In this document: positions 1 through 64,000 of the stretch, one piece after another
Layout of the letters: each line of letters opens with the position of its first letter
Position numbering within the stretch: the stretch's first letter is position 1
Assembly: GCA_027593235.1 (NCBI GenBank)
Contig: JAQCIU010000011.1
Location: 29,775 to 93,774 of the forward strand
Length of the DNA: 64,000 nucleotides
Source: Chloroflexota bacterium
GTDB taxonomy: Bacteria > Chloroflexota > Dehalococcoidia > UBA2979
Reading direction: 5' to 3'
Made by a program: the position numbers and the translations under genes
The notes under the pieces: model-generated
Told to the model about the DNA's origin: nothing
The model's database searches: none
What the model saw: the letters and a program-made list of their open reading frames with translations, nothing else

Positions 1-1503
1 CTTGATCAGCTCGGCGTCGTGACCGCGCTGTTCGTCGAGCCAGAAGACGGCGGGCGCGCCGGTGGCACGGGCTCGAGCGACGCCCAGCCTGACCCAGTCG
101 CGAATCGGCGCGTCTTTGGTCTGGCACATGCGGAAGATGTCGCCGGCCTCGGCGGGCTGTTCGAGGAGCGTCGCACCGCTGGCGTCGACCACGCGGAAGG
201 TGCCGGACTCGGGCGCCTCGAAGGTCTTGTCGTGGGAGCCGTACTCCTCGGCCTTCTGGGCCATCAGCCCGACGTTGGAGACGTTGCCCATCGTCGAGGG
301 GTCGAACTGGCCGTTGGCCTTGGCGTCTTCGAGGATCTCGGCGTACATCGTGGCGTAGGAGCGATCGGGGATCACCGCGACGCAGTCCTGCAGCTCGTCG
401 TTGGCGTCCCACATCTTGCCGCCATCGCGGACGATGTTCGGCATCGAGGCGTCGACGATGATGTCGTTGGGGAAGTGGAGGGCCGTGATCCCCCGTCGCG
501 AATCAACCATGGCGAGAGCCGGCCGCAGCAGGTTCTCGGCTGCGATGTCGGCCTCGACTTCCGCTTTCTTCTCCGCCGGCAGCCGGCCGACTTTCTCGAG
601 GATGTCGCCGAGTCCGTTGTTGGGATTCGCACCGACTTCGGCGAGCGCGGCGCCGTGCTTCGCGAGGACATCGCGGTAGTACATCGAAACGCAGTGGCCG
701 AAAATGACCGGGTCGGAGACCTTCATCATCGTGGCCTTGAGGTGGAGCGAGAAGAGCGTGCCCTCCTGCTTCGCGGCGTCGATCTGCTCGGCGAAGAAGG
801 TGCGGAGTGCTGCGGCGCTCATCAGCGACGTGTCGATGACCTCGCCGGCCTGTAGGGCGAGACCGTCCTTCAGCACGGCTGCGGAGCCGTTCGCCGGGAC
901 GAACTCGATGCGGGCGTCGGTCGGCGCGGCGACGGTCGTCGAGCGCTCACTCCCGTAGAAATCACCGCCGGTCATGTGCGCGACGCGCGCCTTCGATCCG
1001 GATTCGGGCCACGGCTGCATCATGCGATGCGGCTGCTGTTGGGCGAACTTCTTCACCGCCTGCGGCGGGCGTCGGTCCGAGTTGCCCTCGCGAAGGACCG
1101 GGTTCACGGCGGAGCCGAGCACCACGGCGTAGCGAGCCTGGATGGCGCGCTCCTCGTCGGTTGATGGGTCGCCGGGGTAGTCGGGGACGTTGTAGCCGGC
1201 GGCCTGAAGCTCGTCGATGGCGTCCTGGAGCTGCGGCGCGGTGGCGCTGATGTTCGGGAGCTTGATGATGTTGGCGTCGGGCTGGAGCGTCAGGTTGCCG
1301 AGCTCCGTGAGGCGATCGGGGATGCGCTGGTCCTCGGTCAGATGCTCCGGGAAGTTGGCGATGATGCGACCGGCGAGCGAGATGTCGCTGGTCTCGATGT
1401 CGATGCCTGTGCCGCCGAGGTAGGCCTCGAGGATCGGGAGCAGGCTGTAGGTCGCCAGGGCGGGCGCTTCGTCGGTCAGCGTCCAGAAGATCTTTGCGGT
1501 CAT
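1..1503 (-). CDS. icd: NADP-dependent isocitrate dehydrogenase, monomeric type (3' end outside window)
   Basis: Manual translation from ATG at 1503: [23 protein letters not shown]...[11 protein letters not shown]...[16 protein letters not shown]...[12 protein letters not shown]...[17 protein letters not shown], all hallmark monomeric IDH motifs; missing from the ORF track because it runs off the window. Confidence 0.97.
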
Positions 1504-1723
1504 ACCGGCTCCCTTGTATATGCGTCTCGGAGCGCTCCGCGTTGCGGTGGTCTCCAGAAACGATCCTGCGCGGCGGCGGACGAGGTGCCGGCTTCGCGGC
1601 CTCAGAGTCTATTCCAAGGGCTCCTGAGGACACAGGCGGGGTAGGCCTCGCGCGGGCGCGCGTCCTCGTACGATGCGCGCAGCGTTCCCGATACGAACGG
1701 CAGTGGGCAGCGGAGGTTCGTGC

Positions 1724-2215
1724 ATGCACGCCGATATGGAAGTGCTGGTGAAGGCGCGCCCGCCGGCGGTGCCCGGGCAGACGATCGAGGACATCCGTGC
1801 CGCCTGGGCCGTGTACACCGCAGCGCTGGCTCGCCCCGCGCCCGAGGACATGACGGTCTTCGACCGGACTATCCCGACGCCCGAGCGGGACGTGCCGGTG
1901 CGCATCTATCACCCGGCCGGCCACCCGGCGCCGCGCCCCGCGATTCTCTATATGCACGGCGGCGGCTTCATGAAGGGCGACCTGGACAGTTCGGACAGCG
2001 TCGCCTGGGGATTCGCGGACCAGACCGGCGCCAGCGTGGTCAGCATCGACTACCTGCTGGCGCCGGAGCATCCGTATCCGGCGGCGTTCAACGACTGCTA
2101 CGGCGTGCTGACCTGGCTGGCGGAGCACGGCGGCGAGATCGAGATCGACGGCGGCCGGCTGGCGGTTGCCGGTGACAGCGCCGGTGGCCAACTGGCCGCC
2201 GGCCTGTGCCTGGCC
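1724..2215 (+). pseudogene. Alpha/beta hydrolase (HSL-like esterase), C-terminally truncated
   Basis: HGGGF oxyanion motif, VVSIDYLLAPEHPYPAA and GDSAGG nucleophile elbow; homology stops right after GLCLAS, so the catalytic Asp/His half is absent. Confidence 0.85.
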
Positions 2216-3564
2216 TCGACGGCGACGGCGACGGCGACGGCGATGCCGACGGCTCGGCCTTCCTCGTCGCGGAGTTGGGTGGCGAGACGACCGCGTTCAC
2301 GGACACGCGCAACGCGTTCAGCCTGTCGGCGCGCAACCTGTCGAACGAGCAGCGCCGCCGGTTCGAGGTGGGCGATTCCTTCTTCACACAGAACTGGGTG
2401 ACCGCGCCCGCCAGCACCGACGCGCGCGACGGCCTGGGTCCGTTGTTTAACGCGCAGTCCTGTTCGTCCTGCCACGTCCTGGACGGTCGCGGCCGCCCGC
2501 CGACCGACGACGACGACCCGGAGCGCGGCCTGCTGCTGCGGCTGTCCGTCCCCGGCACCGACGACCACGGCGGCCCGCTGCCCGATCCGATCTACGGCGG
2601 CCAGCTCCAGGACCGCGCGATCCTGGGCCTGATGCCGGAGGGCGCGATCTCGATCGAGTGGACCGAGATCAGCGGCGAATACGACGACGGCACGCCCTAC
2701 ACGCTGCGCGCGCCGACCTACCGCATCGCCGACCCGGCGTACGGCGAGCTGTCCTCGGAGCTGATGATCTCGCCTCGGATTGCGCCGGCGACGATCGTCA
2801 TGGGGCTACTGGAGGCGATCCCGGACAGCCGGCTGCTGGAGCTGGCGGACCCGGGCGACGAGGACGGCGACGGGATCTCCGGCCGCGTGAACATGGTCTG
2901 GGACGTGCGCAGCGGAACGCTCGTGATCGGCCGCTTCGGCTGGAAGGCCGGCCAGCCGAGCGTCGAACAGCAGAGTGCCGGCGCCTTCAACGGCGACATC
3001 GGCATCACCAGCACGCTCTTCCCCAACGTCGATTGCACCTCGAGCCAGACGGACTGCCTGGAGGCGATTAACGGCGGCACGCCTGAGGTCTCGGACGAGC
3101 GACTTGCGGACGTGACGCTTTACGCCAGCACGCTGGCGGTGCCGGCGATGCGCAACCTGGATGACGAAGAAGTGCGCCGCGGCGCGGACGTGCTGATGCG
3201 CGCCGGCTGCACCGGCTGCCACGTCGCGCCGCACGAGACCAGCGGCCACGCGATCGAGGCGCTCAACGGCCAGACGATCCTGCCGTTCACCGACCTGCTC
3301 CTGCACGACATGGGCGAGGGCCTGTCCGACCATCGTCCCGTCTTCAGCGCCAGCGGCAGCGAGTGGCGCACGCCGCCGCTCTGGGGCATCGGCCTGACCG
3401 AGACCGTCAACGATCACACCAACTTCCTGCACGACGGCCGCGCGCGTTCACTGATGGAGGCGATCCTCTGGCACGACGGTGAAGGCGCCGGCTCGCGTGA
3501 CGCCTTCAAGGCGTTGAGCGCCGAGGACCGCGCCGCCCTGATCCGCTTCCTGGAGTCACTGTGA
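2206..3564 (+). CDS. Di-heme oxidoreductase family protein (DUF1111-like), N-terminus probably missing
   Basis: Two CxxCH motifs (CSSCH, CTGCH); DGLGPLFNA, GRFGWKA, TDLLLHDMG, WRTPPLWG and LHDGRAR motifs; no signal peptide visible. Confidence 0.9.
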   Translation: MPGLDGDGDGDGDADGSAFLVAELGGETTAFTDTRNAFSLSARNLSNEQRRRFEVGDSFFTQNWVTAPASTDARDGLGPLFNAQSCSSCHVLDGRGRPPTDDDDPERGLLLRLSVPGTDDHGGPLPDPIYGGQLQDRAILGLMPEGAISIEWTEISGEYDDGTPYTLRAPTYRIADPAYGELSSELMISPRIAPATIVMGLLEAIPDSRLLELADPGDEDGDGISGRVNMVWDVRSGTLVIGRFGWKAGQPSVEQQSAGAFNGDIGITSTLFPNVDCTSSQTDCLEAINGGTPEVSDERLADVTLYASTLAVPAMRNLDDEEVRRGADVLMRAGCTGCHVAPHETSGHAIEALNGQTILPFTDLLLHDMGEGLSDHRPVFSASGSEWRTPPLWGIGLTETVNDHTNFLHDGRARSLMEAILWHDGEGAGSRDAFKALSAEDRAALIRFLESL

Positions 3565-4673
3565 TCCGACGTCCCGCCTCGAAGCTCACGCAGTCCTCGA
3601 AGGTCGCGCTTACCTCGGTGATCGCGCTGGTCGCCATCCTCGGTGCCGCGTGCGGCGGCGGCGGTCCCTCGCGCCAGGAGGTGGTGGCGACGATCGGCCG
3701 CGACGTCGCCGTACCCCGCTTCGAGGCGATGGCCGCGGACACCGCGGCGCTGGCGGAAGCCGGCCAAGCGCTCTGCGCCGTGCCCGGCAGCGAGGCCGTC
3801 GAGGTGGCCCGTGACGCCTGGCGCGCAGCGCGCACGAGCTGGATCGGCAACGAGGCGGTCGCCTTCGGTCCGGTGATGGACCGTCGCTCCGAGTCGCTGA
3901 TCGCCTGGCCCGAGGTCGACGCCGCCCGGATCGAATCAACGATCGCGGAACGCGATTCCGTCACCGCCGAGGACGTCCGCGAGTTCTTCGCCGCCACCCA
4001 GCGCGGCCTCGGCGCGGCCGAGTACCTGCTGTTCACCGACGACGTGCCCACCACCCTGGCCGCGCTCGAAGACCCGGTCCGCTGCCAGTACCTCATCGCC
4101 GTGCTCTAGGTCGTGGACGCCGAGGCGCTGGCAATCTTCGGCGCCTGGATCGAGGGCGAGGAGGGCGGCGACTCCTACCTCGATCGGCTCAGCGGCGAGG
4201 CCGGCGTCTCGATCGATGTCGGCGCGGCGATCGACGAGATCGGCGGGACGCAGCTCTTCCTGCTCCGCATGTTCGCCGACGCGCAGCTTGGCATGGCCCT
4301 CGGTGAAACCGACCCGACACCGGACCCATCGGCGATCCCGAGCGGACCCGCCACCAACGAAACCGCGGACCTGCTCGCCCAGCTCCAAGGCATCCGCGAC
4401 GTCTACCTCGGCCCCGACGACAACGGCCTCACGGCCCTGATCGCCGGTCGCTCCAACGACGCCGACACCCGCGTCCGCGCAGCCCTCGATCGCGCCGTCG
4501 CGGCGGTGGAGGCGGTACCCGGCCCGCTCCGCGAACTGGCTGCCGCCGACGCCCCGGAGGCGCACGCCGCCTACGAGGCGATCGAAGCCCTCGAGGTGGA
4601 GTGGAACACCGACGTGGTCAGCCTGCTGGGGATCGTCGTCGGCTTCAGCGATGCGGATGGGGACAGCGGCTAA
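3561..4673 (+). CDS. Imelysin-family lipoprotein, interrupted by an in-frame TAG at 4107-4109
   Basis: Lipobox-like LGAAC, ARDAWRAAR, FGPV..RR, GLGAAEYLLF and C-terminal GFSDADGD; ORFs 3561..4109 and 4113..4673 share a frame and are separated by one TAG. Confidence 0.85.
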
Positions 4674-6163
4674 GGCGCTGGTTCATCCTCGAGCGGTAGC
4701 ACCCAGTCCTTCGCTCCGGGGCGGTAGGCGATCGCTCCGAGGTCCGCGTCCGGGTCGATCAGCCGCGCAGGCGCGCGGCCGTTGAAGGCGACGAACACGT
4801 CGGCGCGCACCTCGACGGCGGGGTGACCGCGGCGGGCGAAGTCCTCGCGGATCACGTGCGCGGCCTGGAGCAGCATGTCGGGCTGGGTGGACATCACGCG
4901 CACCTGGAGCGGGGTGTAGTAGTCGGCCGGTGAGACGCGCCAGCGTTCGCCGGTGGCGGGGTCGGTGACGCGGAGCTCGGCGAAGCCGGCCTTCTCCGAG
5001 AGCATCACGCGCCAGCCGAAGCGGTAGCCATCCTCGGACCAGCGCACGTTGCTGGCGTAAGCGTAGTGCCGCAGCGGTAGCGCGATCTGCACGAGGGCGA
5101 ACACCCCGATCGCGAGCACGCCGGCGCGCGCCTGCCAGCTCACGCGTGGCCTCGGGTGGGGCGGCGCTGCCGAGGTGGACTCGCGGACCTCGAGGGCGGG
5201 CTCAGCCCTCGGACGGCCCGCGCTCGGGCGGATGCGCGTGAGGACGCGGCGGGGCCAGTCGGGCGGGAAGAAGAGCAGCGTCCCGCCGATCATCAGCCAC
5301 GGGAAGATGCCGATCGGGAATAGCAGCCACGTCAGCGTGTGGAAGACGATGACCGCGACGTAGGCGAACGGCCGCGAGCGGCGCCAGAGCAGCCAGCCGA
5401 CGATCGTGCAGTCGAAGGCCGCGCCGGCCCACGAGAAGACGAACGCCGTTGCCGGGACCGCGAGCAGCGGGCCGACTAGCGGCAGGTCGTCGTGGTTCGC
5501 GAGCCAGATGCTCAGCGGTTGCGCCTCGAAGAGCCAGTCGGGGTTGAGCTTGGCGATGCCCGCGAACAGGTAGACCGCCGCGAGCTGCGCGCGCAGCACC
5601 CAGATCACCCACACCGGAACCGTCGAGGCGGCCCCGATGCGTTCGTCTCCTGGGACCCGCCCCGCACGCGCGTCGAGCGAGGCGACGCGGTCCAGCGGCA
5701 TGAAGACCATCAGCAAGGCGGCGAGGCTGACCCAGTAATAGTGGTTGAGGTAGGTGGTCTGGTCGATCAACTCGACATAAGTGAACAGCGCGAAGTACGA
5801 GGCGATCGCCAGCCGGTAGCGGTAGCCGACCATGACCGCGAGCGCGGCCGCGCCCATCAGCGCGAAGTGCAGGTACATCCCCGCTGCCGGCCACGGCTGC
5901 ACCCAGCCGAACCCCCAGTACTGGAAGTGATGCGCCGGCTGCACGTAGAACTCGTCGATCCAGCCGTAGACGAAGAAGCGCACCACGCCGAGGAAGGCGA
6001 GCGCTCCGAACGCCACGCGGAACACGACCGCCGAGGAACCATCGACGGGCCTCGAGGCTGCACGCGCGACGCGGTCGAGGCGCGCCAGCGGACCGCGCAC
6101 CTCGGAGGTGCGTTGGGCCTCGGCGGTTTCGAGGCGCGGACGGGTGGGGGCGTGGCTGGCCAT
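4670..6163 (-). CDS. HTTM-domain protein (vitamin K-dependent gamma-carboxylase-like)
   Basis: FRVAFG, YLNHYY, YLFAGIAKLNPDWL, IGIFPWLM and GYRFGWRVML motifs; multiple TM segments. Confidence 0.9.
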   Translation of the reverse strand: MASHAPTRPRLETAEAQRTSEVRGPLARLDRVARAASRPVDGSSAVVFRVAFGALAFLGVVRFFVYGWIDEFYVQPAHHFQYWGFGWVQPWPAAGMYLHFALMGAAALAVMVGYRYRLAIASYFALFTYVELIDQTTYLNHYYWVSLAALLMVFMPLDRVASLDARAGRVPGDERIGAASTVPVWVIWVLRAQLAAVYLFAGIAKLNPDWLFEAQPLSIWLANHDDLPLVGPLLAVPATAFVFSWAGAAFDCTIVGWLLWRRSRPFAYVAVIVFHTLTWLLFPIGIFPWLMIGGTLLFFPPDWPRRVLTRIRPSAGRPRAEPALEVRESTSAAPPHPRPRVSWQARAGVLAIGVFALVQIALPLRHYAYASNVRWSEDGYRFGWRVMLSEKAGFAELRVTDPATGERWRVSPADYYTPLQVRVMSTQPDMLLQAAHVIREDFARRGHPAVEVRADVFVAFNGRAPARLIDPDADLGAIAYRPGAKDWVLPLEDEPAP

Positions 6164-6226
6164 GGCCTCGATGATCGCGCCTGGCAAGGGCGGATGCGAG
6201 CAGGGGCGGCGGGCCGCCGGAGGGGG

Positions 6227-7315
6227 CTAGGCGGGGGCCGGGAGGATGAAGCCGACGTTTGGGATCGGCGGGCGAACGACGGCCGCCAGCTCCGCGGCGG
6301 CTTCGGGAGAGTTGGAGTTGCCTCGGGTGATGCGGTCGAGGCCGTTGACCGTCGCGTCGCCGGTCCACCAGTCGCCGTAGGGGGCGCCGTCCGGCTTCAC
6401 GCCGTAGAGGCGCACGTTGTCGCCGAAGGTGACATTCGCGCCCTCCCAGGCGAAGCCCGCGACGTTCGCCACCGGCGACTGCGGGATCACGCTGAGCGTG
6501 TGGTCCACCGTCACCACTGAGCGGCTGCTGACGCCGAAGCCGACGTTCGCCTGGCCGATCGAGGTGAAGCCCGTGACGTGGGCCGTGCTCCCACCTTCGA
6601 ACATCAGGCCTGAACCGGTGCTCGATCCCTGCTCCGTACCGCGCATTTCGGTGACGACGTTCTCGATCAAGACGTTGTCGGCGGTGCCGATGCTGATCGC
6701 ATCCTCCTGCCGCGGTGCGAACGGGCCAGTGGCCGTGAAATCGGTCAGCGCGTAGTGATTGCGGATCGTGATGTCACGCGACCGCTTTTCCTTGAACTCC
6801 CAGGTTTGGAAGTGCTGGCCGCGCGGGAACGGTCCGCGTGGGTTGTAGGTGAAGCAGCCGTCCAGCAACACGCCCTCGCACGCCTCGACGCGCACGAGGG
6901 AGTCCGCGTAGGCGACGACTGAGCCGATCAGCTCGACGTTGTTCGAGCGGAGGAAGCGCACGCCCGCCTCGGCGTCGGACCAGTCGTCGCGCCCCGGGAC
7001 GTTTCGCGAAACGAGGCCGTTGCGGAGTGAGACGTTCTCGCAGTCCTCGACGGCGATGCCGCCACCGAAGAACTGGAAGCCATCGACGACCACGTCGCGG
7101 CAGTTCTTCAGCCGCAGCGCGTGGTTCGCACCACCGGGGCCGATCGTCACCGCGAGGTCTCTCAGGACGATGCTGCTCTGGTTGGACACGACGATCGTTT
7201 CCGAGGGCCAGATGCTCTCGAGTGTTTCCGTGAACAGGCCGCTGAGTGGCCGCACGGCGAGACCGACGCCAATAGCGGCCGGGATGAACAACAACCGCCG
7301 TCTGCTGATCGCCAC
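6227..7315 (-). CDS. Tat-exported right-handed beta-helix repeat protein
   Basis: Likely GTG start at 7315 gives MAISRRRLLFIPAAIGVGLAV (twin-Arg signal); repeated beta-helix-like strands (LRLKNCRDVVVDG, VEDCENVSLRN, FLRSNNVELIG). Confidence 0.6.
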   Translation of the reverse strand: MAISRRRLLFIPAAIGVGLAVRPLSGLFTETLESIWPSETIVVSNQSSIVLRDLAVTIGPGGANHALRLKNCRDVVVDGFQFFGGGIAVEDCENVSLRNGLVSRNVPGRDDWSDAEAGVRFLRSNNVELIGSVVAYADSLVRVEACEGVLLDGCFTYNPRGPFPRGQHFQTWEFKEKRSRDITIRNHYALTDFTATGPFAPRQEDAISIGTADNVLIENVVTEMRGTEQGSSTGSGLMFEGGSTAHVTGFTSIGQANVGFGVSSRSVVTVDHTLSVIPQSPVANVAGFAWEGANVTFGDNVRLYGVKPDGAPYGDWWTGDATVNGLDRITRGNSNSPEAAAELAAVVRPPIPNVGFILPAPA

Positions 7316-7448
7316 TGGTACCCCTGATCGCCGATTGCTCGAGGCGATTCCATTGTCCGCCGCCCGCGCGTTTCGCGATCGGTCGGTGCGGCGATCAGTT
7401 GCTGGGCCTCGGGCGGCCTCTGCCTGAGCTTGTACGCCGCCACCGGTC

Positions 7449-8900
7449 TCAGGCTCTCGCGGCGCGCCCATGTGCTTCGGCGCGCTGAACCAGGCTCTGC
7501 GTCATGCCGCTGAAGATCCGTGGGTGCACGGGGGCGAGCGCGTACCAGTACAGCAGGCCCAACGTGCCCTCGGGGTGAAAGCTGGCCACCGTGGTCAGCC
7601 GTGAACGCCGATCGTCCAGCGCCTCCAGTCGGAACTCCAGCAGCGCGCGGCCCGGCATCTTCATCTCCGCCAGCAGGGTCAGCCGCCGCTCCGGCTCCAC
7701 GCGCACGACGCGCCAAAAATCGAGGGCGTCACCGACGCGCAGCTCGTTCGGGTCGCGCCGGCGGCGGCGCATGCCCGGACCGCCGATCAGCCGATCGAGG
7801 GCGCCACGCATTCTCCAGAGCAGCGGGTAGGCGTACCAGCCATTCGCGCCGCCGATCTGTCGCACTTCGGCCCAGAGCTGATCGATCGGGACCAGTGCCA
7901 CCGCTTCGGCATGCTCCTCTTTCGCGTAGAACGATGCCTCGTCGTCACCCTCGCCAAACCCGGGGTAGGGGAGCGCCGCTTCCGCCCAGTGACCGCTGCG
8001 GGTCGCCTCGCGTTCTGCGGCGATCGCCGCCTCGATCGCCGCGCGGTACCCGCTGAGTGGCACCGGCACCAGTGCGCGAATCGCGCGATCGTCGGCCAGC
8101 AGGTCCAGTTTCAGCCCGTCGATCAGCGGTCGCGCAACGCTGCTTGGCACTGCGGTCACCAGGTCCAACCAGTAGGAGGAGAGGCGCGGCGTCAGCACGG
8201 GCACCGGGAGCACGAGGATCCTTCGACCGACCGTCTGGGCGTACTGCTTCATCAGCTCCTGGTAGCTGAGCGTCTCCGGACCGCCGACATCGAAGATGCC
8301 GCCCGCCGTTGCCTCGACGTCGATCACGCCCTCGAGGTACGCGAGCAGATCGTCGAGGGCGATTGGCTGCGTGCGTGATCGCACCCAGCGCGGGGCGACC
8401 ATCACCCGCAGATGATTCACGAGATCGCGAATCACCTCGAACGCGGCCGAGCCCGGGCCGACGATGATGCCCGCGCGTAGCTCCGTGACCGGAACCGGCC
8501 CGGCGCGGAGCACCTCGCCGGTCTCCGCCCGCGATGCGAGGTGTTCGGACGCCGCGGTCGCCGGCTGCAAGCCGCCGAGGAACACGATCCGCCGCACCCC
8601 GGCGCGGGCCGCCGCGTCGCGGAAGATCGTGGCCGCCTCGCGGTCACGCTTCGCGTAGTCGCTTCCGCTGGCCATCGAATGGACGAGGTAGTACGCCACC
8701 TCGATGCCATCGAGCGCGGCGTCGAGCGATGTCGCGGAGCGTGCGTCCGCCTCGACGATCTCGACGCCGCTCCAGCCGCGTCCATCCAGCACCTCGCGAT
8801 GCCTCGAGGCCGCCCGCACGCGGTGGCCAGACGCGACGAGTCGGGGCACCAGGTGTGCGCCGATGTAGCCGCTGGCGCCGAGCACGAGGATCTTCGTCAC
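7449..8900 (-). CDS. NAD(P)-binding SDR/epimerase with C-terminal DUF2867 (YbjT-like)
   Basis: GASGYIG Rossmann motif, AYYLVHSM, HLASRAETG; C-terminal GGANGWY..LWRMRG..D, LDFWRV, GLLYWY. Confidence 0.9.
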   Translation of the reverse strand: MTKILVLGASGYIGAHLVPRLVASGHRVRAASRHREVLDGRGWSGVEIVEADARSATSLDAALDGIEVAYYLVHSMASGSDYAKRDREAATIFRDAAARAGVRRIVFLGGLQPATAASEHLASRAETGEVLRAGPVPVTELRAGIIVGPGSAAFEVIRDLVNHLRVMVAPRWVRSRTQPIALDDLLAYLEGVIDVEATAGGIFDVGGPETLSYQELMKQYAQTVGRRILVLPVPVLTPRLSSYWLDLVTAVPSSVARPLIDGLKLDLLADDRAIRALVPVPLSGYRAAIEAAIAAEREATRSGHWAEAALPYPGFGEGDDEASFYAKEEHAEAVALVPIDQLWAEVRQIGGANGWYAYPLLWRMRGALDRLIGGPGMRRRRRDPNELRVGDALDFWRVVRVEPERRLTLLAEMKMPGRALLEFRLEALDDRRSRLTTVASFHPEGTLGLLYWYALAPVHPRIFSGMTQSLVQRAEAHGRAARA

Positions 8901-9045
8901 CCAGGCAGGATAACCCGCTGGTCCTCGCCTGAGGCTTACCGGCTATCCGCGTCGAGTGTTGGGCGGCCCGACGATGCCGAGCCTGCGTTCGACCGCCGCA
9001 TGCCAGAATCGACGCATCGAGGTCCGTGAGCACTGGAGCTTCGTC

Positions 9046-10062
9046 CTGAACGCACTCGTCTACACCGCCGCGGGTGAGGTCACCTACCGCGAAGAGGCGA
9101 CGCCCGTCGCCGGCGACGGCGAGGTGCTGCTGTACGTCGACGCGGTTGGGCTCTGCGGCTCCGACCTGCATGCGGTCCTCGGGCGAGACGCGACGCGGAC
9201 GCCGCCGCTGATCCTCGGGCACGAGGCGGTGGCCACGATCGCCGAGGGTCCGGAACGCGGGCTGCAGGTGGTGGTGAATCCGCTCATCCATTGCGGCGTC
9301 TGCGATCAATGCCTCCGAGGGCGCACACACCTCTGTCTGGGTCGCGTGCTGATCGGCATGCACCGACCCGGCGCCTTCGCCGGTGCGCTCACCGCTCCGC
9401 GCCGGAACCTGATCGAGGTACCTCCGGGGATGGCCGCGGCCGCGGCCGCGCTAACCGAGCCGGCCGCCACCGCGTTGCACGCGGTCCGCCTCGCTCAACG
9501 CGCGATCGCTGCATCCTCGGACACGCCGCTGGCCGAGGCGCGCACGCTCGTGATCGGCGGCGGGTCGGTCGGCGTGCTCGTCGCGCTTTGCCTCGCCGAT
9601 GTCGGCGTCCGAGGCGTGCAACTCGCCGAGGTGAGCGCGTCGCGTCGCGCGACCGCCGAGGCAACCGGCGTTTGCGCGCCGTTCGATCCGATCGCGGAGC
9701 CGGCTGCCGCGGGGAGCTTTGACCTCGTGATCGACGCCGTCGGCAGCGCCGCGACCCGTGCCGCCTCGATCGCCGCGGTGTGCGGCGGTGGCGTCGTGGT
9801 GCACCTCGGCCTCGAGGACGGGGAGGGCGGGATCGACGCGCGCCAGCTCACGCGCGGGGAGGTCTGGTTCCTCGGCTCTTACAGCTATACGCCGGACGAT
9901 CTACAGGTTGCGTTGGCGAAGCTGGCCGCGGGCGCCCTCGGTGACCTCGCCTGGGTCGAGGAGCGACCGCTGTCCGCCGGCGTCGCGGCGTTCGCGGAGC
10001 TGCTCCGCGGTGGCGACGCGCCGACGAAGATCGTGCTGCGCCCCGCGGATGGCGATCGCTAA
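9046..10062 (+). CDS. Zinc-binding (MDR) alcohol/sugar-acid dehydrogenase
   Basis: GLCGSDLH, LGHE, structural-zinc CGVCDQC..G...LC, GGGSVG; homology starts at LNALVY (CTG 9046, after GGAG); track ORF starts at 8956. Confidence 0.88.
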   Translation: MNALVYTAAGEVTYREEATPVAGDGEVLLYVDAVGLCGSDLHAVLGRDATRTPPLILGHEAVATIAEGPERGLQVVVNPLIHCGVCDQCLRGRTHLCLGRVLIGMHRPGAFAGALTAPRRNLIEVPPGMAAAAAALTEPAATALHAVRLAQRAIAASSDTPLAEARTLVIGGGSVGVLVALCLADVGVRGVQLAEVSASRRATAEATGVCAPFDPIAEPAAAGSFDLVIDAVGSAATRAASIAAVCGGGVVVHLGLEDGEGGIDARQLTRGEVWFLGSYSYTPDDLQVALAKLAAGALGDLAWVEERPLSAGVAAFAELLRGGDAPTKIVLRPADGDR

Positions 10063-10210
10063 ACCCGCGGCGCCGGAACACCGACGATTGGTGAAACGCT
10101 CCTCGCGTGGACTGCGGATCGGGTCTGAATCGTGAGCGTCGGGTCGCGCTCGAAGCAGTTCGAGGCCCAATCGGTTCCGCCTCGATACCATCGCGTCTCG
10201 TGGCTGAGGG

Positions 10211-11290
10211 ATGTTGATGGACTACCAGTTCGCCTCATACGAACCGCGCTTTCGCGCGCAGCTGATCGATCTCTACGCGGAAGTGTTCAACGAGAGCCGT
10301 GAAACCAGCGCGGCGTACTTTCGCTGGAAGTACGAGGCGAATCCATACATCGCGGAACCGCTGTTCACGGTCGCGCTTCAGGGCGAGCGGGTGATCGGCA
10401 TGCGCGGCTATTTCGGCGGATGCTGGTCCGCGGGCGCGGCTTCCGTGCTGGTTCCTGTCAGTGGGGACACGGCGATCGATCCGGCGCATCGTGGCCGCTG
10501 GCTGTTCGACCGGATGATGCGCTTCGCGCTCACCGATCTGAGCGAGCGCGGTTATCCGTACATCTTCAACTTCAGCGGCAACGAGGCGGTGCGACTGCTC
10601 TCGCTGAGGTCTGGTTGGCGCCAGCTCGCGACGTACGATCCTTGGGAACGGCGCGCGATTACCCGTGGCCCGCAGGCCTGGGTCGCGCGCACGCGGCGGT
10701 ATGTGCGGCGACGGCTTGGCGGTCGCTCGCCGGGTCTCGCCGCGCTCGGTCACGTGCCGGCGTCGGCGCTGGGCGGCGCGCGGGTCGCGTCGGCTCCACA
10801 GCCTGCGGCGATGGCGGAGCTGGTCGCGCGCAACCGCGGGGAGCGGCTCGGTCACGTCCGCGACGAGGCGTTCTACGAATGGCGGTTCCGCGATCCGCGT
10901 TACCGCTATCGCTTCCTCACGCTCGAGGGTGAGGCGGGCCTCGCGGGCTTCTTCGTGCTGCAACAGCAGCGCAGCGGGGGCTGGGTGAACGTCGTCGATT
11001 GGTGCGCCGAAAACGTCGATGCGTGGTCGACGCTGCTGCGCGCCTCACTGGCATCGCGACTGTCCGATATCCAGATCTGGTCGGCGAACCTTCCCGAGGA
11101 GTACCGCGACGAGCTGCAACGGGCGGGGTTCGGCCCGCGCGAGGACGCGCCGGCCGATGCCGCAACGCACCCGGGGATGCTGATCACGCACACCGAGCAC
11201 GCGCCTGCGGAGCACTGGGAAATCGAGGGCGCACCGCTCCTCGATGCCGATCGGTGGGATCTGCGGATGGCCTATTCGGACGGTTACTAG
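10211..11290 (+). CDS. GNAT-family N-acetyltransferase-like protein (two-domain)
   Basis: YFRWKYEANP, DTAIDPAHRGRWLF (motif A), RDEAFYEWRFRDP, C-terminal SDGY. Confidence 0.75.
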   Translation: MLMDYQFASYEPRFRAQLIDLYAEVFNESRETSAAYFRWKYEANPYIAEPLFTVALQGERVIGMRGYFGGCWSAGAASVLVPVSGDTAIDPAHRGRWLFDRMMRFALTDLSERGYPYIFNFSGNEAVRLLSLRSGWRQLATYDPWERRAITRGPQAWVARTRRYVRRRLGGRSPGLAALGHVPASALGGARVASAPQPAAMAELVARNRGERLGHVRDEAFYEWRFRDPRYRYRFLTLEGEAGLAGFFVLQQQRSGGWVNVVDWCAENVDAWSTLLRASLASRLSDIQIWSANLPEEYRDELQRAGFGPREDAPADAATHPGMLITHTEHAPAEHWEIEGAPLLDADRWDLRMAYSDGY

Positions 11291-11457
11291 CGTCACGCCT
11301 CGCTGATCGCGGGCTCCTGGGCCACCGCGCGCCTTCGTCAGCGTCTACAGTGGGAGGGGTCCGCAGGAACGCTCGGAGACGGTCTCCCCTCCCGTCTCCG
11401 CTGACGCGGTTTGTGGCTCGCGAGCATCCGACGTTCAGCCCAGAGGGGTGACCTATC

Positions 11458-12477
11458 ACGACAGCGACGCAGTCACGAACCGAGGATCGACCCTCCGTTT
11501 CGGACTACAGCGACCTCAAGCGGATCCTGACAGCGGCAGGCCTGCGCGAGGCGCAACCGTGGTTCTACGTCGGCAAGGCGCTCTTCAACGCCGCAGCACT
11601 CGCCAGTGTGATCGCGCTCGCGCTGTGGTCCCCGCATCCCGCGGTACTGGTCGCTAGCGCCGTGTTGTACGGGTTCATGCTGACCCAGATCGGGTTGCTT
11701 GGGCACGACGTCGCCCACCGCCAGGTCTTTCGACGAGGACGCTGGGTGGCCGTCGCGGGCTGGACACTCGGAAACCTGCTGATGGGCATCAGCTACACGT
11801 GGTGGACGCGCAAGCACAATCAGCACCACGCGAATCCGAACCACATCGACGATGATCCCGACGTGCGATACGCGATGCTGGCCTTCTTCCCGGAGCAGAT
11901 CTCCCAGAAGGCCCGATGGGCGCGGCCGATCATCGCGATCCAGGCGTACCTGTTGCCGTTCCTCGCGATGTTCGCGTGGGTGACCCTGCGGACGCCGAGC
12001 ATCCAATTGATCTTTCGTGGGGACATGCCGCGTCGGATTCCGCAGGCGATCGGTCTGACGCTGTACTGGACACTCTTTGGCGTGCTGCTCTGGCAGCTCG
12101 GGAGTTGGCCCGCCGCGTTGACGTTCCTCTTCGTGAGTCAGGCGACGTTCGGCATGTACAACGTCTCGGTCTTCGCCCCGAATCACAAGGGGATGATGAT
12201 GCTGTCGGACGATGAGCCGCTCGACTTCCTGCGGACACAGGTGCTGACCGCTCGCAACGTCCGCGGCAGCCGCTTCGTCGACTTCTGGTACGGCGGCCTC
12301 AACTACCAGGTGGAGCATCACCTCTTCCCGACGATGCCGCGCAACAGGCTCCGTGCCGCCCAGCCGTTGGTCGAAGCGTTCTGCGCCGAACGCGGAGTGC
12401 CCTACTACGAGACGACGCTCTCTCGCTCCTACGTGGAGATCTTCCGTCACCTGAAGCGCACGAGCGCGACGGTCTAG
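11458..12477 (+). CDS. Membrane fatty acid (acyl-CoA/acyl-lipid) desaturase
   Basis: His boxes HDVAH, HNQHH and QVEHHLFP; the frame is open back to an ACG at 11458 after a GAGGGG SD-like site (track start 11608 is too late). Confidence 0.9.
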   Translation, partial: TTATQSRTEDRPSVSDYSDLKRILTAAGLREAQPWFYVGKALFNAAALASVIALALWSPHPAVLVASAVLYGFMLTQIGLLGHDVAHRQVFRRGRWVAVAGWTLGNLLMGISYTWWTRKHNQHHANPNHIDDDPDVRYAMLAFFPEQISQKARWARPIIAIQAYLLPFLAMFAWVTLRTPSIQLIFRGDMPRRIPQAIGLTLYWTLFGVLLWQLGSWPAALTFLFVSQATFGMYNVSVFAPNHKGMMMLSDDEPLDFLRTQVLTARNVRGSRFVDFWYGGLNYQVEHHLFPTMPRNRLRAAQPLVEAFCAERGVPYYETTLSRSYVEIFRHLKRTSATV

Positions 12478-12520
12478 CACCACAGGTGTTCAGCCCCGCT
12501 CGATGGAGCGGGCTGGACGC

Positions 12521-13402
12521 CTAAGCGAGCACCAGCAACGTCACACCGCCGGTGACCACCGCCGCCGCGACGTATTCGTCCCAGCGGTGCGATTCGCGGT
12601 GGATCACAATCCCGAGGGCGAAGGCAAACACGATCTCGATCTGGCCAAGCGTGCGGACACGCGCGGCGTTCTCGAGGGTCATCGCGAGCGCCCATCCGGC
12701 GGAGCCTGCGAGCGACAGCACGCCGACACCGATCGCCTGCCGCCACGCGCGCCGCACCGCGGTCAGTGACGCGGTGCGGGAACGGGCGATCGCCACGCCC
12801 TGCACCAACGCTTGCACCGTGAGCATCACCGCCAGCGTGATCATCGCGCGGTCGACGGCGGTCCCGTCCAGGCTCGAGGAGGCGCGGCGGATGAAGACCG
12901 CTGTCACGCCAAACCCGAGCGCCGCGACGATCCCGTAGCGTGCCGCCGGGTCCAGACCGCCGGCGAGACGCTCACGCAGCGAGCCTTTCGAGGCGAGCCA
13001 TGCGACGCCGGCGAGGCAGACCAGCGCGCCCAGCCAGCTCAGCCAACCCAGCGGCTCGCTGAGTACGACCGCCGACGCAATGCCGACGAAGACCACCTCG
13101 GTCTTCGAGTAGATCGTGCCGACGGCGAAGTCACGGAGGCGGAATGACTGGAGGAGCGCCATCGTCGCGACGATTTGCAGCACGCCGGCTGTGACCACGG
13201 AGATCCAGAAGCGCGCGGGAAGATCTGGCAGTTCGCCCGGGCCGGCCATCCAAGCCGCGGTCAGCGCCACCGCCAGTGGGCAGGCGTACGCGAACCGAGC
13301 GTAGCCCGCCTCGGCGACGCCGAGCACGCTGCGCAGCCGGTGCTGCTCCGAGGTGCGACCGATCTGGAAGACCGTGGCGGCGAGGGTGACGAGGATCCAC
13401 AT
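12521..13402 (-). CDS. EamA/DMT-family transporter
   Basis: About 10 hydrophobic segments; MWILVTLAATVFQ..R, FAVGTIYSKTE and RTLGQIEIVF motifs. Confidence 0.85.
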   Translation of the reverse strand: MWILVTLAATVFQIGRTSEQHRLRSVLGVAEAGYARFAYACPLAVALTAAWMAGPGELPDLPARFWISVVTAGVLQIVATMALLQSFRLRDFAVGTIYSKTEVVFVGIASAVVLSEPLGWLSWLGALVCLAGVAWLASKGSLRERLAGGLDPAARYGIVAALGFGVTAVFIRRASSSLDGTAVDRAMITLAVMLTVQALVQGVAIARSRTASLTAVRRAWRQAIGVGVLSLAGSAGWALAMTLENAARVRTLGQIEIVFAFALGIVIHRESHRWDEYVAAAVVTGGVTLLVLA

Positions 13403-13459
13403 GTGCACACTCTCGCACCAGGAACGGCCATCGAGAAGAGCGCTCCCTCGATGTTTGAT

Positions 13460-13474
13460 ATAAGACTGGCTTAT
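13460..13474. promoter_or_regulatory. LysR-type operator (T-N11-A palindrome)
   Basis: ATAAG-ACTGG-CTTAT between the divergent DMT and LysR genes, overlapping the LysR ATG. Confidence 0.6.
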
Positions 13475-14396
13475 GCCACACACGGAATGGATTCGTACCG
13501 CACTGGCCGTTGAGCGCGCGGGTTCGATCACCGCCGGCGCTCGCGATCGCGGCATCTCGCAACCCGCGGCGAGCCAGCACCTGGCGGGCCTCGAGCGGGC
13601 GCTGGGCCTCGAGATCTTCGAGCGCCACCGTTCCGGGGTACGTACGACCGAGGCGGGCGCGCGGTTCCTGCGCGAGGTCGGCGGCGCGTTCGACCAGCTC
13701 GAGTGGCTCCTCGATGGCCTCGATGCCGGTCACCTGCAGCGTCCGGAGCCGGCGCTGGTGATCGGCTGTAGCCCGGAGTGGTTCGAGCGCTCGCTGCTGC
13801 CACTCCTCGATGGTGCGATCCCACTGCGCGCTCGATTTGGCAGCGATCAGGAGTTGCTCGACGATCTGCAGAACGGTCGTGTCGACGTGGCGGTGACCGC
13901 CCTGCGCGCGGCGCCAAGCCGCGCTCGCACTACCCCGCTCGCCTCGAAACGCTACGTGCTCGCGGCGGCGGCCGCGTTGGTGCCGGAGCCACCGCGCACC
14001 CTCGAGGAGCTGGCGAACTGGGTCCGCGCCACGCCGTGGGTCGGCTACAGCGAGGAGTTGCCGGTCACCCGGCGGTTCTGGCAGGACCTCACCGGATCGT
14101 TGCAGCCCACCTCGGTGTGCCTGGTCGCCCCTGACCTGCGGATCGTGGCCGCTGCCGTCGAACGCGGCCTTGGCGCGAGCCTGCTGCCATCGCACGTCTG
14201 CGACGACGCGATCGCGGATGGCCGCATCGTCGAGGTGCGCTCGATCGCGGACGTCGTCCCGCCGGAGCCGTGGTTCCTGTCGGTGCGGCCAGGCGGTCAG
14301 CCGCACCCGGCGCGCACGGCGCTGGTCAAGCTGCTGACCGTTGCGTTCGCCGCCACCGCCCCGACCCCCGGATCGCCCGGTGCCGGCGCCCGTTGA
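13473..14396 (+). CDS. LysR-family transcriptional regulator
   Basis: HTH GSITAGARDRGISQPAASQHLAGLERALG..FER...T.AG; about 300 aa; divergent from the transporter. Confidence 0.92.
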   Translation: MPHTEWIRTALAVERAGSITAGARDRGISQPAASQHLAGLERALGLEIFERHRSGVRTTEAGARFLREVGGAFDQLEWLLDGLDAGHLQRPEPALVIGCSPEWFERSLLPLLDGAIPLRARFGSDQELLDDLQNGRVDVAVTALRAAPSRARTTPLASKRYVLAAAAALVPEPPRTLEELANWVRATPWVGYSEELPVTRRFWQDLTGSLQPTSVCLVAPDLRIVAAAVERGLGASLLPSHVCDDAIADGRIVEVRSIADVVPPEPWFLSVRPGGQPHPARTALVKLLTVAFAATAPTPGSPGAGAR

Positions 14397-14463
14397 CGGC
14401 CCGCCTGCCCCTGGGCCTGCGGTTCTTACGCGCGCAGATCACTGCGCGTGATACCAATCGAGA

Positions 14464-15075
14464 ATGACGAACCACACGGTCCCCGGGACCGATCACCGTG
14501 ACACGCCCGTTGAGGCGCAGGGGCAGGGTTCTGAGCCTGCGTTCGATCGGCCGATCAAGGGCGTGGCGGTCGCGTTGCCCCCTGTGCGCCGCCGGCTGCA
14601 GGTCGTTGCGGCGGTGGCCATCTACGGGCTGCTCGCGGTGACGCTCGTGTTCGTGACTCCAGGCCTGTTCGGTTTCCACACCTACACCGGGCTGGGCCAA
14701 TCGATGGGGGAGACGATTCCCAACGGGTCGCTGGTCGTTGCCCGCACCGTCGCCGCTGATGACGTGGCGCTCGGCGACGTACTCGTCTTCCGCTGGCCCG
14801 GCTTCGACCAGCCGATCACGCATCGCGTGATCGACATCCGCCAGAACGATCGAGACCTGTTGTTCGCGACCAAGGGCGACGGGAACCCGGCAAGCGATCC
14901 GTTCCTCGCATCTGGGGATCAGGAGCTTGGACGGGTGATCCTGACCGTGCCGCGCCTCGGTTCGTGGCTCCCGGCTGTGAAGGCGCTGGTGTACATGGCC
15001 GCCTTCGGCGGCGCGTTCTGGCTGTGGAAGCGGCACCGGTTGCGGAGACGATCCGGAATCGACTCCGCCCGATAG
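14464..15075 (+). CDS. Signal peptidase I (SipW/S26B-like)
   Basis: N-terminal TM, GQSM (Ser), ITHRVI (His), TKGDGN, C-terminal TM. Confidence 0.82.
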   Translation: MTNHTVPGTDHRDTPVEAQGQGSEPAFDRPIKGVAVALPPVRRRLQVVAAVAIYGLLAVTLVFVTPGLFGFHTYTGLGQSMGETIPNGSLVVARTVAADDVALGDVLVFRWPGFDQPITHRVIDIRQNDRDLLFATKGDGNPASDPFLASGDQELGRVILTVPRLGSWLPAVKALVYMAAFGGAFWLWKRHRLRRRSGIDSAR

Positions 15076-15132
15076 CTCCGTTCTGGGCCGGTCCTGTTCG
15101 GTCGCAGGATCGTTTCTCGATGCTGAGCGCTT

Positions 15133-15978
15133 TCAGGCAAGCGCCTCCTGGCCGTAGTCGCCGTCCGGGTGATCGGTTCGGTCGAGCTTCCAGTAGCCAC
15201 GGGTGACGATCTGTTCCGGGGCGAGCACGCGATCCGCCAAGAGGTGGTGCCTGATGCGCCGCATCGCGCCCGCCTCAGTCGCGACCCAGGCGTAGCTTCG
15301 CCCGATCGGTCCCGGGAGTTCTCGGATCGCTTCATCGAGCGCCTGCCCCGCCAAGCGAGGGTCGTCGCCGCGGAACCGCCAGTCGATCGTCGCGCCGTCG
15401 ATTCCGGGGAACGAACGGCGCTCGTCGTCGTCGACGACCTCGAAGACCGCCGTGCGGGCGGCGCCGGCGGGGAGCGCACGCAGCACCTGTGTCGCCGCCG
15501 GGATCGCGGTCTCGTCCGCGGCGATCAGGTAGTGGTCGCCGTCCTGCGGGACCGCCCAACCACCACGAGGGCCGGCGACGACTATCTCCTCGCCGACCTG
15601 GGCGCGGCGAAGCCAGTTGGAGGCCGCCCCGTCGCCATGGATCAGCAGCTCGATCTCCAGCTCCAGGCGATCCCGATCGAATCGCAGCGGGGTGTAGGTC
15701 CGGAGGAATGGCGGTGTGACGCCGTCGGCGAAGATCGGTCGTCTGCCCTCGTAGCTAAGCGGTTCCGCGGGACGCGTTGCGCCTGGTGGCGGCAGGATCA
15801 GCTTCACGTGACCGCCCGGATCCACCTCCTCGAATCCGGCGAGGGCTTCGCTGCTGAGCAGGAGGCGGGTCACGCGCGGCGTGATCGCATCAAGCGCGGT
15901 GATCGTCACCCATCGCCTCGGGGGTGGTTGCCGCGGCGTCGCCGCCGTCGTTTCCTCGGGTCGTTGTTCGGTCGTCAT
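15133..15978 (-). CDS. Siderophore-interacting protein (FAD-binding)
   Basis: HVKLILP, RTYTPLRFD, IHGDGAASNW, GPRG, ADETAIPA, GYWK. Confidence 0.92.
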   Translation of the reverse strand: MTTEQRPEETTAATPRQPPPRRWVTITALDAITPRVTRLLLSSEALAGFEEVDPGGHVKLILPPPGATRPAEPLSYEGRRPIFADGVTPPFLRTYTPLRFDRDRLELEIELLIHGDGAASNWLRRAQVGEEIVVAGPRGGWAVPQDGDHYLIAADETAIPAATQVLRALPAGAARTAVFEVVDDDERRSFPGIDGATIDWRFRGDDPRLAGQALDEAIRELPGPIGRSYAWVATEAGAMRRIRHHLLADRVLAPEQIVTRGYWKLDRTDHPDGDYGQEALA

Positions 15979-16009
15979 CGCTGGCTCCTCTCGCTCCGCC
16001 TGGATTCCG

Positions 16010-16492
16010 CTAGCAGGCCGCGTCACCCAGCAGCCCCAGGTGGGTCAACGTTTCGTGGAACACCTCCGGGATCGCCGTTGCGCAGCGGCGGATGGTTGGT
16101 GCTGGCAGGTCCAGATCCAGGACGTCCTCCCGGAGGAAGATCGGCAGGCCGATGTGCTGCGCCGCGAGCAACGCGATGCCGGCCTCGCTTTCGATCTCAA
16201 CGCCACCGTCCTCATCGAAGAGGCGGAGCCGAACCGAGAGATGTCGCGCCTCGGGTGTGACGACGACGGCCAGGGATTCGTGGCCCAACAGTTCGGCCAG
16301 CCGGGCGACCCAATCAAAGACCCGCACCGGCGGCTCGGCGCTGACCGGATTGGTCACGAACCAGGGGACCAGGTCTGTCTGTACACGGAGCCGCACATGC
16401 TGCCCGCCGGCGATCTCCTCCAGCACCACCCAGGCGTGGCGTTCGCACGGACAGGGCCGCATGCCGTGGATGCGCATCTGTCGAATGGCCAT
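16010..16492 (-). CDS. Hypothetical protein, weakly similar to bifunctional nuclease (DUF151) family
   Basis: Size and pattern (IRQMRIHGM...VVLEE...IALLAAQHIGLPIFLREDVL) resemble DUF151; co-oriented with the SIP gene. Confidence 0.4.
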   Translation of the reverse strand: MAIRQMRIHGMRPCPCERHAWVVLEEIAGGQHVRLRVQTDLVPWFVTNPVSAEPPVRVFDWVARLAELLGHESLAVVVTPEARHLSVRLRLFDEDGGVEIESEAGIALLAAQHIGLPIFLREDVLDLDLPAPTIRRCATAIPEVFHETLTHLGLLGDAAC

Positions 16493-16706
16493 CGGTAGCT
16501 CTTCCTCCCCAGGGCGCGAGCGTGGACGGGATCGATCTGGGAACTGGAGTTCCGGCGGATCGATGGATCTCCGTGGCTCGTCACGTCAGTCACTACGAAT
16601 GAACATTAGTATGCACGAATAAGAATCGATCGTGTAAACGATGATAGTAACGACTATGGGGCATCGACGGACGAGCGCACCACTCGCCTGAGCGGCGCGG
16701 GATGGC

Positions 16707-17282
16707 CTAGTAACGGGCGGCGAGCGGCAACGGGCCGAGCGTCATGCCGCCGAGCGCCGTGGTGAGCGTCGCCACCGAGGTCAGGAGGGCGTCCAGTTCG
16801 GAGGCGGCCTCGGTGGTGGGGACGCCCTCGGCGAAGGCGGCGCCGGTGAGATAGAGGTCGGTCGGCGCGGGTAGTGCGCCGAACCACTGCAGCACGTCGC
16901 GCAGATGCGAAGCGACGCCGAGGTAGTGGTGGTAGCTCCCGCCCATCGCGAGGACGCCGACCGGCTTCGACTGGAGCGCATCGACCGGCAAGAGGTCGAG
17001 CGCGTTCTTCAGCGCGCCCGTCATCGAGGCGCGGTAGACGGGGCTCGCGAGGAGCACGCCGTCCGCGGCCCGCACCTGTTCGACCAGGCTTGCGGTGTCG
17101 TCGGTTAGCGCCTCGATCGGGGTGCCGTCGGCGAAGCCGAGTCGGAGCGTGCCGAGATCGAGGAACGACCAGCTCCCGCCAGCCTGGTTCGCGCGATCGA
17201 CGGCATCGCCGAGGACCCGGTGCATCCGGCCGGGCGGCGTGACGGAGCCAAGCAGGGCGAGCAGGCGCGGGGCATCGGACAT
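16707..17282 (-). CDS. NADPH-dependent FMN reductase (SsuE-like)
   Basis: LLGS, ADGVLLASPVYRASMTGALKNALD, GGSYHHYL. Confidence 0.9.
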   Translation of the reverse strand: MSDAPRLLALLGSVTPPGRMHRVLGDAVDRANQAGGSWSFLDLGTLRLGFADGTPIEALTDDTASLVEQVRAADGVLLASPVYRASMTGALKNALDLLPVDALQSKPVGVLAMGGSYHHYLGVASHLRDVLQWFGALPAPTDLYLTGAAFAEGVPTTEAASELDALLTSVATLTTALGGMTLGPLPLAARY

Positions 17283-17356
17283 GGCAGGCTCCTCGGACGC
17301 GGGCGGGACGAGTGCGGCGGCAGGCCGGCTTCGCCGGTTAGCCTACTCGCCGCCGA

Positions 17357-18547
17357 CTACTCCAGACCGAGGGCGAACTTGCCCGCGGCGATCAGGATGC
17401 TGTCGTCCTGTGGCGTGTGGATGCGGCTACAGAGTGCGTCGCGCAGGTGGCGTTCCAGCGGCTGGCGCCGCGTTAGCCCGGGGTTGCCGCCCAGGTCGGC
17501 GGCGATCTGCGCGACCTGCACGTCATTGTTCGTTGTCGTGTATTTCACGAGCTGAGCCTGGCGACCGGTGCCAGCGTTGGGACCGTCGCGATCGATCCGC
17601 GCGGCGAGGCCGTAGAGGATTTGCTCGTTCTGGTAGAGCAGCGCCTCAATGCGGCCGATGTCGGTCTGGAAGCGAGGCAGCGTCGCGAGCGCCCGTCCGA
17701 GGTTGGTCGGGACGCGTTCCTGCGCGAAACGTACCGCCCAGTCGCGCGCGGCGTGGGCGACGCCGGTGTAGACCGCGCTGATCGCCAGTGAGTTCCAGTA
17801 GGCGACGCGTGGATCGCGTGGGATCCACTCCTCCGGCAGCCGCACGTCCACCGCGTAGGCGTCCGCGATCTCTGCGCCCTCGAGGATCAGGTCGTCGCTG
17901 CCCGTTGCGCGCATACCGAGGTGGTCCCAGGTCCGCTCGATGCGGGTACCCGGCGTGCCGGCGGGGACCGCGAAGGTGCCGACGCGGGCCGGCTCCTCGT
18001 CCGTCTTCGCCCACAGCAGGTAGTAGCCGAGGGCGGGCGAGCCCGTGACATAGATCTTGTGACCGTCGAGGCGCCAGCCGTTCGCGGTCTTCGTTGCGGT
18101 GGTTGCCGGGAGGCCGCCCCGTGCCGGCGTGCCCAGTTCCGGCTCGACGCGGATCGCGTTGATCAGCGAGACACCCTCGATCGAGGCGCGCACGACCTCC
18201 TCGTAGACCGCGCGAGGCCAACGGGAGTCGGGGATATCGAGGGCGGCGTGGAAGGTGTACTGCATCGCCAGCACGAGACCGGTCGAGGCGTCACCGCCAG
18301 CGACCGCCTGGAGGACGCGCAACGGCGTTTCGAGGCCGAGTCCCTCGCCACCGAGGGCGCGCGGGACCGTGAGGTTGAGCAGGCCGGCCGCGTGCAGGTC
18401 CGCGAAGTTCTGGTGCGGGAAGGTCGCGTCGCGATCGTGCTCCGCGGCGCGCTCGGCGAAGACCGGGCGGAGCGCCTCGGCGGCCTCGAGGATCTAGGCT
18501 TCGGTGCGGCTCGGGCGGGTGGCGGCCTCGAGAGTCTCGACGGTCAT
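17357..18547 (-). CDS. Acyl-CoA-dehydrogenase-fold flavin monooxygenase (DszC/SfnA-like); in-frame TAG at codon 18 (18494-18496)
   Basis: MTVETLEAATRPSRTEA*ILEAAEALRPVFAERAAEHDRDATFP...GDASTGL...WDHLGMRATGS...LERHLRD; in frame with track ORF 17357..18322. Confidence 0.85.
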
Positions 18548-18585
18548 GGGGGGTTCCTCGCGGGATTCGGCTGAGCCGTCGTTGG

Positions 18586-19779
18586 TTAGCCGGTCACGGC
18601 CGGTGCGGGCGCCGCCGCCGTCGCTATCGTCGCTGGCGCCGGGGTCGCGGCGTCCGGTGCCTGAGCGGCCCGCTTCGCCGCTTCCGTGGCGGCGCGGTCG
18701 GCCTCGTTCTGGGCGCGCATGTCGCGGATGCGCACTTCCTCGCGAACGATCGGCAGCAGATCGCGGCCGTAATCGATCGCGTCCTGCACCGGGTCATAGC
18801 CGCGGATCAGCAGCGTGCCGCAGCCGGCCTCGTAGTACTGGAGCAGCGTTTCGGCGACCTGATCGGGGGTGCCGACCAGCGCGGTGCTGTTTCCTCGGGC
18901 GCCGGTCATCTCCGCGATCGCGGTGTACAGACGGTCGTCGACGACCGCGCCGCGCTTCGCGTTATCCAGCAGCCGCTGCGAGCCGACGCTCGGCGCGGCG
19001 GGCGCCGGTACGTCGCCGCGCAGGATCTTCACGCGCTCCAGGATCTGGCGCGCACGCTCCCACGCCTGCGCCTCGGTGGTCCCGAGGATCGGGCGGAACG
19101 AGACGGACACCGCGGGACGGCGGTTGTAGGCGGCGGCACGCTGGTTCAGATCGGCGATCTGTGACTTCACGTCAGCCAGTGATTCGCCCCAGGTCGCCCA
19201 CACGTCCGCGTGCTTTGCCGCGACCTCGAGCGCCTCGTTGGACGAGCCGCCGAAGTACACGGGGATGTGCGGCTGTTGCAGCGACTTGATCTCGGAGAAC
19301 GCCTGCGTCACGCGATAGAAGCGTCCCTCGTAGTCGAATGGCGTGGTGCTGACCCAGTCCTGACGGGCGATGTCCAGGAACTCGCTGGTGCGCGCGTAGC
19401 GGTCGGTTTTGTCCAGGTAGTCGCCGTCCCGCTGCTGATCGATGTCGCTGCTGCCGGTGATGATATGGATCGCGAGGCGTCCGCCGCTGATCACGTCGAG
19501 CGTGGCGGCCTTCCTCGCGGCGACCGTGGGGGAGATGAAGCCCGGCCGGTGTGCGAGCAGGAACCCGAGTCGCTCCGTGCGCGCCGCGGCGTGCGAGGCG
19601 ACCGCCCAGCCGTCCGGCGCCCCGGCGAAGTAGCCAATCAGGATGCGATCGAACTCGCCCTGCTCGTGCACGTCGATGAAGCGGTTGAGGTGCGGCATGT
19701 CGAGGGCGGGCCCACCGACCGGTCCGGTGACCTCCGACTGCGCGCGGTTCGAAACCATGCCGATGAACTCGACGGGCAT
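18586..19779 (-). CDS. LLM-class flavin-dependent monooxygenase (SsuD-like)
   Basis: FLLAHRPG, AARKAATLD..SGGRL, FDYEGRFY, PVYFGGSS, TALVGTPDQVA. Confidence 0.92.
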   Translation of the reverse strand: MPVEFIGMVSNRAQSEVTGPVGGPALDMPHLNRFIDVHEQGEFDRILIGYFAGAPDGWAVASHAAARTERLGFLLAHRPGFISPTVAARKAATLDVISGGRLAIHIITGSSDIDQQRDGDYLDKTDRYARTSEFLDIARQDWVSTTPFDYEGRFYRVTQAFSEIKSLQQPHIPVYFGGSSNEALEVAAKHADVWATWGESLADVKSQIADLNQRAAAYNRRPAVSVSFRPILGTTEAQAWERARQILERVKILRGDVPAPAAPSVGSQRLLDNAKRGAVVDDRLYTAIAEMTGARGNSTALVGTPDQVAETLLQYYEAGCGTLLIRGYDPVQDAIDYGRDLLPIVREEVRIRDMRAQNEADRAATEAAKRAAQAPDAATPAPATIATAAAPAPAVTG

Positions 19780-19856
19780 GCGCGGCTTCGTTCGTGGGTG
19801 ATGAGCTGACCGCGCTGCGCGAGCGGGCGCCCGGGCGACGGAGAGCTATTGTCTAA

Positions 19857-19881
19857 ATTGTCGACCAAAATACTCGTGAAT
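19857..19881. promoter_or_regulatory. Putative Rrf2-family (IscR/CymR-like) binding site
   Basis: AT-rich ATTGTCGACCAAAATACTCGTGAAT upstream of the sulfur-monooxygenase operon; resembles an IscR type-1 site. Confidence 0.55.
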
Positions 19882-20044
19882 ATCGCGGCATCTGTCAATC
19901 TGCCCGTCGGCCCCGGCCCTGGAGGCGTCGCGGGGACTGCGGCGTAGCGGGCACGGCGAGTCGCGCGGAGGCGGTGCTACGTGCGTTATTTCGTCGTCTG
20001 CGGCTGCCGGCTGGAGGACGCACAGGCAGCTGCGGACGCGCATC

Positions 20045-21223
20045 ATGGGCCACATGGAATACGGGGAGAGTGTCGTGACCGCGGACGAATCGGACGCGCC
20101 GCCTGCCACGCCTTCGGCGATCGACCCGGATCGGGTCGTCGTGCGGCTGGCACGCGATGATGACTACCAGCGCATCGCCGATCACCTGGTGCTGTGTTTC
20201 GGGCAGTGGCCGTCGTTCGAGATTGCCTGTCCGGTCGTTGATCACGTGATCTGGAAAATGAACTCGAACCCGCGCGCCCGCTCCGAACAGATCATGGGCG
20301 TGCTGGACGACGATGATCGGTTCATCGTGTCGCTGGCGATCCGCGTGCGACGAGCGGTCTGGGTGCGTGGCCGCGAACTGGCCGCGATCGATCCGAGCGA
20401 TTCCGCGGTGCACCCGGACTGGCGACGGATGCGCGTCGATTCGAAGCGTCGAGGGCTGCGCGAAGCGTTGGGGCACCACCTCTGGGACATGTCCCTGTCC
20501 TGGCTGCCGCAGCATCCGGCGACGCGTAAAGAGAGCCTCACGCGACCGACGCTGGGCAACCGCGTACTGGTGTTCTGGAAGCCGGCGAACGTGCGCAATC
20601 TGGTGTCCGTGCAGTATCGCACGGCGGGACCGAAGCACGCGGCGCGCGTGGCGCTCACCGCATTACGGGCGTCGCTCGGCCGTCTGCCCAGCCGCTTGGG
20701 GGGCCGCGCAGCGGCGTCCTTCCGTGCCGAGATGGTGGACCTCGAGCGGTTCGATGATCGGACGGACGCGCTCTGGGAGGCGGCCAAGGCGCAGTTCGAC
20801 TTCGCCGTGATCCGGACGCAGGACTACCTGAACTGGCGCTACGCCGATCCGCGCTCGGGGCGCTGCGAGCTGCGCGCGGCCCTCGAGGATGGCGAGCTGA
20901 TCGGCTACAGCGTCACCAAGCCGTACGCGAATCCGGCGGAGATCGTCGATCTCCTCGTGCGACCGGGACGCCTCGATGCGGTTGCGGCGCTGGTAGGCGA
21001 TGCCGTCGCGCGCGTGGAGCGCGAGGGTTCGCGCGACATCCACTGCTGGCTCCCGCAGCACCACCCGTACGTGGGCACGGTGCGAAGCCTCGGGTTCCTC
21101 GATTCCGGGCGCGATCCCAGCGTGCGCTACCGCGCCGGGCAGATTGACCCGGAGGAGCTGGCGTTCCTGCAGGAGCCGCTGGCCGCGGTGCACATGACGC
21201 AGGGCGATTCCGACTTCGTGTGA
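20045..21223 (+). CDS. GNAT-like protein, paralog 1 of tandem array
   Basis: DHVIWKM, DSAVHPDWR, RTQDYLNWRYADPR, GDSDFV end. Confidence 0.75.
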   Translation: MGHMEYGESVVTADESDAPPATPSAIDPDRVVVRLARDDDYQRIADHLVLCFGQWPSFEIACPVVDHVIWKMNSNPRARSEQIMGVLDDDDRFIVSLAIRVRRAVWVRGRELAAIDPSDSAVHPDWRRMRVDSKRRGLREALGHHLWDMSLSWLPQHPATRKESLTRPTLGNRVLVFWKPANVRNLVSVQYRTAGPKHAARVALTALRASLGRLPSRLGGRAAASFRAEMVDLERFDDRTDALWEAAKAQFDFAVIRTQDYLNWRYADPRSGRCELRAALEDGELIGYSVTKPYANPAEIVDLLVRPGRLDAVAALVGDAVARVEREGSRDIHCWLPQHHPYVGTVRSLGFLDSGRDPSVRYRAGQIDPEELAFLQEPLAAVHMTQGDSDFV

Positions 21224-21309
21224 CGCGCCTGACAGCACACGGACGCGGTGCCTCCCGGCAGTCTCCCGCCTTCATGGGATGATGCGTACGCGGACTGCCG
21301 GGAGGCGCC

Positions 21310-22455
21310 ATGCCAGCCGCCGAGGAAGAGATCGTTCCGCCCGATCCGTCGTCGATCGTGCGGCCGCCGGGGATTGAGCCGGATCGCGTCATCGTGCGAA
21401 TGGCGACCGACAGGGATTACGAGGCGATCGCCGCCCATCTGCAACGCTGCTTCGACGACGGTTGGCCGTCGTTCGATCTGAACTGTCCGGTTGCCGATCA
21501 CGTGGCATGGAAGATGCATTCCGACCCGGAGTCTGCCTCGCAGCAGACCGTCGCGACGTTGGTCGATGACGATCAGTTCGTCGTGTCGATGACGATCTGG
21601 GTGCGCCGTCCACTCTGGTTTCGTGGCGAACAGCGGGTGGTGCTGGACGTCTGCGACATCTCCGTCCACCCGGACTGGCGGCTGATCAAGATCAACCAGA
21701 AGCGGCGCGAATTTCAGACCGAGCGCAACTTCGAGACACAGGACATGCAGATGTCCTGGCTGGCGAATCACCCTGCGACACGCCGCTCCGGTCTGCGCCA
21801 ACCGACGCTGGGCAACCGCGTGATCGTGCTCTGGAAGCCCGGCTCACTCCGCAAGCTCCTGCTGGTTCCCTACCGCGTGGTCGGCTGGCGCCGCTCGCTT
21901 GAGGTGGCACGCGAGGAGTTGTTGAGGCGATTTCGTCGGTCGAAGCCACCGGTGTTCGCTGGTCGGGTCGTGCCGCTCGAACGCTTCGATGATCGGACCG
22001 ACGCGGTCTGGGAAGCGGCGAAGTCGCAGTTCGATCTCGCTGTCGCGCGGACGCAGGACTACCTCAACTGGCGTTACGCCGATCCTCGCGCCGGGCGCTT
22101 CGAGCTACGTGCCGCGGTTGAGGGTGACGAGGTGATTGGCTACAGCGTGCTCAAGCCGTGGGCCGATCCCGCGGAGGTGATTGACCTGCTGGTGCGACCC
22201 GGGCGCCTGGATGCCGTGGCGGCGTTGATGCGCGATGCCTCAGCGCAGGTGCGCCAGGATGGCGTCGATCTGCACTGCTGGCTGCCAGGGCATCACCCGT
22301 ACGTCGAGACGGTGCGCGCCCTCGGGTTCCACGACTCGGGCCGCGACCCGAGCGTGCGCTACGTCCCCGCGAAGATCACGCTCGAGGAACTGGCGTTCCT
22401 CGAGGATGCCGACGCGCGGGTGCACATCACCGAGGGCGATTCTGATTTTGTGTAG
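21310..22455 (+). CDS. GNAT-like protein, paralog 2
   Basis: Same motifs as paralog 1 (DISVHPDWR, YLNWRYADPRAGR, GDSDFV). Confidence 0.75.
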   Translation: MPAAEEEIVPPDPSSIVRPPGIEPDRVIVRMATDRDYEAIAAHLQRCFDDGWPSFDLNCPVADHVAWKMHSDPESASQQTVATLVDDDQFVVSMTIWVRRPLWFRGEQRVVLDVCDISVHPDWRLIKINQKRREFQTERNFETQDMQMSWLANHPATRRSGLRQPTLGNRVIVLWKPGSLRKLLLVPYRVVGWRRSLEVAREELLRRFRRSKPPVFAGRVVPLERFDDRTDAVWEAAKSQFDLAVARTQDYLNWRYADPRAGRFELRAAVEGDEVIGYSVLKPWADPAEVIDLLVRPGRLDAVAALMRDASAQVRQDGVDLHCWLPGHHPYVETVRALGFHDSGRDPSVRYVPAKITLEELAFLEDADARVHITEGDSDFV

Positions 22456-22571
22456 ACGGTTCGGGTACCCGACGAGTTTCTAGACTGACCTGGTTCGAAT
22501 CGGCCTCACCGCCCGCGAGCTGACTGTTCGCGAAACGGCGTCGCTGGCCGATGCGCGCAGCAGGGCAGGCC

Positions 22572-23712
22572 GTGACTTCCGAAGAAGTGATCGTTCCTCC
22601 GGATCCATCGTTAATCGCCCGCCCGGCCGGTGTGGAGGCCGATCGCGCCGTTGCGCGGCTGATGCGCGATGACGACGTGCCGAGGCTCGTCGAGCACCTG
22701 CTCCGTTGTTTCGATGAGTGGCCTCCCTTCGCGGTGGATTGTTCGTTGGAGGACCACATCCGCTGGAAGATGCACGCCGATGACGAGTCGCGCGCCCGCC
22801 AAACCGTGGCAACTCCCCTGGACGACGACCGGGAGATCATCTCGTCGGCGTTTCAGATCCGACGGCTCTGTTGGATGCAGGGTGAGGAGCGTGTCTCCGC
22901 CGACGCGGCGGATCAGGCAGTGCATCCCGACTGGCGGCAGCTACGGGTCAACGACAAACGTCACGCGCTGCGCCGCGAGCTGGGTCTTGAGAATCACGAG
23001 TTCCTGATCTCCTGGTTGCCGAATCACCCGGCGACCCGACGGGCCGGCCTCCGCAATCCGATCCTCGGCAACCGCGTAATTGTGCTGTGGCGTCCGGGTT
23101 CGCTGCGGTCGCTACTGGCCGTGCCGGTTCGCCTGGCAGGTCGTCCGGAGCTGGGCGCACCAGCGGTGGTCGCGACTGGTGCAACGAGGCTCGGACGCGG
23201 CGTTCGCCGGGCAGGTGATCGACCTTGAACGATTCGATGAACGGACGGACGTGGTCTGGGACGCAGCGACGACGGAGTTCGACTTCGCGATCGTGCGACG
23301 GCACGCGTACCTGAACTGGCGCTACGCGGATCCTCGCGCGGGACGCTTCGTGATCCGCGCCGCGATCGAGGATGGCGAGGTCGTGGGGTACTGCGTGACG
23401 AAGCCGTACGCGAACCCGGCGGAGATCATGGACGTACTGGTCCGACCGGGTCGCCTGGACGCAGTCGCAGCGCTCGTGCGGGATGCGCTGCGGCTCGTCG
23501 ATGAGCGCGGAACCGGCTCACCTGATGTCCACTGCTGGCTCCCCCAGACGCACCCGTATCAGGCGGCGGTGCGCGCGCTGGGCTTCCTGGACTCTGGCCG
23601 CGATCCGAGCATGCGCTACTCGCCGGCGCTGATGTCCGAGGACGAACTGGCATTCCTCGGCGATCCGGCGACGCGCGTACACGCCACGCTGGGTGACACT
23701 GACTTCAGCTAG
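22572..23712 (+). pseudogene. GNAT-like protein, paralog 3, frameshifted near 23130-23150
   Basis: N-terminal half is in ORF 22551..23228 and C-terminal half in ORF 23080..23712; each aligns by eye to paralogs 1 and 2. Confidence 0.8.
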
Positions 23713-23732
23713 CGGGGACTTCAGCTAGCGGG
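23701..23732 (+). repeat. 16-bp perfect tandem duplication spanning a stop codon
   Basis: GACTTCAGCTAGCGGG twice. Confidence 0.9.
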
Positions 23733-23737
23733 TGCCG

Positions 23738-24652
23738 CTAGATCGGACCGCTGGAGGTGTCGCAGGCCTCGAGGGTGCCGAACTCGTAGCCGACGAGGAA
23801 CCAGTCCTGGCGCTGGCGTGAGCTGCCGTGAGTCCAGGTCTCCGGGTTGACGCGGCCCTGGAATTGTTCCTGGATGCGATCGTCACCGACGGCAGCGGCG
23901 GCGTTCAGTCCATCGCGGATATCCGCGTCCGTCAGCACCTCGATAAAGCCGGTCTCGACGGCGTGGTTCGCCCAGACGCCGGCGAGGCAATCGGCCTGTA
24001 ACTCGGAGCGGACGGCGGCGCTGTCCTCCCCCTGGCGATCGCCGCCGATTTGATCGAGCACGCCGAGCAGGTTCTGCACGTGGTGCCCGTACTCGTGGGC
24101 GATGATGTAGGCCTGCGCGAACGGTCCGCCGCTCGCACCGAAGCGGGTCCGCAGGTCATCGAAGAAGCCGAGGTCGATGAAGATCTGTTCGTCGGGCGGG
24201 CAGTAGAACGGACCGCTGGATGAGCTGGCGGCGCCGCAACCGGTGACGGTCTGGCCGGTGAAGAACTGGGTTCGCGCCAGCGGGTAGGGCTGACCACGGC
24301 GCTGGAACTCGTTCTCCCACCACGTCTGGACGCTGTTGACCACGGCGACGATCCGGCAGTCATCGCGTTCGTTCGCGTCGGCTCCGGTCACGCAGTCCTG
24401 TGCGAGCGTCGAGGGCGTGTCCGCGCTGCTGCCGACGCTCTCGCCGAGCAGCGATCCCAGGTCGCCATTCGATCCGAGTCTCTCAAGGCCCTCGATGCCT
24501 TCGCCGCCGCCAAGGACGGTGACGATGAGGAGGATCACGGCAATCAAGCCGCCGCCGGCGCCGGCTGCGGCGACGCCGCCACCGCGCACGCGGCGACCGC
24601 GCTGGTCGTCGATCTGCGAGGTGTCGAGGCGCGCGCTGCGCTTGAATCGCAT
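23738..24652 (-). CDS. Neutral zinc metallopeptidase (YpfJ-like)
   Basis: [17 protein letters not shown] (HExxH), [17 protein letters not shown]. Confidence 0.93.
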
Positions 24653-24831
24653 GACAGGTCCGAGCTGCGAGTGGGTGCGGGCGCTCAGTGTACGGGTTCC
24701 CGCCATGCCGGCCCGCGGAGCACGAGGGCTGGTTGGCTCGGCGGGTCCGCGGGCGCGGGCCGGGACGTGCAGACAGCCGCCGGGAGACCGGCGGCTGTCT
24801 GTTGTACTCAAACGCGGGAGCGCGGCGGTCG

Positions 24832-26976
24832 CTAGGCGACGGCCTTCAGGCGCGGACCAGCGTTGTCGTCCGAATCCGCCTTGGCATCACGGAGACGGAA
24901 CCGGTTCACCTGGGAACGGAGTTCGTCGGCAAGTTCGCCGAGGCTCTCCGCACCGTTGGCAACCTGCTCCACCTGAGCCGCGACCTCCTGCGAGCTAGCC
25001 GAGACCTCCTCGGTGGCGGCCGAGTTTTCCTCGGCGACGGCGGCGATCTGCTCGGCCGACTCCCCGGCCGCGCGGCCGACAGCCTTGAGGTCGTCGATCA
25101 GCGTCAGCATGTCATCGCTGGCAGCCTTCACGACCGTGGAGCGGGTGGCGATCTCCGAGATCTGACCGCTGGCGCTTTCGACAGCGGAGAGGATCTGGCT
25201 GAGCGCATCCGCTGTTTCGGCGGCGGCCAGCGTGCCGGTCTCCATCTCCGAAGAGCCCGCCGTGATGGCGTCCACGGTCGCGTGAACGCCACCCTGCACG
25301 CCGTCGATCAGCGAGGCGATCTCCTGCGTGGCCTTTGAGACTCGTTCCGCGAGCTGGCGGACCTCGTCAGCGACGACCGCGAACCCGCGGCCCTGCTCGC
25401 CGGCACGTGCGGCCTCGATCGCCGCGTTGAGGGCCAGCAGGTTGGTCTGCGCGGCGATGTCCTCGATGACGGCGACAATCTTGCCGATCTCCGCGGACTG
25501 CTCGCCCAGCGAGGCGACCTCCTTGGAGGCCACGTCCATGGCATCGCGGATCCGGTCGATGCCGTCGACCGTGTTCTGCATCTTTTCCGAACCCGTACGC
25601 GCCGCAGTCGACGCGTCCTGGGCACGGGCGGATGCCTCGGCGGCGCCCTGCGCGACCTGATCGGCCGCGTTCGCAACGTCGGTGCGCGCCTTCTCTTCCA
25701 GCGTCTCCGCCGCAAGGTTCAGCTTCTCGACCGCGACGCTGAGGTCCTGCACGGCCTCGGCTTGCTGGCTGGTGCCCTCCGCGACCTGCGCGGTCGTCTT
25801 GGCGGTCTCGGTGGTCGCGGCGGCGGACTGCGTCGCGGCCTCGGACAGCTCGTCCTTCGCCGTGACCAGACGCATCACCGCTTCGGTCGTTCGACCGAGC
25901 ACCTCGGAGAGGGTCTCGATCATGCCCTTGAAGGATCGCCCAAGCGCGTCGTTCTCGGACCGCTGGTTGATCTCGACGGTGAGATCGCCCTCGGCGATGC
26001 GAGCGGCGGCGGTTGCCGCCTCCTGCAGGTAGCCCTGCATCTCGACGAAGGCGTTGCCCAGCACGTCATTGTTGGAGCGTGGGTTCGTCTGCACGCTGAC
26101 GTCGCCACGGGAAACGGCGGTCGCGACCTGGGCCATCTCTCGAAGGTAGGTCTGCATGCTGGCGTAGGACTTCGCCATGTCGCCGATCTCGTCGTTGGTG
26201 TTCACTTCGACTGTCGCGTCAAGCTCACCGACGGCGATGCGCGACAGGCCGTTGGAGACCTGCGAGACGCCACTCGAGATGCTCCGGGCGAGGTACACGC
26301 CGACAGCGAGGCCGATCGCAACGACGGCGACGATGATGACCAGCGTCAGGTTCCGTGCGGTGCTGTAGGTGCTCGCGGCACTCTCAGCCGAGTGCGCGGC
26401 GTCAGCCTCGAACAGGTGGCGCAACTCCACGATTTCGGTGATCGCGAGGGCGAATGCCGCTTCGCCTTCACCGCCGAGGACCGCTTCGCCGGCCTCGAAC
26501 GAGTGGTGCTCGGCTTCGAGGGCCTGGATCTCTGCGACCTCGACCATGTAGAGCGCCCAGTTGTGCTGGATCTCTTCGGCGAGGACAAGCGACTCACCTG
26601 ACAGGTGGCCGTTGGTGATCAGCTCCTCGATCAGGAGCGTGACGTCGGCGGCCTCGAGCGCTGCTGCCTCAAGGAGGTGGGTCGCTTCCGTCGAGAGCTC
26701 GGCAGACAGGGCCGGGTGCTCGGACGAAGCGATCTCTGACATCTGGGTGGCGAGCACGCCCTTGCTCAGTTCAATCTGAACGGTGAGCGCCTCTTCCTCG
26801 ATGGTTGAAACGGCAACGATCGATTCGAGGTCTTCCTCGTAGATGCGCTGAGCACCCGCGTCGATGGAGGCGAGGCGTGAGATGCTCACGTAGCCCAACA
26901 CCGCGACTAACAGAATCACGACGCCGAAGCCGCCGAGCAGCTTTGCGGCGATGGGGATTCGCTTACTTGCCAGCAT
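24832..26976 (-). CDS. Membrane methyl-accepting chemotaxis protein (4HB sensor, HAMPs, MA domain)
   Basis: Two TMs flanking a helical sensor; HAMP NDEIGDM; hairpin [38 protein letters not shown]. Confidence 0.95.
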
Positions 26977-27626
26977 GTGAACGTTCCTCTGTGGTGTTCC
27001 CGCGCCCCCGCGGGTGCGCTCTCTCAGATCCATTGACGGCTCGCGCTCTCGCGCTCTTCGGGTTGCTGAGTTTGCGGCCAGCATTCTGGAGGGCCTCACC
27101 AGCCCCGCAGCATCTGGGCGGCCTGGCTGTTCGGCGTCCGCACCTTTCGTCCCGTGCTTCTACTGTCATGTGACATTGGTCACTTCGAGTCCGGGACCCC
27201 CCCAATGAGTGGCCCTCGGTTACCGAGTCATCAGCGACCCGTCAGCGCTGGGGCGGCAGGTGTGAGATAATCGGTTCGTCTGGCGGTCGCATGCCGCGAA
27301 TCACAGCCGTGAACCGGATCCGGGCGTTCGGGTTTCGCCCACCCTCGCGCGTGCGGGCAGGCCTGTTACGATCAGTGCACGCACACCGGTGGAGGCCAGC
27401 GTTCGCAGACGCTTCCCGGTGACCAACGCGACGCACGATTTCCCTCCCTGTAGGTGGACCCGCCTCGTCCAGCCTGCTCCGCGGCTCCCGTTGAGCGCGC
27501 GGGGGCTCGACGCTGCCAGGTTGGCCGCGACTATGCCCAGTGCGGCACGAGCGACCGTTCCTCGCCGATGCGAGGACCATCATTCACGGCGTCCCGCGAA
27601 CGGCGGGACCACCTGTAGGAGTTAGC

Positions 27627-29351
27627 TTGACTAGCACGTTTGCCGACCTCGGGATCCCCGAGGGCCTGTCCCAGTTCCTTGGGGATCTGGGCTTCACGAC
27701 CCCGTTTGATGTCCAGACCGCGACCATCCCGGATGCCCTCGCGGGTCGCGATGTCGCGGCGCGCGCCCCCACCGGCTCCGGGAAGACCCTCGCCTTCGGT
27801 CTCCCGCTGCTGATGCGCGTAGAGAACGCACGCCCAAGGCGCCCACGCGGCCTCGTGCTTGCACCGACGCGTGAACTCGCCGACCAAATCCAGCGCGAAC
27901 TCGATCCGATTGCCCGCGCCGGCGGACGCCGCGTGTCCGCCATCTACGGCGGCGTCGGCTATGACCCGCAGCGGCGCGCCCTCGCCCGCGGCGTCGACGT
28001 CATCGTCGCCTGCCCGGGCCGCCTCGCCGACCTGATCGAGCAAGGCGACCTGGACCTTGATGAGGTCCAGGTTGTCGTGATCGACGAGGCCGACCGCATG
28101 TCGGACATGGGCTTCCTGCCCGAGGTGAAGCGCTTGCTGAACCGCACCCCCAGCGACCGCCAGACATTGCTGTTCTCCGCGACCCTCGACGGCGACGTTG
28201 GCGTGCTCGCACGCGACTACCAGCGCGACCCGGTCCGCCACGAGATCGGCGATGGCCAGCCGAACGTCGAGGACATGCGCCACCTGTTCTGGCGCCTTGA
28301 GTCCTCCAGCCGCGTGGAGGTTGCCTCCGACCTGATCCAGGCCGCCGGCCCGACCATCGTCTTCGTGCGCACCCGACACGGCGCGGACCGCGTCGCGCAG
28401 CAGCTTGAGCGCACCGGCGCGACGGCCGCCGCGATTCACGGCTCACGCTCGCAGAACCAGCGCAACCGCGCGCTCAAGTCCTTCGCCGACGGCAAGGTCG
28501 AAGCGCTGGTCGCCACCGACGTCGCCGCGCGTGGCATCCACGTTGACGGGGTCGCCTGCGTGTTGCACTTCGACCCGCCGGTCGACGACAAGACCTACGT
28601 CCACCGTTCCGGCCGCACGGCGCGTGCCGGTGCTCAGGGCGTCGTTGTCTCGTTCATTGCGAACGACCAGCGCCGCGACGCGGACCGAATGATCCGCAAC
28701 CTCCGCCTGGACGCCGACCTCAACACCCCCGCACCGACCTCGATGCAGGCCGCGAAGGAGCGACTGGAAGCCGAGCCCGGCGACAGCTTCGCCGACCGGC
28801 AGCTTGAGGAACGCGACCGCGAGTCGCGCAGCAGCTACTCGGACAACGGCGGTTCCTCGAACCGCGCACCGCGCGGCCGAGGCCGCCCGGGCGCCGGCAA
28901 CGGGAATGGCAGCGCGCCGAGGCGAGATAGCGCCCCGCGCCGCGACAGCGCCCCGCGTCGTGACGGCCCACCGCGAGGTGACAGCGCCCCACGTCGTGAC
29001 GGCCCATCGCGAGGCGACAGCGCCCCGCGTCGTGACGGCCCACCGCGAGGTGACAGCGCCCCGCGTCGTGATGGCCCACCGCGAAGCGACAGCGCCCCGC
29101 GTCGGGATGGCCCGCCGCGAGGCGACAGTGCCCCGCGTCGTGATGGCCCGCCGCGAGGCGACAACGTCCCGTGGCGCGAGGGTGCCCCGCGGGGTGGCGG
29201 TACTCCTCGGAGCGCCGGTGCATCGCGAGATGGGGGCGGTCGCAACAACCGCAGTGGCGGTGAAGGCCGAAGCAACGACAGCCGCCGTACCGGTAGCCGC
29301 AGTACGGCCACCGCCCGACGCCCGAAGGGTTCGGTCGGCGGCCGCCGCTAA
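27627..29351 (+). CDS. DEAD-box RNA helicase with repetitive C-terminal tail
   Basis: Q motif, APTGSGKT, PTRELA, DEAD, SAT, ARGIH, HRSGRTAR; TTG start after an AGGAG. Confidence 0.96.
   Translation: MTSTFADLGIPEGLSQFLGDLGFTTPFDVQTATIPDALAGRDVAARAPTGSGKTLAFGLPLLMRVENARPRRPRGLVLAPTRELADQIQRELDPIARAGGRRVSAIYGGVGYDPQRRALARGVDVIVACPGRLADLIEQGDLDLDEVQVVVIDEADRMSDMGFLPEVKRLLNRTPSDRQTLLFSATLDGDVGVLARDYQRDPVRHEIGDGQPNVEDMRHLFWRLESSSRVEVASDLIQAAGPTIVFVRTRHGADRVAQQLERTGATAAAIHGSRSQNQRNRALKSFADGKVEALVATDVAARGIHVDGVACVLHFDPPVDDKTYVHRSGRTARAGAQGVVVSFIANDQRRDADRMIRNLRLDADLNTPAPTSMQAAKERLEAEPGDSFADRQLEERDRESRSSYSDNGGSSNRAPRGRGRPGAGNGNGSAPRRDSAPRRDSAPRRDGPPRGDSAPRRDGPSRGDSAPRRDGPPRGDSAPRRDGPPRSDSAPRRDGPPRGDSAPRRDGPPRGDNVPWREGAPRGGGTPRSAGASRDGGGRNNRSGGEGRSNDSRRTGSRSTATARRPKGSVGGRR
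28926..29195 (+). repeat. 36-bp coding tandem repeat (DSAPRRDGPPRG, about 6-7 units)
   Basis: Direct reading of DNA and translation. Confidence 0.92.
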
Positions 29352-29374
29352 CGCACGTCCTCCGAACTGACACG

Positions 29375-29403
29375 CAACAGCGGCGCCATCGGCGCCGCTG
29401 TTG
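29375..29403. terminator. Probable bidirectional intrinsic terminator hairpin
   Basis: CAACAGCGGCGCC-ATC-GGCGCCGCTGTTG, a perfect 13-bp stem between convergent genes. Confidence 0.7.
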
Positions 29404-29435
29404 TGGTTAACGAGGGTGTGTGGGGCGGTGGTTGG

Positions 29436-30482
29436 CTAGCCGGCCTCGAGCGTGGGATCGGCGCTGACGCCGACGAGCGTCTTGCCGAAGTTCCGGCCAG
29501 CCATCATCGCCCGAAACGCGCTGGGCGCCTGCTCGAGGCCGGGCCACAGGTCTTCCTTGTACTGGATCTGGCCGCCCCGCAGCCACGCACCCATCTCGGT
29601 GAGGAACTGGTCGCCGTACTCGGGGACGAACTTGCCGACCGACAGTCGTTGTGCCTCGACACCCTGGCGGGTGAAGGTCGCTTCGCCGCGCGCAAACCAC
29701 GCGCCGATCGAGGAATCGAAGTCGTCATTCCCGTACTCGGAGATCAGACCGCAGAGGCTGATGCGCGACTTCTGGTTGAGCACCGGCAGCACCGCATCGA
29801 ACACCTTGCCGCCGACGCTCTCGAAGTAGACATCGACACCGTCGGGACATGCCGCCGCAAGGTCCGAGGCGAGACTCTCGCTGAGGTGGGACACGCACGC
29901 GTCGAACCCGAGGGTCTCCGTCACGAACGTGCACTTCTCCGCGGCCCCGGCGATGCCTACGACCCGACAGCCGAGAAGCTTGGCGATCTGTCCGACAACC
30001 TGGCCGACGCCACCCGAGGCTGCCGACACCACGACAGTCTCAGCGGCCTGCGGCGCGCACTGAATCACCAACCCGGAGTACGCGGTCAGCCCGAGCATTC
30101 CCAGCACGCCGACCGCCGTCGAAATCGGCGCGACCGACGGATCGAGATTCCTCGGGAACATGTAGTTGAACGCGGAGATGCCGTCGCCGGTCAGGCCGTA
30201 TTCCTGCCAACCGTTGGTGTTGAACACGAAGTCACCGGCCTCGTAGCCGGGCAGATTACTTTCGACCACCTGCGACACGGTCCGCCCGTGGCAGACCGCA
30301 CCCAGCACGTCCGGGTCGCTCCGCCAGCGATTCCACTGATAGGGGTCGAGCGACAGGTAGATGGTGCGCGTGAGCATCTGGTTCGGCCCCGGCGTGGGGA
30401 TCGGCGTCTGCAGGATGCTGAAGTTGTCATCCGCCGCGGTGCCGTCGCTGGGTCGGCTGGCGAGCAGGTACTGGATGTTCAT
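29436..30482 (-). CDS. NADP-dependent oxidoreductase (PTGR/CurA-like MDR)
   Basis: YLSLDPY, LGMLGLTAY, VSAASGGVG, GVDVYFESVGG, NFGK. Confidence 0.92.
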   Translation of the reverse strand: MNIQYLLASRPSDGTAADDNFSILQTPIPTPGPNQMLTRTIYLSLDPYQWNRWRSDPDVLGAVCHGRTVSQVVESNLPGYEAGDFVFNTNGWQEYGLTGDGISAFNYMFPRNLDPSVAPISTAVGVLGMLGLTAYSGLVIQCAPQAAETVVVSAASGGVGQVVGQIAKLLGCRVVGIAGAAEKCTFVTETLGFDACVSHLSESLASDLAAACPDGVDVYFESVGGKVFDAVLPVLNQKSRISLCGLISEYGNDDFDSSIGAWFARGEATFTRQGVEAQRLSVGKFVPEYGDQFLTEMGAWLRGGQIQYKEDLWPGLEQAPSAFRAMMAGRNFGKTLVGVSADPTLEAG

Positions 30483-30931
30483 GACATCTTCGCGATCTGG
30501 TCGGCGTGATCGTTCAGGTGCCATGTGGCGTGGGCGAGTACGGCGTCGAGGGTGTTCGGGAGCTCGCCAGCATTGAGGTCGGCTGGCCTCACCAGGTCGG
30601 CATCGCTCGCGTTGGCGATCGTACTGTCGACCAACGCGCCGCCGCTATCGAGAGCAGACACCGCTTCGGCGCTGCTGGCCAGCGAGAGTCGAGCCGGCAC
30701 GTTGGGATCACCGGTCTGCGTGTACTTCTCGGCTGCTGGTTCACCGCGCATCGCGGCGACAGCGATCCCCGCGAGCCCGGTGTCACGCTCGATGCAATGC
30801 TCGGCCGCGCGCCTCGGCGTCCAGCCGTCGTCGTCTGCCACTTCCCATCGGTCGCCGACGGCGGTGAGCGCCTCACGGAGTTTCAATCGGGCAGTGGTGA
30901 GTGCTTGATGACGGTCGTCGGCGGTTGGCAT
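30479..30931 (-). CDS. DinB-like protein
   Basis: GWTPRRAAEH and WHLNDHADQI His-triad pattern. Confidence 0.6.
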   Translation of the reverse strand: MPTADDRHQALTTARLKLREALTAVGDRWEVADDDGWTPRRAAEHCIERDTGLAGIAVAAMRGEPAAEKYTQTGDPNVPARLSLASSAEAVSALDSGGALVDSTIANASDADLVRPADLNAGELPNTLDAVLAHATWHLNDHADQIAKMS

Positions 30932-31194
30932 GTCTGTGCTCCTCGATCCCCACGGCCGCGCTCCGTGCGACGTCGGCGCGGGCGTCGCCGGCACTCTACC
31001 GCGAAGCGCGACAGACCGAGGCGGCGTGGAGCACTCGCTGCGCGCGAAGCGTGATCTACTTACTCGGCCGCGTCAGCATTCGGTTGGGCGGTGGAGCGTG
31101 ACTGGGCGTCTGCCGCCTCGCTTCCCGGGCCGCCAGATCGCAAACGCACGTCTCTATAGGGTGGCTGCGTGGATCTGCGCGTCGGTGTCGAGGA

Positions 31195-32406
31195 GTGGCG
31201 ATGAGCGAGGGACCGTTGGACGACCTGAAGGTCGTCGAGGTGGCGAACTGGCTGGCGGCTCCCGGCGCCGCCGCGATGATGGCCGACATGGGCGCCGACG
31301 TGGTGAAGATCGAGCCGCCCAACGGTGACTTCTACCGCGGCTACCAGGTGTTCCAGCGCGGCAACGGCGGCGTGAACTTCAACTTCGAGCTGGAGAATCG
31401 AGGCAAGCGCTCAGTCACCGTCGACCTCCGCGAGCACGCCGGTGCCGAGGTGGTGCTGCGCCTCTGCCGCGACGCCGATGTCTTTCTCACCAACCTGGTC
31501 CCGGAGCGCTACGAGCGCTACGGCCTGACCTACGATGCGGTGCGCGAGGCGAATCCACGCATCGTCTACGCCGCCGTCACCGGCTACGGCACGCGCGGCG
31601 CGAACGCGAACAAGCCCGGCTTCGACGCCTCGGCATTCTGGGCGGCGTCGGGAATCATGGGGCTGATGGGCGAAGCCGGCGCGAACCCGGTGCACAGCCG
31701 CGGTGGGCAGGGCGACCACCCGACGGGGGTGATTGCGCTGGCCGGCATCCTGGCCGCCGTCCACATGCGCGACCGTACCGGCGAAGCGCAGTTCGTCGAT
31801 GTGACGCTGCAGCGGTCCGGCCTCTGGACGATCGCGGCTGACATGCAGCAGTACCTGGCCGGCCTGGGTGAGCGCACGAAGCAGGACCGCACGAAGCAGG
31901 GGATGGTGAGCTGGAACTCGTACCGCACCAGCGACGACCGCTGGGTGATGCTGGTGATGAACGACCCACCTCGCTACTGGGACCGCTTCGCCCGCTGCAT
32001 GGGGCACGAGGACTGGGTGGGCGACAGCCGCTACACCACCACCCCGCAGCTCCTCGATCACGGCGTGGCGCTGATCCCGGAGATCGACGCGATCTTCGCC
32101 GAACACGACCTCGCGTACTGGTCAGCCCGCCTCGATGAATACGAGTGCCTGTGGGCCCCCGCGCAGTCGATTCCGGAGGTGGCCGCCGATCCGCAGCTCC
32201 GCGAGATGGGCGCATTCGCGACCGTCGAGCGCCCCGACGGCAGCAGTTACGAGACGGTCGCCACCCCGTTCGAGATCCTCGATGCCGACGTGCGGCCTCG
32301 AGGCCCCGCGCCGGACGTGGGCGCGCATACGCACGAGGTGCTTAGCGAAGCGGGCTTCTCGAGCGACGAGATCGCCGCACTCGCCGAACAGCGGGTCTTC
32401 GGCTAA
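31195..32406 (+). CDS. CoA-transferase family III (CaiB/BaiF)
   Basis: LKVVEVA..LAAP, GADVVKIEPP, NRGKRS, PGFD, GDHPTG, GAHTHEVL. Confidence 0.95.
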   Translation: MAMSEGPLDDLKVVEVANWLAAPGAAAMMADMGADVVKIEPPNGDFYRGYQVFQRGNGGVNFNFELENRGKRSVTVDLREHAGAEVVLRLCRDADVFLTNLVPERYERYGLTYDAVREANPRIVYAAVTGYGTRGANANKPGFDASAFWAASGIMGLMGEAGANPVHSRGGQGDHPTGVIALAGILAAVHMRDRTGEAQFVDVTLQRSGLWTIAADMQQYLAGLGERTKQDRTKQGMVSWNSYRTSDDRWVMLVMNDPPRYWDRFARCMGHEDWVGDSRYTTTPQLLDHGVALIPEIDAIFAEHDLAYWSARLDEYECLWAPAQSIPEVAADPQLREMGAFATVERPDGSSYETVATPFEILDADVRPRGPAPDVGAHTHEVLSEAGFSSDEIAALAEQRVFG

Positions 32407-32439
32407 CGGCCTCTTCGAGGCTCAACGACCCTTCGGGCC
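32407..32439. repeat. REP-like double-hairpin element (copy A)
   Basis: GCCTC-TTC-GAGGC TCAACGA CCC-TTC-GGG immediately after a stop codon. Confidence 0.7.
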
Positions 32440-32441
32440 TG

Positions 32442-33647
32442 TTGTCGGAGTACCGAGGGCGGGGCGGGAGTATCGAGGAGGAACTGCGGGTGGCCTCGGA
32501 GTCCGGCGGAACGGCGGGGGAGATGCACGGGCCGGATCCCGATCGCGTGGTCGTGCGCTACGTCGGTGTCGAGGACATCGAGCCGATCACGGAGCACATG
32601 CTGCGCTGCTTCGATCGCTGGCCGCCATTCGCGATCGACTGTTCGGTCAGTGACCACCTGCACTGGAAGCTCTCCGCGAACGAGGAATCCTGGGCACAGC
32701 AGATCGTCGCCACGCTGGACGATGACCGTAGCTACGTCGTGGCGCTGGCAATCCGGATTCGACGCCCGGGCTGGCTGCGCGGTCGCGACTGCGTGGTGTT
32801 GGACATCGTCGATCAGTCGGTGCACCCGGACTGGCGGCAGATCCGCATCAACGAGAAGCGGACTGACGTCCGCGACCGCGATGGTCACGACACGCATGAC
32901 TTCCAGACCGCATGGCTGCCACACCACCCGGTGACGCGAAGGAGGAACCTGCGCCGCGCCGAGCTGGGCAACGCGGTCTTCGTCTTTTGGAAGCCGGCCA
33001 CCCTGCGCACCCGCTTCTCCGTGCCCTACCGCACCGCCGGTGCGCGCCACGTCGCGCGCGTGGTCCTCGACGACCTACGCCGCCGCGCGCGGCGTCTGTT
33101 TGAGGTGCTACGGCCGGTCCGAGGCAGCCCGTTCGCCGGCGAAGTCCGCGACCTGCCGCGCTTCGACGACCGCACCGACGCAGTCTGGGACGCCGCGAAG
33201 CCGTGGTTCGAGTTCTCGCTGGCGCGCACGCAGGACTACATGAACTGGCGCTACGCCGACCCGCGCTCCGGCCGCTTCCTCACCCGCGCGGTATTCGAGG
33301 GCGATCAGCTCCTCGGCTACTGCGTGACGAAGCCGTACGCGGACCCAATCGAGATCGTCGATGTGCTGGTGCGTCCCGGCCGCTTTGACGCGCTGGACGC
33401 GCTGATTGCCGATGTCGTCGCGATGAACGAGCGGACGGCCGCCGACGGCCGCGTGCGTGACATCCACTGCTGGCTCCCGGGACGGCACCCGTACGTAGCG
33501 GTGCTACGCGCTCGCGGGTTCCTCGATTCCGGGCGCGATCCGAGTCTGCGTTACCAGCCGAACATTGTTACGGCGGACGAGCTGGCATTCCTCGGAGACC
33601 CCGCGACGTCAGTCCACGTCACGCAAGGCGACTCCGACTTCGTCTGA
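32442..33647 (+). CDS. GNAT-like protein, paralog 4
   Basis: DHLHWKL, DQSVHPDWR, RTQDYMNWRYADPRSGR, GDSDFV. Confidence 0.75.
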   Translation: MSEYRGRGGSIEEELRVASESGGTAGEMHGPDPDRVVVRYVGVEDIEPITEHMLRCFDRWPPFAIDCSVSDHLHWKLSANEESWAQQIVATLDDDRSYVVALAIRIRRPGWLRGRDCVVLDIVDQSVHPDWRQIRINEKRTDVRDRDGHDTHDFQTAWLPHHPVTRRRNLRRAELGNAVFVFWKPATLRTRFSVPYRTAGARHVARVVLDDLRRRARRLFEVLRPVRGSPFAGEVRDLPRFDDRTDAVWDAAKPWFEFSLARTQDYMNWRYADPRSGRFLTRAVFEGDQLLGYCVTKPYADPIEIVDVLVRPGRFDALDALIADVVAMNERTAADGRVRDIHCWLPGRHPYVAVLRARGFLDSGRDPSLRYQPNIVTADELAFLGDPATSVHVTQGDSDFV

Positions 33648-33750
33648 CGGCACCTTCGGTGCTCAACGACCCTTCGGGGCGGCTAACGATCGTTTTGAGC
33701 TGGAGACGGCAGCGGCAGGCTCGAAGGGTCGTTAAGCGCCGAAGGCGCCC
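33648..33750. repeat. Inverted pair of REP-like double-hairpin elements
   Basis: GCACC-TTC-GGTGC TCAACGA CCC-TTC-GGG, then the reverse-oriented CTC-GAA-GGG TCGTTAA GCGCC-GAA-GGCGC. Confidence 0.7.
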
Positions 33751-34721
33751 TAGTCGGTGCGGAGGCGGTGCCCGGCCTCGATGACGCGCGCTGCTTCCTC
33801 GATGGTGGTTGCGATGATCGCGGCTGCGCCTTTGTGCTGTTTCAGCATGCCGGCGATCGGGCCGGCGTAGGCCGGGGTTGGGTCGTGGTTCTCGGGCGCT
33901 GCCGTCGGATCGGCCGCAAGAGCGGCCACCAGCTCAGCCTCGCGCGACGCCCAGCGGTCCAGGAACGGCGTTCGGATCGAACGTGCGCCGATGCCGTTGG
34001 GCCAGCGGGAGGTGCCGCCGCCCTGCACGATGTCGATCGCCGTGGTCCAGACGGTGTCGGACGACGAAGCCGCCAACACCTGGCCGGGCAGGTTGGGCCA
34101 CGCACTCGTTGCCTCGTTCGAGACGATGAAGCGGGTGCCCATCAGCGCGCCCTGCGCGCCCAGCATCAGTGCCGCGGCGAGCCCTCGGCCGTCGCCGATG
34201 CCGCCCGCGGCGAGCACCGGAATCGTTCCTGCGGCGTCCACCACTTGCGGCAGTAGAGGCATCAACGGGACGCCGCCAGTGTGGCCGCCCGCGTCGTTGC
34301 CCTGCGCGATGATGGCGTCGACGCCGGCATCGACCGCGCGCTGTGCGTCCTCCACAGTTTGCACCTGGTTGATCACCAGCGCGCCCGCGTCGTGGATACG
34401 CTGCACGTACGGCGTCGGGTCGTCGAACGAGAGCGTGACCGAGGCCACGCCGGTGGCGAGCACGGCATCGAGGGGCGACGAGTCGCCGCGCAGCGTCCAC
34501 GCGATGAAGTTGGCGCTGAACGGGCGATCCGTCAGCGCGCGCACCGCCTCGATCCGTTCGATTGCCCTCGGTGCGTCGAGTCGCTCGATCGCGACGGTGC
34601 CGATACCGCCGGCCTCGGCAACCGCGGCGCACAGCTCGGGGCCGGCGACGCCGCCCATGCCCGCGTTGCCGATCGGGTGTTCGACGCCCAGCAGATCGCA
34701 GATCGGTGTGTGGATGCCCAT
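33750..34721 (-). CDS. Nitronate monooxygenase / FabK-family flavoprotein
   Basis: EHPIGNAGMGG, QGNDAGGH, AAGGIGDGRG, MGTRF. Confidence 0.92.
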   Translation of the reverse strand: MGIHTPICDLLGVEHPIGNAGMGGVAGPELCAAVAEAGGIGTVAIERLDAPRAIERIEAVRALTDRPFSANFIAWTLRGDSSPLDAVLATGVASVTLSFDDPTPYVQRIHDAGALVINQVQTVEDAQRAVDAGVDAIIAQGNDAGGHTGGVPLMPLLPQVVDAAGTIPVLAAGGIGDGRGLAAALMLGAQGALMGTRFIVSNEATSAWPNLPGQVLAASSSDTVWTTAIDIVQGGGTSRWPNGIGARSIRTPFLDRWASREAELVAALAADPTAAPENHDPTPAYAGPIAGMLKQHKGAAAIIATTIEEAARVIEAGHRLRTD

Positions 34722-34839
34722 GGTTGCCGGCTCCTCGATGTGTCGGGACGGGCACCCAGTATGGCCTCCCGGATCGGTCGCCGTGGCCGCTCTTTCCTCC
34801 CGCAACGTGAGGCAGTGCGGTCATTCCAGGAGCGACGAG

Positions 34840-35050
34840 GTGCCACTGACGGTGGGTAGGGTCGCCCGGCTGGTCGGCGTGACGGCGTGCGCGTTGCGCG
34901 ACTACGAGGAGGCCTCGTCTGCCCACGCGCGCCGACCGAGGTCAGGCACTACCTCTGCGAAGTCATCGAGGGCACGCGGCGTTAGGAGGTGTTGTTTTTC
35001 CACGAACTGAGGATCGCGCTGGACGAGATCCGCGGCCGGGGCTACTTGAG
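34840..35050 (+). pseudogene. Degraded MerR/TipA-like regulator fragment
   Basis: LTVGRVARLVGVTACALRDYEE (MerR HTH), then LFFHELRIALDEIR in another frame. Confidence 0.6.
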
Positions 35051-35227
35051 GACGAGGTCGTCGCTGCGGCGGCCGGCGGAGAGCAAGCCCATGATGCTGC
35101 GGACCTGGTACGCGCACGGCTGGCAGTACTGTCGGCCGCTCTGCATGTACACGAACAGCCCACGCCGATCGCGACAGGTTGCACACCAGAGAAGGGGGCT
35201 GCGCCGCTCATCGATGTCGTTGTTCAT
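35042..35227 (-). CDS. Small putative zinc-finger protein (61 aa)
   Basis: CATC...CQPC; compact ORF that is not low-complexity. Confidence 0.55.
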   Translation of the reverse strand: MNNDIDERRSPLLWCATCRDRRGLFVYMQSGRQYCQPCAYQVRSIMGLLSAGRRSDDLVLK

Positions 35228-35352
35228 ACGTCATCATCGACGTGCCGGCGGGGTCAGCGCCGGGGCCTATGTTGCCGCGCGATCAGAGTTTCATTGAAAC
35301 CGGCGAGGTCACGCCTCGGGCCGGGCTGTTGCGTGGCGCGGGCTGCTTGGGG

Positions 35353-36201
35353 TCAGGGCGTCTCGCTGAACTCGTAGCCATCGCCGCGCGGGCGGAGGTA
35401 CCCGACGGCCGGGGCCTCGAAGTGGCTGGCGAGGATACGGGTCGCGCCGCCCGCCAGCCGTGCGTACAGCGCGAGCCTCGTCGCGAGGGCCTCGTCGCTG
35501 TCGCCGCCTTCGCGGCTGGCTGGAGTGGCGAGCGCGATCTTGTGGTGCACGACATCGCCGAGGATCAGCGCCTGTTCGCCGCCCGAATCGATCTGTACGC
35601 AGACGTGACCGGGGGTGTGTCCGTGCGTCTCGACGAGCCGGACCTCCTCGGTCAGCGTCGTGTCGGCGGGGACGAGGTCGAGCACGCCGTGCTCACGGAG
35701 TGCCACCAGCGGTGCCGCGAGCGCGCCGAACTGCTCGACGAGGGACCAGTCCGGTTCGCAGAGGAGGTAGCGCGCGTTCGGGAAGGTTGGTTCGAGCGCA
35801 CCGTCGATCGTGCGGAGGTTCCAGCCGGTGTGATCGGGATGCGCGTGCGTCATCACCACCTGGTCGACATCCTCGACGGATACGCCAGCGGCGGCGAGAT
35901 CGGTAATCAGATCCCCAGCGTCGACACGCCAACCGGGAATCATGCTGGCGAACGGCGAATCCTCGCCCTGGCCGGTGTCGACCAGGATCGTGCGCTCGCC
36001 GGATCGGACCAGGTAACAGCGGACCGGCACGACGATCCAACCATCCTCGGCGACGGTGACCTCGCACCATTCGCGGGTGGCGGCAATCACGGAATCGTGG
36101 TCCTGCCCGGGGATCCATGCGTCAGGCGAGCTCCACAACGCGGATTCGACGATCGGGGTGATGCTGACGTTGCCGATCGGGACGGTCGGTTCCAGGCTCA
36201 C
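35353..36201 (-). CDS. MBL-fold metallo-hydrolase
   Basis: LVDTG, THAHPDHTG, GHTPGH, GDVVH, SHF. Confidence 0.93.
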   Translation of the reverse strand: MSLEPTVPIGNVSITPIVESALWSSPDAWIPGQDHDSVIAATREWCEVTVAEDGWIVVPVRCYLVRSGERTILVDTGQGEDSPFASMIPGWRVDAGDLITDLAAAGVSVEDVDQVVMTHAHPDHTGWNLRTIDGALEPTFPNARYLLCEPDWSLVEQFGALAAPLVALREHGVLDLVPADTTLTEEVRLVETHGHTPGHVCVQIDSGGEQALILGDVVHHKIALATPASREGGDSDEALATRLALYARLAGGATRILASHFEAPAVGYLRPRGDGYEFSETP

Positions 36202-36326
36202 GGGTGGCTCCTCACACGCGACGACAGCGCGGCGCGTCCAGCCCTCGAGGGTTGGTGCTGGGCTGGTGGCGTGCGGCCGGATTGTGTGTGGACCGCGTCG
36301 CGGTCGTCAATGCGCGGTCGCCGGAA

Positions 36327-36887
36327 TCAGGCAGCGCGGCGAATGCGGATCCGACTGCGCGGGGTTGCGACCAGCGACAACGCTTCGAGTCCCTGACGGT
36401 GCCAGTCGTTCGCCTCGGTTGGGCTGACCGCACAGGTCACGGCGACCTGGTCGTTCGAGAGGCCGAAGAAGTGACGCAGGCTGACGATCTCGCGCAGGCG
36501 GCGCGGCAGCATGAACAGCTCCGCGACGACCGGGTCATTCGTTGCCAGTGCCAGATCAGGGGCGTCGTCCGGGTTCACCTCGTCGTGGGCGAAGCGGAGG
36601 AGCCAGAGATCGAACTCCTCGGGACGGTCGAGTGACGGCAACTCGCGCCACGCCCGGAGGAACACGAGGCGGAGACGCCGATCGCGCTCGCGCTCGTCCG
36701 GGAACGCGGGTGCGATATAGGTCGCCACCGATCGTGCCTTGGCGTAGTACAGCATCATGAACGACGCCGCGTCGCCCCGGCTGGCCGAGTCGATCGTGTC
36801 GACGGTGAAGCGGGCGGCGTGAGCGGCGCGTTGCTCGGGAGTGTCGTGCCGCTTCAGCGGGTTGCGGGGCAGCAGTGAGGAGATCAT
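36327..36887 (-). CDS. Degenerate ECF sigma-70-like protein
   Basis: Region-2-like GDAASFMMLY...VFLRAWRELPSL....FDLWLLRFA and region-4-like LPRRLREIVSLRHFFGLSNDQVA; ATGA overlap with the upstream gene. Confidence 0.6.
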   Translation of the reverse strand: MISSLLPRNPLKRHDTPEQRAAHAARFTVDTIDSASRGDAASFMMLYYAKARSVATYIAPAFPDERERDRRLRLVFLRAWRELPSLDRPEEFDLWLLRFAHDEVNPDDAPDLALATNDPVVAELFMLPRRLREIVSLRHFFGLSNDQVAVTCAVSPTEANDWHRQGLEALSLVATPRSRIRIRRAA

Positions 36888-39460
36888 GCGGACCACTCAA
36901 TCCGCTCGATGCCGCTGAAGTCGACGGTGCCCCCGTCGCCGACGGTCATGGTGCCGCTGGAACCGGGACTGAGGACCATGTAATCCGCTCCGCTCTCGAC
37001 GACCGAGCCACTTGAAAGCGAGTAGTCCCACGCTGGCGTTCCACCACCGTCGTCGTCCGCGATGCGGATCGTGTCGGTGCCGGATCCGCCATCGATCACG
37101 TCGTGACCGCTCGTTGAACCGACGTTGAAGACGTCGTTCCCGGACTCGCCCTCGAGCGTGTCGTTACCAGCGCCGCCAGTGATGACGTCGTTGCCAGAAC
37201 CGCCGCGGATCGCGTCATCGCCGGCCGTGCCGGTGATCGTGTCGTTTCCGGATCCGCCGTCGATGCGCTCGATGCTATTCAGTGCCGGTCCTGACGACAG
37301 GTCGATCACGTCGTCGGAGCTGGTGCCCGCGAGGGTGTCGAAGCCATTGCCACCATCGATCGACTCGATCGACTGCATGTTGGCGAGGTTCGAGGTGACG
37401 CGAATGGTGTCGTTGCCGGACGAGCCTCGGACCGTGTCGAAGCCGTCGCCACCGTCGAAGGTGTCGGTGCCCTGGTAGTGGCCAACCACCTCGAAGGTGT
37501 CATCGCCGCCGCCACCGAAGATCGTGTCGTCGCCGCCGGAGCCGCGAATGGTGTCGTTGCCGGACGTGCCGGTGATCGTGTCGTTTCCGTCGCCCCCGTC
37601 GATGCGCTCGATGCTGTTAATCGAGGGGCCAGAGGAGAAGTCGATCACATCGTCACCGCTGGTACCCGCGAGCGTGTCGAAGCCATCGCCCCCGTCGATC
37701 GACTCGATCGACTGCATGTTGGCGAGGTTCGAGGTGACACGGATCGTGTCGTTGCCGGACGAGCCTCGGACCGTGTCGAAGCCGTCGCCACCGTCGAAGG
37801 TGTCGGTGCCCTGGTAGTGGCCAACCACCTCGAAGGTGTCGTCGCCGCCGCCACCGAAGATCGTGTCGTCGCCGCCGGAGCCGCGGATCGTATCGTTGCC
37901 TGCGGTGCCGGTGATCGTGTCGTTGCCGTCGCCGCCGTCGATGCGCTCGATGCTGGTGATCGAGGGACCCGAGGACAGGTCGATTACGTCATCGGAGCTG
38001 GTACCGGCGAGCGTGTCGAAGCCATCGCCACCGTCGATCGCCTCGATCGACTGCATGTTCGCGAGGTTCGAGGTGACACGGATCGTGTCGTTACCGGACG
38101 AGCCGCGCACGGTGTCGAACCCGTCGCCGCCGTCGAAGGTGTCGGTGCCCTGGTAGTGGCCGACCACCTCGAAGGTGTCGTCGCCGCTGCCACCGAAGAT
38201 CGTGTCGTCGCCGCCGGAGCCGCGGATGGTGTCGTTACCGGACGTGCCGGTGATGGTGTCGTTGCCGTCGCCACCGTCGATGCGCTCGATGTTCGTGACC
38301 GAGTAGATCGAGGAGAGGTCCATGACGTCGTCGCCGCTGGTGCCGGCGATCGTGTCGAAGCCGGCGCCGCCGTCGATGACCTCGATTGATTGCATGTTGG
38401 CGAGGTTGGAGGTGACACGGATCGTGTCGTTGCCGCTCGAGCCCTGGACGGTGTCGTAACCCTCCATGCCCTGGAATACGTCGGTGCCCTGGTAGTGACC
38501 CGACGTGCGGAAGATGTCGTCGTTCGCGGTGCCGGTGAACACCTCGTCCGCGCCGGTGCTGACGAAGGTCTCACCAGGAACGGTTGGTCCTGGCGGCGGC
38601 TCGACGATGACCTCCGGCACGACCTCCGTTACGACCTCGGCGACTGGATCTGGGGCGACGTCGACCGGTCCAGCGTCCGGTACGAAGACGAACGCGGGCG
38701 CGGGGTCGCCGGCCGGCGGTGCCGGAGGTGCCGCGTCGACCGCCGGCGCGTCGAGCGGGGCGATCGATGGCAGCGGGTCGTGGTGATCGAGGTCCAGTCC
38801 GGGCACATCGAGGTCGGCAATGAAACCGAGCGGTGCGTCGGGCTGATCCGCCGACCCCGGCGCCGTCGGGAAGGGAAGCGGCGCGTGGCCGCCCACGGTG
38901 TCCTGCACCGGCACGGGCGCATCTCCGCCGGAGAGCAGCGAGGGGAGGGCGTCGGCCAGCGCGGGATGTGCCGCGGCGACATCGACGATCTGCGGAGCGA
39001 GGTCCTGGAGGTGCGGGGTCAGGCTGAGGTGCGGCCCGGGCGGTCCGCCGCCGCCGGGACCGTCGAGGAGCTGCACCGCGGCTGGCATGCCACTGTCGCC
39101 AGCTTGAGGACCGGAGGGACCATCCATCGCCGCGTTCGCGCCTGCAAGGCTGGTGAACAGGATCAGGCCACCGACGGCAGCGAAGCCGACCGGTTGCGCC
39201 TGCGCGGCGAACTCCTCGCCCAGGAGACGGACCATCTCGTGCTGCTGTGCGGTGAGCCCGAGTTCCGGCTCCAACGAGAGCCAGACGTGCTCGAGATCGA
39301 GTGTCTGTGACTGCGCGTAGCGTTCCAGCACCTCGCGGGTGCGGCGGAGCTGAGGAGCGAGTTGCTGCTCCGTGGCGCCCCGGAGCGCCTGGATTTGCAG
39401 CCTCACCTCAGCGAGATCGACGCGGTCGTGCAGTGCGTTGCGATCGATAGAGGTCGTCAT
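36884..39460 (-). CDS. Large RTX-like Ca-binding repeat protein with N-terminal helical domain, hydrophobic segment and Pro-rich linker
   Basis: Many GGxGxD nonamers (GGDGNDTI, GGDGFDTL); hydrophobic GFAAVGGLILFTSLAGA; ATG at 39460. Confidence 0.85.
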   Translation of the reverse strand: MTTSIDRNALHDRVDLAEVRLQIQALRGATEQQLAPQLRRTREVLERYAQSQTLDLEHVWLSLEPELGLTAQQHEMVRLLGEEFAAQAQPVGFAAVGGLILFTSLAGANAAMDGPSGPQAGDSGMPAAVQLLDGPGGGGPPGPHLSLTPHLQDLAPQIVDVAAAHPALADALPSLLSGGDAPVPVQDTVGGHAPLPFPTAPGSADQPDAPLGFIADLDVPGLDLDHHDPLPSIAPLDAPAVDAAPPAPPAGDPAPAFVFVPDAGPVDVAPDPVAEVVTEVVPEVIVEPPPGPTVPGETFVSTGADEVFTGTANDDIFRTSGHYQGTDVFQGMEGYDTVQGSSGNDTIRVTSNLANMQSIEVIDGGAGFDTIAGTSGDDVMDLSSIYSVTNIERIDGGDGNDTITGTSGNDTIRGSGGDDTIFGGSGDDTFEVVGHYQGTDTFDGGDGFDTVRGSSGNDTIRVTSNLANMQSIEAIDGGDGFDTLAGTSSDDVIDLSSGPSITSIERIDGGDGNDTITGTAGNDTIRGSGGDDTIFGGGGDDTFEVVGHYQGTDTFDGGDGFDTVRGSSGNDTIRVTSNLANMQSIESIDGGDGFDTLAGTSGDDVIDFSSGPSINSIERIDGGDGNDTITGTSGNDTIRGSGGDDTIFGGGGDDTFEVVGHYQGTDTFDGGDGFDTVRGSSGNDTIRVTSNLANMQSIESIDGGNGFDTLAGTSSDDVIDLSSGPALNSIERIDGGSGNDTITGTAGDDAIRGGSGNDVITGGAGNDTLEGESGNDVFNVGSTSGHDVIDGGSGTDTIRIADDDGGGTPAWDYSLSSGSVVESGADYMVLSPGSSGTMTVGDGGTVDFSGIERIEWSA
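37220..38560 (-). repeat. 339-bp (113-aa) tandem repeats, about 4 copies (first one partial)
   Basis: GHYQGTD.F.G...IRVTSNLANMQSIE..DGG recurs 4 times; near-identical antisense ORFs start 339 bp apart (37497, 37836). Confidence 0.92.
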
Positions 39461-39645
39461 CGGGCACCCAGATCCTGGTGACCGCGGGGAAACACGGTCA
39501 GGGGTTTCCCTGATCGTCGTCCGGTGCCGCTGATTCCTTGAGGAAATACGCCGAAGGCCGTGGATGGTGACCTCAGCGTGAGGGTACTGACGGGCGAGCG
39601 ATCGCATGCCGAACGGCCGGGCGCTGATGGACCGACGGTGGTTGG

Positions 39646-41766
39646 TTAGGCGGCGAGGCTTCCGCGAGCGGCGAGCAATGCGCGACGGACCAGCGCGAAC
39701 TCCGCCGTCAGCGCGTCGGCCGCCGATCGTGCGGCGACGAGGTCTTCGGCCTCGACGGACTTGAGCAGCCAGGCGGTGCGTCGCTCAAGCCGACGGGCGC
39801 CGAGGAGGCGACAACTCGTCGTGATGCTGCGCGCGATCGGATCGAGGGTGGGGGCGCTGAGCGCGAGCGCGGCGTCACGGGCCTGGAGGAGTTGGCGTGG
39901 CGTCGCGTCGAGGAATGCGTCGATCAGATCGGCGACGAGACGCTGTTCACCGCTGGGATCGAGATCGTGAATGCGACTCAACACCGCTTCGTCTATTACC
40001 GGGTCATCGATCACCGGGGCGGTGTCCGCGGCGGCGGCCGTGCGACGACGCATCGCCGCGATGCCGTCGCGCAGCGAGGCGAGGTCCAGCGGCTTCTCGA
40101 TTACCCCGTCGAAGCCCGCCGCCAACGCTTCACTGCGGGCGCGGCGACGCGTATCGGAGGTCACGGCCAGGATCGGCAGATCGCGATAGCTATCGGTGCG
40201 CTGGCGAATCGCGTTCGTGGCGGAGATGCCATCGAGCACGGGCATGTGTAGCTCTGTCAGGATGGCGTCAATCCCCTCGGGCGAGGCGTCGAGGGTCTCA
40301 ATCGCGGCGGCGCCGTGACTGGCGAACGTGACCTGGTGCCCGAGCTGCTCCAGGAGTTGGCCGGCCACCTCGGCCTGGACCGCGCTGTCATCGACGAGCA
40401 GCACGTGTAACGGGCGAGCGTCCCGCGTCTGACTGGACGGCGCGCGAGCCGCCAGTTCGATCAGGGTGGCGCGTGGCAGCGGCAGCTCGAGGCGAAGGTT
40501 CGTGCCGACGTTGATGCGGCTCTCGACGGTTAGATCCCCACCCATGCCGCGCGCGAGCAGACGAGCAATCGGCAGCTCGAGCCCGGTGCCACCGGAGCGA
40601 ATCGACCACATCGCCGACGGCGACTCGAGCCCATCAAAGATCCGATCGATCGCTTCAGGGCTGAGGCCGCGGCCGCGGTCTTCGATTGTCAGAACCATCA
40701 GGGAGTCCTCGACCCCGTGATCGATCTCCTCGACGTTGACGAAGACCTCGCCACCTGCGTTGGTGCCGAGGGCGACGCCGATCAGGAGATCGAGGATCTG
40801 CTGGACCTGCTCGCGGTCGCCGGCGAAGTGCTCGGCAAACTCCAGGGGGTAGCGCGCGACGAGGGTGGTCGCGGCGGCTTCGGCGCCGGCGCGGTGGTCC
40901 GCAATCGTGACATCCATCGCGTCGCGGAGGGAGAAGGGTTCGCGGACGGGTGCGAAACGCTCCGCATCCAGTTCCATGAACTCGATCAGGTGATGGACGA
41001 ATTTGAGGAGGTGCTGGCCGGAGCTGGCGATGACGCCGTTCCAGGCCCGCTGCTTCGCGCTGAGGTGGGTGGTACCGAGCAGTTCGGAGATGCCGAGCAT
41101 GCTGTTGAGTTGACCGCGGAGCTTGTGGTTGATGGTGGCGAGGGCACGGGAGCGCATCGCGGCGAGGCGTTCGGCGCGATCTGCCTCGTGCTGGGCTTCG
41201 GTGTGATCGGTGACGACGACGAGCGTTTCGGAGATCTCCGCGGTGTCATCGCGCAGCGGTGTGCAGGTCACGCCGAGGACGAGGTCGTCGATCTCGATGG
41301 AGACGGAGGTCGTTTCACCACGCAGCGAGGCGCGGATGGCCTCGATCTAATCTGGCCACTCGCGGAAGAGCTGGACCATCTCAGCGCCGCTGGCGGTGGC
41401 AAGCGAGAGGGTAGTTCCGGGGACGGGCCGTCCGGCAAACCAAGTGATCGTGCCCTTTCGTCCGACAGCGAAGATGGAGATACCGGGAACGGCGAGCCCC
41501 TGGTGCAGACGTCGTTTGACCTCGCCAAGTTCGCGCAAGGTGCTGCGGAAGCGGCGATCGCGTGCGCGCACGACGAGGATGGCCGTCCCGACCACCACGA
41601 CGACAAAGATCGTCAGGGCACCGACAAGTTCGAGGATGGCCGCGCCGCCTTTCCAACTCTTGTGTTGACCGTCGGCGGCTCGAGGTGCGCAGTGAGGGGC
41701 TCGCGATGGGGGTTTCCCCTGCGTTCGTCGCGATCGCTGGGCTGACGGGGGCCGCACCGCCCGCAT
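39646..41766 (-). CDS. Hybrid sensor histidine kinase-like protein (TM-PAS-like-HisKA-HATPase-REC-HPt), degenerate; in-frame TAG at 41347-41349
   Basis: NHKLRGQLN H-box, IEDRGRG and GGTGLEL G boxes, REC VLLVDD...TELHMP...KP, HPt-like C-terminus; ORFs 41347..41766 and 39646..41271 are in frame across one TAG; true start uncertain. Confidence 0.8.
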
Positions 41767-41797
41767 CCGAGCGGGATGCAGACGCTATGGTGAGTGG

Positions 41798-42784
41798 ATG
41801 ATTGAGCACTCAAACGTTCCCACTGGTCTTGAATCGGACGCGTTCATCGTGAACGGGAAGACCGTCGCACCCGGAACGGAGCGTGAGATCGATCTGCCGG
41901 TCGCACGGTTGCCTTCGGGGACCTGGATGTCGTTGCCGGTGATCGTGATGCACGGGAGCCGGCCGGGGCCCGGGGTTTGGATTTCGGCGGCGAATCACGG
42001 CGATGAGCTGAACGGAATTGAGATCATCCGCCGAGTACGGCGGTTGCTGTCCCCAAGCGAGATCGCGGGGACCGTGATCGCGGTTCCAGTGGTGAACGTG
42101 TTCGGTTTCGTCAATCAATCGCGCTACTTGCCGGACCGGCGTGATCTGAACCGATCGTTTCCGGGTTCGTCCCGGGGATCGCTCGCGGCGCGGTTGGCGC
42201 ACCTGTTCATGACGGAGATCGTTCGCGATTGCGTGGCGGGGATCGATCTGCACACCGGATCCGACAACCGCAAGAACCTGCCACAGATCCGCGGAGACCT
42301 GAGTGACATGGAGACGCGCCGGCTGGCGTCCGCGTTTGGGGCGCCGGTGATGATCGATTCGCGGGTGCGGGATGGTTCGCTGCGTGGCGCGGCGACCCGC
42401 CTGGGACGGCCGGTCCTGCTGTACGAGGCAGGCGAGGCGATGCGCTTCGATGACCATGCGATCGAGGTGGGCGTGGCCGGCGTGATGCGGACGTTGCAGG
42501 CGCTGGGCCTGCTGACGTCTGCGCCGGCCGCCGAGACGCCCTCGGTGGAAGCGAAGCGATCGAGCTGGGTGCGGGCGCGGCGGGCGGGGATCGCGCGAGT
42601 GCAGGTTGAGCTGGGGCAGCAGGTGCGACGCGGACAGCGGGTGGCGGTGATCTCGGATCCGTACGGCGAGGCGGAGTCGCTGGTGTCGGCACCGTTCGAT
42701 GGGTTGGTGATCGGGGTGATTCAGAACCCGATCGTGAGTCAGGGTGACGCGATCGCGCATATCGCCCGGGTCGAGGCAGTGTGA
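41798..42784 (+). CDS. Succinylglutamate desuccinylase/aspartoacylase family (M14) protein
   Basis: HGDELNG, DLNRSFPG, IDLHTG, YEAG; biotinyl-like C-terminal domain. Confidence 0.92.
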   Translation: MIEHSNVPTGLESDAFIVNGKTVAPGTEREIDLPVARLPSGTWMSLPVIVMHGSRPGPGVWISAANHGDELNGIEIIRRVRRLLSPSEIAGTVIAVPVVNVFGFVNQSRYLPDRRDLNRSFPGSSRGSLAARLAHLFMTEIVRDCVAGIDLHTGSDNRKNLPQIRGDLSDMETRRLASAFGAPVMIDSRVRDGSLRGAATRLGRPVLLYEAGEAMRFDDHAIEVGVAGVMRTLQALGLLTSAPAAETPSVEAKRSSWVRARRAGIARVQVELGQQVRRGQRVAVISDPYGEAESLVSAPFDGLVIGVIQNPIVSQGDAIAHIARVEAV

Positions 42785-43425
42785 CGACGAACGCAGACGG
42801 ACCTTCCGCGGTACCCGAGAAACGCCTGCGGAAGCGCCGCGCTCCCGGTACTGGCCGCAAGCGAGTTCCGCGCCCGCCGCTTACCTCGATCGGCTGGCGC
42901 GAGTGGGTGGAGTTGCCCGATCTGGGGGTGCCCGCGATCAAGGCAAAGATCGATACCGGCGCGCGCACCTCAGCGGTCCACGCGTTCGACATTGAGATCT
43001 TGCCGGAGGACGGGGTGGAGATCGTTCATTTCCAGATCCACCCGTTGCAGCACCGCGGTGCGGCACCGATTTCGGCGTCGGCTCCACTGGTGGGCTGGCG
43101 TCGGGTGCGTTCGTCGAGCGGGCATGAAACGCAGCGTCCGCTGATCCGCACCACGCTCGCCTGGCTCGATCGGCGCTGGCCAATCGACCTGACACTGACC
43201 AGCCGCGATGAGATGGGCTTTCGGATGTTGCTGGGACGGCGCGCCTTGCGCGGGCAGGTGCTGGTCGATCCCGGACGGTCATTCATCGATCGCGAGCGGC
43301 GGAACCTGGGACGCGAGCTGACTGCCGCGGTTCCGCGACGCCCGCGGCGGACGAAGGTCGCACAGATCGAGGACGGTTTGATCGTCCCCGCGACCGACGC
43401 GCCGCCGGCTTCAGCGGTGAGCTAG
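42781..43425 (+). CDS. RimK-associated putative aspartic protease (Zn_protease family)
   Basis: IGWREWV, AKIDTGARTSAVHA, VRSSSG, RDEMGFRMLLGR, VDPGRSF. Confidence 0.9.
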   Translation: MTTNADGPSAVPEKRLRKRRAPGTGRKRVPRPPLTSIGWREWVELPDLGVPAIKAKIDTGARTSAVHAFDIEILPEDGVEIVHFQIHPLQHRGAAPISASAPLVGWRRVRSSSGHETQRPLIRTTLAWLDRRWPIDLTLTSRDEMGFRMLLGRRALRGQVLVDPGRSFIDRERRNLGRELTAAVPRRPRRTKVAQIEDGLIVPATDAPPASAVS

Positions 43426-43630
43426 CAGCACCGCCGCCCGTGCGTCCTACGGGTTGACCCGGGTCCCAGTACGAATGGCCCGGGACCGCTGACGAGTTGA
43501 TTACTGATTTCACTCTTGCGGGGAAGCCCGTACGCGGGCGAACCTCCCACTCTTTCACGCTCGATTGAAGGCCGCGCGCCAGCAGGTGCGTACGTGCCTG
43601 CGTCGCGATTGCGTGGAGTGGAGCAGAGCG

Positions 43631-45169
43631 GTGACGAACGTCGTCAATATCGATCGGACGGACCACGACGGTGGAGCACCCGAGGGCAGCGCCGACGCTG
43701 ATCTCGCGGCACGGCTCCGGCGCCAACTGATGCTGGCACGGGATGCGTCGGCATCCGCGCGAGCGGCGATCGATGTGTTGAGCGAGGCGGGGTCACTCGC
43801 GCAGGGCCGGGGATTCGCCGCCGTCAACCAGCAGCTCGATCAGACGGCCGGCGAACTGGGCGACAACGTGAGCGCGATGGAGCTGTCGCTTGGCGAGGTG
43901 ATCGCCGCGGTCCGCGAGTTCACGACATCGATGTCCACGTTCCAGACCGCATACGTCGAACTGCACGGGGATATCGAGGCGATTCGACGCGCGACGGAGC
44001 AGATTGTCGACATCGCCCGGCGATCGAATCTGTTTGCGTTCAACGCCCGGATCGAGGCGGCGCGGGCAGGGGAGGCGGGTGCAGGCTTCAGCGTGGTGGC
44101 GACGGAGATCGGGCAACTGTCGGAGCAGACGCAGGAGCTGAGCACCTCGATCGTCGCGAGCGTGGGGTCGGTGGAGTCCTCTTTGGAGCGGACCACCAAG
44201 CTGGTGGACCACAACCGGGCGGTGCTGGAGGTGGCGAACGATCAGTCGCGCGACGCCTCACAGATCCTGGCGCGCACGGTGGACGTGGTGGCACGGCAGG
44301 GCGAGATGCTGGGCGAGGTTACGGGCGAGGTGGAGCGCATCGCTTACAACCAACTCGAGATCCAGGAGTTGCTCGAGCGCAGCCGGCGTCAGGCGGAATG
44401 GGCGCAGCAGGCATCCTCGGCGCTGGTCAGCGGCCCGGAGGGGACCGCGCAACTGGTCTCGCGCCGGCGCGAGGCGGCTGCGCCACGGGCGCTGCGCGAG
44501 GGGTTGCGCGGACTCGTACCGTTCGGCGAGGCGTTCGTTGGGGCGTTGAAGCGGGAGGACGTGACGGCGGCCTCGCGCGCGGTCGCCTCGGCACTGCGCG
44601 CGGGAGCGCCGGCCGAGGAGTTGCTGCAACTGGTGGCGGACGCCAGTGCACGAGTGCAGCTCGAGGACACCTCGCACGATCCGCCGACGGAGGCGTACGT
44701 CTTGCGCGGGTTGATCCTGGAAGAGGCGCTCGACGCGCTGGAACCCGAGATCACGCAGCGCGAACGCGCCGGTCAGCCGGTGGTGGTGCTGGGCAACGCC
44801 TTCGAGGACTACCACGACCTTGGCCGGCGATTGGTCGGAATTTCGATGCGCGCGGCAGGGTTCCGCGTGATCGACCTCGGGCTGAGCGTGAAGAACGATG
44901 AGTTCGTGCGCGTGGCACGGGCCGAGCGCGCGGATGTGATCGGCGTGTCGGCGGTGCTGCTACACACGGCGCGCTGGATTCCGGATCTGAAGACGAAACT
45001 GAAAGAGGCGGGCCTAGGGGAGGTAGCGGTGATCGCGGGGGGCGCACCGTTCCTGGTGGATCCGCAGTTGCGCGATCGGTTCGGCGCGGATGGGGTTGGG
45101 CGCAATCCGGACGACGGGGTGCGGCTGGTGCGCTACTTCGCTTCGCAACGACGGGGCGTAGCAGCGTGA
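43631..45169 (+). CDS. Soluble MCP signalling domain fused to B12 cap and cobalamin-binding domain
   Basis: [38 protein letters not shown] (MA hairpin); C-terminal [14 protein letters not shown]...VIDLG...IGVSAVL...AGGAPF...GADG (DxHxxG, SxL, GG); no TM. Confidence 0.9.
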
Positions 45170-45218
45170 GCGCGGCGACGGCAGGACCGAGCGCGGTTGG
45201 TGCTCAAGGAGGCGCGGC

Positions 45219-46259
45219 GTGAACTCAGTTGAACGGGTGATGGCGGCGGTGGGTGGTCAGCCGGTAGATCGGACGCCGGTACTGCCGGCGCTGCTCCAAC
45301 AGGGCGCGCGTGAACTGGGGATCGGACTCTCCTCGTACTTCGGCCAGCCGACGCGACTGGCGGAGGGGCAGGCGCTGTTGGTGGAGCGGTACGAGCACGA
45401 CGGTGTGTTCGCGTTTCCGCACGTGGTGCAGGACACGCTGCCGTGGGGCGCGGGCCTGAATTTCCATGATGACGGGCCGCCCTCGGTGAACCGGATGGCG
45501 ATCAATCGGTACGAGGAGATCGAGCAGCTCCCGAACGCCGACCCGACAGCGCACCCCTATCTGAAGGGAACGCTGAAGGCGGCAGAGCAGCTGTCCAAGC
45601 GGTATGGCGGGGATCGCCTGATCGTGGGTGCAGTGATCGGTCCGTTCTCGTTGCCGACGTTGCTGATGGGGACCGGCAAGTTCCTGGCGCTGGTGTTGCA
45701 CCACGAGCGCGAGCGGGAGCTGTACCTGCGGACGCTGATGAGGAAGATGCTGGCCTATTCGACGGCGTGGGCGAACGCGCAGCTCGAGGCGGGATGCGAC
45801 CTCGTGGTGGTTGCGGAGGGGATCGCCTCGGCGACGGTGATCAGCGAGCGGACGTTCCTGCGCGACGCGCTGCCTCAGCTGCAGGCGTTCGTGCGCGGGG
45901 TACGCGGTCCGGTCGGTGTGGAAATGGTCGGTGACGCACTCCCGTTCGCGGCGCACCTGAAGAGCTTGCCGTGTGCGGCGTACCTGATCGGCAGCACCGA
46001 TCCGGTGGTGGCGATGCGGCGGACGATCGGGCCGGGGAAAGCGTTGATCGGCAACGTGAACAATTTGAAGCTGATCCGCTGGGATGCGGAGCGCGTGGAG
46101 TTCGAGGCACTGCGGGCGATTGGCGAGGCGGGACCAGGCTTCATCCTGGGGAACCAGGGCCCGGAGATTCCGTGGTACGTCCCGGATGAGAACATCGCGG
46201 CGCTGGTGCAGGCGACGCGGAAGGCGCGGTTGGCGGTGGCAACTCCGGCGGCCGCCTAG
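45219..46259 (+). CDS. Uroporphyrinogen decarboxylase / MtaA-CmuA family protein
   Basis: MNSVERVMAA..G.PVDRTP, GPFSLP, QLEAGCD, LIGNVN, GFILG...EIP...ENIAA. Confidence 0.85.
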   Translation: MNSVERVMAAVGGQPVDRTPVLPALLQQGARELGIGLSSYFGQPTRLAEGQALLVERYEHDGVFAFPHVVQDTLPWGAGLNFHDDGPPSVNRMAINRYEEIEQLPNADPTAHPYLKGTLKAAEQLSKRYGGDRLIVGAVIGPFSLPTLLMGTGKFLALVLHHERERELYLRTLMRKMLAYSTAWANAQLEAGCDLVVVAEGIASATVISERTFLRDALPQLQAFVRGVRGPVGVEMVGDALPFAAHLKSLPCAAYLIGSTDPVVAMRRTIGPGKALIGNVNNLKLIRWDAERVEFEALRAIGEAGPGFILGNQGPEIPWYVPDENIAALVQATRKARLAVATPAAA

Positions 46260-46278
46260 TGCGGCGCGCCATGCGGGC

Positions 46279-48096
46279 CTATGGGCCGGCGCGAATGAGC
46301 TGGGTGAGTTCGACCTCCAGGTGGACGGCTGTGTTCAGTTCCGTCTCGAGCGCGATTCGAAGTGCTTCGACTTGATCGTGCGAGAGCGGCTCCTCCGCCA
46401 GCAGACGCGCGCGGACGGTGACGCCATTGCCCTCGATGTCGGTGGAGACGTCGACGGTGGCCAGTTCGACACCGGGAAGAGCACGGGTCGCGGTATCCAG
46501 GGTGCGTTCGGCGCGGGCGGTGCGCTGGTCGTGCTGGAACGCACGCACGCTGAGCCCGGCCAGCGGCAGGGCGACGGCGACGAGCAGGATGGCGAGGCCG
46601 ACGACGCCTCGCCCAAAGACACCGAACCGATCGGCGCGGTCCGCGTCTGGCCGGAAGCCGATCCAGAGGAAGGTGACGGCGGAGGCCGCGGCGATGGCGA
46701 CGAGGTTGGTTCCGAAGAGAAGCGCGGCGCCGGCGGCGTCCTGCCATTCGCCGAGGACCACGCCGACCGATGCAGCGGCGAGCGGGGGTACGAGCGCGGC
46801 GGCGACGGCGACACCCGGCAGCGCGGCGGAGAGACCGGGGCGGGAGAGGGTGTAGGCGGCGGCAATGCCGGATCCCAGCGCGACGAGAAGGTCGAGGAGC
46901 CCCGGCTGTGTGCGCGCCGCGATCTCCCCGGTGGATTCTGCGCCGGGAACGAAGAACGTGACGAGGAGGGCGATGGCGATCGCGGTGGCGGTGCCTGACC
47001 CGATCGATCCGAGGGAGATACGCAGTAGCTTCGCGTCGCCCTGTACGACGCCGAGCGCGACGCCGGCGATGGGGGACATCAGTGGCGCGAGGAGCATGGC
47101 GCCGATGACGACGGCGGCCGAGTCGAGCAACAGGCCGAGGGTGGCGACCGCCGCCGCGAGCAGCATGAGCACGTGGTAGTCGACGTCCGCACGCGCCGCG
47201 CGGCGGAGCTGCATGTAGGTGGCGATCTTCTCCTCTTCGGAGAGGGTGGGAAGCCGGTGGTAGAGCGGCTCCCAGATCCGGTGGAAGAGGCTGAGTGGAC
47301 GGGCTTCCGGGCGATTGACGATCAGCACGGGGCTAGCGGAGGGGAGCAGCAGTCGGCGCGGCAGCGCGGTGCGGCCGAGGCGGCGGATGACGCCCTGGCG
47401 CGGTGCGGCGACGATCGCGAGATCGACCGGACGGTCCGCCAACGCGTCGAGCACGGTGCCCTCGCGGGATCGCCCGCGGAGCGCGAGGGCTTCGCCGGTG
47501 ACGCCCGCGGGGAGCAGTTCGAGCGATTCAGCGGCGACCGCCGTTTGACGTTCGAGTTCCGCGTCGTCGGCGTCGTGCGCGATCACCCGAAGGACGTGTA
47601 GCGAGCCGCCGCCAGCGCTCGCGAGGATCGCGTCCGCGGTGTCGAGGGCGGTCTCGAGGCTGGGCCCGCGGTCGTCGGCAAGCAAGATCGAAGGCAGGCC
47701 CTCCGGGTGGAAGCGGCCGCGCAGGAGCAACGCGGTGCAAGGCGGCTGCGTGAAGAGCCGCGTGAATGCGTTCCGCTCCGCGCGCGGGATGGTGAGCTCG
47801 CCGGATTCCCAGTGGAGCAGCAGGGCCTGCGCCTCCAGTTCGCGCGCGGTCGCCTCGACTGCCCCGACCACGCTCTGCCCGAGGCGGGCGAGGATGCGGA
47901 TCTCAGCGCCGTTCGCGTCGAGCGCGGCGACGGCTTCGACGAGCCAGTCGGGGATACGGTCCGCCCGCAACGCGATGTCGTAGCTCAAGCTGCGGACGGC
48001 GACGAAGACGACCGATCCGCCATGGGCGCTGGCGAGCAGTGTGGCGATGCCGGCGGTGCGTCTGACGGCGGCGGCGGAACCGACGGGGACGAGCAC
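46279..48096 (-). CDS. DUF389 (TIGR00341-like) membrane protein with N-terminal USP-like domains
   Basis: LLLDSAAVVIGAMLLAPLM, DLLVALGSG, LPGVAVAAALVPP, LFGTNL; N-terminal LVPVGS and a USP-like pattern. Confidence 0.88.
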   Translation of the reverse strand: MLVPVGSAAAVRRTAGIATLLASAHGGSVVFVAVRSLSYDIALRADRIPDWLVEAVAALDANGAEIRILARLGQSVVGAVEATARELEAQALLLHWESGELTIPRAERNAFTRLFTQPPCTALLLRGRFHPEGLPSILLADDRGPSLETALDTADAILASAGGGSLHVLRVIAHDADDAELERQTAVAAESLELLPAGVTGEALALRGRSREGTVLDALADRPVDLAIVAAPRQGVIRRLGRTALPRRLLLPSASPVLIVNRPEARPLSLFHRIWEPLYHRLPTLSEEEKIATYMQLRRAARADVDYHVLMLLAAAVATLGLLLDSAAVVIGAMLLAPLMSPIAGVALGVVQGDAKLLRISLGSIGSGTATAIAIALLVTFFVPGAESTGEIAARTQPGLLDLLVALGSGIAAAYTLSRPGLSAALPGVAVAAALVPPLAAASVGVVLGEWQDAAGAALLFGTNLVAIAAASAVTFLWIGFRPDADRADRFGVFGRGVVGLAILLVAVALPLAGLSVRAFQHDQRTARAERTLDTATRALPGVELATVDVSTDIEGNGVTVRARLLAEEPLSHDQVEALRIALETELNTAVHLEVELTQLIRAGP

Positions 48097-48341
48097 GACG
48101 TACGGGGCAACCTCGTCAGCGGGAGGTGCGGCGGCTCCGGCGGCCGGGGCGACCTCGGCGGGGGGGGCGGGTCGTGGTCATGCGTCCAGTGTGGCGGGTC
48201 GCGATCATCAGGGGTAGCGGTACCGAGATTGCGGCTCGCCAGGAAGGCGGACCGGCGCCGGCGTTGCCGGTTGCTACCGATCGCGGCGGGCGGGTGGGAT
48301 GCTACATGTGTATCCGAACACCGCGACGGAGGGGGACCTCG

Positions 48342-48656
48342 ATGGATCCGATCTTGCTCGGCTTGATCGCGGGATCCGTTTTCGCGGCGTTGGAGGTGCT
48401 GCTGGTGCTGGTCGGCCGCTGGCCCGGGCAGGCGGAAGAGTTCTGGGTGTTGGTGGCTTCGGCCGCGAACCGGTTCGCCACCGGGTTGGTGATCCCGACC
48501 AGCGACATCGGTCTGCCGCTCTGGGCGAGCGGGCTGATGTTCGGTGCGCTCCTGGCGGTTCCGATTGCGGCGGTGGCGCGGCGGACGGTAGAGCCGCTGG
48601 GGCTGGGCGTCGTGGGCGGGATTACGATTGCGGCTGTCGCGCAGCTCGCGACCTAG
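48342..48656 (+). CDS. Small 4-TM hypothetical membrane protein
   Basis: ATG after GGAGGGGG; four hydrophobic segments. Confidence 0.65.
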   Translation: MDPILLGLIAGSVFAALEVLLVLVGRWPGQAEEFWVLVASAANRFATGLVIPTSDIGLPLWASGLMFGALLAVPIAAVARRTVEPLGLGVVGGITIAAVAQLAT

Positions 48657-48679
48657 CGCGCTCGGGAGAGAGGGCCGAC

Positions 48680-48934
48680 ATGGAATCGCGTTCGAAGATG
48701 GAAACGGTGAAGCTGGTCGGCGGCCTGGTGCTGCTGTCGCTGGTGATCATCTTCACACTTCAGAACACCGCGACGATCGGCGTCGAATTCCTGTTCTGGA
48801 AGGTCGATGCTTCGGGTGCGATCTTCGTGTTCCTGAACTTCGCGGTCGGCGTCGTGGTGGGCTGGATCTTGCGGAGTCGGCAGCGTGCAGGTGGCATCCG
48901 GCTGCGCGGCGACCAGCCTGAGCTGGACAACTAG
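48680..48934 (+). CDS. LapA/DUF1049-family membrane protein
   Basis: IIFTLQN...V.FLFW...F..G....W pattern. Confidence 0.75.
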   Translation: MESRSKMETVKLVGGLVLLSLVIIFTLQNTATIGVEFLFWKVDASGAIFVFLNFAVGVVVGWILRSRQRAGGIRLRGDQPELDN

Positions 48935-49011
48935 CACGCCCGAGGGCGGATCTTGAACGGGGCGCGAGCCGCATGCCGTGGCGCGCGCGCGCCCGAGCAG
49001 AAGGACACGGG

Positions 49012-50133
49012 ATGTCGCTGACGGCACTGCATTTGAAGGACGGAGCGGTCGAGCGGTTGGCCGATCCGGAGGCGATCGCGGCGCACCTCGGGAGCGACGG
49101 GGGCACGCTGTGGGTGCACGTGTCCGGGACGACGGAAGCCGACACGGAACTGCTGGGATCGTTGTTCGGCTTCCACCCGCTGGCGCTGCAGGACTGCCTC
49201 AACCCGGACCCGCAGCGGCCCAAGATCGACGACTTCGGCGACTACCTGTTCATGCTGCTGTACGGCGTGGATCACCAGGCGACGGCGGAACTGGTGGTGA
49301 TGGCGGAGCTGGACGTGTTTGTTGGCGCCAGCTACGTGGTGAGCGCCTCGTTGCGGCCGATCGCGGCGATCGAGGATGTGTTCGAGCGAGCCCAACAGGA
49401 TCCGCAACTCCTGGAGCGGTCGTCCGGTTTGCTGATGCACACGTTGATCGATGCACTGGTTGATGGCGTGGTACCGACGATGGACCGAATGAGCGATGTG
49501 ACGGACCTGATCGAGGAAGCGGCGTTGACCGCACCGCGCGGAGATCTGTTGCCAGCGATCTTGCGGTTGAAGCGATCCGCGCTGACGGTGCACCGAGGCA
49601 TGCAGTCGCAGCGAGAACTGCTGGTTCGGTTGGCGCGAGGTGACTATGCGCTCGTTCCGGCGGAGCTGTCGCTCTACTTCGGCGACGTGAACGACCACGT
49701 GGAGCAGATCAGTGAACGTGCGGCGGCGCTGCGGGAGCGTTCCGATTTCGCGACCACGACCTATCTCTCCACCGTGACGATTCGCCAGAACGAGACGATG
49801 CGGGTCCTGGCAGTGGTGGCGGCGGTGTTCCTGCCGCTGACGTTGGTGGCCGGGATTTACGGGATGAACTTTGAGCACATGCCGGAGCTGGGCTGGCACT
49901 ACGGGTACTTTGCAGTGCTGGCCGGGATGTTCCTGTTCGGCATGGTGGTGATGTGGCTGCTGTGGGGGCGGGACTGGTTCGCAGCGAACGGGCGACGGTT
50001 CGTCCGGGACCTGCACTTCGACATCGATCCGCCGCTCCTTCACGACGCGCTGTCCGAGGCGGCGCGGCTTCGTCGGCGCGTACTGACGGTGGGGCGATTT
50101 GGCGATCGCAGCGGGAACGGCCGCGGGCACTGA
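49012..50133 (+). CDS. corA: Magnesium/cobalt transporter CorA
   Basis: FHPLALQD, QRPKIDDF, NETMRVL, FLPLTLVAGIYGMNF..MPEL. Confidence 0.93.
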   Translation: MSLTALHLKDGAVERLADPEAIAAHLGSDGGTLWVHVSGTTEADTELLGSLFGFHPLALQDCLNPDPQRPKIDDFGDYLFMLLYGVDHQATAELVVMAELDVFVGASYVVSASLRPIAAIEDVFERAQQDPQLLERSSGLLMHTLIDALVDGVVPTMDRMSDVTDLIEEAALTAPRGDLLPAILRLKRSALTVHRGMQSQRELLVRLARGDYALVPAELSLYFGDVNDHVEQISERAAALRERSDFATTTYLSTVTIRQNETMRVLAVVAAVFLPLTLVAGIYGMNFEHMPELGWHYGYFAVLAGMFLFGMVVMWLLWGRDWFAANGRRFVRDLHFDIDPPLLHDALSEAARLRRRVLTVGRFGDRSGNGRGH

Positions 50134-50307
50134 TCGCGCTCGGGTGTCGGGCCTCGGGTGTTGTTGCGGCAGTGAGTCTCCGCGCAATCGATCGTCGGGG
50201 TTGACGGAACGCGGTTGCTGCGCCGATCGTCGGCAACTCTAGGGACGCGATTGACTGCCCGACAATGTGGCGGTGCACGCCACGATGCACCGGTGACCGG
50301 AGCACTG

Positions 50308-51204
50308 ATGAGGACTGCCAGGGCGACGACCTTCGCCGAATACCGACGTTTGTTGGGCCAGCTTGCGACCGATGAAGGCGTCGCGCGCGGGTTGTCGCTG
50401 GAGCTGCGGCCGACCGACGTGGTGATCTCGCCGTTCGCGAAGTGCGGGACGACGTGGCTGCAACAGATCGTGCACGGCCTGCGGACCAGCGGCGATATGA
50501 GCTTCGACGACATCTCCCGCGCCGTCCCGTGGATCGAGGTCGGCACGGACGTTGGACTGGACTTGGCCGCGGAGCAGGTCGCGGAGCCTCGTGCGTTCAA
50601 GAGCCACCTCGGCTGGGACCAGGTGCCCAAGGGTGGGCGCTACGTCGTCTCGCTGCGGAATCCCGGCGATGCGGCGGTCTCGATGTACCGCTTCATGGAG
50701 GGGTGGTTCATCGAGCCGGGGGCGATCCCGATCGACGAGTTCGTGCGGCTGGAATACGTGGCGCGGGATCGGGGCGGAGACTACTGGCTGCACCTGCTGT
50801 CCTGGTGGGCACACCGCCACGACGAGAACGTGCTGTTGCTGGCGTACGAGGATATGAAGGCTGATCTGCCGGAGACGGTGCGGCGGATCGCGGAGTTCAT
50901 CGGCGTGCCGCTGGACGACGAACTGCTGGAGATCGTGGTGCGACAGTCCTCGCTGGCGTTCATGACGGAGCACAAATCGAAGTTCGACGACCTGCTGGAC
51001 CGCGAGCGAAGCGAGCGGGTGATCGGACTGCCGGCGGGGAGCGACAGCGCGAAGGTGCGCGCGGGCGTGGTCGGCGCGCGGACGGTCGAGTTGCCGCCGA
51101 AGGTGCAGGCGGAGTTGGACGCGGTCTGGACCGAGGTGATCGCGCGGAAACTGGCGTTCGCGGACTACGACGAACTCCTCGCGGAGCTTCGCGCGAGTAG
51201 GTAG
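50308..51204 (+). CDS. PAPS-dependent sulfotransferase domain protein
   Basis: 5'-PSB PFAKCGTTWLQ, KSH, RNPGDAAVS (3'-PB), YEDMK, VRAG. Confidence 0.9.
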   Translation: MRTARATTFAEYRRLLGQLATDEGVARGLSLELRPTDVVISPFAKCGTTWLQQIVHGLRTSGDMSFDDISRAVPWIEVGTDVGLDLAAEQVAEPRAFKSHLGWDQVPKGGRYVVSLRNPGDAAVSMYRFMEGWFIEPGAIPIDEFVRLEYVARDRGGDYWLHLLSWWAHRHDENVLLLAYEDMKADLPETVRRIAEFIGVPLDDELLEIVVRQSSLAFMTEHKSKFDDLLDRERSERVIGLPAGSDSAKVRAGVVGARTVELPPKVQAELDAVWTEVIARKLAFADYDELLAELRASR

Positions 51205-51252
51205 CGTCGATCGTGATGCGCGCGCCAACTGGAGTGGGAGCGGGGGAGTCCA

Positions 51253-51789
51253 ATGGCCGTTCGACCGTTCCCCGAGCAGCACAGACGCCAGCACCGGATC
51301 GGTATCTGGCTCGCGCTCTCGGCGCTGTTCGTCGTCGTCGAGCTGCTGCTCGTCCGTCCCGAGGTCGCCGGTAGTCCGCGCCCCGCGCTGCTGGCGGACG
51401 TGATGGCGCTCGATTTGGCGCTGGGCCTGCCGCTGCTCGGCTACGCGCTGGTGATCCGAGGTGGCTACGTCTCCGCGGCGGTGCTGCCACTGTTGCTGCT
51501 CGCCAGTACCGGACTCGCGTTCCTCGCGGTGCCGGAGGGTGGCGGGCGCGTCTTGCCGGTGCTGATCGTCGTTGCGCCCGCGCTGACGGCGGACGCGACG
51601 ATCGTCGCGACCGCGACGGCTACCGAGGAGCCGGCGATGATCCAGGCTCCACCGCAGCACCTGAGCATCTGCCCTGATGGCACTGCCCTGTCCGGTCCGG
51701 TCAAGGTCGATGCGGCAGGGGTGCGGGTACTCACTGCCGAGGGGAACGAGATCAACGCTGATACCGACGAGCCATTCGCCTGTCGCTGA
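51253..51789 (+). CDS. Hypothetical membrane protein (possibly chimeric)
   Basis: Hydrophobic N-terminus followed by an unrelated-looking polar C-terminus with two Cys. Confidence 0.4.
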   Translation: MAVRPFPEQHRRQHRIGIWLALSALFVVVELLLVRPEVAGSPRPALLADVMALDLALGLPLLGYALVIRGGYVSAAVLPLLLLASTGLAFLAVPEGGGRVLPVLIVVAPALTADATIVATATATEEPAMIQAPPQHLSICPDGTALSGPVKVDAAGVRVLTAEGNEINADTDEPFACR

Positions 51790-51913
51790 CGCCCCCGAAG
51801 TGCCGCGTGGGGCGGGAACAACCGAAGCCAGCCTGCCCGACTCGCTCGCCTGACTCGGCCAGGGACCGCATTTCTCTTCGGACGTTCAGCGTCGTAGAGG
51901 CCCCGAAGGGGCC

Positions 51914-52822
51914 CTAGAACATGGCGACGGGGTTTACGGGGCTGCCGGTGCCGCCTTCGACGCGGAGGGGGAGCACCATCAGCATGAACTCCTGGCGACC
52001 CTCCTCGACGCACGCCTCGGCGAGCGGCTGGAGTAGCGAGTTGTCCATCAAGCACACGCCGAACTTGTAGAGCACCGAATGCACCGGCCAGGGCAGCGTC
52101 GTGTCGGGGCCGTGGTGGTCCATCATGTCCCAGCTCAGCAGCGACACGTCCCGCTCGCGGATGTACATCGAGCACGACGCGTGGAGGCCGGGGCTCGGTC
52201 GCGTGCCCATGAAGCTCGTCGGGTTCGCGTCCTGCCACGCCTCGCGGCCGCTGTAGATCACGAGGGCGTCACCGGGCCGCACCTCGACACCCTGCGCCTC
52301 GGCGACCGCCGCCAGCTCGGGCCCCGTTACCGGGTTGTCGAGGGTGACGAACGGCTCGCCTCGGAAGCGCGGGACATCGAGGAGGACGCCGCGGGTGACG
52401 ATGCCCTCCTCCCACGCGGTGACCGCGCCGTGCTTCGCGCCGGTCGACGACATCACGTCGGCGTAGTTGCGGCCCTGCCAGCCGCCGTCGGCATCCCAGA
52501 CATGGCAGAGCGCGTCGATGTGAGTCGTCGTGTAGCCGTGGTAGCTGATGCCGTAGTAGTCGACCGCGCCGCCGCTCACGCCTCGGTCCGTCCATTGCGG
52601 GAAGTGCTGGGCGGGCGACGGGTTCAGCGGCCCCGGCCGCTTCGGCCAGTAGCGGCTGAGCGACACCTGCCGCCCCGTCCGCACCAGCGCGACCGCCTCG
52701 AGGCGCTTCTCGGGAGTGACGAGGTTGAGCGCACCTCGGCTGTCGTCGTCGCCCCAGCGGCCCCAGTTGTTGTGCTCGGTCAGGAACGCTTGGACCTCGG
52801 CATCGCTCGGCACGTCTGGCAT
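51914..52822 (-). CDS. Cyclase family protein (kynurenine formamidase-like)
   Basis: NWGRWG.DD..GALN, HGYTTTHIDALCH, RGVLLD, GGTGSPVNP. Confidence 0.92.
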   Translation of the reverse strand: MPDVPSDAEVQAFLTEHNNWGRWGDDDSRGALNLVTPEKRLEAVALVRTGRQVSLSRYWPKRPGPLNPSPAQHFPQWTDRGVSGGAVDYYGISYHGYTTTHIDALCHVWDADGGWQGRNYADVMSSTGAKHGAVTAWEEGIVTRGVLLDVPRFRGEPFVTLDNPVTGPELAAVAEAQGVEVRPGDALVIYSGREAWQDANPTSFMGTRPSPGLHASCSMYIRERDVSLLSWDMMDHHGPDTTLPWPVHSVLYKFGVCLMDNSLLQPLAEACVEEGRQEFMLMVLPLRVEGGTGSPVNPVAMF

Positions 52823-52980
52823 CGCTCTCCCCTTCGTGCGGCTCGGCAGCCTCGATGCGGGGAGTCTACGTCGGCGGGCGATCGGCGGAGGGTCCGCTGA
52901 CCGGCAGCATGGTCCCGTAGCATGACGCCGCCGCACTCCCGACGACGAGATTGGGTGCCGGCTACGCGAGGGGGTCGCTG

Positions 52981-53832
52981 ATGGAGACGTTCGAGGGCAA
53001 AGTCGCGGTGGTGACCGGCGGCGCGAGCGGGCTGGGGCTCGCGATGGCGAGTCGCTTTGCTGACGCCGGGATGAACATCGTGATCGGCGACATCGAGGCG
53101 GAACCGCTGGCGATGGCCGAAGCGGCGATCGCGGCCAAGGGCGTGAAGGTCCTCCCGATTCGCACCGACGTCGCCAAGGCCGACGAGGTCGAAGCGCTCG
53201 CGGAGAGCGCCTATCGGCAGTTCGGCGCGGTGCATGTGCTCTGCAACAACGCCGGCGTCGGCGGCAGTCAGGGCGCGATGTGGGAGCTGTCGCAGGCTGA
53301 CTGGGAGTGGGTGATCGACGTCGACCTGTGGAGCGTGGTGCACGGCATCCGCAGCTTCGTGCCTCGGATGATCGAGAGCGGCGAGGAGGGGCACGTCGTC
53401 AACACCGCCTCGATCGCCGGTCTGGTCAGCGGCGCCGTCGGTGGGCCGTACACGGTCGCGAAGTTCGCGGTCGAGGCAATGTCAGAGCAGCTCCACTACG
53501 AGCTGGGGCGCGCCGGCCACGACATCGGCGTCTCGGTGCTCTGCCCCGGCTTCGTGAACACCGCGATCTACGACTCCGGCCGCAACCGGCAGGCTGAGTA
53601 CGGCGATGCCGAGCCGCCCGCCGGCCCGTCGCCGATCCGCTCCGCCCTGGAAGAGCGGCGGCAGACCATGATGCAGCCCGCCGAGATCGGCGAGATGGTC
53701 TTCGAGGCCATCCGCAGCCGCGAGCTGTACATCATCCCCGCCGGCAGCGACGCGCTGGAACAGTCGATGCGAACCCGCTTCGAGAACATCGTCGAGCGCC
53801 GCACCCCGCCGTTCGAGGTCGGCATCATGTAG
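52981..53832 (+). CDS. Short-chain dehydrogenase/reductase
   Basis: TGGASGLG, NNAG, YTVAK. Confidence 0.94.
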   Translation: METFEGKVAVVTGGASGLGLAMASRFADAGMNIVIGDIEAEPLAMAEAAIAAKGVKVLPIRTDVAKADEVEALAESAYRQFGAVHVLCNNAGVGGSQGAMWELSQADWEWVIDVDLWSVVHGIRSFVPRMIESGEEGHVVNTASIAGLVSGAVGGPYTVAKFAVEAMSEQLHYELGRAGHDIGVSVLCPGFVNTAIYDSGRNRQAEYGDAEPPAGPSPIRSALEERRQTMMQPAEIGEMVFEAIRSRELYIIPAGSDALEQSMRTRFENIVERRTPPFEVGIM

Positions 53833-53914
53833 CTGCGGGCGAAGCGTCGCCCGCGCGGCGCTACCCTGCTCCCGTCGGTCGCGAGGGCGGCCGAGTCGTT
53901 CGAGGTGTCGTCCC

Positions 53915-54496
53915 GTGGACCGTCCCTGGCTCGTCGCGATCGTGGGGCCGCCCGCCGTCGGGAAGATGACCGTCGGCCAGCAGCTCGCGGCGCGGACCGG
54001 CTTCCCGCTCTACTACAACCACCAGGTGATCGATCTCCTCACGCCCTACTTTGAGTTCGGCTCACCGTCGTTCGAGCGCCTATCGAGAGAGTACCGACGC
54101 CGCTTCTTCGAGGAGACGGCGCAGGCCGGGATGGGCATCGTCGCGACATGGAGCTGGTGGTTCGAGCATCCGCCGGAGACGGCTGCCGTTGAGTATCTGA
54201 TCGAGCCGTTCCTTGAGGCGGGCGGGCGCGTGTCGTTCGCCGAGTTGGTGGCCCCGCTGGATGTGCGGCTTCGTCGGAACCGGACGGAGCACCGGCGTGC
54301 GCAGAAGCGCACGGACTGGGCGACGGACGAAGAGTTAACTGCCCAGGCTACGGAGCACTCACAGAACACGACCGCGGAGCACCCGTTCCCGTGGCCGGAC
54401 CGCCACCTGCGCCTCGAGAACGCCGAGCTGGCGCCGGACGATGCCGCCGCGCGCATCCAGGCGCACTTCGGGCTGCCCTCGGTCGACGGCGCGTAG
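53915..54496 (+). CDS. P-loop NTPase (shikimate-kinase-like/AAA family)
   Basis: GPPAVGKMT Walker A; VRLRRNRTEHR lid-like motif. Confidence 0.8.
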   Translation: MDRPWLVAIVGPPAVGKMTVGQQLAARTGFPLYYNHQVIDLLTPYFEFGSPSFERLSREYRRRFFEETAQAGMGIVATWSWWFEHPPETAAVEYLIEPFLEAGGRVSFAELVAPLDVRLRRNRTEHRRAQKRTDWATDEELTAQATEHSQNTTAEHPFPWPDRHLRLENAELAPDDAAARIQAHFGLPSVDGA

Positions 54497-54532
54497 GTTC
54501 CGAGGCGCGCGCGTCGGCCTCGAGGTTGGCGG

Positions 54533-55006
54533 CTACGCCTCCGCGTACGCCCGTTCGAGGGCGGCGACGTCCAGCTTCACCATCGTCATCATCGCGTCGA
54601 CAACGGCCTGGACCTTCTTCGGGTCCTCGTCGGCGACGAGTTCAGTGAAGCGGCGCGGGACGATCTGCCAGGACAGGCCGAATGGGTCCTTGATCCAGCC
54701 GCACTGCGTCGGCGTGGCGCCGGCGGCGACAAGCTTGTCCCAGTACTCGTCTACCTCGGCCTGATCGTCGCAGTCGACGTAGAGCGAGCTGGCCTCGGAA
54801 AAGGCGAAGTGCGGCCCGCCGTTGAAGGCCATCAGCCGCTGGCCGCCAACGACGAACTCGGCGGACACGAGCGGCCCACCGTCGCCGCCTCGGGCCTGCG
54901 AGATCACGCGCGAGTCCGGGAACGTCGAGGTGTAGAACTCGACGGCGGCCTCGAGCTGGTCGTTGTACATCAGGAACGGCGTCACCTTGGTCGTTGCTGC
55001 GGTCAC
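54533..55006 (-). CDS. VOC family protein (PhnB/3-dmu-9_3-mt-like)
   Basis: KVTPFL, FNGGPHFAFSEASS, QCGWIKDPFGLSWQIVP. Confidence 0.92.
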   Translation of the reverse strand: MTAATTKVTPFLMYNDQLEAAVEFYTSTFPDSRVISQARGGDGGPLVSAEFVVGGQRLMAFNGGPHFAFSEASSLYVDCDDQAEVDEYWDKLVAAGATPTQCGWIKDPFGLSWQIVPRRFTELVADEDPKKVQAVVDAMMTMVKLDVAALERAYAEA

Positions 55007-55049
55007 GGTCGTCTCCTTCGCGGTGCGGTCTGGGTGTGCGGGGCGCGCG

Positions 55050-55538
55050 TTACGAGGTGGGCGGCCAGTCGCGCATAGCCGCCTCGAGGCGGTCGAAGCT
55101 CACGCCGATGCCGTCGGCCATGCCGGTCGCGGCGGCGGCGTCCCGCGCCTCCTGGCTCTCGAAGCGCATCAACAGCGTGAGCGTGGTGCGGCCGTCCGCT
55201 TCGAGAAGCGTCATCGTGTTGAGCGTCTCGCCGTCGAAGCCGTCCATCCGCTCCGTCGATACGAGGCGTGAGGTCGGGGTCACCTCGGTGAACTTACCGC
55301 CGGTGCCGAACGAGCCCTCGTCGGGGTGCGACCACTCGTAGCGGTAGGCGCCGCCGACGCGGAGGTCGATCTCGCAGACGGGCATGTCCCAGCCGTCGGG
55401 GCCGAGCAGCCACCGCCGCACCAGTTCCGGCTTGGTGTGTGCGTCCCAGACGAGGCGCGCCGGTGCATTGAAGACGCGCTCGACGCACAGGTCGGTGGGG
55501 GCAGGGGTGGTCACGATCAGCGTTGGTTCAGCGGTCAT
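55050..55538 (-). CDS. SRPBCC (AHSA1-like) family protein
   Basis: ERVFNAPARLVWDAHT.PELV..W, EIDLRVGGAYR. Confidence 0.9.
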   Translation of the reverse strand: MTAEPTLIVTTPAPTDLCVERVFNAPARLVWDAHTKPELVRRWLLGPDGWDMPVCEIDLRVGGAYRYEWSHPDEGSFGTGGKFTEVTPTSRLVSTERMDGFDGETLNTMTLLEADGRTTLTLLMRFESQEARDAAAATGMADGIGVSFDRLEAAMRDWPPTS

Positions 55539-55668
55539 TGCGATCTCCTTCTGTGGTGTCCGGCGCCTGCATCTCCTCGAGGAGTGCATCGAGCCGGCGG
55601 TAGTTCGCTTCCCAGTGCTCCCGGTAGCCCTCGAGCCAGCCGACCGCCTGCGCCATGGGCGCGGCCTC
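55528..55668 (-). pseudogene. C-terminal fragment of an ArsR-family regulator
   Basis: EAAPMAQAVGWLEGYREHWEANYRRLDALLEE, typical of ArsR genes upstream of SRPBCC; HTH missing. Confidence 0.7.
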
Positions 55669-56602
55669 TCGAGCGGTGACTTCGTCCCGGCGCTCAGCGA
55701 GTTCTTCGGCTCAGGCGCCGGGTTGAGCGCCTCAGTGATCACCCGGCTCACGAAGCAATGGCAGGCCGAGCGGGCGGCCTTCGCGCGCCGCGACCTGCGC
55801 GCCGCCGACTACGTATATGTGTGGGCGGATGGCGTGCACTTCAACGTGCGCCTCGAAGAGGATCGCCTGTGCTGCCTGGTGATCGTCGGCGTCCGCGCAG
55901 ATGGGACCAAGGAGCTGGTCGCGATCGCCGACGGCTACCGGGAGTCGACCGAGTCATGGGCCGACCTGCTGCGCGACCTCAAGCGTCGTGGGATGCGTGC
56001 CCCCGTGCTCGCGGTAGGCGACGGTGCATTGGGGTTCTGGGGTGCGCTGCGCGAGGTCTTCCCGGCCACCCGCACCCAGCGTTGCTGGGTGCACAAGCTG
56101 GCGAACGTCCTGAACGCGCTACCGAAGTCGGCTCAGCCGACGGCGCGCCGGGCGCTCGCCGAGATCCGCGACGCCGAGGACCGCGATCACGCAGTAGCTG
56201 CCATCGCCGCCTTTGCTCGCGACTTCGCGAAGTGGCCGAAGGCGGTGGCAAAGGTGGTCGATGACGCCGAGGCGATGCTCGCCTTCCTCGACTTCCCCGC
56301 CGAGCACTGGGTCCACCTCAAGACGACCAACCCAATCGAGTCCACCTTCGCCACCGTCCGCCTGCGGACGCGAGTCACCAAGGGCCCCGGCTCGCGTGCC
56401 GCGGGACTGGCGATGGCGTTCAAGCTGATCGAGGCGGCTCAGCAGCGCTGGCGTGCGGTCAACAGCCCGCGTCTCGTCGCGCTCGTCCGTGCCGGCGCCA
56501 GGTTCGAGAAAGGAGTACTCATCGAGCAAGACCAGCAGCAGGATCAGGAAGCCGCCGCGTGATCATCCGGGCGCTCCGATCCACAACTCTTGGCGATATC
56601 TC
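55661..56602 (+). mobile_element. IS256-family insertion sequence, 5'-truncated (transposase ends at 56562)
   Basis: GLSSGDF..AL, YVWADG, VGDGALGFW, QRCWVHK, TTNPIES; putative right end ATCCACAACTCTTGGCGATATCTC. Confidence 0.92.
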
Positions 56603-56796
56603 AGCGACGCCATTGGTATGCCTCTATGCGGAGGAATGCCGACATCCTCGAGAAGCCGATTCTCGACGCCCAACTCCAAAAGGCCGAAACACCATTCGCA
56701 TGGGAGTGGCAGAAGGAAGATGATCAGTCAGAGGCTGTGTCGTCCACGGCCACCGAAATAGGAGTCGTGCTGGATCCGGAGGATCTCCCGTTCTAA
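56603..56796 (+). pseudogene. 3' remnant of a gene next to the IS end (acidic ...EDLPF tail)
   Basis: Lower-GC open frame abutting the IS end and terminating LDPEDLPF*. Confidence 0.45.
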
Positions 56797-56842
56797 TCCG
56801 CAGGCTTCCCCGTCTACCCGACCGCTCCGTACACTCCCTCCC

Positions 56843-57862
56843 ATGACCACTGACGCCACCACAGGCCTCGACGCCCTCGCCGCCGTCGACCGCGACGCCC
56901 GCACCACCCTCGCCGCCGCCGAGGACGAACCCACCCTCGAGGCCTGGCGCACCGCCATCCTCGGACGCAACGGCGCCCTCACCGGCATCCTCCGCGGCAT
57001 CGGCGCACTCGACGCCGAGCAGCGCAAAGCCGTCGGCCAGGCCGCCAACACCGTCAAACAACAGCTAGAAGCCGCCCTCGAAACCCGTCAGCTCCAACTC
57101 CGCGCCGCCGCCCTCGCCGGCGCCGAACCCATCGACGTCACCCTCCCCGGCCGCCCCCGCCGCATCGGCCGCCTTCACCCCGTCACCCAGACCATGCGCC
57201 AGATCCTCGACATCCTGCAGCGCCTCGGCTTCGCCGTCATCGAAGGCCCCGAAGTCGAACTCGACGAATACAACTTCGATCGCCTCCGCATCCCCGCCGA
57301 CCACCCCGCCCGCGACATGTGGGACACCTTCTGGATCGAAGAACAAGACGGTCGCCAGGGCGCCCGCCAGACCCTCCTCCGCACCCACACCAGCCCCATG
57401 CAAATCCGCTACTTCGAGGGCCATGAACCCCCCATCCGCGTCGCCGTCCCCGGCCGCTGCTACCGCTACGAAGCCACCGACGCCACCCACGAATGGATGC
57501 TCCAGCAAGTCGAACTCCTCGCCATCGACGAAGGCATCTCCCTCGCCGACCTCAAAGGCACCCTCCACGAATTCGCCCGCCAGATCTTCGGTTCCGACAC
57601 CGAAGTCCTCCTCCGCAACAGCTACTTCCCCTTCGTCGAGCCCGGCGTCGAACTAGCCGTGAAATTCCGAGGCCAATGGCTAGAAATCATGGGCGCCGGC
57701 ATGGTCCACCCAGAAATCATCGCCGCCGCCGGCTACGACCCAGAGCGCTACACCGGCTTCGCCGCCGGCATGGGCGTCGAACGCATCGCCATGCCCCTCT
57801 ACCAGGTCGACGACATCCGCAACTTCTACCAAAACGACCTCCGCTTCCTCTCCCAGTTCTAG
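56843..57862 (+). CDS. pheS: Phenylalanine--tRNA ligase alpha subunit
   Basis: IDVTLPG, HPARDMWDTF, LLRTHTSPMQ, YFPFVEP, GAGMVHP, GFAAGMGVER, DLRFLSQF. Confidence 0.98.
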   Translation: MTTDATTGLDALAAVDRDARTTLAAAEDEPTLEAWRTAILGRNGALTGILRGIGALDAEQRKAVGQAANTVKQQLEAALETRQLQLRAAALAGAEPIDVTLPGRPRRIGRLHPVTQTMRQILDILQRLGFAVIEGPEVELDEYNFDRLRIPADHPARDMWDTFWIEEQDGRQGARQTLLRTHTSPMQIRYFEGHEPPIRVAVPGRCYRYEATDATHEWMLQQVELLAIDEGISLADLKGTLHEFARQIFGSDTEVLLRNSYFPFVEPGVELAVKFRGQWLEIMGAGMVHPEIIAAAGYDPERYTGFAAGMGVERIAMPLYQVDDIRNFYQNDLRFLSQF

Positions 57863-58027
57863 GGGTCTTCGACCCCCTTGTTCCCTTCGGGCCAGCCTGC
57901 GCCCGTCCCACGCGCGTCCCACCTCCATGCGCCCGCGATCGTCCCGTCCCTCTGAATCCACGCCCGACGCCACCCTGGAAAACGCCCGCGCTGCGTTCGC
58001 CCCCTACCAAGCCCCCATCTACCGCCG

Positions 58028-58273
58028 AACGAACCGCGCCCGGGGCATCCTGCCCCGGTGAACCGATCGCCCCTCGATGCACCCCCACACCAACCCGCCA
58101 CCGCCCCACCCGCCGCCACCGAGCCCCCGCAACCATCGAGAAGCCCCCGGCTTTGGAGGGGGTCTGGGGGACGCACTCGTCCCCCCGGCGGGGGTGTCGG
58201 GGGCAAGCGCCCCCGACGAACGACACGCAGTACGAAGTCCGCTCGCAGCACAGCGGCAAGTCGCCGACCTCGA
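58028..58273. repeat. About 245-bp multi-hairpin intergenic repeat, copy 1
   Basis: AACGAACCGCGCCCGGGGCATCCTGCCCCGGT...GGGGGACGCACTCGTCCCCCC...GTCGGGGGCAAGCGCCCCCGAC...TCGCCGACCTCGA. Confidence 0.88.
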
Positions 58274-58491
58274 CGTCCGCTCGCCAGCGACTCCGCCCGC
58301 CGCCCGCAGAGCGGTCGAAAAAGATGGCTCCCCCCGCCGGGGATGTCGGGAGCCACGCCCGTCGGGCGATCAAACAAACAACGCGCCCCCGACGAACGAA
58401 CCTCCGCACACCACCTGCTCGCAGCGCAAACGAACGTCGCCGACCTCGAAACCCCACACGCAGCACTCTGGCTAACCGCTCGCCGTCCACA

Positions 58492-58739
58492 AACGAACCG
58501 CGCCCGGGGCATCCTGCCCCGGTAACCCAATCGCCCCTCAGTGCACCCCCACCAACTCGCGGCCGTCGCTCCCGCCGCCACCGAGCCCAGCAATCACCGA
58601 GAAGCCCCCGGCTTTGGAGGGGGTCTGGGGGACGCACTCGTCCCCCCGCGGGGGTGTCGGGGGCAAGCGCCCCCGACGAACGAAACGCAGCACCCCGCCC
58701 GCTCGCAGTGCAAACGAATGTCGCCGACCTCGAAACCCC
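58492..58739. repeat. Multi-hairpin intergenic repeat, copy 2
   Basis: Same blocks as copy 1. Confidence 0.88.
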
Positions 58740-59042
58740 GCTCGCTAGCGACTCCGGCTCCAAACGAGCGAAAGGATGCCCCGCCGCCAAGACAATGGCA
58801 CCATTGACGTGCCCCCCCGAACGAGCGAAGCGAACCACCAATGCCCAACGACCCATCACCAACTGAAAAACCAACCCCCGCGCCCCCAACACGCGAACAA
58901 CTCCTAGAAGACCTACGCCGCGCAAGAGGCGACACCCCAGACCGCCCCTCAGACCACAACACCCCCCCACCCCACTACGGCCGATCGAGCTAACCAACCC
59001 CAAACCCGCGATCCCAACGAACCCGCAAGGACCCAAAACCCA

Positions 59043-59543
59043 ATGCCCAAAACCGAATCCTTCGACATCACCACCGGCTGCGACCTCCAAGAGGTAGACA
59101 ACGCCCTCAACCAGGCCCGCCGAGAAATCCAAAACCGCTACGACTTCAAAGGCGTCAAAGCCGACATCGACTTCGAACGCGACGAAGGCAAAATCAACAT
59201 CCACACCCAGGAACGCTTCCACCTGGACGCCATCTGGCAAGTCCTCGTCAGCCGCTTCGTCGCCCGCAGCGTCCCCGTAGAAAACATCGAACGCGCCGAC
59301 CCCGAAGACGCCACCGGCAGCACCACCCGCCAAACCCTCACCCTTGTCCAGGCCATCGACGGCGACACCGCCCGCAACATCAACCGCTTCATCAAAGACT
59401 TGAAGCTGAAAAAAGTGCAGTCCCAATTCCAGAACGACGCCGTCCGCGTCACCGCCCCCAACCGAGACGACCTCCAATCCGTCATCGCCGCCCTCCGCGC
59501 AGAGGACTGGGGCATGCAACTCAACTTCGGAAACTACCGCTAG
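59043..59543 (+). CDS. yajQ: YajQ-family nucleotide/c-di-GMP-binding protein
   Basis: SFDI, QEVDNALNQ...RYDFKG, KVQSQ, VRVT...RDDLQ, FGNYR. Confidence 0.96.
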   Translation: MPKTESFDITTGCDLQEVDNALNQARREIQNRYDFKGVKADIDFERDEGKINIHTQERFHLDAIWQVLVSRFVARSVPVENIERADPEDATGSTTRQTLTLVQAIDGDTARNINRFIKDLKLKKVQSQFQNDAVRVTAPNRDDLQSVIAALRAEDWGMQLNFGNYR

Positions 59544-59864
59544 GGGTCGTTGACCCCTCTTGTTCCCTCCGGGCCACCCCCACCAGCTCCGCTCCCCGAT
59601 CACGCCCTGAGCTGAGTTCGCCGCATCTCGCCTGAACCCCAAATCACCCCGAACCCCGCCGCACCCCTGCCGACCAAGGACTCCGTTCCGACTCCCCCCT
59701 CCCACCGCGCAACGCCGAAGCGCGCTCTAGCCGTCGAACCAGACGAACCCCGCTCGCCCGCTCCGCCCGCCGTTCCCCGTCGCACAACGACCAAGCGCGG
59801 CGAGGCTCTCGAATCAAGCGACTCCCCCGCTTGCTCGTCCCCCGCCAACCACTCGCCGTCCTCG

Positions 59865-60110
59865 AACGAACCGCGCCCGGGGCATCCTGCCCCGGTAAGC
59901 CGAGCGCCCCTCGATCCACCCCCACACCAACACGCGCCAGCCCCACCCGCCGCCACCGAGCCCCCGCAACCACCGAGAAGCACCCGGCTTTGGAGGGGGT
60001 CCGGGGGACGCGCTCGTCCCCCCGGCGGGGGTGTCGGGGGCAAGCGCCCCCGACGAACGAACCGCAGCTAGAAGCCCGCTCGCAGCGCAAACGAATGTCG
60101 CCGACCTCGA
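59865..60110. repeat. Multi-hairpin intergenic repeat, copy 3
   Basis: Same blocks as copies 1 and 2, same orientation. Confidence 0.88.
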
Positions 60111-60218
60111 GGTCCGCCTATCTAGATCCGCCGCCGCACCACCCAGGACCAGTTACGATTCCCGACGACCACCCGCCATAGGTCCCTCAAACGGGCCAAG
60201 CAACCACCGAGGCCCGAC

Positions 60219-60719
60219 ATGTCCTTCCTCACTCCAGATCAAGCATCGCTCGCAGAAGAAATCGCCACCCTCCTCACAACAAGAGGCGAAAAGGTAGCCG
60301 TAGCCGAATCCAGCGCCGGCGGCCTCATCTCCGCCGCCCTTCTCCAAGTCCCAGGCGCATCCCGCTACTACGCCGGCGGAGGCGTCGTCTACACCTTGGC
60401 GTCGAGAACCCAACTCGCCGGCTCAGACCCATCCCTCTACGAAAACTACCGAGGCACCACCCCAGAAATGCTCGCCTCGCTCGCCGAATCAATGCGCACC
60501 CGCCTCGGCGCCGACTGGTGCATCGCAGAATCCGGCATGGCCGGCCCCACCGGCAGCACCCGATCGAAAGCCCCCATCGGCCGCACCGCCGTCGCCGTCG
60601 TCGGCCCCGTCGCAAAAACCGAAATCCAGGAAACCGGCCTCACCGACCGCGCAGAAAACATGAGCGAATTCACCACCATCGCCCTCCGCTTCCTCCGCGA
60701 CGCCATCGCCGAGGCATAG
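60219..60719 (+). CDS. CinA C-terminal/PncC-family protein
   Basis: VAVAESSAGGLI, PGASRYY.GG.VVY, SGMAGPTG. Confidence 0.88.
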   Translation: MSFLTPDQASLAEEIATLLTTRGEKVAVAESSAGGLISAALLQVPGASRYYAGGGVVYTLASRTQLAGSDPSLYENYRGTTPEMLASLAESMRTRLGADWCIAESGMAGPTGSTRSKAPIGRTAVAVVGPVAKTEIQETGLTDRAENMSEFTTIALRFLRDAIAEA

Positions 60720-60846
60720 CGAAGCCACCGAGGCCTGACGAGCAGGGGCCGGCAGCCGCTGTCCGCGTCCGCTATCCGGCGCGCCAGCAAGCTGAAATAA
60801 CGATCGATCGCGGAGCCGCTTCAGCGGAGGCGAAGCCACCAAAGAG

Positions 60847-61245
60847 TCACGAAGTGACCTTGCGGGCGAGGCGGCCGAGGAATCGCTCGCGGTCAACCAC
60901 GAACCGCTGGTGCGTCCCGTTCCCAACCTCTTCGGCCTCGTCCGCCGCCGTCCACGTGAAGTCATAGCGAGGCGCCTCGGCAGCCTCCAGCTTCACCGTG
61001 ACCGTGACCTGCTTCCCGCCCGGCGTCGCCGCCGTGTGATTGATCACGATCTGCGTGCCAACGCTCATCTGCCCGTCCTCGACGAATCCATGCAGCCAGT
61101 CCGCCGCCGTCTTCTCGACGAGCGCCCCCAGCGACGGCGTACTGAACACATCCGGCGTCCCCACCACCATCGCGCTCGCGTAATGCTCCGGCGCAACCGT
61201 CACGCTGCCCTGCACCTCATCGCCAACCGTCGGCCCGTCCGCCAT
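60847..61245 (-). CDS. Hotdog-fold thioesterase (FlK-like)
   Basis: VFSTP...LVE, SVGT.I.INHTAATP, G.HQRFVVD. Confidence 0.85.
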   Translation of the reverse strand: MADGPTVGDEVQGSVTVAPEHYASAMVVGTPDVFSTPSLGALVEKTAADWLHGFVEDGQMSVGTQIVINHTAATPGGKQVTVTVKLEAAEAPRYDFTWTAADEAEEVGNGTHQRFVVDRERFLGRLARKVTS

Positions 61246-61293
61246 CACGCACTCCTTCGAATCCCCACGAGTTCCAGCAGGCCGCAACCCTAG

Positions 61294-61388
61294 CAGCGCG
61301 CGAGCGCTCCCAGCGCCCCCAGCGCGTGAGCGCTCCCAGCGCCCCCAGCGCGTGAGCGCTCCCAGCGCGTGATCGCCCTCAGCGCGTG
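61294..61388. repeat. Short 26-bp tandem repeat
   Basis: CAGCGCGTGAGCGCTCCCAGCGCCCC-type units, about 3 copies, no spacers. Confidence 0.75.
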
Positions 61389-61426
61389 TGTGCTTGAGGT
61401 CGGCAAGGCATTCGGTGTGGTTCTGC

Positions 61427-62260
61427 TTAGCTGAGCGGCGCTGCGTTCGGCGCCGGCGGCGCCGTACCGCTCGGCGACGTCTCCGGCCGAATCCAGCCGC
61501 CCACAATCCCCGCGTAATACCCGCCGTCCACCGTGATCTCCACCCCGTTCAGCCAGGCGCAGTCGCCGACCGCCAGGAACTCGACCACCTCCGCCACCTC
61601 TTCCGGCGTCCCCGTCCGCCCGATCTGCTGCCCGATCCAGTCGTACATCTCCGACCCGATCAGCCCCCGGAACTCCGCCGTCAGCCGCGTCTCCACCGCT
61701 CCCGGGTTCACGCAGTTCACCCGCACCCCGTGCTCAACGTGGAGCTGCGCCGCGCGGTACGTGTACGCCGCCGCGCACTGCTTCGAGAACTTGTACGGGT
61801 TGTCGCTCCACAACGAGGCGTGCTCGTCCAGCCAGCTCAGCCCACTCGCGAAGTCGGGGGTATCCAGCAGCCCGCGCACCGGCTCCGCGTTCATTGGCCA
61901 GTCGCGCCCCGCGCTCGACGCCACATTCACGATCGTCCCGCCCGACGCGATCCGCGGCGTGAACGCCTCCGTGATGTACCGCAACCCCAGGAAGTTGACC
62001 GCGATCACACCGGACATCGGCTCCGCACTCGCGATCCCCGCCACGTTGATCAGCGAGCCCGCCAGCGCCGGCAGCTTCGCCAGCGCCGAATCGATCGAGT
62101 CAGGGTCGCCGAGATCGCAGCGCACGAAGTCGACGCTCTCCGCCGGGGCCGGCTCCCGCACATCCAGGATCACCACGCGGTGCCCGTGCTCCACCAGCCG
62201 CGTCGCCGTCGCCGCGCCGATCCCCGTCGCGCCGCCCGTGATCACCACCAGTTCGCCCAT
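61427..62260 (-). CDS. SDR oxidoreductase (coniferyl-alcohol dehydrogenase/HSD-like)
   Basis: TGGATGIG, NVAG, YKFSK, VRVNCVNPG, ITVDGG. Confidence 0.9.
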   Translation of the reverse strand: MGELVVITGGATGIGAATATRLVEHGHRVVILDVREPAPAESVDFVRCDLGDPDSIDSALAKLPALAGSLINVAGIASAEPMSGVIAVNFLGLRYITEAFTPRIASGGTIVNVASSAGRDWPMNAEPVRGLLDTPDFASGLSWLDEHASLWSDNPYKFSKQCAAAYTYRAAQLHVEHGVRVNCVNPGAVETRLTAEFRGLIGSEMYDWIGQQIGRTGTPEEVAEVVEFLAVGDCAWLNGVEITVDGGYYAGIVGGWIRPETSPSGTAPPAPNAAPLS

Positions 62261-62354
62261 GGTCCATCCCGTTGTGGCGACCGCGTGCGGCGCTCACTAC
62301 GCTAGCCCGACTGTCCGGATGCTCCCAGACGATCCGGATACTACGGAGGCCAGC

Positions 62355-63878
62355 GTGACGGAACCAGCAGATCGCCCAGCAGCAAGCCCGGCCGATCTCG
62401 ACGCCGTCGAGGCGCGCCGCCTCATCGCCGCCGCCGAACTCTCCCCCGTCGAACTCCTCGAGTCCTGCATCGCCCGCATCGAACTCGTCGACCCCGCGCT
62501 CAACGCGATGATCACGAGGTCCTTCGACCGCGCCCGCACCGAAGCGAAAGCCGCCGAGACCGCCGTCCGCGACGCCCGTCGAACCGGCGCCCTGCTCGGC
62601 CCACTCCACGGTCTCCCCGTCGCCATCAAAGACATCCAGGCCACCGAGGGCATTCGCACCACCTACGGCAGCCCCGACTTCGCGGACAACGTCCCGACCG
62701 AGGACGACGGCATCGTCGAGCGCGTCCGCGCCGCTGGCGGCGTCGTCATCGGCAAGACCAACGTCCCCGAGCGCTCCATCGGCGCCAACACCGTCAACCG
62801 CCTCTTCGGCGCCACCGGCAACCCCTTCGACGTCGACCTCACCTGTGGCGGATCCTCCGGCGGATCCGCCGTCGCCGTCGCCACCGGCATGGCGGCGCTC
62901 GCCACCGGCTCCGACCACGGCGGCAGCCTCCGCATCCCCGCCTGCTACTCCGGCGTCGTCGGCATCCGCGCCACCCCCGGCGTCGTCCCCAACGAACAGC
63001 GCACCATCACCCAGACCAACTACAGCGTGAAGGGCCCCATCGGCCGCACCGTCGCCGACGCCGCCCTCCTCCTCTCCGCCATCACCGAGCGCACCCCCCG
63101 CACCCGCAACGACCCGATGGCATTCCCTCTCGATGCCGCATCATTCCGTGCCTGCCGCGCTGCCGACCTCGGATCGCTCCGCGTCGCCATCACCCCCGAC
63201 CTCGGCGGCGTCCTCGTCTCCGACTCAATCCGCCGCACCTTCGCCGCCCGCATGACTCATCTAAAACCTCATGTCTCCAGAATGGATCCGCACCCGATCG
63301 ATCTGACCGAAGCCCCCGACGTCGACTGGCACCTCCGCCAGGACGTCTTCGTCACCCAGTACTCCGACGAAGCCGCCAACTGGGACGAGGGCTTCAACCC
63401 CAACGTCCGCGCCACCTACGACTCCGCGCTGAAGACCCCGATGGACGCCATCGCCCGCGCCCGCCGCACCCAGATGCGCCTCTACCAGCAGTTCGCCGCC
63501 ATCTTCGAGGACTACGACGTCGTCATCTGCCCCGGCGTCAGCGTCCCGCCGTTCCCCTGGAAGCACCTCAACCCGCAGACCGTCGACGGCCACCCCGTCG
63601 AGAACTACATGGCCTGGCTCGCCCTCACGGCCTCCATCACCGTCGTCGGCCACCCCGTCGTCGCGCTCCCGTGTGGCCTCGACGAACAGGGCACGCCGTT
63701 CGGCATCCAGGTCATCGGCCGAGCCTTCGGGGAGTTGGATCTGCTGGCGTCCGCAATGGCGATCGAATCGGACTTCGCCGCCGACCCGCTGCTCGCACGC
63801 CCGCGCCCCAACATCGACGCGCTCGCCACCGCGGAGTCGACCTGCCGCACCGAGGGCCTCGAGGTGCAGTCGCGCTAG
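62355..63878 (+). CDS. Amidase signature family protein
   Basis: GPLHGLPVAIKD, GKTNVPE, GGSSGGS, GSDHGGSLRIP; GTG start after GGAGG. Confidence 0.95.
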   Translation: MTEPADRPAASPADLDAVEARRLIAAAELSPVELLESCIARIELVDPALNAMITRSFDRARTEAKAAETAVRDARRTGALLGPLHGLPVAIKDIQATEGIRTTYGSPDFADNVPTEDDGIVERVRAAGGVVIGKTNVPERSIGANTVNRLFGATGNPFDVDLTCGGSSGGSAVAVATGMAALATGSDHGGSLRIPACYSGVVGIRATPGVVPNEQRTITQTNYSVKGPIGRTVADAALLLSAITERTPRTRNDPMAFPLDAASFRACRAADLGSLRVAITPDLGGVLVSDSIRRTFAARMTHLKPHVSRMDPHPIDLTEAPDVDWHLRQDVFVTQYSDEAANWDEGFNPNVRATYDSALKTPMDAIARARRTQMRLYQQFAAIFEDYDVVICPGVSVPPFPWKHLNPQTVDGHPVENYMAWLALTASITVVGHPVVALPCGLDEQGTPFGIQVIGRAFGELDLLASAMAIESDFAADPLLARPRPNIDALATAESTCRTEGLEVQSR

Positions 63879-64000
63879 CGAGGTGCCACGCCCTTCGCGC
63901 GGGCGGCGGGCCGGGCGGCGCGCGGGCGGCGCCTAGGTGACTGGTGTCAATCGAGGGCGGGCACCCTCTCGCCGCGGGGTAACCGGCGGTCCGAGCCGAG

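What the first reader, a model, noticed from the sequence alone, without database searches (positions are those of the whole stretch)
43631..46259. Chemoreceptor fused to a corrinoid protein, plus a partner UroD/MtaA-fold protein: candidate cobalamin/methyl-transfer-based sensory system
Seen: one TM-less ORF carries an MCP signalling hairpin ([30 protein letters not shown]), a helical cap-like region and a full base-off B12-binding signature (DYHDLG, GVSAVL, AGGAPF, GADG). The next gene is a UroD/MtaA-family protein. Known: corrinoid proteins (MtaC/MtbC-type) pair with MtaA/MtbA-type methyltransferases in methylotrophic methyl transfer, and MCPs normally carry their sensor N-terminally. Inference: methyl-transfer hardware has been reused for signalling, so the Co methylation/redox state, B12 occupancy or photolysis could modulate a CheA/CheW array. 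I know of no characterised receptor with this architecture.
Basis: partly seen in the sequence, partly recalled or inferred. Interest (0 to 1): 0.85.

Follow-up and report, generated by a model that had tools for sequence, protein, structure and literature searches.

The report
Chemoreceptor with a built-in B12 sensor
A soluble bacterial chemotaxis-type receptor carries a complete vitamin-B12-binding protein as its sensor and is always encoded next to a methyltransferase-like partner, which points to an undescribed way of sensing through B12 chemistry.

Summary
Window 43631-45169 (+) encodes a 512-aa protein without a membrane segment. It has an MCP signalling hairpin followed by a full corrinoid protein (helical cap plus Rossmann B12 domain, DxHxxG). 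Window 45219-46259 (+) encodes a URO-D/MtaA-superfamily protein.

The fusion is not an assembly chimera:
- 67 clusters from independent assemblies share the architecture.
- Contigs from two further studies bridge both junctions.

The gene pair is conserved: the partner lies directly downstream in 5 of 5 testable loci, and 27 further cases are supported by matching contig lengths.

The closest stand-alone corrinoid + URO-D pairs are followed in 33 of 39 cases by a DUF1638-type protein. These are mostly histidine kinases (25), and 2 carry GGDEF. No catabolic methyltransferase genes recur nearby. The pair therefore looks like a sensory input module wired to chemotaxis, phosphorelay and c-di-GMP outputs.

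Points that limit the reading:
- The partner lacks MtaA's His-Cys-Cys zinc ligands.
- The family lacks the CarH light signature (0 of 60) and conserved CheR/CheB methylation sites.
- CheA was not found in this 89.7%-complete MAG, but both congeners examined have it.

The signal itself (methyl donor, light, redox or B12 status) remains open. No description was found in the searched literature.

The parts
43426..43630 (+). 205-nt intergenic leader of the two-gene unit; GGAG at 43620-43623, 7 nt before the GTG start
   Evidence: Sequence read. No sigma-70-like promoter and no riboswitch or other Rfam family was found here.
43631..45169 (+). Gene for the 512-aa soluble MCP-corrinoid fusion protein
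   Evidence: ORF; Pfam; 67 clusters with the same architecture; AlphaFold2 model with mean pLDDT 83.6.
43685..44479 (+). MCP signalling hairpin (aa 19-283): N-arm helices 19-57 and 62-145, turn at aa 146, C-arm helix 147-283
   Evidence: Secondary structure of the model; MCPsignal hit at aa 99-247; PDB sequence hits to Thermotoga and E. coli MCP cytoplasmic domains.
44042..44101 (+). Hairpin tip motif [20 protein letters not shown] (aa 138-157), the presumed CheA/CheW contact region
   Evidence: N138, F153, V156 and A157 are invariant in 60 of 60 family members. The tip aligns without gaps to the tips of the three other MCPs of the genome.
44486..44749 (+). Helical cap of the corrinoid module (aa 286-373), joined directly to the C-arm
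   Evidence: Helices 286-293, 295-307, 311-323, 328-348 and 353-373; Foldseek and phmmer alignments to whole corrinoid proteins 4jgi, 7xcn_M and 3ezx.
44780..45163 (+). Rossmann-type B12-binding domain (aa 384-511)
   Evidence: Pfam B12-binding at aa 384-492; strand/helix pattern.
44807..44824 (+). D393-Y-H395-D-L-G398: lower-ligand (base-off/His-on) motif
   Evidence: D393, H395 and G398 are invariant; D.H..G is present in 60 of 60 members.
45207..45212 (+). AGGAGG ribosome-binding site of the partner gene, 6 nt before its GTG
   Evidence: Sequence read.
45219..46259 (+). Gene for the 346-aa URO-D/MtaA-superfamily partner, which lacks MtaA's zinc ligands
   Evidence: Pfam URO-D E 2.4e-43; below every NCBIfam cut-off; alignment to MtaA 4ay7; clade-specific residues; 86 close clusters.

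Best explanation
A two-gene sensory unit. Gene 1 makes a cytoplasmic chemoreceptor. Its four-helix signalling bundle (as a dimer) ends in a canonical CheA/CheW-binding tip. Its 'top' end carries a complete cobalamin-loaded corrinoid protein attached to the C-terminal arm, where a transmembrane MCP would have its HAMP and sensor domains. Gene 2 makes a URO-D/MtaA-like TIM-barrel protein that docks on the upper face of the cobalamin and sets (or reads) its upper-ligand state, most likely methyl-Co(III) versus demethylated cobalamin, in step with a small-molecule methyl donor/acceptor. Docking needs the helical cap to swing off the corrin, as in MetH and MtaC-type proteins. Because the cap is continuous with the C-arm helix, this movement would be passed down the bundle and change kinase control. 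Shown: the architecture, its conservation, the conserved gene pair, and the link of the sister pair to other signalling outputs. Inferred: cobalamin binding, docking, methyl transfer, the coupling path, and CheA as the target.
For: (1) Both domains lie on one chain, with an invariant DxHxxG and an invariant tip motif in 60 of 60 members.

(2) The family is real and under selection.
- 67 clusters at 90% identity carry both domains.
- 39 of 1,835,955,588 representatives at 50% identity reach E<=1e-30.
- Contigs of runs X3 and X4, from two other studies, bridge the MCP/cap junction and the junction between the two genes.
- Among the 40 of 54 strain differences that were listed, the fusion has 9 synonymous and 7 non-synonymous changes and the partner 17 and 3.

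(3) The partner lies directly downstream (-3 to +49 nt) in 5 of 5 loci with sequence there: the window, L088 (partial), L089, L090 and L092. These span GC 0.38-0.69. In addition, 27 of 70 fusion clusters share an identical longest-contig length with a partner cluster, 8 of them on contigs under 6 kb.

(4) The corrinoid module resembles methyl-transfer corrinoid proteins more than photoreceptors. Foldseek gives 4jgi TM 0.80, MttC 0.69-0.74, and CarH-type domains 0.34-0.50. The phmmer top hits are 1y80, 4jgi, MttC and MtmC.

(5) Sister module. Of 65 other loci retrieved with two B12-domain motifs, 58 have a URO-D homologue just downstream of a corrinoid gene of about 213 aa, mostly after 12 nt.
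- Of 39 third genes, 25 have HATPase_c, 2 have GGDEF and 17 have DUF1638 by Pfam.
- 33 of 39 have the roughly 205-aa DUF1638-like N-terminal domain by an HMM built here.
- 77 further neighbours in 13 loci show no recurring MttB, MtaB, pterin methyltransferase or RACo genes, but do show HATPase_c (6), REC (5) and PAS (4).

(6) In a tree of 76 URO-D proteins, the fusion-linked rows (24, SH-aLRT 85) and the triad rows (48, support 100) are sisters, set apart from 4 generic family members (97).

(7) DUF1638 is genetically tied to a B12-binding subunit of split methionine synthase (passages of PMC5764234 read).

(8) The predicted complex of the corrinoid module (aa 296-512) with the partner gave weak support.
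- Score 0.39, best of 3 controls 0.00.
- The mark was reached by 58 of 80 solved complexes and 2 of 110 mismatched pairs.
- Scores of 0.60 or under came from only 7 of those 80 and from both mismatches that passed.
- The runs agree in at least 77% of contacts, and the partner's pLDDT is at least 88.

(9) The genome has flagellin, three other MCPs and a CheW-domain protein. Both same-genus genomes examined (2 of 2) encode a CheA.
Against: - There are no experiments of any kind; cobalamin binding and methyl transfer are inferred from homology.
- The partner lacks MtaA's zinc ligands. H-x-C becomes E-M-V, and the second Cys lies in N-Q-G-P-E. The triad clade has H-x-A-S and N-H-G-E instead. Thiol-type methyl transfer is therefore unlikely, and a non-catalytic binding role cannot be excluded.
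- No reductive activator (RACo_C_ter), no DUF1638, and no second methyltransferase was found in the assembled genome. No third gene is conserved beside the pair. It is therefore unclear how a Co(I)/methyl-Co(III) cycle would be kept going.
- CheA's dimerisation domain, CheR and CheB were not found in this 89.66%-complete MAG. The only other CheW hit is truncated.
- The family has no conserved CheR/CheB methylation consensus: none in the window protein and at most 7 of 60 in any column.
- Its bundle is shorter than those of the genome's three other MCPs, so mixed arrays with them are not assured.
- The triad loci were picked by motifs taken from the fusion family and are unnamed metagenome contigs. 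They are a biased sample and include near-duplicates.
- The complex prediction is only weak support.
Confidence: 0.45

Rival explanations
1. B12-based light receptor. The Co-C bond of bound methyl- or adenosylcobalamin is photolysed, the resulting change in the corrinoid module switches the MCP (phototaxis or photophobic response), and the URO-D-like partner restores the alkyl ligand in the dark.
For: B12-binding domains are proven light sensors with varied outputs: HTH, diguanylate cyclase, GAF and MEDS (passages of PMC11796333; PDB photocobilin entries 8j2w-8j2y appear among the hits). The three runs that hold half or more of the stretch and were laid are aquatic, estuary and freshwater metagenomes. 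A dedicated re-alkylating partner would explain the conserved pair.
Against: The CarH-type signature (GxxW, EH, GxxH; conclusions of PMC11796333) is absent. G..W(6-12)EH occurs in 0 of 60 members and in 0 of 37 triad corrinoid proteins, and G..H..G in 3 of 60. CarH-type domains rank below methyl-transfer corrinoid proteins by fold (TM 0.34-0.50 against 0.69-0.80) and do not appear in the phmmer list at E<=1e-3. Photolysis yields cob(II)alamin, which needs a reductase before re-alkylation; none was found. MCP is not among the output domains named in the passages read; the supplements were not seen.
Confidence: 0.15
2. Sensor of cobalamin status or redox state without catalysis. The receptor reports B12 occupancy, or the Co(II)/Co(III) and His-on/His-off state (oxygen or redox taxis). 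The URO-D-like protein is a non-enzymatic tetrapyrrole-binding accessory, acting as a loader, chaperone or state-specific binding partner.
For: The zinc ligands of MtaA are replaced in the partner, and no activase or second methyltransferase was found. URO-D-fold proteins bind tetrapyrroles by nature (established knowledge). DUF1638, the domain that replaces the fusion in the sister module, co-occurs with a RamA-like reductive activator and is needed with the B12 subunit of split MetH, which suggests it deals with the corrinoid's oxidation state (passages of PMC5764234; passage of PMC12478193). The genome already couples chemotaxis parts to redox and gas cofactors: a protoglobin-MCP and a CheW-globin fusion.
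Against: The partner clade is strongly conserved (46-68% identity over 85 clusters). It keeps residues shared with the triad clade, with 21 invariant columns including R6, D17, Y40, Q51, D61, N279, W288 and E316, and shows mostly synonymous strain differences (17 against 3). This fits an enzyme at least as well as an accessory. Tightly bound cofactor domains are poor sensors of ligand availability.
Confidence: 0.25
3. The MCP module does not serve motility. The protein feeds a Che-like pathway with another output (gene expression, c-di-GMP or surface behaviour), or the hairpin is only a coiled-coil scaffold for a corrinoid enzyme.
For: CheA, CheR and CheB were not found in the MAG. The family lacks methylation sites and has a shorter bundle than the other three MCPs. 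A chemoreceptor-like protein that controls flagellar gene expression is on record (title and abstract of PMC12623472, listing).
Against: The tip residues that contact CheA/CheW in known MCPs are the best conserved part of the hairpin, which a mere scaffold would not need. The genome has flagellin and a CheW domain, and both congeners examined have CheA. The MAG is incomplete (89.66%).
Confidence: 0.1
4. Artefact: an assembly chimera or a frame-fused pair of separate MCP and corrinoid genes.
For: The source is a metagenome-assembled genome in 78 contigs.
Against: 67 clusters from many assemblies have the same chain. A 98%-identical 512-aa copy exists elsewhere (P0001). X3 record 2 and X4 record 11 bridge the MCP/cap junction, and X3 record 7 and X4 record 14 bridge the junction between the two genes. 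X1 to X3 may be the source; X4 is a strain variant from a third study.
Confidence: 0.01

Closest known systems
Soluble cofactor-based chemoreceptors (HemAT, Aer2, TlpD with its C-terminal CZB domain, PilZ-tailed MCPs); named from recall, except that a protoglobin-MCP of this kind is in the same genome
   Same: A cytoplasmic MCP hairpin with a canonical tip and a cofactor-binding sensor at the end of the bundle opposite the tip. In TlpD and the PilZ forms the sensor is also C-terminal.
   Different: Here the sensor is a whole corrinoid protein (cap plus Rossmann domain). A dedicated enzyme-like partner gene is conserved beside it. There are no conserved methylation sites. No member has been characterised.
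Corrinoid methyl-transfer systems: MtaC/MtaA, MtbC/MtbA, MtsB/MtsA, the O-demethylase corrinoid protein 4jgi, and CmuA (a methyltransferase-corrinoid fusion)
   Same: A corrinoid protein with DxHxxG and a helical cap is paired with a URO-D-fold protein encoded next to it.
   Different: Scores lie far below every NCBIfam cut-off. The partner lacks the His-Cys-Cys zinc site. No substrate-specific methyltransferase, second methyltransferase or activase lies nearby. The corrinoid protein is fused to a signalling domain.
B12-dependent photoreceptors (CarH/LitR, CtMerR, photocobilins with a GGDEF output)
   Same: A B12-binding domain used as the sensory input of a signalling protein, with modular outputs.
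   Different: The light signature is absent (0 of 60). The fold match is weaker than to methyl-transfer corrinoid proteins. Those systems have no URO-D partner, and no MCP output is named in the passages read.
DUF1638 proteins of split methionine synthase operons (Phaeobacter inhibens PGA1_c13340; Price et al. 2018, PMC5764234)
   Same: A protein module functionally tied to a separate B12-binding subunit. The sister cassette found here carries this domain at the N-terminus of its kinase or cyclase.
   Different: Those DUF1638 proteins are stand-alone and serve methionine synthesis, with no signalling output. The window's genome has no DUF1638 hit, so in the fusion family the covalent link seems to replace it.

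Membership tests
Methyl-accepting chemotaxis protein (MCP) | MCPsignal domain above Pfam's gathering score | tested here: met
   71.6 bits against a cut-off of 34.6, aa 99-247.
Methyl-accepting chemotaxis protein (MCP) | Conserved hairpin tip (N-A-x-I-E-A-A-R-A-G ... G-F-x-V-V-A) | tested here: met
   N138, F153, V156 and A157 are invariant; A139, I141, A143, G147, G150 and G152 are kept in at least 90% of 60 members. The tip aligns without gaps to three canonical MCPs of the genome.
Methyl-accepting chemotaxis protein (MCP) | CheR/CheB methylation consensus [ASTG]xx[EQ][EQ]xx[ASTG] at conserved positions | tested here: not met
   None in the window protein; at most 7 of 60 members in any alignment column. 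The motif was written from recall.
Methyl-accepting chemotaxis protein (MCP) | CheA and CheW present in the same genome | tested here: inconclusive
   There are two CheW-domain hits, one fused to a globin and one truncated. No H-kinase_dim, CheR or CheB hit was found in the 89.66%-complete MAG. CheA is present in 2 of 2 same-genus genomes and 0 of 3 other same-family genomes examined.
Methyltransferase-type corrinoid protein (MtaC/MtbC/MttC/MtgC) | Rossmann B12 domain with DxHxxG, plus the downstream S-x-L and G-G elements | tested here: met
   D393, H395, G398, S440 and G471 are invariant; L442 and G470 are kept in at least 90%. Pfam B12-binding E 1.9e-20.
Methyltransferase-type corrinoid protein (MtaC/MtbC/MttC/MtgC) | N-terminal four-helix cap | tested here: met
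   Helices at aa 286-373. Foldseek aligns about 208 columns to the 206-aa 4jgi, TM 0.80. phmmer aligns aa 306-498 to MtmC 13-209. Pfam B12-binding_2 itself gave no hit at E<=0.01.
Methyltransferase-type corrinoid protein (MtaC/MtbC/MttC/MtgC) | Score above a curated family cut-off (equivalog of a known corrinoid protein) | tested here: not met
   Best is TIGR02370 at 68.5 bits against 215.3; MtgC 66.8 against 370; MtbC 62.5 against 350.
MtaA/MtbA/CmuA methylcobamide methyltransferases | URO-D TIM-barrel fold | tested here: met
   Pfam URO-D E 2.4e-43, profile positions 4-345 of 346; phmmer to MtaA 4ay7, E 9.7e-12.
MtaA/MtbA/CmuA methylcobamide methyltransferases | Zinc site His-x-Cys ... Cys | tested here: not met
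   MtaA's LHICG aligns to VEMVG and its PGCGI to NQGPEI. E/Q/E is conserved in the fusion-linked clade and H...NHGE in the triad clade. That these MtaA residues are the zinc ligands is recalled, not taken from a call.
MtaA/MtbA/CmuA methylcobamide methyltransferases | Score above curated cut-offs | tested here: not met
   PRK06252 92.5 against 244; TIGR01463 69.7 against 235.4; MtaA 65.1 against 400.
Uroporphyrinogen decarboxylase HemE | Equivalog score (TIGR01464) | tested here: not met
   38.3 bits against a cut-off of 302.95.
CarH-type B12 photoreceptor | Light-response signature GxxW, EH, GxxH (PMC11796333) | tested here: not met
   G..W(6-12)EH in 0 of 60, W(9)EH in 0 of 60, G..H..G in 3 of 60. 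GxxxP was not tested.
Corrinoid + URO-D + DUF1638-kinase/cyclase cassette (defined here) | DUF1638-type domain on the signalling protein | tested here: not met
   No PF07796 hit in the own genome, and none in the fusion or the partner. The fusion family is a sister arrangement, not a member.

The most novel reading that the evidence does not exclude
The corrinoid protein plus its URO-D-like partner is a general, so far unrecognised sensory input module: a miniature methyl-transfer couple that reports a methyl donor/acceptor (or the state of the cobalt) by catalysis rather than by ligand binding. Bacteria have wired it to three different outputs. In the family seen here it is fused to an MCP for chemotaxis. 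In a much more widespread three-gene cassette it works through a DUF1638 docking domain on histidine kinases and on diguanylate cyclases. That would also give DUF1638 a function, as a reader of corrinoid-protein state.
Probability: 0.35. Interest if true: 0.9.

Novelty: new variant of a known kind. Interest (0 to 1): 0.8.

Why it matters
Chemoreceptors and sensor kinases are known to sense by binding ligands or through haem, flavin, zinc or bilin cofactors. Cobalamin has so far entered signalling only as a light-sensitive chromophore. A receptor whose sensor is a methyl-transfer-type corrinoid protein with its own enzyme-like partner would add a new cofactor chemistry to chemotaxis.

Together with the DUF1638 kinase/cyclase cassette, it would define a modular 'corrinoid-state' input used across several phyla. 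It offers a concrete, testable role for two poorly understood groups: DUF1638, and the many 'uroporphyrinogen decarboxylase family proteins' that are neither HemE nor MtaA. It could also reveal taxis towards methylated compounds, or responses to light or redox state, in uncultured aquatic bacteria.

Tried and rejected
**Searches that gave nothing useful**
- Scan of genome contigs with the whole-family alignment A1. I therefore could not inspect the large MAG contigs (for example the 362-kb, 164-kb and 131-kb contigs of P0014, P0016 and P0060) for che genes, activases or wider synteny.
- ESM Atlas: only generic MCP clusters, no structure search. Uninformative.
- Rfam on the whole window at gathering scores and on 43300-43800 at E<=1: no cobalamin riboswitch or other family; one chance-level miRNA match.
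- Promoter/terminator scan of 43300-46500: 0 promoter-like sites and 1 terminator-like site inside the gene, at the level expected by chance.
- The look-up of sequencing runs: no RNA holder listed, so nothing can be said on expression. Runs with small shares (X5-X20) were not used for habitat. X5 was laid and covers only 10 of 30 bins.

**Checks that came back negative**
- Own phylum: fusion not found in 400 other genomes at E<=1e-30.
- Relatives: not found in 40 genomes, of which 3 are same genus, 21 other same family and 16 other same class. This shows a patchy distribution but names no donor.
- Triple fusion (MCP-corrinoid-URO-D, about 860 aa): the 'near' search covered 281-896 aa, and no family hit carried PF01208. 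The 'longer' and 'shorter' options were not run.
- Window neighbours scanned by Pfam: hybrid histidine kinase, AstE/AspA, Zn_protease, DUF389, CorA, sulfotransferase, cyclase, RTX protein, sigma-70 r4, metallo-beta-lactamase, Zn peptidase and DEAD helicase. None is a che or B12 gene, and none recurs in L088-L092.

**Readings considered and dropped**
- The partner as the genome's HemE. It is the only URO-D hit, but its TIGR01464 score is 38 against a cut-off of 303.
- An exact heptad class for the MCP. I only note arms of about 127 and 137 residues and a shorter bundle than the other MCPs.

**Things not done**
- Supplements of papers were not opened. The cluster tables and Fig. S9 of PMC11796333 may list further output domains of B12 sensors, including some I could not see.


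Full report
**What is in the sequence.** Window 43631-45169 (+) is an open frame of 512 codons starting at GTG. A GGAG lies 7 nt upstream. Pfam places an MCP signalling domain at aa 99-247 (71.6 bits, cut-off 34.6) and a B12-binding domain at aa 384-492 (73.3 bits, cut-off 32.1) on this one chain. NCBIfam adds partial matches of aa 363-500 to methyltransferase corrinoid proteins (pyl_corrinoid, MtgC, MtbC), all far below their cut-offs. Fifty bases downstream, after an AGGAGG, lies 45219-46259 (+). It encodes a 346-aa protein that matches URO-D end to end (E 2.4e-43). It stays below the cut-offs of MtaA/CmuA (69.7 against 235.4), PRK06252 (92.5 against 244) and HemE (38.3 against 303). The protein has no hydrophobic segment (highest Kyte-Doolittle mean 1.21).

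**Anatomy.** An AlphaFold2 model built on 60 family members (mean pLDDT 83.6, pTM 0.61) has these elements:
- helices 19-57 and 62-145;
- a turn at aa 146;
- one long helix 147-283;
- five short helices at 286-373;
- a Rossmann domain at 384-511.

The sensor therefore hangs on the C-terminal arm, at the end of the bundle opposite the tip, next to the protein's own N-terminus. Foldseek matches the last 210 residues or so best to whole methyl-transfer corrinoid proteins: 4jgi TM 0.80, MttC 0.69-0.74, then MtmC and the MetH cobalamin domain. CarH-type domains follow at TM 0.34-0.50. The phmmer ranking against PDB sequences agrees. In the family alignment the following are invariant:
- D393, H395 and G398 (DxHxxG), S440 and G471;
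- in the tip, N138, F153, V156 and A157;
- D38 in the N-terminal helix.

G61 and F62, at the break between the two N-arm helices, are kept in at least 90% of members. These residues lie at the sensor end and may form the coupling surface (inference).

**Not an artefact, and a rare but conserved family.**
- A word-indexed search found 70 clusters (90% identity) at 30-46% identity, plus one at 98%. Of these, 67 carry both Pfam domains and 3 are short fragments. Named sources are MAGs of Eisenbacteria, Hydrogenedentes, Planctomycetes, Limnochordales and Thermoleophilia.
- A full HMMER pass over 1,835,955,588 representatives at 50% identity gave only 39 with E<=1e-30.
- The protein was not found in 400 other genomes of its phylum, nor in 40 relatives including 3 of its genus. 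The distribution is therefore patchy.
- Contigs of three studies hold the stretch. X1 spans it whole (possibly the source). X3 covers it in two pieces that each bridge a junction. X4, a strain variant from a third study, bridges the MCP/cap junction (record 11) and the junction between the two genes (record 14).
- Of the 40 listed strain differences (54 in all), the fusion has 9 synonymous and 7 non-synonymous changes, the partner has 17 and 3, and 4 are intergenic.

**The gene pair.** A metagenome scan was seeded with the B12 part only (alignment A2).
- It returned five family loci. L088-L090 have GC 0.66-0.69 and L091-L092 have GC 0.37-0.38.
- The URO-D homologue starts -3 to +3 nt from the end of the fusion gene in L088 (cut by the contig end), L089, L090 and L092. 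L091 ends before it could appear. With the window, that makes 5 of 5 testable loci.
- A search with the partner found 86 clusters at 36-99% identity, then a drop to 27% or less.
- 27 of the 70 fusion clusters share their exact longest-contig length with a partner cluster, 8 of them on contigs under 6 kb. This is a proxy for lying on the same contig.
- Nothing else is conserved around the pair.

**The unexpected relatives.** The other 65 loci of the same scan hold stand-alone corrinoid proteins of about 213 aa.
- In 58 of them a URO-D homologue (26-38% identical to the window's partner) follows, mostly after 12 nt.
- Six of the remaining seven have fewer than 250 nt of downstream sequence. One (L124) has about 1.07 kb and no hit.
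- For 39 loci a third co-directional ORF could be taken. Five more loci with over 1.9 kb downstream had none starting within 200 nt.
- Pfam finds HATPase_c in 25 of the 39, HisKA in 10, GGDEF in 2, REC in 3 and DUF1638 in 17.
- An HMM seeded on two Pfam-verified DUF1638 regions finds the same N-terminal domain of about 205 aa in 33 of 39.
- 77 further neighbours in 13 long loci show no recurring substrate methyltransferase (MttB, MtaB), pterin methyltransferase or RACo activase. The recurring families are HATPase_c (6), REC (5), PAS (4) and radical SAM (4).
- In a maximum-likelihood tree of 76 URO-D proteins the triad rows (48, support 100) and the fusion-linked rows (24, support 85) are sister groups, apart from four generic family members (97). 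The outgroup branches are long.
- Only 13 of the 24 'fusion-linked' rows are tied to a fusion gene: 4 directly and 9 through the contig-length proxy.
- These loci were chosen by motifs of the fusion family and include near-duplicates, so the counts describe that clade, not corrinoid proteins at large.

**Reading.** A corrinoid protein with a private URO-D-like partner recurs in front of three kinds of signalling output and away from catabolic methyl-transfer genes. In the triad, the signalling protein carries DUF1638. That domain has been shown genetically to be needed together with the separate B12-binding subunit of a split methionine synthase, and it co-occurs with a RamA-like activator (passages of PMC5764234; one passage of PMC12478193). 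In the window's family there is no DUF1638, and the corrinoid protein is instead fused to the output domain.

I therefore read the pair as a sensory input module. In my reading the URO-D-like protein sets or reads the upper-ligand state of the cobalamin, and cap displacement is the movement passed to the C-arm. A complex prediction of aa 296-512 with the partner gave weak support only:
- score 0.39 against 0.00 for the best of three controls;
- the mark was reached by 58 of 80 solved complexes and 2 of 110 mismatches;
- at 0.60 or under it was reached by only 7 of the 80 and by both mismatches;
- the runs agree in at least 77% of contacts, and the partner's pLDDT is at least 88.

**What speaks against a simple MtaA-like mechanism.**
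- In the alignment to MtaA (4ay7), the H-I-C of MtaA faces E-M-V and the G-C-G faces Q-G-P.
- Across 52 partners the fusion-linked clade keeps E ... N-Q-G-P-E, and the triad clade keeps H-x-A-S ... N-H-G-E.
- So neither clade has the thiol-activating zinc site. That those residues are MtaA's ligands is recalled. The triad clade could still bind a metal through His/His/Glu (inference).
- No RACo-type activase and no second URO-D protein was found in the assembled genome.

**Light.** The CarH-type signature given in PMC11796333 (GxxW, EH, GxxH, GxxxP; passages and conclusions read) is absent:
- 0 of 60 members have G..W(6-12)EH, and 3 of 60 have G..H..G.
- 0 of 37 triad corrinoid proteins have the first pattern.

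Photolysis of a methyl-cobalt bond is not excluded by this.

**Chemotaxis context.** The MAG (3.39 Mb, 78 contigs, 89.66% complete) contains:
- flagellin;
- four MCPsignal genes: this one, a protoglobin-MCP, a 4HB-HAMP-MCP (window 24832-27099, minus strand) and a NIT-HAMP-MCP;
- a CheW-globin fusion and a truncated CheW.

No CheA dimerisation domain, CheR or CheB was found. Both same-genus genomes examined (4.1 and 4.3 Mb) have one CheA, while 3 other same-family genomes have none. A CheA in the unassembled part is therefore plausible but not shown. The family has no conserved methylation consensus and a shorter bundle than the other three MCPs.

**Literature.** The following searches found no description of an MCP-corrinoid receptor or of the triad:
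- 'DUF1638' (4 papers);
- 'chemoreceptor' + 'B12-binding domain' (1 paper, on Myxococcus; listing only);
- 'corrinoid protein' + 'histidine kinase' + 'uroporphyrinogen decarboxylase' (2 papers);
- 'cobalamin' + 'diguanylate cyclase' + 'photoreceptor' + 'B12-binding' (3 papers);
- 'methyl-accepting chemotaxis' + 'cobalamin-binding domain' (1 paper);
- 'corrinoid' + 'sensor histidine kinase' + 'MtaA' (2 papers);
- 'cytoplasmic chemoreceptors' + 'B12' (1 paper);
- 'MCPsignal' + 'B12-binding' (0 papers).

The mec cassette for dichloromethane degradation has a kinase, a corrinoid protein and a URO-D-family protein side by side (passages and Table 2 of PMC9768040). Its kinase is described there as carrying a PocR domain, and the cassette is catabolic. 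The library lacks most subscription journals, and supplements were not opened.

**Verdict.** The mechanism and the signal remain inferred.
- Most likely (0.45): a corrinoid-state sensor whose state is set by the URO-D-like partner, probably by methylation.
- Rivals: a non-catalytic B12/redox sensor (0.25), a light sensor (0.15), a non-motility output (0.10), and an artefact (0.01).

Noticed in passing
Own genome G000:C40:3268-4428 (-), outside the window: A 386-aa protein with a CheW domain (aa 24-155) fused to a globin domain (aa 235-338). This is an unusual coupling-protein/haem-sensor fusion in the same genome.
   Followed up: partly
Own genome G000:C29:22924-23217 (+), outside the window: A truncated CheW (first 77 of 138 model positions) that ends in a stop. 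It is followed, in another frame, by ABC-ATPase-like sequence. It may be a pseudogene, a rearrangement or a misassembly.
   Followed up: partly
Metagenome loci L093-L157 (for example L099:7677-11021, L103:7710-12086, L123:7704-11046): A three-gene cassette: a corrinoid protein (about 213 aa), a URO-D-like protein (about 335 aa), and a DUF1638-histidine kinase or GGDEF protein. The DUF1638-like domain shows conserved Cys-containing motifs in the alignment consensus (C..N, FP..C..P, LG..C). No description was found in the searched papers.
   Followed up: partly
window 36884-39607 (-): A 907-aa protein with nine stretches of RTX calcium-binding repeats arranged in long near-identical units. It lies next to a hybrid histidine kinase (39646-41271, minus strand) and a sigma-70 region-4 protein (36327-36896, minus strand).
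   Followed up: no
window 55384-60400: A transposase-like ORF (55384-56562) is followed by a pheS-like gene (56843-57862). After that comes about 2.5 kb with strongly negative GC skew (to -0.31) and AT skew +0.37, holding only low-complexity Pro/Arg-rich ORFs on both strands. GC skew changes sign at about 56 kb. There is no Rfam hit anywhere in the window.
   Followed up: no
Own genome (whole assembly): The partner gene is the only URO-D-family hit. No hemE was found in the 89.66%-complete MAG, although it encodes globin-domain proteins.
   Followed up: no
window 24832-27099 (-): A second chemoreceptor on the same contig (4HB-HAMP-MCP, 755 aa), flanked by a zinc metallopeptidase and a DEAD-box helicase. 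No che genes lie nearby.
   Followed up: partly
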